Shown: one piece after another, positions 1-32,000 of the stretch
How the letters are laid out: each line of letters begins with the position of its first letter
How positions within the stretch are numbered: the first letter of the stretch is position 1
Origin: Acholeplasma laidlawii PG-8A
GTDB taxonomy: Bacteria; Bacillota_I; Bacilli_A; Acholeplasmatales; Acholeplasmataceae
Length of the DNA stretch: 32,000 bases
Assembly: GCF_000018785.1 (NCBI RefSeq)
Contig: NC_010163.1
Location: 1,140,001-1,172,000 of the forward strand
Direction of reading: 5' to 3'
Notes under the pieces: generated by a model
What the model was told of the DNA's origin: nothing
The model's database searches: none
Seen by the model: the letters and a program-made list of their open reading frames with translations, nothing else
Position numbers and translations under genes: made by a program

Positions 1-1537
1 ACTTACCTGCTTCATCAATTTCAAATAAGCGTGTAGCTGTTGTTGACACTAATTGATGATCTTGTGTAGTAAATAATAACACACCTTTAAATTCTTGTAA
101 GCCTTTATTTAGTGCTGTAATAGATTCCATATCTAAGTGGTTGGTTGGCTCATCAAGGATAAGTGTATTTTTTTCTTCAATCATAAGTCTAGACATTAAG
201 AGTCTTACACGTTCTCCACCACTTAGTACATTAATTTTCTTTAAAGCGTCTTCGCCACTAAATAGCATACGTCCCAAAAAGCCTCTTACATATGTATTTT
301 CTTTGTTTTTAGAATAATCTGTTAACCAGTCAACCATCACGGTTGGCTTTTTAAATTCAAAGTTGTTATCTTTTCTAAAGTAACCTTTAATAACAGTCTC
401 GCCCCATTTAAATGAACCAGCATCTGGTGTATCTACTTCATTTAAAATGTTGAATAAGACAGTTGCTGCTTTATCGTTTAAACCAATAAATGCAACCTTA
501 TCTGTTTTACCTAATGTAAATGTTACATTGTCTAAGACTTTTACACCATCAATTGTTTTAGATAAGTTTTCCACTTTTAAGATATCATCACCTAAAGATT
601 TTTCATACTTAAAGTTAATATATGGATATCTTCTTGTACTTGGTCTAATTTCTGTTAACTCAATTTTTTCTAATGCTTTCTTTCTTGATGTTGCTTGTTT
701 AGATTTAGAAGCATTCGCGCTAAAGCGAGAAATAAAGTCTTGTAATTCTTTAATTTTTTCTTCACTCTTTTTGTTTTGTTCTTTAGCTTGTCTTAACATT
801 AATTGACTAGACTCATACCAAAAATCATAGTTACCAGCATAAAGAGTTACTTGTTTATAGTCAATGTCTGCAATGTGTGTACACACTTTGTTTAAAAAGT
901 ATCTATCGTGAGATACAACAATGACTGTATTTTCAAAATCCATTAAAAAGTTTTCTAACCATAACACAGCTTTAGTATCTAAGTGGTTGGTTGGCTCATC
1001 TAGTAATAAAACATCTGGTTGATCAAATAAACTTTGAGCAAGTAATACTTTAACCTTATCATTGCTTGATAAGTCTTTCATAAGTTCATAATGCTTTTCA
1101 ACATCAATACCTAATCCAGTGAGTAAAATAGCTGCATCAGACTCGGCATTCCAACCGTTCATATCATCAAATAAACTTTCTAGTTCTCCAGCTTTAATAC
1201 CGTCTTCTTCACTAAAATCAGGTTTAGCATAGATTTCATTTTTTTCTATCATGATTTGGTATAACTTTTTATTACCCTGAATTACTGTATCAATGACAGT
1301 AAACTCATCATATTTAAATTGATCTTGTTCTAAAAAAGATAATCTCTGATTTTGGTCCATAGTAATGGTACCTCTTGTAGTAGGTAACTTACCAGCCAAT
1401 ATTTTTAGTAACGTAGATTTACCGGCACCATTAGCGCCAATAACACCATAACAATTACCTTTAGTGAATTTTAAATTGACATCTTCAAATAAGATATCTT
1501 TACCGATTTGATACGTAACATTTGACACATTTAACAT
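1..1537 (-). CDS. ABC-F family ATPase (YbiT/YkpA-like; two tandem NBDs, no TMD). The C-terminus runs off the window.
   Basis: Absent from the ORF track because it is open at the window edge. Minus-strand translation from ATG 1537-1535 reads MLNVSNVTYQIGKDILFEDVNLKFTKGNCYGVIGANGAGKSTLLKILAGKL... It has Walker A GANGAGKST, Walker B LLLDEPTNHLD, the ABC-F-typical linker FISRFSANASKSKQATSRKK, and a second NBD with LSGGERVRLL and LILDEPTNHLD. GGAGG lies 10 nt upstream of the ATG. Confidence 0.85.
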   Translation of the reverse strand, partial: MLNVSNVTYQIGKDILFEDVNLKFTKGNCYGVIGANGAGKSTLLKILAGKLPTTRGTITMDQNQRLSFLEQDQFKYDEFTVIDTVIQGNKKLYQIMIEKNEIYAKPDFSEEDGIKAGELESLFDDMNGWNAESDAAILLTGLGIDVEKHYELMKDLSSNDKVKVLLAQSLFDQPDVLLLDEPTNHLDTKAVLWLENFLMDFENTVIVVSHDRYFLNKVCTHIADIDYKQVTLYAGNYDFWYESSQLMLRQAKEQNKKSEEKIKELQDFISRFSANASKSKQATSRKKALEKIELTEIRPSTRRYPYINFKYEKSLGDDILKVENLSKTIDGVKVLDNVTFTLGKTDKVAFIGLNDKAATVLFNILNEVDTPDAGSFKWGETVIKGYFRKDNNFEFKKPTVMVDWLTDYSKNKENTYVRGFLGRMLFSGEDALKKINVLSGGERVRLLMSRLMIEEKNTLILDEPTNHLDMESITALNKGLQEFKGVLLFTTQDHQLVSTTATRLFEIDEAGK

Positions 1538-1594
1538 AATAAAAAAACCTCCAACATGATAAACCTTACATATCATATCACAAGTGGAGGTTTT
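1538..1594 (-). terminator. Intrinsic terminator after lrgB. Its 3' arm contains the ABC-F Shine-Dalgarno.
   Basis: Perfect 10 bp stem aaaacctcca (1544-1553) / tggaggtttt (1585-1594), with an inner atgata/tatcat sub-stem. On the minus strand it is followed by a run of 7 U (the first 4 can pair with the A-run of the 5' arm), then AUU and the ATG. It starts 22 nt after the lrgB stop. Confidence 0.6.
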
Positions 1595-1616
1595 ATTCTA
1601 TTTATATGTTATATTT

Positions 1617-2306
1617 TTATACAATCCATGTTAATAATTGATAAATCAGTGGTGCAGCAATCACAGTTAAGAGCCCTGTAATGATTAATGATAGAGTTGC
1701 AACGGATGCATCAAGATCACCATATTCAATCGCTTTGGTTGTACCTACTGCATGAGAGGCAGCACCTAAGGATAAACCACGTGCAATTGGGGATGTAATT
1801 TTAAATAATTTAAAGATAGGTGGTGCAATTAGTATACCTAACACACCTGTTAACACAACAATAACAACCGTTAAGTTTTTAATACCGCCTAGGCTTTCAG
1901 ATACTGCCATAGCAATCGGTGTAGTTACTGACTTAGGAATCATCGTTGCAATCATTTCATCTGTCGTATGTAGGATAAATACAATACCTGCAATGGTTAA
2001 TGCGTGTACGATAACACCTACAATTAAAACACTAATAATGGTCTTCCAATGTTTCTTTAAAATCGGTAGTTTTTCATATAAAGGAAGTGCGAGTGAAACT
2101 GTTGCAGGTCCTATGAAAAACGAAATCATTTTAGTACCTTCTTGATACGTGTCATAGTTAATATTTGTTACACATAAAAAGATAACTATAAATGTAGAGG
2201 TGAGTAATAAAGGGTTTAGTAAAGAGATTTTAAATCTATCTTGTAGATAATAAAATCCTACATAAACACCAATAGTTAAACCTACGGTCCAAAGTATATC
2301 ATTCAT
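1617..2306 (-). CDS. lrgB: LrgB/CidB family membrane protein
   Basis: 229 aa polytopic membrane protein with LrgB-like segments (FFIGPATVSLALPLY, GGIKNLTVVIVVLTGVLG). Its start overlaps the lrgA stop (ATGAATGA), the usual lrgA-lrgB arrangement. Confidence 0.8.
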   Translation of the reverse strand: MNDILWTVGLTIGVYVGFYYLQDRFKISLLNPLLLTSTFIVIFLCVTNINYDTYQEGTKMISFFIGPATVSLALPLYEKLPILKKHWKTIISVLIVGVIVHALTIAGIVFILHTTDEMIATMIPKSVTTPIAMAVSESLGGIKNLTVVIVVLTGVLGILIAPPIFKLFKITSPIARGLSLGAASHAVGTTKAIEYGDLDASVATLSLIITGLLTVIAAPLIYQLLTWIV

Positions 2307-2643
2307 GTTTGATACCTCTTTGTGCTAGTAGTGAGGTGACAATTAAAGTAATGGTTGTAGAAATAATTAATACTAAAACTAGTTCTACCCAATGAAGACT
2401 AATTAAATCAAAGTATTCCATTAAGCCAACCGCAAGTGGAACAAATAGAAACGCCATATATTTTTGAAGAAAACACGCTACTTCTTTAATGTGATCCACC
2501 TTTATAAGTTTCAATAAAAGTGCTAAAAAAAGTAAGATTAATCCAATTAAACTACCTGGAAAACTAAATGGTAGATAATAGGAAATAAGTTCTCCTAGTA
2601 ACGTAAATACAATTAAAATAAATAGCTGAAATAAAATCTTCAT
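2299..2643 (-). CDS. lrgA: LrgA/CidA family holin-like membrane protein
   Basis: 114 aa protein with 4 predicted TM helices, immediately upstream of and overlapping lrgB. AAGGA lies upstream of the ATG. It ends in TGA, so TGA is a stop codon in this organism. Confidence 0.75.
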   Translation of the reverse strand: MKILFQLFILIVFTLLGELISYYLPFSFPGSLIGLILLFLALLLKLIKVDHIKEVACFLQKYMAFLFVPLAVGLMEYFDLISLHWVELVLVLIISTTITLIVTSLLAQRGIKHE

Positions 2644-2789
2644 GTATGGTCCTTATAAGTTATTTTTTTGATGCGTCACTATTATACGATATTTCAAAGT
2701 TGGTTGCATCAAATCCTATAATGAAAATCAAATTATGTAAATTTGTTTCACTTTTCTTACATTTTGATACATTTCATGTATATGTATAC

Positions 2790-2824
2790 CTAATAAAAAG
2801 GACGAACATGATGTATATTCGTCC
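2790..2824 (-). terminator. Intrinsic terminator after ribD
   Basis: Stem ggacgaa (2800-2806) / ttcgtcc (2818-2824) with an 11 nt loop. On the minus strand it is followed by TTTTTATT. It begins 8 nt after the ribD stop. Confidence 0.6.
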
Positions 2825-2832
2825 AAAGATGT

Positions 2833-3906
2833 TTATTTAAAATAACCTTCAATTAAGATGTCCTCATCAAATTGTGTATAAGTAACATCTTTTAATACAT
2901 GGGCATCTTTCATTAAAGATACACCTTCCCCACCTATTGGAGTAAGTGCATTTTTTCCACCTATGATTTTAGGTGCTATAAATGCATAAACTTTATTCAC
3001 TAAATTAGCTTCTAAGAAACTCGCATGCGTATATGCACCACCCTCAATGAAGATACTATCTATTTTTGCTTCACCTAGAATCGTCATAAGCTTATCTAAA
3101 TCAATGGTTGGCATTTGAATGATTTTAACACCCAAATCCACATAGCTTTGATCATATGTTTCAGAGACTATCCAAGTTGGTTGGGTTTTAGCTGTTTTTA
3201 CAACATAAGTACTCTTTGGTGTTTGTAGTTTTGGGTCTAAGATTATTCTTACTGGGTTTTTAGATTTCTTACTTCTTCTAACATCGAGTTTTGCATCATC
3301 TTTAATGATTGTGTTCACACCAACAAGTATTGCACTATATTTATTTCTTAAATCATGAACATATTTTCTTGATTTTTTATTAGTTATCCATTTAGAATCA
3401 AAATCTTTAGTTGCTAATTTACCATCTAAAGTCATGGCATACTTCATGGCTACAAATGGTCTTTTAGTTGTAATATAGTGAAAGAATATATCGTTTACTT
3501 TTAAACCTAGGTCATCTAAGATACCATAATGTACTTTGATGCCGGCATCTTCTAGCACTTTAACGCCTTGTTTATAGACTAGTGGGTTTGGATCTAAGTT
3601 TGCAATATAAACTTCTTTAATACCTTTTTCTATCAGTTTAAATGCACACGGTGGTTGTTTACCATGGTGACTACATGGTTCTAGTGTTACAAACATCGTT
3701 GCACCAGCTACATCTTCTGTTGCATGATTAATTGCATCCACTTCAGCGTGTACTTGACCAAATGCCTTATGATACCCTTTACCAATGACCTTACCATCTT
3801 TAATGATAACCGCACCAACAAGTGGGTTTGGATTCACAAATCCTTCGCCTTTTATTGCTAAATTAAACGCTTGTTTCATGTATTTCGTCTGTAATTTTAA
3901 GTCCAT
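2833..3906 (-). CDS. ribD: Bifunctional riboflavin biosynthesis protein RibD (pyrimidine deaminase / uracil reductase)
   Basis: 357 aa. Zinc deaminase motifs VHAEVDAI and TLEPCSHHGKQPPC, followed by a C-terminal RibD reductase-type domain (KYAMTLDGKLAT...IFIEGGA). AAGAAGG lies upstream of the ATG. Confidence 0.9.
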   Translation of the reverse strand: MDLKLQTKYMKQAFNLAIKGEGFVNPNPLVGAVIIKDGKVIGKGYHKAFGQVHAEVDAINHATEDVAGATMFVTLEPCSHHGKQPPCAFKLIEKGIKEVYIANLDPNPLVYKQGVKVLEDAGIKVHYGILDDLGLKVNDIFFHYITTKRPFVAMKYAMTLDGKLATKDFDSKWITNKKSRKYVHDLRNKYSAILVGVNTIIKDDAKLDVRRSKKSKNPVRIILDPKLQTPKSTYVVKTAKTQPTWIVSETYDQSYVDLGVKIIQMPTIDLDKLMTILGEAKIDSIFIEGGAYTHASFLEANLVNKVYAFIAPKIIGGKNALTPIGGEGVSLMKDAHVLKDVTYTQFDEDILIEGYFK

Positions 3907-4015
3907 ATATTTTACCTTCTTTACTCTATTTATAAGAGAAATCTATATGTTCTATTTTACCTTTATAGCGCTTATAAGTATAGTTATTTACTTTAATGAA
4001 CTCATGTGTGTGACT

Positions 4016-4984
4016 TTACTGTATGAGTTTAAGTAATGCTTCAACAAATGTTTTAGCATCTCCTATATAGCTATAGTCAGCTACATCAAAAATGGGTGCT
4101 TTAGGGTTGTTATTTATAGCAACAATATAATGAGACTTTGTAATACCTGATGTAAACTGAACTGCGCCATGTACACCGAGTGTGATTAATAGTTTAGGTG
4201 CAATCGAACTACCTGATTGACCGATTTGATCATCAACACTAAAAGGTGGTAGATCCGTAAGTGGTCTCGTTACACCTATTTTGGCACCTAATTTTGTAGC
4301 AAGTAGATTAGCTTTTAAAATATGTTCTTCGCCTGATATCCCACGACCTAATGCAATGACTCTATCTGCATTTGCAATACTATCTGATTTTGAAAGTAAT
4401 GGTATTTCTTCATATACTGTAATACGTTTGCTTTCTTTAAAGTTTAAATCATCAACTATGGTGATTTTTGTATCATTACTTTGTGTTTCGGTAGCTATGA
4501 AGACGTTAGGTCTAACTGTTGCCATTTGTGGAAAGTTGTTTGGGCAAACAATTTCACACATAATATTATCACCATAAGATGGTTTTATTTGTATGAGTAA
4601 ATCATCTTCAAACTTAAGATCAAGGCAATCAGCAGTTAGACCAGTTAATAGTTTTGCTTGTAATCTTGCACTAATTGAACGACCGATTACTGTTGCTCCA
4701 AATAACATACTATTGGGTTGATATTTGTGATTTAGTTGAGATAATAAGTCTGCAATTAATGAATCTGGTGCTTCCTTTAATCTATCATCACAAACAGTGA
4801 TGATTTCATCTGGTCCATAATTTATGAGTTGTTGTTCTAATGTTTGTTCTTTTGTTTGAAATAGTACAACAATCACTTTTTTATTTTCTTTAATTTGATT
4901 TGCTTTTGTAATTAGTTGTTTGGTCACTGGCTGAATAATATCTTGATGATGTTCAGCAACTATCCATATATTTTTATGTATCAT
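4016..4984 (-). CDS. etfA: Electron transfer flavoprotein alpha subunit (EtfA/FixB)
   Basis: C-terminal FAD-binding region LITLGVHGAVQFTSGITKSHYIVAINNNPKAPIFDVADYSYIGD. The ORF-track start at 4993 is a GTG. The ATG at 4984 (MIHKNIWIVAEHH) is preceded by AAGGTGG with 5 nt spacing, so I prefer it. Confidence 0.85.
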   Translation of the reverse strand: MIHKNIWIVAEHHQDIIQPVTKQLITKANQIKENKKVIVVLFQTKEQTLEQQLINYGPDEIITVCDDRLKEAPDSLIADLLSQLNHKYQPNSMLFGATVIGRSISARLQAKLLTGLTADCLDLKFEDDLLIQIKPSYGDNIMCEIVCPNNFPQMATVRPNVFIATETQSNDTKITIVDDLNFKESKRITVYEEIPLLSKSDSIANADRVIALGRGISGEEHILKANLLATKLGAKIGVTRPLTDLPPFSVDDQIGQSGSSIAPKLLITLGVHGAVQFTSGITKSHYIVAINNNPKAPIFDVADYSYIGDAKTFVEALLKLIQ

Positions 4985-4998
4985 GCAATCCACCTTCC

Positions 4999-5793
4999 TT
5001 ATATGATGTTACGTGCACGTAATACTTGTAGTAATTTACGTGCAGCACTATCTGGGTTTTCACCAAGTAATTCTGTTTTTTTAGCAACCTTTGTTGGATT
5101 CCAAACTTTACGTACAACCGTTGGAGAACCTTTAATCCCAATTCTATTAAAGTCAAGTTCAAAGGCATGCTCATCCCAAACCTTTATTTCCTTTTGATAA
5201 CTTAACATAATATTTCTAGGACTTGGGTATCTTGGTTCATTTAATTCACTTCGAACGCTAAACACTGCAGGTAGTTCAACTTTAATGGATTGTTGCATAT
5301 GTTCCATTAACCTAACCGCTTCAATAGATTGTTCATCTACTGGATTTATTTGACTGATATAAGTAACTTGTGGCCAATCTAATAATTCTGCAACAATTGG
5401 TCCTACTTGACCCGTATCAGCATCAATAGATTGTCTACCAAAAAAGACTAAGTTTACGTCTTTAATCGCCTTAATTGCTTGGCTTAAGACATAACCGGTC
5501 GCAAGTGTATCTGCTCCACCAAAGCTACGTGAACTGAGTAATATCGCATCATCAGCACCCATCGCTAGTCCTTGACGTAAAGTAATTTCAAAGTTTTTAG
5601 GTCCCATTGACAGTAAAGTAACTTTTGCATCATATCTATTTTTAAGTTTGAGTGCTGCTTCAACTGCATTTTGATCAAAAGGATTCATAATCCCTGGTTC
5701 TGATGAACGCATCATATTTTTAGTGACTGGATCTATTTTTAAGTTATTGGAAACTGGTACTTGTTTCACACATACAACAATATGTAGACTCAT
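4999..5793 (-). CDS. etfB: Electron transfer flavoprotein beta subunit (EtfB/FixA)
   Basis: MSLHIVVCVKQVP..NPFDQNAVEAALKLK..GRQSIDADTGQVGP. The ORF-track start at 5835 lies inside the upstream ACAD gene. The ATG at 5793 is 4 nt after the ACAD stop and is preceded by GGAAAGGGTG. Confidence 0.85.
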   Translation of the reverse strand: MSLHIVVCVKQVPVSNNLKIDPVTKNMMRSSEPGIMNPFDQNAVEAALKLKNRYDAKVTLLSMGPKNFEITLRQGLAMGADDAILLSSRSFGGADTLATGYVLSQAIKAIKDVNLVFFGRQSIDADTGQVGPIVAELLDWPQVTYISQINPVDEQSIEAVRLMEHMQQSIKVELPAVFSVRSELNEPRYPSPRNIMLSYQKEIKVWDEHAFELDFNRIGIKGSPTVVRKVWNPTKVAKKTELLGENPDSAARKLLQVLRARNII

Positions 5794-5797
5794 TTTT

Positions 5798-6925
5798 TTA
5801 CACCCTTTCCATTTGGACTGATTTTGCGATTTCAATGACCATTTTTTCTAGTGATCCTTCTGCAATCTGTAATGCCCTAGCATCTCTTAGTAGATGTTCT
5901 ACTGGATATTCATTACTATAACCATAGCCACCTAATACTTGAAGTGCATGATCACATGATGTAAATGCTGCACGACTACCATAAGATTTAGCCATTGTAG
6001 AAACCTTATCATAAGGTTTTCCCTGACTTTTAAGTTTAGCAGCCTCTTCATAAAGTAATTGCGTGTTTTCTTTAGCAATAGCAATCTCAGTGATTTTATT
6101 TTGAATAGAAAACAAATCGATGATTGGTTTATCAATCGCCTTTCTTTCGGTAGCATAATCCAGTACGATATCCAATGCATGCTGACAAATCCCCGCTGCA
6201 ATAGCACCCATATTGATTCTTGCATCATAATGTGCACTATCACCAATCATGACACCTTCACCAATTTTACCGAGCATATACTCATCTGTTACTTTAACGT
6301 TTTCTAAAAATATTTCACCTACAGGGGTTCCCCTCATGCCAAAGAAATCTTCTTGTTTTCCATACTTAAAACCTGGCATATCCTTATCAACTAAAAAACA
6401 TGTCAGTTCATTTTCTGCAGTTTTAAGTAATACTAAATACACTTCAGCAAGTCCACCATTTGTAATCATTGTCTTATTACCATTTAATATCCAATAATCA
6501 CCTTCTTTGACCGCACTTGCAGTATGTCCCATCACATTGGAACCACCTTGAGGTTCGGTAGAACCAAAACCAAAAATACGTTTATTGGCTTCGGGAAGAT
6601 ATTTTTCTTTTAAAGACGCTTTACCATATTTTTTAAGTTGATCCACTGTCTTATAGTGACCTTCTAAAGTGAAAGCAACACTAGCACTGTTTGATGCAAC
6701 ATCAAATATAGTTTGAGCTTCTGCTACCGGATCAAAATCTGCACCTCCAAACTCCTTAGGTACAATCAAACCTAAAAATCCTGTTTCAACAATTTTATCC
6801 CAAAGTGTTTTAGGATATCCTTTTTGTTTATCAATTACCATATCCAAGGGTTTAATCTCTTTTCTAGAAAAATCAACAACCATTTGGTGCAACATCTGTT
6901 GATGTTCTTTTAACACTACACTCAT
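5798..6925 (-). CDS. Acyl-CoA dehydrogenase (short-chain/butyryl-CoA dehydrogenase-like)
   Basis: 375 aa with an ACAD-type layout: FGFGSTEPQGGSN, C-terminal LRDARALQIAEGSLEKMVIEIAK (the equivalent of the IYEGT catalytic-base region). Directly followed by etfB-etfA. AAAGGAG RBS. Confidence 0.85.
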   Translation of the reverse strand: MSVVLKEHQQMLHQMVVDFSRKEIKPLDMVIDKQKGYPKTLWDKIVETGFLGLIVPKEFGGADFDPVAEAQTIFDVASNSASVAFTLEGHYKTVDQLKKYGKASLKEKYLPEANKRIFGFGSTEPQGGSNVMGHTASAVKEGDYWILNGNKTMITNGGLAEVYLVLLKTAENELTCFLVDKDMPGFKYGKQEDFFGMRGTPVGEIFLENVKVTDEYMLGKIGEGVMIGDSAHYDARINMGAIAAGICQHALDIVLDYATERKAIDKPIIDLFSIQNKITEIAIAKENTQLLYEEAAKLKSQGKPYDKVSTMAKSYGSRAAFTSCDHALQVLGGYGYSNEYPVEHLLRDARALQIAEGSLEKMVIEIAKSVQMERV

Positions 6926-6971
6926 ATTTTTGCTCCTTTGATTTATTTATACATAGTTTATGACTATCACC

Positions 6972-6977
6972 ATTATA
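6972..6977 (-). promoter_or_regulatory. Putative -10 box (TATAAT) of the acyl-CoA dehydrogenase/etf operon promoter
   Basis: attata at 6972-6977 is TATAAT on the minus strand. There is no good -35 hexamer. The FNR box sits where a class II activator would bind. Confidence 0.4.
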
Positions 6978-6999
6978 AAGAAATCAAAGTTATAAATAA

Positions 7000-7013
7000 T
7001 TGATAGTTGTCAA
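7000..7013. promoter_or_regulatory. FNR/CRP-family binding site TTGAT-N4-GTCAA
   Basis: TTGATAGTTGTCAA matches 9 of 10 positions of the FNR consensus TTGAT-N4-ATCAA. It lies in the divergent intergenic region between the ACAD operon and the Crp/Fnr gene. Confidence 0.6.
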
Positions 7014-7027
7014 TTTATTGATATAAT
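7000..7027 (+). promoter_or_regulatory. Sigma-70/SigA-type promoter of the Crp/Fnr gene
   Basis: -35 TTGATA (7000-7005), 16 nt spacer, -10 TATAAT (7022-7027), 24 nt upstream of the ATG at 7052. Confidence 0.55.
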
Positions 7028-7051
7028 GTAATAAAGAAAGTTGGTAAATAT

Positions 7052-7747
7052 ATGGAAGAGAAAAAATTACATCCACACAACTGCATTGATAGACTTGAAC
7101 TATTCAACACACTTACAAGTGAACAACGTCAACTAGTGTTTAAATTGATTGAACACCGACATTATAGTGCCGGACAAATGATTTATAGTCCAGGTGAAAG
7201 TGCTGGTTCTATCCATATTATTAGTAGAGGAAAGGTTCGAATCTATCGACTCTCTGAAAGCGGTCGTGAACAACTTATAAGACTTTTACTCCCAGGTGAA
7301 TTTACTGGAGAGCTTGCACTATTTAAAGAAGGCATCTATGAAGCTTATGCTGAAAGTCTAGAAGATACAAAGATATGTATGATCCACCATGACGACTTTA
7401 AAAACTTACTTAAATCCTACCCTGCCATATCAGTTAAGATGTTATCTGTTTTAGCAAAGCGCTTAAGTATCTCTGAACAACAATCAACCTGGATGTCTAC
7501 AGAAACATCCAAAGAAAGACTAATTAACTTTCTTATCCGAAGTGCAACACTCAATAAGCAAGGTGAGATGGTAGTCTATCTACCTATGCCTAAAAAAGAT
7601 CTTGCATCTTATTTAGGCACAACTCCCGAAACCTTATCGCGCCAATTTACAATATTAAAAAAAGACGGTGTCATTACACAGTCATCTAAAAATTATGTAA
7701 AGATTCATGGTTTAAGCCATAATGATATTACATGTGAGATTTGTTAA
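7052..7747 (+). CDS. Crp/Fnr family transcriptional regulator
   Basis: 231 aa. N-terminal cNMP-binding-like beta-roll (GESAGSIHIISRGKVRIYRLSESGREQ..GEFTGELALF) and a C-terminal HTH, KKDLASYLGTTPETLSRQFTILKKDGVI, carrying the FNR-type E--SR recognition motif. Confidence 0.85.
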   Translation: MEEKKLHPHNCIDRLELFNTLTSEQRQLVFKLIEHRHYSAGQMIYSPGESAGSIHIISRGKVRIYRLSESGREQLIRLLLPGEFTGELALFKEGIYEAYAESLEDTKICMIHHDDFKNLLKSYPAISVKMLSVLAKRLSISEQQSTWMSTETSKERLINFLIRSATLNKQGEMVVYLPMPKKDLASYLGTTPETLSRQFTILKKDGVITQSSKNYVKIHGLSHNDITCEIC

Positions 7748-7757
7748 GCACATATAA

Positions 7758-7786
7758 AAAACGCACTTTATGAGTGCGTTTTATTT
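7758..7786. terminator. Bidirectional intrinsic terminator between convergent genes
   Basis: Stem aaaacgcact (7758-7767) / agtgcgtttt (7773-7782), 5 nt loop, with T-runs on both strands. It lies between the crp/fnr stop (7747) and the thioesterase stop (7792). Confidence 0.75.
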
Positions 7787-7791
7787 ATAAG

Positions 7792-8223
7792 TTACCTATT
7801 CATCATATATTTTTCTAATCTGTTTTTTGAATCTTCACTTAATGCTTCCGATTTTTTAGTATCATTATTTACTTGAACCAAAACAGATTCACTCGTCGAT
7901 ACTAATTTACCATCTTGATATAGTGATTGTAAAAAGGTTACAGAACTATTACCAATTTTTGTAATACCTGTACCTATTTCTAGTTTACCTGGCCAATGTA
8001 TTTCAGCAATGAAATTCATTTCGATATGTGCAATCACAAATGAGCAGTTTTCATTTAGTATGTGATGTTTAGGCTCGTAAACGATTTCAACACGACCAGT
8101 TTCATAAAAGGTGGTAAACACTGCATTGTTGACATGGCCTTGTTTATCGGTATCACCATATCTTAATTTATCGTGAGTGATATATGGAAATTCGTTTAAG
8201 TTTAGTTTTGGAATACTTCTCAT
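7792..8223 (-). CDS. Acyl-CoA thioesterase, 4HBT/YbgC-like hotdog fold
   Basis: 143 aa. N-terminal motif RYGDTDKQGHVNNAVFTTFYETGR, typical of the 4HBT-type thioesterase catalytic region. Confidence 0.7.
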   Translation of the reverse strand: MRSIPKLNLNEFPYITHDKLRYGDTDKQGHVNNAVFTTFYETGRVEIVYEPKHHILNENCSFVIAHIEMNFIAEIHWPGKLEIGTGITKIGNSSVTFLQSLYQDGKLVSTSESVLVQVNNDTKKSEALSEDSKNRLEKYMMNR

Positions 8224-8338
8224 GTTTATCTCTTTTCTATTGATTCACTATTTTTACTAGTATAAGGATATCATTTACATGAAATCATTTCAACTAATCG
8301 AAACTGACCTTAGTAAAATAAGATAAATTATGTTACAT

Positions 8339-8371
8339 TTAAAAAGGGAAGTTATGATGATAACTTCCCTT
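8339..8371 (-). terminator. Intrinsic terminator after the 195 aa membrane protein gene
   Basis: Stem aagggaagtta (8344-8354) / taacttccctt (8361-8371), 6 nt loop. On the minus strand it is followed by TTTTTAAA. It begins 12 nt after the stop at 8383. Confidence 0.7.
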
Positions 8372-8382
8372 TAGACTTTAAT

Positions 8383-8970
8383 TTATGGTATAAAATTATC
8401 TTGATTTTTGGCACTAATGACTTTAAATATAAAACCAAGTAGGATTGGAACAATCATGTTCACCCAAAGCAACATATGAAGACCAATACCTGGATATGGA
8501 AGTTCATATATCTCACCAGATAATCTAAAACGCATCGCTTCAATCAGATTAAATACAATAATTAATAAAATTAGTACGAGCGCAATGTATACATAATTGA
8601 ACTTCTTCATATACTTGTATGCGATAGCTTTTGTGATTTCACCTTGACTGATAAATGTATATATAAGCAGTGATAAGGTAATGATCGTGATGATAAAAAT
8701 TGCTGTAATACATAATGCAATGATTGGTCCTTCTTCAAATGATGTATTAAACCAAGTTATGACGAGATACCCTGTATCACTTGATGACATACCACCTTCA
8801 AAATCTACAAATGGTAAGAAAAATATAAACAGATTTACAATCATTAATCCCATAAATATGTATGCTACCATTTTAAATGACTGATGATCGATAGGTGCTG
8901 CATATTTAATTTTTTCAGTTTTAGTGATGTCTTTTAAGTCTTCTTTTGCTAGTTCTTTTAATTTATGCAT
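8383..8970 (-). CDS. Hypothetical integral membrane protein (about 4 TM helices)
   Basis: 195 aa: a charged N-terminus followed by four hydrophobic segments. AAGGGGA RBS. I recognise no family. Confidence 0.5.
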   Translation of the reverse strand: MHKLKELAKEDLKDITKTEKIKYAAPIDHQSFKMVAYIFMGLMIVNLFIFFLPFVDFEGGMSSSDTGYLVITWFNTSFEEGPIIALCITAIFIITIITLSLLIYTFISQGEITKAIAYKYMKKFNYVYIALVLILLIIVFNLIEAMRFRLSGEIYELPYPGIGLHMLLWVNMIVPILLGFIFKVISAKNQDNFIP

Positions 8971-9054
8971 GTTTTATTTTCCCCTTATATTGAATATGTT
9001 ACTTTAAGCCCCTTCATATTTTAACATTAATATAAACGGAAATGAAATAAATAA

Positions 9055-10059
9055 TTAAAACATAATGGATAAAACTACAAATGAAACAATTACAACAGAG
9101 ACATCAATAATAACAGCAACCATCATTGGTTTAACACCAACACTTGTTACTTCTTTAAAACTTGTTTTTAAACCAATGGCACCAAGTGCGGTTGCCATAA
9201 AAAATTTAGAGATACTTGAAATAGATAAGACCCAATCATCTGATAATATATTTAAACTTCTAACACCAATAAATGCGATAAATCCTAAAATAAACCATGG
9301 AAAAATTGCTAATATGTTTACTTTTTGATTTATCTTTGAAACACCTTGATTTTGATTTTTACGTGCATAAATATATGAGAATATAATAACGATTGGAACA
9401 ATAAATAAAGTTCTTGTGAGTTTCACAATCGTTGCTAGTGCACCTGCAAGTTCTGAGAATGCATAACCAGCTGCAACAACTGAAGATGTATCATTTACCG
9501 CAGTACCTACCCAAAGCCCAAATGTTGTATCTGTCATGCCAAGAAATACACCAATCCAAGGAAATACAATCACAGTAAGTAAATCAAAGATAAAAGTTGC
9601 TGATAATGCATAAGCAATATCTTTATTATCTGCTTCAATGACCGGACCTAAAGTAGCAACCGCAGTACCTCCGCAAATGGCTGTACTAATGGATAGCATG
9701 CTTGTTAGTTTCCAGTCAATCTTAAATAATTTTCTACAAATATAGCCTACACCAAATGCAGTAAGAAAAGTAAATCCTAATAGTATCAGTGCATATTTTC
9801 CTGCTTCAAATACTTGGCTAAAACTTAAGGATATACCTGCTAAAATAATACCTGTTCTTAAAATATATTTAGCGGACCAATCAATACCTGAATCTAGTAC
9901 ATCATACTTATGTAACAATGGATTTAATAACATCCCTAATAATAAAGCAATTAATGCCATACCAATTAAATCTACTGGTAACACATTGTTGATAGCAAGT
10001 GATACACCTGCAATCATAAGACTAACCAAAACCCCTGGTGCATATTTTTTAATCATCAT
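9055..10059 (-). CDS. YeiH/UPF0324 family membrane protein (putative sulfate-exporter family transporter)
   Basis: About 334 aa polytopic protein with UPF0324-like segments (RTGIILAGISLSFSQV, TAICGGTAVATLGP, GTAVNDTSSVVAAGY). The ORF-track start at 10071 (ATGAGGAGC...) itself contains a GGAG that would serve the ATG ATG at 10059/10056, so I prefer the downstream start. Confidence 0.6.
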   Translation of the reverse strand: MMIKKYAPGVLVSLMIAGVSLAINNVLPVDLIGMALIALLLGMLLNPLLHKYDVLDSGIDWSAKYILRTGIILAGISLSFSQVFEAGKYALILLGFTFLTAFGVGYICRKLFKIDWKLTSMLSISTAICGGTAVATLGPVIEADNKDIAYALSATFIFDLLTVIVFPWIGVFLGMTDTTFGLWVGTAVNDTSSVVAAGYAFSELAGALATIVKLTRTLFIVPIVIIFSYIYARKNQNQGVSKINQKVNILAIFPWFILGFIAFIGVRSLNILSDDWVLSISSISKFFMATALGAIGLKTSFKEVTSVGVKPMMVAVIIDVSVVIVSFVVLSIMF

Positions 10060-10082
10060 GACGCTCCTCATCTTGTCATAAA

Positions 10083-10125
10083 ATAAAAACCCCTATGACG
10101 CATAAAATCGTCACGAAGTTTTTAT
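10083..10125 (-). terminator. Terminator-like hairpin between the lipoprotein gene and the YeiH-family gene
   Basis: Minus-strand sense: CTTCGTGACG-attttatg-CGTCATAGGGG, followed by TTTTTATTTT. An alternative outer stem is ataaaaac/gtttttat. It ends about 20 nt before the YeiH-family RBS. Confidence 0.45.
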
Positions 10126-10193
10126 CTTTGTCATATTTAGTTAACTCTATTTTAACAAATAAAAATAAATAGTGTTAAGAAACTATAAATCAT

Positions 10194-11333
10194 TTAGATT
10201 GTCTCAGATTTTACAATAATATAGGTATATTGACGCCATACTTTTAAGACTTGTTCCATCGGATATTTTCTTTCAACTTTACTATCTTCATATTCTGCAG
10301 GATCATTGAAGACACCATGCCATACACCATTGATTTCTTCAAATCCTTTTAAGACAACCAAATGTCCTGCAGGAAATGCCATGATAGCTCCGTTTAGTTG
10401 ATCTGCTGATGTTGTTGAAATTGAAAAAACAACTGGTATATCATTTAATATATAGTCTATAACAACACTAAAGTCTTCAATATACTCAACTCTTGCAGCT
10501 ATACCATCTAGTGATCCTGCATAACTTGCATTAAAGGTCCAGTTGCCATAGATCCCTTTGCTATTGTCATATACTTTTTTAGCCATCTCTTGTTGTGTAA
10601 ATGTATAACCATAATGATTTAACACCATAGCAACCGAGGTTGGAGAACAAATAACATTACCAATGTTTGGAATACTTAATTGTTGCATCGGTGCAACATC
10701 AATGACTTTATTGGTTAGTTTTGATGCATCATAAGTTAATGCACTATCTACGCTTTTGGTTGTAACACTGATATTTTTAATTTCTAACTGGTCTGCACTA
10801 CCTGCAATAACGGTAAATTTAAGTTTAATATAATTATTTTTACTTGGATCTTTATTAATTAAAGTATCAATACTTACACGACCATAAGGATCATCTAAAC
10901 TATTAAATGACATATGGTTTTCATCTTTAAATAAGCCCATGATTTGGTAACTACCAAAATCAGTACCATCACCTAATGCAATAAAGAAAGTAATTCTTGC
11001 ATCTTCTAGGTTTTTAACATTCCATGATAAAACCAATTCATTAAAGTGATTCACTTCAATCGGTTCACTTTCATAAGTAGCTTGTTGGGCTGCATCCTCT
11101 AGTACGATACTTTTGTTTGAATCAAGTGATAAATTAATTATGGCAGCCTCTTCTTTTACATACCATAATTCATCTGCATAAATCGTCTTAGTACCATCTA
11201 CTTTGACTTCAATAGGTTCTTCTATAACAGGTTCGTCGGTGATTTCTTCATCTGTATTAGAATCACCTAGACTACATGCAGTAAGTAAACTTGATAATAA
11301 TATAGTAAGTATGGTTATTACATAACGTTTCAT
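10194..11333 (-). CDS. Lipoprotein with C-terminal peptidase C39-like (papain-fold cysteine peptidase) domain
   Basis: Signal peptide plus lipobox (LLSSLLTAC). Catalytic-type motifs ICSPTSVAMVLNHYG (Cys) and AGHLVVLKGF (His), followed by FNDP. The N-terminal half (about 190 aa) is unassigned. AAGGAG RBS. Confidence 0.6.
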   Translation of the reverse strand: MKRYVITILTILLSSLLTACSLGDSNTDEEITDEPVIEEPIEVKVDGTKTIYADELWYVKEEAAIINLSLDSNKSIVLEDAAQQATYESEPIEVNHFNELVLSWNVKNLEDARITFFIALGDGTDFGSYQIMGLFKDENHMSFNSLDDPYGRVSIDTLINKDPSKNNYIKLKFTVIAGSADQLEIKNISVTTKSVDSALTYDASKLTNKVIDVAPMQQLSIPNIGNVICSPTSVAMVLNHYGYTFTQQEMAKKVYDNSKGIYGNWTFNASYAGSLDGIAARVEYIEDFSVVIDYILNDIPVVFSISTTSADQLNGAIMAFPAGHLVVLKGFEEINGVWHGVFNDPAEYEDSKVERKYPMEQVLKVWRQYTYIIVKSETI

Positions 11334-11377
11334 AGTTTTAAACTCCTTAGGGTATAGAACTCATAAATTATATACTT

Positions 11378-11404
11378 ATTATAACATCATATGAAATCTA
11401 TCAA
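11378..11404 (-). promoter_or_regulatory. Possible promoter of the C39-like lipoprotein gene
   Basis: Minus-strand sense: TTGATA (11404-11399), 15 nt spacer, TGtTATAAT extended -10 (11386-11378). It lies just downstream of the operon terminator. Confidence 0.35.
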
Positions 11405-11437
11405 AAATATAAGCGTATCTAGTAAATTAGATACGCT
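11401..11437 (-). terminator. Intrinsic terminator closing the giant-protein/McrB-like operon
   Basis: Perfect 10 bp stem agcgtatcta (11412-11421) / tagatacgct (11428-11437), 6 nt loop. On the minus strand it is followed by TATATTTTTGA. It begins 5 nt after the stop at 11443. It is the only terminator I can find downstream of position 32000 on this strand. Confidence 0.65.
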
Positions 11438-11442
11438 CATTT

Positions 11443-13272
11443 TTATTTTTTATTTTTATAATCCGTTAATGTTTTTGTAACATTTGATTTGATACTTTGT
11501 TTAAGTTTTTGATGTGCTTCTTTTAACTTCTTTAATTTAAGTTGTTTTTCTTTTACCAACTTTTCACGTTCTTGCTTTCTCTTAAGCGCTTCACGTTCTT
11601 TAATACGTAGTTTTTCTTGTGTCAGTTTTAGTGCTATCTTTTCTTTTTCAGCTTTCATGCGCTTATTTTGAATTTCTCTATACGTTTTAATCTCAGCTTG
11701 ATACTTATCTTGTATATCTTTAATCGCTTTATTATTTTTAATTCTTTGATCTTGTAATGCTTTTTTACTTTTTGAAGTTTCTGCTTTTTCAAGTGCTTTT
11801 AAAGTCTTATTCACTTCTTTTTGCATGTTTTGGATGAGTGTTTCATCATGCTTTTCACCAGATTTAATGATGCTTTCAATAGCATCTTCTTGGAGTTCAG
11901 TAAGTAAGTTAATCCATTTATCTTCTAGTAATACAGCATCTGTAAAAAGTTTTTCTTTAACTTGTCTCGCAGCCTTCGTCATGAGGTATCTGTTTAATGC
12001 TTCCTCATACTTTTTAACAGGATGCTTGTAGGTAAGTAGTTGACTAAATACATCATCATCTTGATTAAGTTTTAAGTAAGCATTAAAGATTTGGTCTGCA
12101 ATTGAATATTGATCCAGCAACACTTGTTTTAAATAGTTCGTGTTTTCTGGATTATTATCAATTACTAGATTAGCAAGTTCTTTTCTACTCATCAGTTGTT
12201 TTGCTTTTTCTAAATGATACTCTGTAGCAAGATTAGCTTCTAATACCATTTCAGGTATCGTTACATTCACACGTTCTACATAGGTTTCTGCATCACCTTT
12301 TATAGGTGTAAGGGACTGGAATGATACATCCTTGCTGTCAAGTAAGGAAATCCCCATATCACTATGTACAAATACACTTGTAAAGAGTGCCATTAAACCT
12401 TTATCAATATCATCAATCGAGGTGTCACTTAATGCTTTACTAGCTTCTTGAAGTTGTAGTGTAAAATCTAATACATTTAATCTATCTAAATAAAGCCATA
12501 GGGTATATGCATTTCTAAAGTCAGCATTTTTTTGAATCATTTGTGTTTTTAATATCGGTGGAACTACTTTTTTATAGCGTGACATGATGCGCATAAAGTC
12601 ACTGTGAAACATTCTAGATACCACTTTAAATGCAGCCTCAGTTCTCTCCAGTATACGTTTATTATGTAAATCAACTTCACCTGAATCAAATGTTTCTTTA
12701 GCATTTAACTCAAAATTTAAAGTATAGACAGAGTTACCTAATTTAAACTCGTTTTCTAGGTTAAAATTGGTTTGTTTATATCCATGGATATGGGTGTGAA
12801 TTGCTTCAATACGTTTAAGTAGATAGTGGTATAAACGATCAATTAACGTCATAATTAGTCTATTTTCATAAATACCGTAATCAAGTTCACTCACGGTATT
12901 TAATACTTTAGAAGGATATACTTCATCATCTTCATTAATATCTTTAATGTACTTAGTATTTCTTAGTATATGTCTTACAGATTCATTACTGGTACGTCTT
13001 GTACGTTCTACTGGAAGTATTTCTTCCTCATATTTAAGAGTATTTCTAATGTTACTAATAATTTGGTTTAGACTTGGGAAAAAAGATTCGATTTTAACAA
13101 TCCAATCTTCATCAAACTTTTTATATTCTAACTTATCTAAATGTTTAATTAAATCCTTATCTTGAATCGATAATGGTTTAAGAATTTGAGGATAGTATCC
13201 TGTATCATAAACAATATCTATACTTTTAGATAGTTCTTCTTGAAAGAATTTAATACGTTCTTTATTATTCAT
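11443..13272 (-). CDS. McrC-like partner protein (N-terminal McrC/DUF2357-like region, no clear PD-(D/E)xK motif, C-terminal K/E-rich helix)
   Basis: 609 aa. The segment SELDYGIYENRLIMTLIDRLYHYLLKRI resembles the E. coli McrC segment NEDTLANRIIKSTLAILIKH (from memory). The gene sits 9 nt after the McrB-like gene, preceded by GGTGAG. The last ~150 aa are extremely K/E/Q-rich (KEREALKRKQEREKLVKEKQLKLKKLKEAHQKLKQ). Confidence 0.4.
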   Translation of the reverse strand: MNNKERIKFFQEELSKSIDIVYDTGYYPQILKPLSIQDKDLIKHLDKLEYKKFDEDWIVKIESFFPSLNQIISNIRNTLKYEEEILPVERTRRTSNESVRHILRNTKYIKDINEDDEVYPSKVLNTVSELDYGIYENRLIMTLIDRLYHYLLKRIEAIHTHIHGYKQTNFNLENEFKLGNSVYTLNFELNAKETFDSGEVDLHNKRILERTEAAFKVVSRMFHSDFMRIMSRYKKVVPPILKTQMIQKNADFRNAYTLWLYLDRLNVLDFTLQLQEASKALSDTSIDDIDKGLMALFTSVFVHSDMGISLLDSKDVSFQSLTPIKGDAETYVERVNVTIPEMVLEANLATEYHLEKAKQLMSRKELANLVIDNNPENTNYLKQVLLDQYSIADQIFNAYLKLNQDDDVFSQLLTYKHPVKKYEEALNRYLMTKAARQVKEKLFTDAVLLEDKWINLLTELQEDAIESIIKSGEKHDETLIQNMQKEVNKTLKALEKAETSKSKKALQDQRIKNNKAIKDIQDKYQAEIKTYREIQNKRMKAEKEKIALKLTQEKLRIKEREALKRKQEREKLVKEKQLKLKKLKEAHQKLKQSIKSNVTKTLTDYKNKK

Positions 13273-13281
13273 GACTCACCA

Positions 13282-14775
13282 CTATATTTGTTTAATAAAC
13301 TTTAAAATCATGTCTTTAGATTCTTTAAGTTGATTCTTACCAAAGAGTTGATCAAATAATTGTAGTAACGTTTCGAGTTCATTTTTTAAGAATGGTAAGT
13401 TTAATGTTTCAAATTTACGAATAATCTTACGTGCAATAATATAGTCAATCCCTTCAATTTCACTGCGGCCACATGCCACGTAAATTGGAATAAATTTATA
13501 GAGCTGGTTCATAATACGATTACCAAATGTAATTTGGAATGTTTCACTAATAAACTCATCTAACTTTTCTAACGCTACTAGGTTCTTATTTGATATCTCA
13601 TGCTCTTTATAAGCTGTTTTAAATAGTTCATCTAAATAGTCATAAGAGATATTTATTCTATCTAACATTTGACCTTTAAATGGTTTAGCTTTTTCGTTCA
13701 TGACAATAGAACTTGCTCTATCATATACCTTATCTGTAATACCAAATGTGGAGTCATCATTATTTGCAGTACCAATAAACCAAACGTTTTTAGGTATTTG
13801 AAGTTGTCCTTCTTTTAAGTGCATTGGATCACCAATTAACTGTTCAGGGACTACTTCAATTAACCACTCATCACTGTTTGGTAGTTCTAGTAAGGATAAG
13901 AAGTCAGCAAAGTAATATTCTACTCTAGCTAAATTCATTTCATCTAGAACAATTAAATTAATATCTGTTCTATAACTTGCATCATATAGACTTGTTAAAA
14001 ACTCAGTTTCATTAAACTTTTTAGTAAACTCATTGTAGTAGCCCATCATTTCAAAACGGTCACGCCAAGAAGGTTGGACTGAAATAATAGATGCATCATT
14101 TTTAATAAACTTACCAAATACATAAGGTAGACTGGTTTTACCTGTACCTGAAATACCTTCTAGGATTAGTATTTTAGACGTTGCTAGACCTGCAATAAAT
14201 GTAGATGCTATCTTTTCTGAATAATAGATATTATGGTGTGAGCTTGCATAGTTGATAAAGTGTGTAACAATCTCACTTAAAGATAATTTGTCCTTATTAG
14301 TCATAAGGGTTGGTAAGACTGTGTATTTATATTTATCATCTATTAAGTTTAATTTTGTAAAGCGTGATCCTGTTGCAAGTTTTGGTTTACCTTTAGAATC
14401 ATTTAAGTTGAGCTTTGGTCCTTCAACATGAATAACTGTTGCATCACGCACTTTTCTTTCTAACATATTCATCTGGTTTAGTAAGGTCATCTTATCAAAC
14501 TCAATTTTAGCAAATCTAAAATATCGTTTAACAAGTTGTACAATAATTAACCAGGTCATGACGTATAAGAGTATAAATATAATGATAAAACCTATCGATA
14601 AAATCCAATCGATCAAATTAAAATTGATGGATTTATCCATTAAATAGTGATAATACTCTATCGGGTAACCAATAAATAAATTATAGATACCAGTGAAAAA
14701 GCCACTGATTAAATACCACAGATCGAGGAAGAATGTTTTAAAAAACTCTACTACCCAATTTGAAAAATGATCCAT
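13282..14775 (-). CDS. Membrane-anchored McrB-family AAA+ (AAA_5) GTPase
   Basis: 497 aa. Two N-terminal TM helices (LDLWYLISGFFTGIYNLFIGY; IDWILSIGFIIIFILLYVMTWLIIVQLV). Walker A LILEGISGTGKTS (14131-14157). McrB-type segment ISVQPSWRDRFEMMGYYNEF. Walker B LIVLDEMNLA (13927-13956). FIGTANNDDS (13750-13779) is the equivalent of McrB MNTADRS, with its NxxD. Its ATG overlaps the upstream stop (TAATG). Confidence 0.75.
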   Translation of the reverse strand: MDHFSNWVVEFFKTFFLDLWYLISGFFTGIYNLFIGYPIEYYHYLMDKSINFNLIDWILSIGFIIIFILLYVMTWLIIVQLVKRYFRFAKIEFDKMTLLNQMNMLERKVRDATVIHVEGPKLNLNDSKGKPKLATGSRFTKLNLIDDKYKYTVLPTLMTNKDKLSLSEIVTHFINYASSHHNIYYSEKIASTFIAGLATSKILILEGISGTGKTSLPYVFGKFIKNDASIISVQPSWRDRFEMMGYYNEFTKKFNETEFLTSLYDASYRTDINLIVLDEMNLARVEYYFADFLSLLELPNSDEWLIEVVPEQLIGDPMHLKEGQLQIPKNVWFIGTANNDDSTFGITDKVYDRASSIVMNEKAKPFKGQMLDRINISYDYLDELFKTAYKEHEISNKNLVALEKLDEFISETFQITFGNRIMNQLYKFIPIYVACGRSEIEGIDYIIARKIIRKFETLNLPFLKNELETLLQLFDQLFGKNQLKESKDMILKFIKQI

Positions 14776-16034
14776 TATCTTCTACCTCTTTTCTGTTTAT
14801 CCGCTTTAAATTGAAGTCTTTCTTTCGTGATGTGTGAAACATTTAAAAGAGATCCATCTTGAATTGATTTTTCTGTTTTGTATAAGACTTCTATATGATT
14901 TACTTTTGCAAAATATAATAATTCTGCAATCATATCATGTTCCATGACTTTATCATCAATTTCTAATCTCTTAATGTGATAACGTTGTAGTGCTAGATAT
15001 AATCCTTGATGAATCTCATCGACATGCATCGACATTTTAACACCTAAGTTACTAAGGGTTAATATATTTTTTATGAGTTCATCTTCATAAGTCACATTAC
15101 TTAATCGAATCGATAATATGACATTTTCTAGTAAGAACTGATTCGCCTTAACGATTGTTTGTAGATACTCTATGAAGGTTTCTTGTTCTAGTGTTGATAA
15201 TAACACTGGAATATTAATGTTTGCATAGATATTTTCATGATATAACTTGTTTAATATCATTTCTACTAACATCATATTGACCCAACTCATATCACTAACT
15301 GGTAGTTTATTTAAGAATACATCCAGTTTAGAACCATTAATCAGTAGTTCATTGAATACTTCATTTGTCTTTTTAATCTTTAAGGTTTCAACTTGATAGG
15401 TTTTTAATTCCAGTTCTACTTGTTTTAATTTATTGATTAAGTCTGCATAGGTTTCATAATCTTCTTTAACCATATCATCATGTGATGTGACTGCGCCTAA
15501 ATGTTTAATTGATGAAATAAGTGTACTAGAAAGTGCCTTTAAGTCAAAACTGTCGATTGTTGCAACACTTGCAGTTTTTGTAATATGGATGCCATTTTCA
15601 TGATAGGTCTTTTGGGCAAGCAGTTTAAATTGCTTGCCTAAAAGTTCTTTATCTTCATCCATAGAAGGGTAATACACAATAAATGTATCCCTTTGGTTGG
15701 TTTGTGCTAATTTACCACCAAATGGTAAATATACACTCAACTCTTTTGCGATATGTGTTAGGTAATTTCTAACTGTGTGATCGCTATATGTATGTTCAAC
15801 TAATGATAGATTGTTGATTTTTACTAAATATAAATAAAATGTGTGATTCTTTTTTTCTTGATATGCCAAATACTCTAAAAAGAGTTTATATTTTATGACT
15901 AGATTAAGGGTCAACATCTTATGTTTTTTCATCTTTTTAAGACTCTTTAAGTAATAATGAATACTTAAGTAGACTAAGACTAAAACAATAATGATTGCAC
16001 CTAAACTAATCAAACTTTTTTGTAGTTCATTCAT
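14775..16034 (-). CDS. Single-pass membrane protein with degenerate GGDEF-like and EAL-like domains
   Basis: 419 aa. TM helix at aa ~8-27 with almost no extracytoplasmic part. GGDEF-like block FYLYLVKINNLSLVEHTYSDHTVRNYLTHIAKEL...LAQTNQRDTFIVYYP (GGDEF replaced by QRDTF). EAL-like block YQVE...VFNELLI (EAL replaced by NEL), MSMHVDEIHQGLYLALQRYHIKRLEIDDKV (DDFGTG replaced by VDEIHQG, with an LKID-like LEID). Starts 13 nt after the giant gene stop. Confidence 0.5.
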   Translation of the reverse strand: MNELQKSLISLGAIIIVLVLVYLSIHYYLKSLKKMKKHKMLTLNLVIKYKLFLEYLAYQEKKNHTFYLYLVKINNLSLVEHTYSDHTVRNYLTHIAKELSVYLPFGGKLAQTNQRDTFIVYYPSMDEDKELLGKQFKLLAQKTYHENGIHITKTASVATIDSFDLKALSSTLISSIKHLGAVTSHDDMVKEDYETYADLINKLKQVELELKTYQVETLKIKKTNEVFNELLINGSKLDVFLNKLPVSDMSWVNMMLVEMILNKLYHENIYANINIPVLLSTLEQETFIEYLQTIVKANQFLLENVILSIRLSNVTYEDELIKNILTLSNLGVKMSMHVDEIHQGLYLALQRYHIKRLEIDDKVMEHDMIAELLYFAKVNHIEVLYKTEKSIQDGSLLNVSHITKERLQFKADKQKRGRR

Positions 16035-16047
16035 CTGTTATACCTTT

Positions 16048-19000
16048 CTAGAATATGAGTTGATTTTTATCTTTCTTGTTGTTTTTTCTAATACGTTTAA
16101 GGATGTAAGTCATTGCTGCTATAACCCATAAAATGATACTTATAATCAGTAAAATTGTAAGTAGTAAACTTGGTTGTTGTACTCTTTCAATAATGACCAT
16201 ATAATGCTGTATAGAGCCATCTTCTGCTTGCACAGATATTTTAATAACTTGGCTTTCTTGGATATCGGTTAAGATGATTTCACCCATGTTATTGGTACTA
16301 AAATCGCTGCCATTAATCGATACTTTGGAACTGTTATTCGCAACCGCATTTAACTTAACTGATTGTGTACCGTTAGACAATGAATATTTATAAACGAACG
16401 GATCGTTTTCATCGGATGTTATGACTTCTTCGTTATTAATTTGTAATAGTGTGATTTCTTTTAAGTTACTTAAGGATGTATCTCTTCTTAATGTTAATAC
16501 ATAAGTTAACTCTTCTAAACCATCACCACTAGTTACTGTGATGTGAACCACAGTATCTTCAGAACCAATCTCTCTAATACCAAATCCTCTAATACTTGCA
16601 CCACCTTGATCTTTAGCAAACCCTTTGATATTTACATATCTTGTATGTTTACCAATGATGATGGTGTATTCTAGTGTATCATCTAATAATGGAATGGTAT
16701 TTTGAATATCGTGTTCTCCAATCATTTCATAGACTGTTAATTCACCTAATAATGCATTGGAGTTTACATAAGATATATGTAGTTTATAACTAGATACATC
16801 ACCACTTTGAGCTTTAACTTCAATGGTAATCGTTCTTGTTTGACCTTCTATTAATGTATAGACATCATTTCCTTTAACTGTACTATTGTCACTTTGAGCT
16901 ACCCCATAAATATCAAGGTATTTTTCAAATTGTAGTGGATGTACGATGGTATATTCGAAGATGTCCGGATTAAAGCCTCGAACCATTTCACCATTTATCT
17001 CTAGAGTTTCTAATAAACTATTGGTATCAGGCAGTTGTCTATTGACATAGATTGTATATACTTCTGATGTATTTGAACCATTGGTGGATTCAATTCTAAA
17101 TCTGTAAACTATTTGACTACCTACACCAAAACTTTGGAGTCTGTTATCTTCAATTTCTGTATTACTTGCATCTAAATAGATTACATTACCAATTGTTTGG
17201 ACAATCAGTCTTGTAGTATCTACATTAAATGGTACTAAGATATCTTCATAAACATAGATATTATTTTTAAACTCTAAACCAAAGTATGAAATACCATCAT
17301 CTCCAAGAATGGAAATATCTTTGACTTCTGCAAGACTTGCAAAATCTAAATCATGTAATACGTAAATGATATATTCACCAATACTACCATCTTCTGCAAC
17401 TACAGTTACAGTAATGATGGTATTGTAGTATCCTTCAACTTCACCATGTAGTTGGATGATGCCGGTGTTATAAAGTATTTGAGTTTCATGATTCTTTTCT
17501 GCTAATACATGGACTGTATTTAGTTTCATATCATCATTTAATGTAATATTATATGTACGGTTTTCTGGATTAAATATAGATTGGTCAAATGCTAGTATAT
17601 TACCGTTAACATCTTCTATTACTAATGTTTTTAGTGTAGTATCTGTATTTGGTAGTGCTCTTGTTATATTAAATTTATATTCTTTTTCAGCAACTGTACC
17701 ATCTTCTGCAGTCACTCGTAAGCGAATCACTTTAGTTAGTCCTGGTATCAGTGCGTATGCACCTTCACCAAATACCGTTGCAGCCTTACTTTCAGTATGC
17801 CCTTTAATATACATTTCATCATGTCCAAAAGGTAGTTGAATGTTATATTCATAGATAGTTGGGTCAAAATCGAATATAAGTTTGTTGATTGGAATTTCAA
17901 TTGTGACATCTAATAAATTGGTGTTATCACTTAATACCGGGTCTGTTGCTTTACGTTTATAGACGTTAATAGTGTATTCAATGCCTTTATCTCCATTTTC
18001 AGCTATAACATAGAACTTCACTGTGATTGTATTTCCAGAGGTTAGGTTAAAGTCTTTACGTGTATTAATTTCTTGTACACCGTTAATAAATACGAGTGCT
18101 TTGTTATGTGTCTCAACACGTAAACGTGCAATCGTTGTCGATGCAGGAAACTCTAAGTCATAAGTTGTGATTTCAGGATCAAAGTTTAGACGATTAATAT
18201 TGGTACTTGCATCAAAGAAACGCACGTCAATGATTTGGTTATCACTACTATAGGTTTGTTCAATAGTAAGGGTAATAGTCTTGGTTGTTTTACCACTTTC
18301 GGATGTAAAGACAATTCTAATCGTGTTTTGTCCAAAACTTAAATTGACGTCATGATCTTGTACTAAATTACCTTCAGTATCATAGATAACATAAGTACCA
18401 AAATTACTTATCATTGGTATCACTTTGATGGTTTTTTGGTCATTTGTAACACTATCCATCACGTAATCTAATACGCCTTCTTCATAAATATCTGTTTGAC
18501 CTACAAGTAATTGATCAATTAAAATCTCATCATTTACTTTTTCCACTTCAATTAAGTAGGTTCTAGCAGGTTTGTTAAGATCTTCTGGTTGCACACTAAT
18601 TTCAAATCGGTTGATACCGTGTTTAATATTTAACGGTATTCGTAAATCACCTGTTACTGTTTGTTTAGTTGATGCATTTGTAACATCTATCATGATGTGT
18701 TCTACAGTTTCATTGACTACAAATTTATATGTATTTGTTAAAGCATCAAACACTATTTGTGGGTTCACTGATGCATCACCTAATAGGTAGAGGTTATCTT
18801 GTGTTTTAACTAGGATGTTATCTAGAGTGTCTAAATCATCTAGTAATTGTTTAACTAAGACAGTATATGTTTTTGTTGTTGAACCATCTTCAGATGTGAC
18901 ATCTATTTTGATGGTATTTTCACCAGGTAAGATATCTAAAATAAAGTGTTCTGATAAGTTTCCATTAATTTTAACTGTTCCATATAGATCAGTTAGTACT

Positions 19001-22000
19001 GCTTCAATGTCTAGTGTTTTCTTATCAGATGAAACATCTTCTAATCTAATTATAGATTCACCAGGTAGAAGTCTATCAACACCATCAATAAATAGGTTTT
19101 GTAGATTGATTTCTGAATTAATAATGGTGATTTCAACTCGAATAATGAATGCTTCAATTGCTAAATCTTCAGGTTGAACTTCAATTTCAAATACATTTAG
19201 TCCATGTGTTAATGGTTGAGCAACATTAAATGGTGTACCACTTAATGTTTGTCCATAGTTTGCTATATAACTAAATGTAACGTTTGTATGATATTCATTT
19301 AAGCTAAATTGATATAGGTTATTTTCCGGATCAAAGTTAGCTGTTGTAAGTAGATCTTCTAGATTTGTTTTTATACCTAGATTTGCTAATTTATCTTCTG
19401 TGTTAAATAATCTAGTGACATAGACTGTATATAGTGGACTTACATCACCATTTTCTGCTTCCACATAGAATGTAATTTCTTTTGTTTCACCAGAAACTAA
19501 TGTATATACACCTTCACCAAAACTAGTAGCTTTAGCATTTTTTACAATAGCTAGAGTAACTTCTGTTGTTAGGTAATCTACATTTATGTTGTATGTTTCG
19601 ATGTCTTTATCAAAGTTTAATAATTGTGCACCTGATGTACCAGTAAGTGTTGCTGTAAACTCATTGTCACTAGATGCTAGTCTTGTGATGATGACTTCAT
19701 ATACTTGAACCACTTCGTTATATGCATTCAATACTTCAACTGATACTTTATTCTCACCCATTTCTAGATTTAGTGGTGAAGTAATTACTTTACCAACTTT
19801 ATCTTTTAAGATGATGGAACCATCATTAAATAAGCTTTCAGATAGGATGTTTGCTTGTTCCTCTTCTGTTGTGTAATGTATTTCATTACTTGATGTATCT
19901 TGTACATCACCATTAATGGTTAAATGTTTTAAATCATTTTCTTTGTTTAATACATTAATCGTAATGGTATAGATAAATGGTTGTGTGTTGATACTATCTT
20001 CAGCTAGAACTGTGACTACAAATACGTTTGCACCTTTATTAAGTGTTAAAGTACTTGGGTTTGTTTTATCTACTGTTTGGTAAGTATCTGATTTTACATA
20101 TCTAATAATTAAGTTTCTGTATTTAATGTCTAAATACTCTAAACCTAAATTAATGACATAGTTATTAGTTGTCTTATCGAATACAATATCTGGATTTTTG
20201 CCGGATATACCAATTAAGTAGTTTGTTGGGTCCAGTGTATCGATAATACTTATTTCTTCTAAGTGGTTGTTTGTAGAAAGTGCTCTTCTTGTTACACCGA
20301 TGGTATAAATTTCAGATTCAGAACCATCTTCAGCTGTGACTTTAAATGTAATTGTGATTGTTTCATCTAAGTTGATTATGTATTTACCTAAGCCGGTTGC
20401 TGTTGCCTTGGCTGGAATTATTGCACCTAATGTGACATGTTCTACATTTTGAGGTACTTCTACAGTATATGTAAGGGTGAGTGGATCAAATGTGATATAG
20501 TTTGTTCCATTACTTCCGATTAAACTTACATTCGATAGTGTCTTCTCACTTGATTTTAAACGTGTGATTTCTAAGGTATGTGTCTTAACGATTTCTCCAT
20601 ACTCATTTTTGATTTCAATTGTGAAGACATTTTCATCAAAGTTTAGATTTGGCGTATTGGTTACTACATTCCCTAGACTATCTTTAATCACGAAGCTACC
20701 ATGTGCCTGGTGTGTTAAAACAGGTGTAATGGTTACACTTTCTTTTTCCGTATCAAAATAGTTTACATCTTGAACTGTTAATGCTTTTCCATCTACAGTC
20801 AGAGATTGTAGGCTATTTGATTTATATAAGACTTCTATGATGATGGTGTACTTACCTTGAGTTACTGTTTCATCTTCGGCCTTAATGAAGATTTCAAAGC
20901 GGTTCGTGCCATGGTTAAGGGTCAGTGGTGCGTTAATTGGACCAGTAATTGTTTGAGCGATATGACCTTTAACGATGTTAATGATGATTTCTTCATTAAT
21001 ATAGGTTTCATCTAGTTTTATGTTATATGTTTTAGTCGTTGGGTTAAATGTTATTCCCTTTGGACTTAAGGTATCTAAACCTAGTAAGTATAATCCTGAG
21101 TTTAATGGATCTGTTACTGTAAGATTGTTTAGATTAATCTCTTTAGAAGCTGCCTGTCTATGAATTGTAATTGTATAAGGATCAGATACTGTACCATCTT
21201 CTGCAGTAATCGAGAATTCAAAAGTATTTTCACCTACAACTAAACTGATATTATTTAATTTATTTGGTGTCACTTGTGCCTTATTATGTGTTGGTGTAAT
21301 TTCAATATTTAAACTCTTTTGACTATAAGGTAAATTAAGTACAACTGAGTTATTAGCAAGTAGTTCATCAAATGGGAATGTCACTACTTGGTTATCTTGA
21401 TTTTTAATAGATACATTACTTAATGAATTATCACTGCTTAGTACAATATTTTTAACAAAACGTATTTGATAGGTCTTAGTACTATTATCTTCAGCACTTA
21501 CCTTGAATGTGATGGTTTGGTCTAAGCCACCTTCACCATTGTAAGTAAGTACTATATTAGATAAATTAAATGTAGATTCTAGTACTTGTTTATCAGTGTT
21601 TTTAAGTTCAATGTCAACTTTAACATTTGAAATGGAACTTGTATCAGGTAGTTCTACTAAATAATTCGTACCATCTGCTTTATAAGTAATATTTTGACTA
21701 TTAGAAATGTTAGTGATAGATAGTGATGATATATCAGTATCTTTATACGGTTCGTTTCTGTAGACGTTTAATCTATATGTATTGCCTGATTTAGTACCAT
21801 ATTCACTTTCACCATATATTTCAATAATGTTATTTCCATACTGAAGTGGTATGGAAGTAGCGTTTTTAACGCCGTTTACATAGTAGTTAGCAAACGTATC
21901 ATTTAAGACAACATGAATTGGCAGACTTGATACTGTATATAAAACATTGTCTAATGTATATTCAAATTCACTATCTATAAATCCGATGTCGTTTGAATTA

Positions 22001-25000
22001 CCTTTAATGTTATTGATTTCATGATCATCATTCTTACTTACGATATAAACTGTATATTCTTTAGAATGTGTACCGCTTTGAGAGGTTACTGTAATCGTAT
22101 AGCTGTTAGTGATACCAGGTTTAATTTCTTTAATACCTAAACCTGTTACAGTGGAAAACTCTTTACCAACTGCACTTATTTGAACACTCATGTGTGTTCT
22201 ATCTACTCTTAAGTATTCACCTTCATAACGAATGATTGAACTATCAAATACACCATCTAGTAAGTTGATGCCACCTACAATGATTTCTAGTGAATCTAAT
22301 TCAGCTAGTGTACTTGCAGCTTTTCTTGTATATGTAAAGTTATAGTTTTGAGATTTAGCTTCTGCAGCATATTCTGTAGAAAGTAAATCGGATTGAATTC
22401 TTAGTGTAATTATTTGGTTGGTTCCAACTACAAGCGTATGTGTGTAGGTAATTAAACCATCTTCATCCGCAAATAGTGTTGTACCACCATTAAAGGATAT
22501 TCTTGCAAATCTATCCTTTGGTGTCACAATAAATGTTAGTTGATTTGTTTGGAAATCAAACTCACCTAAATTAGGCACACTTAAAATATCACCTGTATAA
22601 ATTACAGTTGAGCCATTTTTAATTACAATATTATCAATACCTATTTCAACGTTTTTACGCCAAATAGTAACTTTGTAGGTATTTGATGTACCATCTTCTG
22701 CTTTTACAATAATATCGATGACATTAGATGGTTGTGCTGCAGGGTCATTTAAATTATATGTATATGTATACCTATGATTTAACCCTGATGTATCAGTTAG
22801 ACTAAATGGTGTTTGTACACTTGAGCGATCACTTGATAAAACAGTAGCTACAAACGTTACAGTATTCACTTGTCTATCTACTCTTAAAGTATAAGTGTTG
22901 GTAGTTGGATCAAAGTCTAATAAGATATTGTTTCCATTTACCATTACTTCTAGATCATCTAGATTTTTATGAGATTGGGCTACTTGTCTATTCACACGAA
23001 TCTTTAGATATTCTCCAAAGTTTCCTGCTTGAGATTTGACTCTAAATTGACCTTCAATCACACCTGTTTTTGAAAATAACCAAATACCTGTTTGATTATC
23101 ACCAATAAAGTTTGATGTAATCATTGATTTAGAACCATCTACCATGTTAAATGTAATGTTTAACCTATCGACATTATATGCAATATTTCCAATGTCTAGG
23201 ACACCTGATATAAACTCTTGTGCTGTAAATGTTTGTGTAACAAAGCCTGTTCCACTTACAGTAACTGATTCAAAGGTTTTTACATCATTAGCTCTTTTGA
23301 TGCTGATTGTGTAAGTTTTAAGTACGCCACCTTCTGAATATACTTGTATAGTCAAGTTTGAGGTTGCTCCACTTAAAACATTAAATTGTTGGTCTATTAA
23401 ACTTGTAGTACCTTTAGTTCCAATGTATGCATAGTTTTGTTCATTAACTTCGGCTGAATAAATAAGTGGCCATAGTTCATCACGATCATCAATTGTAACT
23501 GTGTAGTTAGTTTTACTACTCAAGAAACTTAAATCAATAATTTCACCATTGTTCGTTTTTAAAACAAAGGATTCTAAACTATTGTCTGTTTTTGCTTGAG
23601 CTCTCACGATATTAATGACATACTCACTGCCTTTGGTTCCTGCTTCACTTTCGACCCAAACTTTAAAGGTTGTTGTGCCATTTCCAATTGCTTTAACATA
23701 GGTGTCATTGATGCGCACCTGTCCATCAATGTATACTTTGGAATCTACATTTTGAGGTGATGCTGTAATTGTGACATTACTATTAAATGAATAGTTGATG
23801 TTAATGGTATTGTTAAGTTTTGCTGGATCAAAAACAAAATCAGTACCTTCAATATTTAAAGACTTTAACGTTGTATCATTTGTTGCAACAACAAATGGAA
23901 TAATAATTGTATTTTTTTCACCATTTTGTGCAGTGACTATAATCGTCACATTTTGTTCAATTCCTCGAACAAATGGAATATTTGTACTGTATCTTCCTGT
24001 TTCATTTTTAGTAAATGTTGTTGAACCAACTTTTATTGTTGCTTTAGATGTAGTAGGTAACAACACTTCAAAATTAAGCGTGTTAATACCACCAACAGGT
24101 TCAACAATTACTTTATTATAAGTGACATTAGAGTCACCAATTTGGAACTGAGAAAAAGGTAATCCACCAATATTGATTGCGCTTATATCATTGTTAGAAT
24201 CAGCAGCAGTACGTGTAATTTGAATTGTATAGTTTTTAACTACAGCACCATTTTCTGATGTTACTTCTAAACTTGTAGTTTTAATGACTTCATACATACC
24301 ACTAAAGTCTAAAGGCGTAATCAATTGGTTTGTTGTTGTACCTTTAATAATTGATTTGGTTGATGTTTTAGTTTCCAGTTTTAAGTTACTTGGAAATAGA
24401 CCATAGTCAAAACTGTATGTATATTTATTTTCAGATGATATGAATGTAAAATCATCTAGGTTTGCAATGACAGTACCATCATCGGTTCTAAATATAATCG
24501 ATTCTAATTCTGCTTGATCAGATTTTTTTTCTATTTTAATTGTGTATTCTTTTTCAGTACCATCTTGAGCTTTAATCGTAAGGATAAAATTGTTGGTTCC
24601 GTAATTTAGGCTAGCCACACTAATTTGATGTATGAGTTGTGCACTTTGGTATGTACCTTCACCAATTTTAGCCTCTCTTTTGCTACCTGGATCAATAGTT
24701 AAAGTAACAAACTCACTACTATTGTTACTTACTGTGTAAACTAAGTTTGTAATATTTAGATTTATAGCAGTAAGGCCTGATTCTTGAACCTTAATATCAC
24801 CCGTTTTAATTGATGTGTCATTAGATGGTTCAATAACAAAGTTTACAATATATGTAACTACTTCATCAGGGAATTGACTTTCTGGTGTAACCACTACTTC
24901 ATAAGAGTATGTTTCACCAGTTTCTAGTGAACTCTTAGAGATGATACCCGTTGTATAGTCTTTATAAGTTGTAGTACCTACTTCTTTATATTTAATGGTT

Positions 25001-26310
25001 TGACCTGTTTGGTTCTTAGCTATTTGAAAGCTTAAGGATGTTTTAGTGTGTGGATAATTAATTGTAAATACATTACCCACAGGTGCAAGACCTTGAGGAT
25101 ATTCATTGGTTATAATTTTTATATTAGCGTCTGATGACCCTTTTTCACGTTTCACATATACAGGATAATTAGTTGTTGTTGAGCCGTTTTCAGCTGTAAC
25201 ATTGAAATCACCAATATGCGTAAATACATCTTGCTCGATGTTAGTTACTCTAATTTCATTTTTATCCAGTGTTGCAAAAGGATATGCTGTTGTAGCTAGT
25301 ATCTTTATATCATTTTCTGTGAAGGGTGTTACAATCTCATAGCGATTGTCTACACTGTTAAAAGTAATTGTTCCTAAATCACCTTGTGCTAGTTTAAGTT
25401 CGATTCCAGTATTTGTTGATTCACTACTGACAGTTAACTTGATTTCATAGATCTTTGTTGCATCCCCATCAGTAGTAGTAATTGTAATCGTATCACCTGT
25501 CTGATAATTAGTGGATGCTTTACTTTCAGTCTTGACATAGTTAGAACTACCTAAACTTGTTTTGGTAAAGACAGGATTGATGGTTAAACCACCAATACTG
25601 TCTTGATAATCTATTGTAATATTTTGCGTGATCTTGCCTTCTACTTCTGTAGCAGAAACATTGAATGGATATACTTTACTTGTTGTAGTTCCAGTAATGT
25701 TTAGTGCAGAGAGTGTTGCATCAGGGGTTGAGTTAGGATCTCCTATGATGATACTTGCCAACGAGATATCAGTTCCAGTGTATTCAATAGTTCCACTATC
25801 CCAACTTGCAGCTTCCATTATCATCTCAATTTCTAAATTCTCCGCCGGATCATTTTTGTTATATTTGATTAGTACAGTCGCAAGTTTTACTGGAGTAGTT
25901 GTAATAGATGCATCTGCTCCACCGCTAGTTGCTAGTATAACAGAATTATTTAGAGTACCACTATCAAACCAATTTTCAGGTCTACCTCCAGCAAATGGTA
26001 CATATGTACCTAGTGTTTCAACATAAGATATACCTTGTAGTTTACTGTTTGATGAAAAATCAAACTGAATGTTTGTTAATCTTTCTGTACTTCCTGTGAG
26101 TGACACAGCATATATATCTGCCCTAACAACATCACCATCATAAGGATCTTCAAAGTATTGTTGATCTAGATAAGCCTTTGTAAAGTTCTTTTGCCCACCT
26201 ATTTCAAAATAAATTTCCATTTTCGCTGATACTGCACTTGTTGATTGAATGTTCATTATGATTGTAGCTAAGAAAATAAACATCAGTGCAATTATTCTTT
26301 TATATTTCAT
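16048..26310 (-). CDS. Giant (about 3420 aa) cell-surface protein: signal peptide, cohesin-like domain, about 32 cadherin-like beta-sandwich modules, C-terminal TM anchor
   Basis: A 10.3 kb ORF uninterrupted in AT-rich DNA. Signal peptide KYKRIIALMFIFLATIIMNIQSTSAVSA. Repeating module signature L..L.V.G..L..F.P....Y.V.V......V.I.A....A.V...G...L..G.N.I.I.VTAEDG...YTI.V.R. C-terminal LLLTILLIISIILWVIAAMTYIL followed by KRIRKNNKKDKNQLIF. The ORF-track start at 26319 is a GTG. The ATG at 26310 is preceded by AGGTGA with 5 nt spacing. Confidence 0.9.
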   Translation of the reverse strand: MKYKRIIALMFIFLATIIMNIQSTSAVSAKMEIYFEIGGQKNFTKAYLDQQYFEDPYDGDVVRADIYAVSLTGSTERLTNIQFDFSSNSKLQGISYVETLGTYVPFAGGRPENWFDSGTLNNSVILATSGGADASITTTPVKLATVLIKYNKNDPAENLEIEMIMEAASWDSGTIEYTGTDISLASIIIGDPNSTPDATLSALNITGTTTSKVYPFNVSATEVEGKITQNITIDYQDSIGGLTINPVFTKTSLGSSNYVKTESKASTNYQTGDTITITTTDGDATKIYEIKLTVSSESTNTGIELKLAQGDLGTITFNSVDNRYEIVTPFTENDIKILATTAYPFATLDKNEIRVTNIEQDVFTHIGDFNVTAENGSTTTNYPVYVKREKGSSDANIKIITNEYPQGLAPVGNVFTINYPHTKTSLSFQIAKNQTGQTIKYKEVGTTTYKDYTTGIISKSSLETGETYSYEVVVTPESQFPDEVVTYIVNFVIEPSNDTSIKTGDIKVQESGLTAINLNITNLVYTVSNNSSEFVTLTIDPGSKREAKIGEGTYQSAQLIHQISVASLNYGTNNFILTIKAQDGTEKEYTIKIEKKSDQAELESIIFRTDDGTVIANLDDFTFISSENKYTYSFDYGLFPSNLKLETKTSTKSIIKGTTTNQLITPLDFSGMYEVIKTTSLEVTSENGAVVKNYTIQITRTAADSNNDISAINIGGLPFSQFQIGDSNVTYNKVIVEPVGGINTLNFEVLLPTTSKATIKVGSTTFTKNETGRYSTNIPFVRGIEQNVTIIVTAQNGEKNTIIIPFVVATNDTTLKSLNIEGTDFVFDPAKLNNTININYSFNSNVTITASPQNVDSKVYIDGQVRINDTYVKAIGNGTTTFKVWVESEAGTKGSEYVINIVRAQAKTDNSLESFVLKTNNGEIIDLSFLSSKTNYTVTIDDRDELWPLIYSAEVNEQNYAYIGTKGTTSLIDQQFNVLSGATSNLTIQVYSEGGVLKTYTISIKRANDVKTFESVTVSGTGFVTQTFTAQEFISGVLDIGNIAYNVDRLNITFNMVDGSKSMITSNFIGDNQTGIWLFSKTGVIEGQFRVKSQAGNFGEYLKIRVNRQVAQSHKNLDDLEVMVNGNNILLDFDPTTNTYTLRVDRQVNTVTFVATVLSSDRSSVQTPFSLTDTSGLNHRYTYTYNLNDPAAQPSNVIDIIVKAEDGTSNTYKVTIWRKNVEIGIDNIVIKNGSTVIYTGDILSVPNLGEFDFQTNQLTFIVTPKDRFARISFNGGTTLFADEDGLITYTHTLVVGTNQIITLRIQSDLLSTEYAAEAKSQNYNFTYTRKAASTLAELDSLEIIVGGINLLDGVFDSSIIRYEGEYLRVDRTHMSVQISAVGKEFSTVTGLGIKEIKPGITNSYTITVTSQSGTHSKEYTVYIVSKNDDHEINNIKGNSNDIGFIDSEFEYTLDNVLYTVSSLPIHVVLNDTFANYYVNGVKNATSIPLQYGNNIIEIYGESEYGTKSGNTYRLNVYRNEPYKDTDISSLSITNISNSQNITYKADGTNYLVELPDTSSISNVKVDIELKNTDKQVLESTFNLSNIVLTYNGEGGLDQTITFKVSAEDNSTKTYQIRFVKNIVLSSDNSLSNVSIKNQDNQVVTFPFDELLANNSVVLNLPYSQKSLNIEITPTHNKAQVTPNKLNNISLVVGENTFEFSITAEDGTVSDPYTITIHRQAASKEINLNNLTVTDPLNSGLYLLGLDTLSPKGITFNPTTKTYNIKLDETYINEEIIINIVKGHIAQTITGPINAPLTLNHGTNRFEIFIKAEDETVTQGKYTIIIEVLYKSNSLQSLTVDGKALTVQDVNYFDTEKESVTITPVLTHQAHGSFVIKDSLGNVVTNTPNLNFDENVFTIEIKNEYGEIVKTHTLEITRLKSSEKTLSNVSLIGSNGTNYITFDPLTLTYTVEVPQNVEHVTLGAIIPAKATATGLGKYIINLDETITITFKVTAEDGSESEIYTIGVTRRALSTNNHLEEISIIDTLDPTNYLIGISGKNPDIVFDKTTNNYVINLGLEYLDIKYRNLIIRYVKSDTYQTVDKTNPSTLTLNKGANVFVVTVLAEDSINTQPFIYTITINVLNKENDLKHLTINGDVQDTSSNEIHYTTEEEQANILSESLFNDGSIILKDKVGKVITSPLNLEMGENKVSVEVLNAYNEVVQVYEVIITRLASSDNEFTATLTGTSGAQLLNFDKDIETYNINVDYLTTEVTLAIVKNAKATSFGEGVYTLVSGETKEITFYVEAENGDVSPLYTVYVTRLFNTEDKLANLGIKTNLEDLLTTANFDPENNLYQFSLNEYHTNVTFSYIANYGQTLSGTPFNVAQPLTHGLNVFEIEVQPEDLAIEAFIIRVEITIINSEINLQNLFIDGVDRLLPGESIIRLEDVSSDKKTLDIEAVLTDLYGTVKINGNLSEHFILDILPGENTIKIDVTSEDGSTTKTYTVLVKQLLDDLDTLDNILVKTQDNLYLLGDASVNPQIVFDALTNTYKFVVNETVEHIMIDVTNASTKQTVTGDLRIPLNIKHGINRFEISVQPEDLNKPARTYLIEVEKVNDEILIDQLLVGQTDIYEEGVLDYVMDSVTNDQKTIKVIPMISNFGTYVIYDTEGNLVQDHDVNLSFGQNTIRIVFTSESGKTTKTITLTIEQTYSSDNQIIDVRFFDASTNINRLNFDPEITTYDLEFPASTTIARLRVETHNKALVFINGVQEINTRKDFNLTSGNTITVKFYVIAENGDKGIEYTINVYKRKATDPVLSDNTNLLDVTIEIPINKLIFDFDPTIYEYNIQLPFGHDEMYIKGHTESKAATVFGEGAYALIPGLTKVIRLRVTAEDGTVAEKEYKFNITRALPNTDTTLKTLVIEDVNGNILAFDQSIFNPENRTYNITLNDDMKLNTVHVLAEKNHETQILYNTGIIQLHGEVEGYYNTIITVTVVAEDGSIGEYIIYVLHDLDFASLAEVKDISILGDDGISYFGLEFKNNIYVYEDILVPFNVDTTRLIVQTIGNVIYLDASNTEIEDNRLQSFGVGSQIVYRFRIESTNGSNTSEVYTIYVNRQLPDTNSLLETLEINGEMVRGFNPDIFEYTIVHPLQFEKYLDIYGVAQSDNSTVKGNDVYTLIEGQTRTITIEVKAQSGDVSSYKLHISYVNSNALLGELTVYEMIGEHDIQNTIPLLDDTLEYTIIIGKHTRYVNIKGFAKDQGGASIRGFGIREIGSEDTVVHITVTSGDGLEELTYVLTLRRDTSLSNLKEITLLQINNEEVITSDENDPFVYKYSLSNGTQSVKLNAVANNSSKVSINGSDFSTNNMGEIILTDIQESQVIKISVQAEDGSIQHYMVIIERVQQPSLLLTILLIISIILWVIAAMTYILKRIRKNNKKDKNQLIF
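16174..25734 (-). repeat. About 32 tandem, diverged coding repeats of about 100 aa (cadherin-like beta-sandwich modules)
   Basis: I counted 32 module ends of the type YTI.V.R / Y.V.I.K in the translation. 3187 aa divided by 32 gives about 100 aa per module. The repeats are diverged at DNA level; only the TAEDGT-coding cores recur. Confidence 0.8.
25735..26223 (-). other. Cohesin-like domain at the mature N-terminus of the giant protein
   Basis: The 163 aa after the signal peptide run GDVVRADIYAVSLTGSTERLTNIQFDFSSNSKLQGISYVETLG ... SVILATSGGADASITTTPVKLATVLIKY. This parallels the cohesin pattern GD.V.vpv......gi....f.l.yD...l......G ... dG.latv.fkv (compared from memory with C. thermocellum CipA cohesins). 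Confidence 0.5.
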
Positions 26311-26311
26311 A

Positions 26312-29300
26312 TTATTCACCTAAATTCATCGTGGTTGTTTGATTTTTGTCCCAAAAAGGGGTTTTCGAATTTAAATGGTTAATTAATGCGGTTTGATCTA
26401 ATACATTAATCTTCCCATCGCCTGTAGTGTCTGCGGCTAGTAGATTGGATAATAAGATTGGTTGTTTACGATTCAAGTGGTTAATTAGTGTGGTTTGATC
26501 CATAACATTCACTCTTCCATCGCCGTTAATATCACCTTTAAGTACAACATGTACTCTATCCGTAATATTTCCATTACTATCTTTAATAACTATCATACGT
26601 CCACTAGCAACTATATCTTGATCTGTTAATTCTTTACCATTTTTATCTAAGAAGTAAAGTTCTTTATTAACGAAGTTTTCCTTCAGGTTTGCCCAAGTTT
26701 GATTTTGGAATACACCCATCAAGTAAATTGGATTGGTTTCGTCATAATAATTTCTTTCTTCAATTGGTATAACACTTGTTACTTCTGCATGGAACATACC
26801 AAGCATACTTTCTGGTTTAAGTTTAATATAACTGTCGTATTCATAAACGGCAGTTAATTTAATACTACCTATAACTGTATTTGGTTTTATTTCTTCAATA
26901 TAGGTTCCAAGATCTTCATTTGCTAAAATATTTGCTTGACGTCTTGCCATTTGGCGCATGTCTTGTGATGTTTCATCTTGTTCTACCATGTACCAACCAA
27001 CAAACTTATAACCATTTTTGTTTGCTTGATTAAATCTGATGTAGTCTTCAATGGTATACATTGTTGGGTTGATTGCAAGCCCACCATTTAAGTCGTAGCT
27101 TATACCATAACTTATTGGTTGCCAGTATGCTGTTAAAACTAAACTACCAACATTATTATATGTAAATGAATCGCCATCACCATATGATGGTAAGACATTA
27201 CCATCAACAATCCAGCCCATAAAGTCATAACCTTTTCTTACATAACCAAGATCCGTTAGTACAACATTATCATCAAAGTTTACCGTCATTGGTGTCATTG
27301 AACCTTCCACAATGACTTCATCACCTTCGTTATAACCATCATTAAAGATAATGTTATATCTTCCTGCAACAAAGACCGCATGAACTGTCATATCACCTGT
27401 GACTCTATCAATGTGTTTATCCCAGTTTGTAAATCTGTAACCTGGTTTTTCAGGATCTGAAGGAATAATAGGACGTCCATTATAAGGGACAATAACTTCT
27501 TCATGTACTTCTTCACCGGACATATAAGTAACAACATATAGTCTTATCTCTTGATTAAATGCTGCTTCAAGTTGGATATCTTGTGTGACCGATTCTTCAA
27601 AGATATTAAATACGGTAGTACTTCCTTTAATCACCCAATGACTAAACACGAATGTGTATTGCATTGTTGGCAATTTACTTGGTATTTCAGTTGGTGGTAT
27701 TAATGTTTGTCCATGTAAAACAGTCAGTGTTTTAAATAAAGCACCATTACCATCAAACAGAGTCACTTTATATTCTTTATACACTTCTTTATAACGTGCA
27801 ACAAAGATCATATGCTCTGTTAGAATTTCAGGAACTACCTTATCCCAACCATCAAATGCATAATCAAAACCTTCACCACCTGGTTTGTTGACTACATTTG
27901 GTTCTATAATTGGGTCCCCATAGGCACCTACAATTTGTTTTAGGATGGTTGTTTGATCATCATCATAGAATGTATAAATAAACTTCCTTGGTGTACCTAA
28001 GTACTGAGTTTGTACAATTAAGTCCTCTGTAATAAAACTAAATGTCTTATCCCAACCAGAGAATACATAAACTGTACTTGTTGTTGATGATTTTACTGGT
28101 ATGTCATCAGTATTTGGTTCTACAGCACCTTCACCGTATTTGACCATTTGTTTTTCAATGACATGACCAAATTCATCAATAAATGTGACTTCATATTCTT
28201 GTAAATGATTGTAAAAAATTGCTTTAATTGTAATATCTTCATACACTTTAACTGTTAAAGTTTCCCACATTCTAAAAGTGTAATAATATTGTTTGTTTGG
28301 ATCTTTTGTTGGTGTATTTAAAGGCATTTTAGGAGTAGCACCATAATAAACTTCTTGCTCATCAAATACATTTCCGTTACCATCTAAGAAGGTTACTATG
28401 TAAACTCTTAAGTGTTCTTCATAATATGGATAATAATTCTCATCTGATGTAACAACTTCATTAAATACTGGATTCCAACTTATAAATTCATAGCTAAATT
28501 GTCTATCTGCTGGTTTTATTGGACCACTTGGTGCCATAATCACTTGACCATAGGTTGCAGTGATGGTGCTAATAATTGTTGTAGTATCATAATCATAAAA
28601 TGTTAATGTATAAATACGTTCGATCTTTTCATAATATAGTTCTGTTACAATATCTTCTGTAACATTATCAAATTTGACACTCCAACGTATCATGTAGTGA
28701 TAATAGTTATCACTTTCTAATATTGGTACATCTGGTGCTTTAGCACTACTGCCTTTATTTACTAATTCTTCTTTAATGATAATACCTTTATCGTTTTTAA
28801 AGATAACTAAGTACTGTCTTGTAACCATATCAAATATTGGTCTAACAATTAAATCACTTGTAACAACATCATAGTTTACATCCCATGATTTAAAGACGTA
28901 AGATACATCATCTGTTGGTGTTTTAGAAGGTATACCATTTGGTGTTATAGCACTTTGTCCATAACTAATTGTTTGTTCATCGAAGACATTTCCATTGCCA
29001 TCTAAGAATGTGACTTGATAGGTTGTTTTTACATAATTATAGGTTGGATAGATTTCTAAGTTCTCTGTAACATAATTAGATGGTTCGGACCATCCTGTAA
29101 ACAGAAAGAAGAAATCAGGATTTGGACTTACCTTAATTGGAGTAGTTGGCTCAAATGCCTTAGAACCATATTCGATGATTTGCGTATCACCAATTTGGTT
29201 ATTTAATGCATCATAGAATCTAACTTCATAGTATCTATTTACCTCACTATATAGTGCATAAATAGTTCTATTTTCTCTAACATTTATTAGATCTTGATCC

Positions 29301-32000
29301 CATCCACTAATAACTAGTACTTGATCATTTTCCAAGTATGAAATAATCGGATTAAATCCTTCCATAAACCTTGGATCTTTTGCATCTTGTCCATATTCAA
29401 TGATTTGTGTGTTGATAATGTTATCGTCTTTATCAAAGAAATTGACAGTATAGTATCTTGGTACTTCAATAAACTTAGCTTCAATATCTAAATTCTTTGT
29501 AACACCTGAATAGCTTGTTTTCCAACCATCAAAGATGTAGAAGATGTTTTGTGTTGGTGTTTTAGTAGCAACACTAGGTGCTATAGCATCCAGTCCGTAT
29601 TTCACGTAATCAGTTTTTATTAATCTGTTATCACCATCAAAAAAGTTTACGGTAAATGTGATTTCTTTTTCTTCGTATTCAGGATAAATGTCTAGATTAG
29701 ATTTCACATTAGAAAAATCTTCACTCCAACCAATAAATTCATATGCATATGGACCATCAATAATTTTTGAAGGTGCATTTGGTTCAGTTGCTGCCTCATT
29801 ATATTTCACTATTTGTGAGGAGATGATTTTGTTAAATGCATCATAGAAGTTAACGGTAAAGGAATCATTGACTGTATCATAAATTGCATAAACATTTAAG
29901 TTTTCTTCAACATTTGTAAAGTCCTTATCCCATCGATTAAAGATGAGTAGTGTACCATTTTGTTGGTCAATTATATCTACAGCAGGCGCTAGAGCATTTG
30001 ATCCTGGTGCTACCTCTTGTAGTTTAATTAAATTATTAAATTTATCATAGAATCTAACTTCATAATAAAGATATGTTTCATCAAATAATGCTTTAATGGT
30101 GCGATTTTCTTTAACTGCTAAGCCGTTATTATCCCAACCGACAAATGTATATTTAATTTGATTTGTACTAGTTTTATAACCTACTGGGAATGTGACATTT
30201 TGACCCCAACCAACTTGTATTTTGGTTGTTTCATCACCATTAATAAGTGTGACTTCATAACTAATTAAACGTGATCCCTTATTTAAGTTAATTGTCTTTT
30301 CTGCTGTAATAAAGTCTAGTGTGCTACTCCAAGATATAAAGTAATATTCATAGCCTGTAGCTTGATTTGGATGATCCTTTAGGTAAGTTGTTAAATCTGG
30401 TGCTACTGCATCTTTTCCATATAATACATATTGTGTATTTAAGATGGTTGCACCATCTGTAAAGGTAATTAAGTATTGTCCAGCTACTTCTTGGTAGTTT
30501 GCATATACTAAAGTATCTGAGGTAATATTTTTATAATTTGCACCCCAAGAGATAAACTTATAACCAATTTCTTTTGTACCTTCTTTAAATGGTATACCTT
30601 CTGGTAATATAGCTGTTTTACCATACTCGGTTTCTACAGTCTTATAAACTGTATCTTGATCAATCATAAATGTTACTTGGTAAGTTCTTGGACTTGATTT
30701 AAACACAGGATATATTTCTAGATTTCCCGTAATAACAGTAAAATCTTGATCCCAACCATCAAATGTATAAATTTCAGATACACTTGATGGTTTGGTTGGA
30801 TTATTTATTGGTTGAACTGCACTATTTAAATATTCAACAACTTGTACTTTATCAATGATTTTGCCAAAGGCATCGTAAAACGATACTTCATAATATCTAT
30901 CTACTCTAATGAATTTAGGTCTTACATTTAAGTTTTCTGTAATATAAGCATAATCTTCTATCCAACCATCAAACTTATAGGCATCATTGCCTGCTGGTGC
31001 TTGAGTTGGCACCTCACTTGGATGTGCAGCCATATCACCATATAGTACTTGTTGACTAGATAAAATACTACCATCACCATTAAAGAAGTTTACTGTATAA
31101 CTTCTTCTAACTTCTTTGAACTGTGCAATTACATCCATACTTGTTGTAATACTTGAAATATCTTTATCCCAACCACTAAATTCATATTTGAATTCAGGTG
31201 TTTGAGCCTTAATAGGTAATACACTTGGTGGTTCTACACTAAATAAATACTCACCCATTTTTGTTTCTATATGCATACCATCAAAGTTATAGAATTTAAT
31301 TTCATAATATCTTTGAACTGGTGTAAAGATTGGATGAATATCCATTGACTCAGTAATTACTACATTAAAGTTATAATCCCAACCTTCAAAGTGATACGCA
31401 TAAGTATCATAAGTTTTTGTAGGTATTTTACTTGTAGGTTGAATATATTGATTATATTCACCTTTTTGACGCTCAAACAAATGACCATCACCGTCATAAT
31501 AATTAATTGTATAGTATCTATCCATTTGATGATACTCTGCACGTATTTGAGTTGGTTTTAAAATTTGAGTACCATTAAAATCAAATATCCAGCGCATATA
31601 TTCATAAACATATAATGCATTTTTATTCTTTAATGGAATTAACCCGTCTGGTTGTTGAACATATTGTCCATGTCTAATTTCTTCTTCATGAATTACTTTA
31701 TTGTTGCCATCTATAAACTGTACTAAGTGATATGCTTCTTCCCATTTAGCATAGACTTCAATGTCTTTTTCTTCGTTAAATACTTGGATACTTTGACCCG
31801 ATTTATTAGTAAGTTGAATCTCTATACCATCTTGATCATAATACCAACCTAAGAAGTTATATCCAAAGTATGTTGGTACATATAATTGATAGTGTTCATT
31901 GTCTAATACATATTGTAGATTTTCATTTGTTGTTTCATTAAGTTCTTCAAATGTTACTGTGTATAGTCTATTGTATGTACTTTCTTTAGATAGTGCTTGA
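26312..32000 (-). CDS. Giant (>1895 aa, N-terminus outside the window) secreted repeat protein: at least 24 Listeria-Bacteroides-type repeats plus a C-terminal dockerin
   Basis: The ORF track starts it at M 31597, but I translated the same frame from 31598 to 32000 and found no stop. That stretch continues the repeat pattern (YTVTFEELNE...GYNFLGWYYDQDG...EVYAKWEEAYHLVQFIDGNNKV...). Repeat signature: Y.V.F.d..g.....q.v.yG..a..P...P.k......Y.F.GWd.....vt.dl.i...f. Confidence 0.9.
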   Translation of the reverse strand, partial: QALSKESTYNRLYTVTFEELNETTNENLQYVLDNEHYQLYVPTYFGYNFLGWYYDQDGIEIQLTNKSGQSIQVFNEEKDIEVYAKWEEAYHLVQFIDGNNKVIHEEEIRHGQYVQQPDGLIPLKNKNALYVYEYMRWIFDFNGTQILKPTQIRAEYHQMDRYYTINYYDGDGHLFERQKGEYNQYIQPTSKIPTKTYDTYAYHFEGWDYNFNVVITESMDIHPIFTPVQRYYEIKFYNFDGMHIETKMGEYLFSVEPPSVLPIKAQTPEFKYEFSGWDKDISSITTSMDVIAQFKEVRRSYTVNFFNGDGSILSSQQVLYGDMAAHPSEVPTQAPAGNDAYKFDGWIEDYAYITENLNVRPKFIRVDRYYEVSFYDAFGKIIDKVQVVEYLNSAVQPINNPTKPSSVSEIYTFDGWDQDFTVITGNLEIYPVFKSSPRTYQVTFMIDQDTVYKTVETEYGKTAILPEGIPFKEGTKEIGYKFISWGANYKNITSDTLVYANYQEVAGQYLITFTDGATILNTQYVLYGKDAVAPDLTTYLKDHPNQATGYEYYFISWSSTLDFITAEKTINLNKGSRLISYEVTLINGDETTKIQVGWGQNVTFPVGYKTSTNQIKYTFVGWDNNGLAVKENRTIKALFDETYLYYEVRFYDKFNNLIKLQEVAPGSNALAPAVDIIDQQNGTLLIFNRWDKDFTNVEENLNVYAIYDTVNDSFTVNFYDAFNKIISSQIVKYNEAATEPNAPSKIIDGPYAYEFIGWSEDFSNVKSNLDIYPEYEEKEITFTVNFFDGDNRLIKTDYVKYGLDAIAPSVATKTPTQNIFYIFDGWKTSYSGVTKNLDIEAKFIEVPRYYTVNFFDKDDNIINTQIIEYGQDAKDPRFMEGFNPIISYLENDQVLVISGWDQDLINVRENRTIYALYSEVNRYYEVRFYDALNNQIGDTQIIEYGSKAFEPTTPIKVSPNPDFFFLFTGWSEPSNYVTENLEIYPTYNYVKTTYQVTFLDGNGNVFDEQTISYGQSAITPNGIPSKTPTDDVSYVFKSWDVNYDVVTSDLIVRPIFDMVTRQYLVIFKNDKGIIIKEELVNKGSSAKAPDVPILESDNYYHYMIRWSVKFDNVTEDIVTELYYEKIERIYTLTFYDYDTTTIISTITATYGQVIMAPSGPIKPADRQFSYEFISWNPVFNEVVTSDENYYPYYEEHLRVYIVTFLDGNGNVFDEQEVYYGATPKMPLNTPTKDPNKQYYYTFRMWETLTVKVYEDITIKAIFYNHLQEYEVTFIDEFGHVIEKQMVKYGEGAVEPNTDDIPVKSSTTSTVYVFSGWDKTFSFITEDLIVQTQYLGTPRKFIYTFYDDDQTTILKQIVGAYGDPIIEPNVVNKPGGEGFDYAFDGWDKVVPEILTEHMIFVARYKEVYKEYKVTLFDGNGALFKTLTVLHGQTLIPPTEIPSKLPTMQYTFVFSHWVIKGSTTVFNIFEESVTQDIQLEAAFNQEIRLYVVTYMSGEEVHEEVIVPYNGRPIIPSDPEKPGYRFTNWDKHIDRVTGDMTVHAVFVAGRYNIIFNDGYNEGDEVIVEGSMTPMTVNFDDNVVLTDLGYVRKGYDFMGWIVDGNVLPSYGDGDSFTYNNVGSLVLTAYWQPISYGISYDLNGGLAINPTMYTIEDYIRFNQANKNGYKFVGWYMVEQDETSQDMRQMARRQANILANEDLGTYIEEIKPNTVIGSIKLTAVYEYDSYIKLKPESMLGMFHAEVTSVIPIEERNYYDETNPIYLMGVFQNQTWANLKENFVNKELYFLDKNGKELTDQDIVASGRMIVIKDSNGNITDRVHVVLKGDINGDGRVNVMDQTTLINHLNRKQPILLSNLLAADTTGDGKINVLDQTALINHLNSKTPFWDKNQTTTMNLGE
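26363..26536 (-). other. Type I-like dockerin domain (two Ca-binding EF-hand-like repeats)
   Basis: GDINGDGRVNVMDQTTLINHLNRKQPILLSNLLAADTTGDGKINVLDQTALINHLNSK contains two DxNxDGxxNxxD-type loops (DINGDGRVNVMD and DTTGDGKINVLD), each followed by a helix. It lies 16 aa from the C-terminus. Confidence 0.85.
26840..32000 (-). repeat. At least 24 tandem diverged coding repeats of about 68-75 aa (Listeria-Bacteroides repeat / Flg_new-like)
   Basis: I counted 24 units, each ending in an aromatic-x-F/I-x-G/S/R-W motif (YHFEGWD, YEFSGWD, YKFDGWI, YTFDGWD ... YDFMGWI, YKFVGWY). The period is about 210 nt. Confidence 0.8.

Follow-up and report, generated by a model that had tools for sequence, protein, structure and literature searches.

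The 32,000-nucleotide stretch of Acholeplasma laidlawii PG-8A DNA analysed here (the window) carries a paralogous, previously undescribed variant of the CoCoPALM class of McrBC derivatives, joined to two giant surface proteins. We consider it slightly better than an even bet (about 0.55) that this McrBC derivative is a membrane GTPase pair serving extracellular fibre or surface proteins under c-di-GMP. Among the relatives of McrBC, a textbook restriction enzyme, is a large clade that has lost both DNA-directed parts, become membrane-bound and taken up a place in surface-fibre operons; the 497/609 aa pair of the window is not a restriction enzyme. The class was named, without analysis, by Bell et al. 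2024 (PMC11090510), and an initial sequence-only reading of this DNA, which held that no described system has such a composition, was in that respect overstated. The published description is one paragraph long, in which c-di-GMP enzymes, riboswitches and giant adhesins go unmentioned (PMC11090510).

The operon consists of two giant surface-protein genes, followed by the genes for 419, 497 and 609 aa proteins and by one terminator (Table 1). Tight coupling of the three smaller genes had been proposed and is evident at each junction. The TAG of the giant gene lies 13 nt from the ATG of the 419 aa gene, with an AAAGG ribosome-binding site read between them; by their coordinates, the 419 aa stop and the 497 aa start have one base in common; and 9 nt, including GGTGAG, separate the 497 aa stop from the 609 aa ATG. 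A minus-strand scan of 11409-16500 found no terminator-like site besides that which closes the operon, as had been claimed. The suggested tie to the giant genes is also real. The published A. laidlawii map of transcription start sites (TSS), whose positions were brought to the present coordinates with an offset of ~1409, records no start from the downstream peptidase gene up to the region of the 6233 aa giant gene (PMC5138195). Furthermore, the quartet of giant cadherin-like, dead GGDEF-EAL, McrB-like and McrC-like genes recurs in Haploplasma axanthum, Alteracholeplasma palmae and Izemoplasmatales MAGs; it is conserved in three cultured genera.

Table 1. Positions of the operon, its protein domains and the neighbouring peptidase gene in the window.
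Feature	Coordinates	Strand	Remarks
Giant secreted protein gene, 3' part	26312-32000	minus	first visible operon gene; Flg_new repeats, C-terminal type I dockerin
Second giant surface protein	16048-26319	minus	3423 aa from GTG, 3420 aa from ATG at 26310
419 aa gene	14775-16034	minus	
497 aa gene	13282-14775	minus	
497 aa protein, N-terminal module, residues 1-112	14440-14775	minus	aromatic amphipathic helix, one strong TM helix, helical extension
497 aa protein, McrB-type AAA+ GTPase body	13282-14439	minus	PDB, hhalign, Foldseek
497 aa protein, Walker A GISGTGKTS	14131-14157	minus	
497 aa protein, Walker B VLDEMNLA	13927-13950	minus	
497 aa protein, signature N338-N-D340-D341	13753-13764	minus	
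609 aa gene	11443-13272	minus	
609 aa protein, N-terminal domain, residues 1-310	12343-13272	minus	DUF2357 61-164, invariant YENR 135-138, long beta hairpin 164-195
609 aa protein, middle helical region and basic C-terminal helix	11443-12342	minus	AF2 secondary structure, composition
Intrinsic terminator closing the operon	11409-11440	minus	stem of 13 pairs and T-run, directly 3' of the 609 aa stop
C39-like peptidase gene, lipoprotein	10194-11333		own promoter beyond the terminator; -10 TATAAT at 11367-11372

The frame of the upstream giant is open to base 32000, the edge of the window; its full product has 6233 aa in LS483439.1, and the visible part matches the Pfam families Flg_new (3.4e-25) and Dockerin_1 (1.3e-12). 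The 3420 aa giant begins with a Sec-type signal peptide, contains Cadherin-like beta-sandwich repeats, 11 or more in number (Pfam PF12733, 1.3e-123, 11 stretches), and has, by hydropathy, a C-terminal TM anchor (3379-3410) with a short basic tail. Giants homologous to it, with the same anchor, stand upstream of the module in loci L001, L022, L088 and L089. Of the cohesin-dockerin fibre envisaged at the outset, the dockerin was recovered; no cohesin was detected when the first 230 residues of the anchored giant were compared with Pfam and PDB.

Judged by its sequence, the 497 aa protein is an McrB-type AAA+ GTPase with an N-x-D-D signature, placed behind a membrane anchor and a short coiled coil. 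E. coli McrB entries were its only PDB sequence relatives (family profile, E 7e-4), and hhalign aligned it with E. coli McrB over the AAA+ core from Walker A to the signature motif (probability 94%, E 1e-7); Foldseek placed the model in the AAA+ clade of RavA, dynein, MCM and McrB without singling out McrB. Across 13 relatives, both Walker motifs, N338, D340 and D341 do not vary. Neither Pfam nor NCBIfam yielded a DNA-binding family, and the view of this protein as an McrB-family AAA+ lacking a DNA reader is upheld. The NNDD motif noted earlier is present, and its labelling as NxxD is better replaced by the N-x-D-[DE] variant, which also occurs in the coiled-coil GTPases P0242 and P0253; the signature of the clade has been described as 'NxD usually followed by E or a second D' (PMC11090510, section 7). 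When E. coli McrB is aligned without gaps, the aspartate of its NxxD pairs with D341, so that reading the signature as a 'deletion' follows the convention of PMC11090510. At the N-terminus two TM helices had been expected; hydropathy shows one strong TM helix (~56-81; window 14533-14610), preceded by the amphipathic helix and continuing as a helix to residue 112. The model has a helical hairpin (H2-49/H54-112), and residues 113-135 are disordered. This N-terminal module is kept across its full length in relatives and has the TM helix and coiled-coil layout of the N-terminal domain, described as FtsB-like, of CoCoPALM GTPases; DivIC/FtsB went unmatched in Pfam at E up to 10.

The 609 aa protein carries the McrC N-terminal domain without a nuclease. 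Its McrC-like N-region, already suspected, matches Pfam DUF2357 above threshold (8.7e-6; 25.6 bits vs a cut-off of 23.3), and 8 of 26 homologues match the same family at 36-46 bits. The comparison of the family with E. coli McrC by hhalign was negative, and Foldseek returned no match for the model, McrC included; the modelled beta hairpin may correspond to the McrC finger, with which it is compatible. The absence of a PD-(D/E)xK nuclease was likewise borne out. No conserved D...(D/E)xK triad was found across the 26 homologues, the AF2 model beyond residue 200 consists of one strand and otherwise helices with no nuclease-like fold, and PDB sequences gave only coiled-coil noise with the C-terminal part. 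Residues 418-608 form a single 190-residue helix with 27% K+R and a net charge of +21.

The 419 aa protein appears from its sequence to be a membrane-anchored GGDEF-EAL relative whose catalytic motifs are gone. By hydropathy it has one TM helix (~9-31), ~8 extracytoplasmic residues and a cytoplasmic body. Its own Pfam matches are sub-threshold (EAL 3.5e-3, GGDEF 0.03), and its relatives do reach these families. QRDTF stands in place of GGDEF and ELL (ELLIN) in place of EAL, and alignment to bona fide GGDEF-EAL proteins of the operons showed that the ExxE, DDFGTG, K, EGVE and QG positions are lost, in agreement with the earlier description of two folds with mutated signatures; the operon homologues L010 and L003 retain EAL(x)R, EGVE/EAIE and QG. 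The EAL-motif arginine and an RxxD I-site are also absent from the 419 aa protein, which makes c-di-GMP binding by this protein uncertain. The 419 aa product is 100% identical to an A. laidlawii protein.

The family to which the pair belongs was surveyed in a context census of 80 genomes, with one locus per species. The clade comprises thousands of sequence clusters, with hits in at least 586 species, and retains ~50% identity, a full-length architecture and stable synteny with secretion genes across orders. Synteny of the homologues extends to the pair itself: in 56 of 66 loci the gene next to that of the GTPase is McrC-like, and in some the GTPase occurs without an McrC-like gene. Of the 34 loci with both flanks, 33 have a SipW-like signal peptidase at most 7 genes away (assigned by TIGR02228, cut-off 51.85 bits, at 57 and 83 bits), 26 encode proteins whose signal peptides bear a [TS][YF]AW[FY] motif, and 19 have GGDEF/EAL genes. 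In canonical operons the pair is flanked by two SipW-like signal peptidases, and GGDEF-EAL enzymes and c-di-GMP-I riboswitches stand at the head; the riboswitches were present in 16/19 canonical loci, a link for which we found no published report and which offers a concrete, testable regulatory handle. These canonical relatives resemble Bacillus tapA-sipW-tasA in having a SipW/archaeal-type peptidase gene amid small secreted proteins with SipW-cognate-like N-termini. They differ in that the small proteins could not be related to TasA or any solved pilin, and the SipW-cognate signal model weakly matched 2 of 20 of them; the window operon has none of these genes. We know of no TasA operon with an NTPase.

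A canonical paralogous operon, with a signal-peptidase gene, lies ~120 kb away in the same A. laidlawii genome. The window copy forms one clade with L001, L004 and L022. It shares with CoCoPALM the shortened N-x-D signature with a second acidic residue, the N-terminal TM and coiled-coil segment of the GTPase, coiled coils on both proteins (609 aa: 418-608; 497 aa: 82-112, short), the DUF2357 McrC homologue and, through the wider family and the canonical copy, the signal-peptidase association. However, a signal-peptidase gene is missing from the 32 kb window as well as from L088 and L089, loci of the window type, and the window operon has no genes for small secreted proteins; it has instead the two giants and the catalytically dead GGDEF-EAL protein. 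The riboswitches of the canonical operon are missing as well, and the partners are the 6233 aa dockerin and 3420 aa cadherin-repeat proteins. Since the giants use ordinary Sec signal peptides and the window has no SipW or small-subunit gene, synteny is what links the GTPase pair to them. Compared with E. coli McrB/McrC, the classical type IV restriction enzyme (PDB 6hz4, 6ut6), the window pair keeps the alignable AAA+ GTPase core, the tightly coupled B-then-C gene order and the McrC N-terminal domain family on the partner, whereas a membrane anchor takes the place of the N-terminal DNA-reading domain, a basic helix that of the PD-(D/E)xK nuclease and N-x-D-D that of N-x-x-D, and no methyltransferase or defence genes surround the pair.

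Operons of secreted proteins, SipW peptidases and c-di-GMP elements make a step in fibre or matrix formation the most likely job of the family, and this context supports the earlier suggestion of a membrane GTPase for a surface fibre. Beyond the domain identities, synteny, operon structure and riboswitch link, which are shown by the data, we infer the following mechanism. The N-terminal anchor would hold the McrB-type GTPase, presumably as a hexameric ring, at the cytoplasmic face of the membrane; DUF2357 of the nuclease-less McrC homologue would plug and stimulate this ring, with the long basic helix projecting outward. Switched on by c-di-GMP, the predicted GTPase would then power a step at the membrane by which an extracellular fibre or matrix is exported, assembled or anchored. 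In the window copy the adjacent GGDEF-EAL gene seems to have decayed to a non-catalytic membrane protein that may be a c-di-GMP sensor or adaptor for the GTPase. More tentatively, and at somewhat less than even odds, we propose that the McrBC chassis was exapted as a membrane machine, powered by GTP and controlled by c-di-GMP, for building, anchoring or releasing extracellular fibres and giant adhesins. In the window variant the dead GGDEF-EAL protein would then couple c-di-GMP directly to the ring rather than via riboswitches, and no earlier McrBC relative would have had a role outside nucleic-acid conflict. If the surface-fibre reading is true, it would reveal a hitherto unknown NTP-dependent step in surface biogenesis of Gram-positive-lineage and wall-less bacteria and a new c-di-GMP signalling output in relatives of Mollicutes. 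The question is directly addressable because A. laidlawii can be cultured, carries both variants in a single genome and is served by published genetic tools (PMC10805103).

We favour the surface-fibre reading, with its inferred mechanism, over one in which the trio is an McrBC-derived anti-phage or conflict module, with a membrane-level or unseen effector, perhaps cyclic-nucleotide gated, replacing the nuclease. Defence had been raised as the other option from the outset, and is consistent with the McrBC ancestry, with a match of the GTPase domain to the PADLOC candidate model PDC-M26A (4e-43) and with 40-48% identity of the GTPase body to the long coiled-coil GTPases of CoCoNuT kind. CoCoNuTs are coiled-coil nuclease tandems, predicted to be defence systems that target RNA (PMC11090510); they share the N-x-D clade, coiled coils and frequent loss of the McrC nuclease with the window pair, but have soluble coiled coils of 350-450 residues where the window protein has a membrane anchor, and always come with HEPN or other nucleases, whereas the window operon has none. 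The PDC-M26A match is confined to the GTPase core (303-431 of the 724 profile positions), and the 609 and 419 aa proteins and their canonical homologues have no PADLOC match, which cautions that defence-finder models of this sort can match non-defence GTPases through a common core. Moreover, the trio lacks any nuclease or other effector domain, its flanks hold housekeeping genes (acyl-CoA dehydrogenase, ETF, RibD and similar) and no defence genes, the locus sits at an identical position in each of the 14 A. laidlawii contigs carrying it, and the conservation of sequence and synteny across orders is unlike that of patchy defence islands. We therefore find no support for a defence role and judge it improbable. 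More improbable still, in our view, is a nucleic-acid role at the membrane, in which the pair would, for instance, use the basic helix to tether or remodel the very long mRNAs or the DNA of surface-protein genes during co-translational export. Two McrC-like homologues end in C-terminal Rho_N domains of nucleic-acid-binding type, which together with the +21 tail leaves room for such a role, as would the RNA targeting predicted for the sister CoCoNuT clade (PMC11090510); however, no nucleic-acid-binding domain is detectable in the window proteins, acidic lipids are equally possible partners of the helix, and the gene context gives no sign of nucleic-acid metabolism.

Pseudomonas LapD-LapG-LapA is a c-di-GMP system for adhesin retention, and the window locus mirrors it in placing a giant repeat adhesin gene beside a gene for a membrane-anchored, degenerate GGDEF-EAL protein, with a surface cysteine peptidase (Peptidase_C39_2, 6.6e-25, lipobox present) nearby; the wider family, too, is c-di-GMP controlled. 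An inside-out switch of this kind, in which the dead GGDEF-EAL protein senses c-di-GMP and, via the GTPase pair, controls proteolytic release of the membrane-anchored giant adhesin by the C39-like peptidase, is nonetheless unlikely. Lap has no McrBC-like pair, and the 419 aa protein lacks both a periplasmic and an output domain; with so few extracytoplasmic residues it cannot bind a surface protease as LapD does. The peptidase belongs to another family, and its gene is absent beside the module in H. axanthum, A. palmae, L001, L004 and L022. It also lies past the operon terminator and is separately transcribed: the published map, which gives TSS 1151372 for ACL_1114 (PMC5138195, supplementary Table 1), places the start of the peptidase transcript ~27 nt upstream of the ATG at 11333.

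The three genes lie on the minus strand directly behind two giant surface-protein genes. From the stop of the 3423 aa giant gene, 13 nt carrying an AAAGG ribosome-binding site lead into the 419 aa gene; the 419 aa and 497 aa genes overlap by one base in their coordinates, and the 9 nt spacer upstream of the 609 aa gene contains GGTGAG. A stem-loop of 13 pairs followed by a T-run (11440-11409) sits directly 3′ of the 609 aa gene's stop, and a scan that reached 16500 found no further minus-strand terminator-like site upstream of it. The junctions and the terminator behind the third gene, as described in the sequence-only reading, are thus confirmed by ORF coordinates, sequence and terminator scan. 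The exact 497 aa protein occurs on 14 public A. laidlawii contigs; on LS483439.1 the locus lies at ~1.15 Mb, bounded by acyl-CoA dehydrogenase/ETF/RibD genes and the giant genes. Published transcription start sites (TSSs; PMC5138195) were placed on the window via a coordinate offset fixed with five neighbouring genes. The C39-like peptidase gene beyond the terminator has its own TSS ~27 nt 5′ of its ATG, in agreement with a promoter-like -10 element, TATAAT, at 11367-11372, and between this site and 1,183,299 the published table lists no minus-strand TSS. Position 1,183,299 falls within ~1.7 kb of where the 6233 aa giant gene is predicted to start, as do the TSSs tagged ACL_1119 and ACL_1120, for which the offset is uncertain. 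A single transcript of ~32 kb is consistent with this table, in which a missing TSS is no proof. No mention of ACL_1115 to ACL_1119 was found in the literature.

Coordinates of the three coupled genes (window positions) and of the c-di-GMP-I aptamers in the canonical A. laidlawii operon (locus L085)
Feature	Sequence	Position	Strand	Source
419 aa gene	window	14775-16034	-	ORF call
497 aa gene	window	13282-14775	-	ORF call
609 aa gene	window	11443-13272	-	ORF call
c-di-GMP-I aptamer	L085	6213-6288	operon strand	Rfam
c-di-GMP-I aptamer	L085	6373-6449	operon strand	Rfam
c-di-GMP-I aptamer	L085	13932-14011	operon strand	Rfam

Pfam gave nothing significant, and no AAA_5 or McrBC match, for the full-length 497 aa protein. 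Its only sequence relative in the PDB is E. coli McrB, found at E 0.003 by the sequence alone and at 7e-4 by a profile of 13 family members; an hhalign alignment of the family and E. coli McrB covers 189 columns, from Walker A to the signature motif, with a probability of 94% (E 1e-7). Walker A (GISGTGKTS), Walker B (VLDEMNLA), N338, D340 and D341 are invariant in the family alignment. Together these matches and motifs bear out the proposed identity as a McrB-family AAA+ protein. The AF2 model (pLDDT 72.5) predicts a helical hairpin (2-49/54-112), a disordered linker, an AAA+ body and a lid, and the Foldseek neighbours of the body (RavA, dynein, MCM, BchI, T. gammatolerans McrB and BrxL) confirm for the predicted structure that it belongs to the AAA+ fold class, a comparison that does not discriminate McrB. 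Two TM helices had been proposed at the N-terminus: hydropathy supports one strong helix (~56-81), and the other, the first helix of the protein, is aromatic and amphipathic rather than clearly membrane-spanning. The strong helix is followed by KRYFRFAK, which places the GTPase in the cytoplasm. FtsB/DivIC had no Pfam match in this N-terminal region.

Searches with the full-length 609 aa protein gave no match, and in Pfam none to McrBC or DUF2357. Only once the coiled-coil tail was cut away did residues 1-310 match DUF2357, at 25.6 bits (cut-off 23.3) over residues 61-164, which upholds the earlier assignment of a McrC-like N-region; the domain is also present in 8 of 26 homologues, at 36-46 bits. 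Comparison of the family with E. coli McrC by hhalign was negative, so the link to McrC rests on DUF2357 and conserved gene order. The AF2 model (pLDDT 72.7) predicts the N-domain, which includes a long beta hairpin (164-195), with confidence and the middle poorly; behind them one unbroken helix spans residues 418-608, with 27% K+R and a net charge of +21, so the long charged C-terminal helix stands as described. So does the lack of a PD-(D/E)xK nuclease: the family alignment shows neither a conserved D...(D/E)xK nor an additional domain at the nuclease position, and Foldseek and PDB sequence searches returned coiled-coil noise only. Two homologues (P0133 and P0136, 49-51% identical) carry Rho_N (PF07498) C-terminal to the coiled coil, with a best E of 2.2e-9, a domain match that hints at tail contact with nucleic acid in some members.

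The 419 aa protein matches an entry from A. laidlawii at 100% identity. A lysine-rich stretch comes after its single N-terminal TM helix and puts the body of the protein in the cytoplasm. Its EAL and GGDEF matches fall below the Pfam threshold; its relatives reach both families. Its motifs were read from an alignment that connects it to the 466-478 aa bona fide GGDEF-EAL proteins encoded in canonical operons. In it GGDEF reads QRDTF and EAL(x)R reads ELLIN, the ExxE, DDFGTG, lysine, EGVE and QG positions are all substituted, and the EAL-motif arginine and the I-site are missing; a GGDEF-EAL protein with its catalytic motifs replaced is thus what the alignment shows, as had been claimed. Of the two giants upstream, the 3423 aa protein begins with a Sec-type signal peptide, contains at least 11 Cadherin-like (PF12733) repeats by Pfam and ends in a TM anchor (residues 3379-3410, hydropathy) with a short basic tail. 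The other, whose frame is open at the window edge, is 6233 aa long in the genome, ends 1 nt ahead of the next start and by Pfam has Flg_new repeats and, at its C-terminus, a type I dockerin. The sequence-only reading had joined the two into a cohesin-dockerin fibre. The dockerin was found; Pfam and a PDB search of the N-terminus detected no cohesin in the anchored giant, so only the dockerin half of the pairing is verified.

The 497 aa protein belongs to a large family. A word-indexed search returned 8000 full-length matches from Acholeplasmatales, Izemoplasmatales and many Bacillota MAGs; after 50% clustering 8145 representatives match the family, 736 of them below 1e-30, and at least 586 GTDB species genomes are represented. 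For a census of context, ORFs were called in 80 loci and neighbours clustered. Where enough downstream sequence was available, a McrC-like gene came next in 56 of 66 loci. Among the 34 loci with both flanks present, a SipW-like signal peptidase lay within 7 genes in 33, small proteins with a basic-hydrophobic N-terminus ending [TS][YF]AW[FY][ST] were found in 26 and GGDEF/EAL proteins in 19; a protein of at least 1500 aa was present in only 3. The usual order is GGDEF-EAL (786 aa), GGDEF-EAL (~470 aa), three small proteins in a row, SipW, McrB-like, McrC-like, SipW and further small proteins, and exactly this operon exists in A. laidlawii itself, ~120 kb from the window. In A. granularum the pair lies between two ~200 aa genes that pass TIGR02228, the archaeal-type signal peptidase I model, at 57 and 83 bits (cut-off 51.85) and whose products also resemble SipW. 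A PDB profile search related the small secreted proteins to neither TasA nor pilins, and the SipW-cognate signal model matched 2 of 20, weakly. Two further arrangements were observed. In six Acholeplasmataceae/Mariniplasma loci (L010, L018, L020, L021, L024 and L074) genes for three small proteins whose N-terminus is of the YAWF type come after that for the McrB-like protein, and in four of the six a giant of ~2300 aa comes next; no McrC-like gene lies within the locus sequence examined. In MAGs labelled Clostridia/Erysipelotrichaceae (L057, L058, L059, L069, L071 and L075) a distinct operon variant encodes a McrC-like protein of only ~370 aa that lacks the long tail, behind two other unannotated families (~300-350 and 330 aa); L057, the one locus of this variant scanned, contains no c-di-GMP riboswitch.

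Of 19 canonical loci scanned with Rfam, 16 carry c-di-GMP-I aptamers on the strand of the operon: L085, L003, L007, L010, L011, L014, L016, L017, L020, L023, L025, L026, L028, L037, L044 and L053. Scores were 53-69 bits for RF01051, with one RF03167. The leader of the first small-protein gene in the canonical A. laidlawii operon carries two tandem aptamers, and another lies 3′ of the second SipW gene; tandem aptamers in this leader are frequent across canonical loci. One of the strongest TSSs of A. laidlawii lies 266 nt upstream of its first small-protein gene (PMC5138195), which fits a riboswitch-bearing leader. Supplementary Table 1 of that study lists TSSs at 1037131 (ACL_1013) and 1040980 (ACL_1015); coverage at the first small secreted-protein gene, 627/251/562/569, is among the table's highest, which shows strong transcription of the canonical system in culture, and the GGDEF-EAL gene upstream of the small proteins has a weak TSS of its own. 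The window and five other window-type loci, all of which stop short of the giant operon's 5′ end, gave no aptamer match.

The feature is real and well delimited, an undescribed variant of a class that is named and uncharacterised. A survey of McrBC systems (Bell et al., eLife 2024; PMC11090510) recognized a branch in which the signature is shortened to NxD, mostly preceding a glutamate or a second aspartate, named the class CoCoPALM and deferred its treatment to a later paper; we found no such follow-up. The earlier statement that no described system of this composition was known is therefore overstated. The window pair agrees with CoCoPALM in its signature, in DUF2357 and in its coiled coils, and its membrane anchor has the architecture expected of the class; unlike canonical loci, it has no adjoining signal peptidase gene. 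The published description does not mention riboswitches, and we found no earlier report linking c-di-GMP riboswitches to CoCoPALM.

As to what the pair does, the best supported reading is that it derives from McrBC, is no restriction system and works on the cytoplasmic side of the membrane for exported surface proteins, as part of a c-di-GMP regulon. On this reading the window copy is a paralogue whose partners are now two giant adhesin-like proteins and a dead GGDEF-EAL protein, and GTP hydrolysis might power export, assembly, anchoring, extraction or signalling. The competing proposal of a McrBC-derived defence module has little left in its favour. PADLOC's PDC-M26A does match the 497 aa protein at 4e-43, a match confined to the GTPase core; the model fits the GTPases of canonical CoCoPALM loci and long coiled-coil relatives equally well, and no McrC-like partner has any PADLOC match. 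The hit is therefore no evidence of defence and marks clade membership; no literature on 'PDC-M26' was found, and the defence-island reading was rejected on gene context. A role in tethering nucleic acid, to which the very basic tail of the 609 aa protein and the Rho_N domains of its two homologues would lend themselves, is a minor possibility, as is a LapD-like release switch. A. laidlawii is a tractable organism, for which genetic tools are published (PMC10805103).

Neighbour-joining puts the window GTPase in one group with those of L001, L004 and L022, the only census loci with an upstream giant and a 419-like gene, and this group is sister to the canonical Acholeplasma clade. The quartet of genes recurs in Haploplasma axanthum and Alteracholeplasma palmae, with a Cadherin-like giant of 3437-3498 aa, a GGDEF/EAL remnant of 428-442 aa, a GTPase of 498-504 aa and a DUF2357 protein of 596-601 aa; this recurrence, with no internal TSS in the published map, sustains the proposed link of the trio to the giant genes. 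The genes downstream differ in these two genera, so the C39-like peptidase, which also lies beyond the terminator, is outside the module. That gene (10194-11333, minus strand) encodes a Peptidase_C39_2 lipoprotein (6.6e-25; lipobox LTAC) and adjoins the operon in A. laidlawii strains, with no conservation there in other genera. Some 3.7 kb downstream of the operon, a plus-strand gene for a Crp/Fnr-type regulator (cNMP_binding and HTH_Crp_2; 7052-7747) is divergent from the acyl-CoA dehydrogenase/ETF genes, and no connection to the module was seen. The 419 aa gene contains an almost perfect inverted repeat (16 pairs, 15609-15644), which covers the codons for LLGKQFKLLAQK and rates as terminator-like on the plus strand. 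In Alteracholeplasma palmae (L089) the module is directly followed by a gene for an AAA_15/AAA_23/SMC_N ATPase (427 aa; 13564-15656 with its neighbour) and a 269 aa gene, which may be an unrelated defence-type pair.

Follow-up and report, generated by a model that had tools for sequence, protein, structure and literature searches.

Two adjacent giant surface proteins of the wall-less bacterium Acholeplasma laidlawii as a candidate cohesin–dockerin fibre

In anchoring scaffoldins with a single cohesin (ScaE of R. flavefaciens; OlpA, OlpC, and SdbA of C. thermocellum), the cell-bound cohesin serves as the docking site for a secreted partner that ends in a dockerin. For ScaE, the partners are the X-dockerins of CttA and ScaB, in which a module stands directly before the dockerin. 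Such scaffoldins are attached by SLH or by an LPXTG sortase signal. Other cohesin–dockerin assemblies are unrelated to cellulose, as in the toxin/glycosidase complexes of C. perfringens or the modules of Archaeoglobus fulgidus; there, enzymes or small proteins are joined and the modules are detectable by sequence. A 2009 survey by Peer and colleagues, which covered non-cellulosomal pairs, reportedly found dockerins without identifiable cohesins to be widespread. In fibrillar adhesins (the RTX adhesin LapA, under the control of LapD/LapG, and the Gram-positive stalk adhesins), a single polypeptide forms a stalk of Ig-like repeats that projects a terminal domain, and this tip binds an external ligand.

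In Acholeplasma laidlawii PG-8A, a wall-less Mollicute, two adjacent genes encode the giant proteins A and B. We propose that, as in the anchoring scaffoldins, a cell-bound cohesin-like domain (in A) recruits a secreted partner (B) through the dockerin at the end of the latter, and in B also a module directly precedes the dockerin. The differences from the scaffoldins are nevertheless marked. The anchor is a membrane helix instead of SLH or an LPXTG sortase signal, as expected since the host has no wall; the cohesin-like module is separated from the anchor by ∼3200 residues (∼32 modules); the proposed cargo, a repeat protein of 6233 aa, is non-enzymatic, and CAZymes or CBMs are not involved; and the cohesin-like domain is not recognised by PF00963. 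The assembly would be unrelated to cellulose, as in C. perfringens and A. fulgidus, but here the link would be an end-to-end one between two giant structural proteins. The stalk of A projects a terminal domain as in fibrillar adhesins, whereas the proposed ligand of that tip is a second giant protein. A literature search returned no description of a cohesin–dockerin pair in Mollicutes, and the current annotation of both giant proteins is hypothetical or cadherin-like only.

The window, i.e., the whole stretch of DNA analysed, comprises 32,000 nt (positions 1,140,001–1,172,000 of NC_010163.1). Both giant genes lie on the minus strand, within a five-gene operon with the order B, A, 419-aa protein, 497-aa protein, and 609-aa protein. 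Together, A and B amount to 9653 aa, and their ∼29 kb to roughly 2% of the 1.5-Mb genome. The genome is compact, and short intergenic gaps are commonplace. No DNA-level tandem repeats were found and, for that reason, an assembly artefact can be dismissed. In published proteomics, peptides are listed for ACL_1117, ACL_1118, and ACL_1119 (PMC3139596 Table S8); with these locus tags, which we infer by mapping the published ACL_1115 primers, both giant proteins are probably expressed. The features of the locus, in window positions, are the following.

26312–32000, minus strand: protein B, C-terminal 1895 aa, open frame to the window edge (presumed ACL_1119)
26927–31969, minus strand: Listeria-Bacteroides (Flg_new) repeat array of B, at least 24 units with a period of ∼68 aa
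26534–26830, minus strand: conserved X-like module of ∼99 aa, adjoining the dockerin on its N-terminal side as an X-module would
26369–26539, minus strand: dockerin, PF00404 (aa 1821–1877 of the visible part of B)
26308–26321, minus strand: B/A junction, read directly (AGGTGA 26316–26321, TAA 26312–26314, ATG 26308–26310)
16048–26310, minus strand: protein A, ORF of 3420 aa (ABX81728.1 / WP_012243059.1; presumed ACL_1118)
26224–26310, minus strand: predicted signal peptide of A, ∼29 aa (inspection and hydropathy scan)
25729–26223, minus strand: N-terminal domain of A, ∼165 aa, predicted cohesin-like beta jelly-roll (the tip domain)
16213–25728, minus strand: stalk of ∼32 divergent cadherin-like beta-sandwich modules (PF12733 and self-profile)
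16051–16170, minus strand: C-terminal transmembrane helix (16099–16170) and basic tail (16051–16098)
14775–16034, minus strand: membrane protein of 419 aa (presumed ACL_1117) carrying GGDEF and EAL domains in degenerate form, co-transcribed and syntenic
13282–14775, minus strand: 497-aa protein with N-terminal membrane helices and a McrB-like AAA+ NTPase, co-transcribed and syntenic
11409–13272, minus strand: 609-aa lysine-rich protein (ORF, ACL_1115) and terminator-like hairpin (11409–11440)

The junction reads AGGTGA-ATAAT-ATG: a Shine–Dalgarno-like AGGTGA precedes the stop of B, and between the TAA of B and the ATG of A there is one T, at 26311. The window agrees here with the sequence given in the preliminary description (GGTGAATAATATG), and the tight coupling of the two giant genes claimed there is borne out, with stop and start one base apart.

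The sequence of A matches exactly that of A. laidlawii database proteins. With the ATG as start, the protein has 3420 aa; an alternative GTG would give 3423 aa. The predicted signal peptide starts with MKYKR, continues with a hydrophobic core, and would be cleaved, as judged by eye, between AVSA and K. In the stalk, the cadherin-like family PF12733 is found with E = 1.3e-123 over 14 stretches, and an iterated self-profile delineates 27–28 modules; five gaps of 115–145 aa each have room for one further module, which leads to the total of ∼32. The sole strong hydrophobic segment in a hydropathy scan (aa 3381–3404, the membrane helix) is followed by the basic tail KRIRKNNKKDKNQLIF, and the orthologues of A display the same C-terminal arrangement, ending with LIF or VIF. 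Neither an SLH domain nor an LPXTG motif, the cell-wall anchoring of scaffoldins, occurs in A. The architecture initially read from the window, with a cleavable signal peptide, tip domain, ∼32 modules, and a membrane anchor at the C-terminus, stands together with its geometry, and the positive charges at the anchor would lie inside.

Protein B runs without a stop through 1895 codons up to the window edge. In the NCBI gene call of an identical genome (LS483439.1), its full length is 6233 aa, for a gene of 18.7 kb. The partner had been described as a repeat protein of >1900 aa; a repeat protein it is, but far larger, and the part beyond the window is not made of repeats only since a GLUG motif is present there. 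The Flg_new repeats are supported by PF09479 (E = 7.5e-31, 106.5 bits for a cut-off of 27) and by TIGR02543 of NCBIfam (32.2 bits for a cut-off of 20.95), and a self-built profile counts 24 units. In A and the 3333 C-terminal residues of B, the only domains are Flg_new, Glug, Dockerin_1, and Cadherin-like; the precomputed Pfam assignment of the whole 6233-aa B contains Flg_new and Dockerin_1 only. No CAZyme or CBM is found by Pfam or NCBIfam in A and those 3333 residues, nor in the precomputed Pfam of B. With no dockerin-bearing carbohydrate-active enzyme and no CBM scaffoldin by Pfam and NCBIfam, the locus is not a cellulosome, as already concluded in the preliminary description.

The dockerin at the C-terminus of B is genuine. 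Dockerin_1 (PF00404) matches B with E = 1.4e-12 and 48 bits, above the cut-off of 22.9, and sequence comparison with the PDB gives matches to solved dockerin structures. Orthologous B proteins also exceed the PF00404 cut-off (51.3 and 37.5 bits). A dockerin segment is characterised by D or N at positions 1, 3, 5, 9, and 12 of the calcium loop and by a helix after it; in B, two duplicated segments of ∼22 residues, DINGDGRVNVMDQTTLINHLNR and DTTGDGKINVLDQTALINHLNS, each consist of a calcium loop and then a helix, and the two halves of the domain are nearly symmetrical. The calcium loops are DINGDGRVNVMD and DTTGDGKINVLD, at 26498–26533 and 26396–26431, respectively. Both of the loops claimed as textbook DxNxDGxxNxxD are therefore present, but the second has a T instead of an N at position 3. 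The X-like module displays 52%–78% identity among lineages, with the invariant motifs PIEER, YD..P.YL.GV, and DRVH.VL.GD. In the region of the X-like module and dockerin, no Pfam or PDB match is found outside the dockerin itself.

The status of the tip domain is different. On the whole of A, Cohesin PF00963 has no match at E ≤ 0.1, and on the isolated tip domain and seven family members neither PF00963 nor Pfam CBM_3 matches at E ≤ 10. A family profile of the tip domain retrieves nothing from the PDB at E ≤ 10, and phmmer against the PDB yields at most chance matches. Alignment by hhalign of the tip family with a cohesin profile gives a probability of 0.1 and E = 0.54, for a narrow profile of seven CipA-type sequences (the search for cohesins returned only 10 close CipA-like sequences); this non-significant alignment places LTNIQFDFSSNSKLQGIS collinear with IANCDFVFRYDPNVLEII of cohesin. 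Relatives are rare: ∼6 among 1.84 billion representative proteins. A word-index homologue search returned one fragment for the tip domain and four matches for the X-dockerin, and JGI metagenome scans with X-dockerin motifs and with tip-domain motifs gave no relatives. When the single-cell genome of an Acholeplasma was surveyed with Pfam (PMC10266427), a dockerin turned up and no PF00963 cohesin, which fits a cohesin undetectable by Pfam.

The predicted fold tells more. The AlphaFold model of the tip domain of A (pLDDT 72.9, pTM 0.72) corresponds to the nine-stranded jelly-roll of solved cohesins, on which it is superposable. In a Foldseek search of the PDB with this model, ranks 1–17 are all cohesins with a probability of 1.00. 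Over those 17, the target-normalised TM ranges between 0.28 and 0.60, values under 0.3 being confined to matched chains of ∼300 aa; the highest value for a cohesin is 0.64, at rank 20. The matches include OlpA (3ul4), OlpC (4dh2), and R. flavefaciens 5n5p and 5lxv; a CBM3- or adhesin-type structure comes at rank 44. For the independent model of P0006, the tip domain of an orthologue with 30% identity (pLDDT 71), a cohesin is again the best match (E ∼1e-3, TM 0.35–0.64), with CBM3 modules, TTHA1873, and the CLIPPER adhesin domain interleaved among the cohesins; the cohesin-like module 2jh2 of C. perfringens is also among the matches. Both models derive from an alignment of seven sequences, are of medium confidence, and contain a disordered segment each, and the Foldseek E-values are only ∼1e-3 with a query-normalised TM ≤0.52. 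The predicted structure, as the one line of support, points to a strongly diverged jelly-roll of the cohesin type. Of the earlier assignment of aa 33–195 as a cohesin-like domain, what holds is the predicted fold; the sequence tests, including PF00963 on that segment, all came out negative.

The same organisation, with the stop of an X-dockerin followed after 1–16 nt by a signal peptide and a tip domain, recurs in L001, L002, L005, and L008 (orthologous junction gaps of 1, 1, 9, and 16 nt); locus L004, a noisy, palindromic or chimeric assembly, was left out. The pairing of dockerin gene and tip-domain gene, first noted in A. laidlawii, is shared by four more lineages, all divergent. Each fetched locus has exactly one tip domain and one dockerin; a second copy of the tip domain or an extra dockerin-like loop is absent from all of them. 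The identity of the tip domains among the lineages is just 26%–33%. In the closest pair of lineages, the identities are 44% for the dockerin and 30%–33% for the tip domain, in comparison with 78% for the X-module and 60% for the next stalk module: the dockerin and the tip domain have diverged much faster than the flanking X-module and stalk module. The two calcium loops and the internally symmetrical helices are kept in four of the five lineages; in L005, the second calcium loop of the dockerin is degenerate (LVTDDDVINAED).

The tip could instead be a CBM3/cohesin-like jelly-roll acting as an adhesin or carbohydrate binder for a host or plant surface, with A and B as separate adhesins. A binding domain at the tip is the rule in fibrillar adhesins, the exposed ligand-binding tips of which often evolve faster than the adjoining stalk module, as observed here; CBM3 modules and the CLIPPER tip domain occur among the structural matches, chiefly with the P0006 model, and no sequence method labels the domain a cohesin. 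We regard this as unlikely, because cohesins rank above CBM3 in both structural searches (exclusively so at the top for the domain of A itself), Pfam CBM_3 does not match, and there would be no explanation of why five lineages have kept a single dockerin gene next to a single gene for this rare domain. The corollary, that the dockerin of B has another partner or none and that the two genes merely share an operon, seems to us similarly unlikely.

It is more doubtful still that the partner of the B dockerin is a cohesin elsewhere, in another A. laidlawii protein or in another organism, with the tip of A unrelated to it. Dockerins of cellulosomal species do commonly pair with cohesins from distant loci. 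Against such a partner stand the conserved adjacency of the two genes across lineages, the lack of any further tip-domain copy or dockerin-like loop in the fetched loci, and the Acholeplasma single-cell genome with a dockerin and without a PF00963 cohesin (PMC10266427). Equally improbable, in our opinion, is a partnerless dockerin that serves as an orphan calcium-binding cap stabilising the end of B, a role suggested for numerous non-cellulosomal dockerins, with the gene order reflecting only co-expression of two surface proteins. The wide occurrence of dockerins without an identifiable cohesin (PMC10266427) would fit such a cap, and the degenerate loop of L005 suggests relaxed constraint; on the other hand, both loops and the symmetrical helices persist in four of the five lineages, and the dockerin helices diverge faster than the X-module, as expected of a specificity surface and not of a structural cap.

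On balance, we lean toward a conserved operon, shared by A. laidlawii with a few related lineages, that encodes a two-protein, non-cellulosomal, membrane-anchored cohesin–dockerin fibre, with predicted binding between A and B. Protein A would be exported via Sec and its signal peptide cleaved off, the single C-terminal helix keeping the protein in the membrane and the basic tail facing the cytoplasm. The ∼32 cadherin-like modules would form a stalk, very roughly of 100 nm or longer if each module spans a few nm, with the tip domain at its far end. Protein B, with its GLUG regions, at least 24 Listeria-Bacteroides repeats, X-like module, and dockerin, is presumed to be secreted; its calcium-loaded dockerin could then plug into the tip of A, giving a longer fibre. 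Because the two halves of the dockerin are nearly identical, either orientation might bind, and the translational coupling together with the one-to-one module count would favour equal amounts of A and B. The likely role would be adhesion or a long-range surface coat, and not polysaccharide degradation.

Three genes follow those of the giant proteins. The 419-aa protein has sub-threshold matches to GGDEF (E = 0.032) and EAL (E = 0.0035), and in both L001 and L002 an orthologue (35%–41% identity) immediately follows A. The 497-aa protein matches PADLOC PDC-M26A (E = 4e-43) and McrB in the PDB (6hz4, E = 0.003), with orthologues in L001 and L002 of 57%–68% identity. The published ACL_1115 primers map within the gene of the 609-aa protein, for which the searches, those of NCBIfam and PADLOC among them, give no family match; the hairpin at 11409–11440, found in a terminator scan, probably ends the operon. 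A McrBC defence island adjacent by chance is an incomplete account of the downstream genes, since in L001 and L002 the synteny with the giant genes extends to two of them. A cysteine-peptidase-like lipoprotein is encoded nearby. By analogy, this lipoprotein and the GGDEF–EAL membrane protein may loosely recall LapD/LapG, although an extracellular sensor domain is absent from the 419-aa protein. That all five genes constitute one machine, in which the cytoplasm controls the display, shedding, or remodelling of the fibre, is a speculative reading to which we give little credence; the same applies to its mechanistic form, in which a c-di-GMP-sensing, NTP-driven module would act on the cytoplasmic tail of A (the LIF/VIF end). 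If true, a wall-less bacterium would possess a regulated organelle on its surface for which no counterpart has been described.

The fibre model is directly testable because A. laidlawii is culturable and, according to a published account (PMC10805103), genetic tools for it are now available. If the tip is a working cohesin, cohesin–dockerin assembly would extend to the wall-less Mollicutes and to giant structural proteins joined end to end. Functional cohesins would then exist beyond PF00963, which would help to explain many of the “orphan” dockerins. The fibre may also bear on the surface attachment of A. laidlawii, a common contaminant of cell cultures.

The two giant genes follow one another on the minus strand:

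26312 to the window edge, minus strand, open frame of B, the upstream giant protein (1895 codons, zero stops)
26308-26321, minus strand, A/B junction, reading AGGTGA-ATAAT-ATG (B TAA at 26312-26314, A ATG at 26308-26310)
16048-26310, minus strand, ORF of A, the stalk protein (3420 aa from the ATG)

With 1 base between the B stop and the A start, and a Shine-Dalgarno-like hexamer for A embedded in the 3′ end of B, the adjoining, coupled giant genes of the preliminary description are borne out. An alternative GTG start, 3 codons upstream of the ATG, would give 3423 aa for A (ABX81728.1/WP_012243059.1 of Acholeplasma laidlawii PG-8A, annotated "Large hypothetical surface-anchored protein" or "cadherin-like beta sandwich domain-containing protein"). 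The window is identical to LS483439.1 (a 1.50-Mb genome), without a mismatch in 25,690 nt. There, the annotation gives full-length B 6233 aa and records no domains other than Flg_new and Dockerin_1; the upstream repeat protein, first described as >1900 aa, is thus three times what was then visible. Neither A nor B contains cysteine. No tandem repeats occur at the DNA level in the giant genes, which argues that the modules are old and diverged and not an assembly artefact.

In A, which classifies as cadherin-like (Pfam PF12733, E=1e-123), iterated self-profiles find 27-28 cadherin-like units and five module-sized gaps, in agreement with the about 32 beta-sandwich modules counted earlier. Apart from the N-terminal signal sequence, the sole hydrophobic segment of A is aa 3381-3404, which precedes KRIRKNNKKDKNQLIF and is the C-terminal membrane anchor already proposed. 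A. laidlawii is a wall-less Mollicute, and this accounts for anchoring by a membrane helix and not by SLH domains or a sortase signal. The basic cytoplasmic tail of A (16051-16098, minus strand) ends in LIF, and the C-termini of the orthologues P0005 and P0006 end likewise, in VIF and LIF. Common to three lineages with only about 25-28% overall identity, these endings hint at a conserved cytoplasmic recognition motif.

The dockerin at the end of B is confirmed by Pfam (Dockerin_1, aa 1821-1877, E=1.4e-12, above the cut-off). Pfam also matches Listeria-Bacteroides repeats, of which iterated self-profiles find 24 units in the visible part, and B thus classifies as both a dockerin and a Listeria-Bacteroides repeat protein. 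Sequence coverage of B starts after its first ~2900 residues. In the 1450 residues just past the window, the GLUG motif PF07581 scores 27 bits (cut-off 20.5) and no enzyme domain was found. That stretch (L006:1-4350, B residues about 2901-4350) carries GGISG/GGITG-type repeats besides the GLUG motif, and is not built of Listeria-Bacteroides repeats; its sequence suggests beta-helix-like modules in the off-window middle of B.

The N-terminal domain of A (N-domain), described as cohesin-like, is not recognized as such by sequence and is so by predicted structure. Pfam gives no match at E<=10, for this domain or any relative, so that assignment to PF00963 fails, and PDB sequence and profile searches give none either. 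Against a narrow CipA-type cohesin profile, hhalign returns Prob 0.1 and E 0.54, with a collinear aligned segment (LTNIQFDFSSNSKLQGIS paired with IANCDFVFRYDPNVLEII). When 1.84 billion representative proteins were searched exhaustively with HMMER, six relatives came up, all located N-terminally in similar giant proteins or in fragments of such proteins. The model built from a 7-sequence alignment is all-beta (pLDDT 72.9, pTM 0.72), and its Foldseek ranks 1-17 are all solved cohesins (E from 6e-4, probability 1.00), with target-normalised TM of 0.28-0.60, the lowest for multi-module chains of ~300 aa; the best cohesin TM overall, 0.64, is at rank 20. For the N-domain of P0006 (30% identical; pLDDT 70.6), the top match is again a cohesin, CaCohA2, and cohesins recur down the list, interleaved with CBM3 modules, TTHA1873 and a CLIPPER adhesin domain. 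The safest statement is that the models predict a cohesin/CBM3-class jelly-roll, with cohesins closest; a cohesin is predicted with moderate confidence.

The junction arrangement is shared with four other lineages, in each of which the B-type gene ends in a dockerin preceded by an X-module (a conserved ~99-aa module):

L001, gap of 16 nt, then a cadherin-like giant with the same N-domain
L002, gap of 1 nt, then a cadherin-like giant with the same N-domain
L008, gap of 1 nt, then a signal peptide and the N-domain
L005, gap of 9 nt, then a signal peptide and a more divergent N-terminal domain

The B-type gene encodes >3300 aa in L001 and >2150 aa in L002, with Pfam-confirmed dockerins in both, and every locus holds a single N-domain and a single dockerin. 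Compared with the window, B is 46-47% identical, A 25-28%, the 419-aa protein 35-41% and the 497-aa protein 57-68% (the last two encoded downstream of A). The L005 domain is unmatched by BLAST to the window N-domain (E 0.57), and the junction is still kept; in L005:70-984 the second calcium loop of the dockerin is degenerate (LVTDDDVINAED). A further locus, 92-94% identical (ENA ERZ1645045 ctg2599), was set aside as a noisy assembly: its genes are fragmented into numerous short ORFs, the region around the dockerin junction is present as an inverted duplicate, and the whole resembles a long-read artefact of chimeric or palindromic type.

Between the closest pair compared (window and L008/P0003), both proposed partner modules are far more diverged than their flanks: the dockerin is 44% identical and the X-module 78%, the N-domain 30-33% and the next stalk module 60%. 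Helix positions 9-11 and 17-22 are similar in the two halves of any one dockerin and differ between lineages. Such half-symmetry with lineage variation is typical of dual-mode, specificity-bearing dockerins. These sequence patterns would fit cohesin-dockerin partners and, with only four or five lineages, are suggestive and not statistical.

Three further genes belong to the same apparent transcription unit, a terminator scan finding no terminator-like site between A and them:

14775-16034, minus strand, 419-aa single-pass membrane protein with sub-threshold, degenerate GGDEF and EAL matches
13282-14775, minus strand, 497-aa protein with N-terminal membrane helices and a McrB-like AAA+ NTPase domain
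11443-13272, minus strand, 609-aa lysine-rich protein with no family match
11409-11440, terminator-like hairpin after the 609-aa gene

Three lineages have the 419-aa gene directly behind that of the stalk protein, and both this gene and the 497-aa one are syntenic in L001 and L002. The 419-aa product has GGKLA where GGDEF is expected, loosely recalls LapD, and may be a c-di-GMP receptor beside a giant adhesin. The 497-aa protein matches the PADLOC candidate defence family PDC-M26A (E=4e-43) and McrB in the PDB (E=0.003); with the 609-aa protein it is a candidate defence module or fibre accessory. Just downstream of the hairpin, with its own promoter-like site, a gene at 10194-11333 (minus strand) encodes a predicted lipoprotein of 379 aa, with an LLTAC lipobox-like motif and a C-terminal Peptidase_C39_2 domain (E=6.6e-25); it is a possible surface cysteine peptidase with the fibre as its substrate. 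At 4016-7747, electron-transfer flavoprotein-like genes, an acyl-CoA dehydrogenase and a divergent Crp/Fnr-type regulator form an ordinary metabolic neighbourhood, with no apparent tie to the fibre genes.

The 609-aa gene contains the sites of the published ACL_1115 primers (PMC3139596 Table S13), and by adjacency we infer that the 497-aa protein is ACL_1116, the 419-aa protein ACL_1117, A ACL_1118 and B ACL_1119. Peptides are reported for ACL_1117 (2, 5.73% coverage), ACL_1118 (14, 7%) and ACL_1119 (3, 1.24%) (PMC3139596 Table S8), coverages that agree with sizes of 419, 3420 and 6233 aa; for ACL_1115 the transcript is present and the protein undetected (PMC3139596 Table S6).

Domain searches detect no CAZyme or CBM in the giant proteins of the window, so that the earlier statement that this is not a cellulosome stands. 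In functional terms A and B resemble an anchoring scaffoldin with one cohesin that captures an X-dockerin protein, and they group with the non-cellulosomal cohesin-dockerin pairs, which were reportedly surveyed before by Peer et al. in 2009. Full-text literature searches turned up no cohesin-dockerin pair described from Acholeplasma or the Mollicutes; the one related item is PMC10266427, which mentions in passing that an Acholeplasma single-cell genome has a Pfam dockerin and no cohesin.

An anchored stalk whose tip captures a dockerin, as first proposed, is the best-supported geometry, in which we infer every binding step. A would be a type-I membrane protein whose stalk keeps a diverged cohesin far from the membrane, and the calcium-loaded dockerin of B would plug into this tip domain, presumably at a 1:1 ratio, which coupled translation favours. 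With B three times larger than visible, and with GLUG-motif regions, its N-terminal half would form the cell-distal part of the fibre. The key element is the cohesin identity of the tip and its binding, for which medium-confidence models and synteny argue. The fibre most likely serves in adhesion or as a surface coat, and nothing points to a role in polysaccharide breakdown. A cohesin-dockerin fibre is a concrete hypothesis, testable in a tractable organism.
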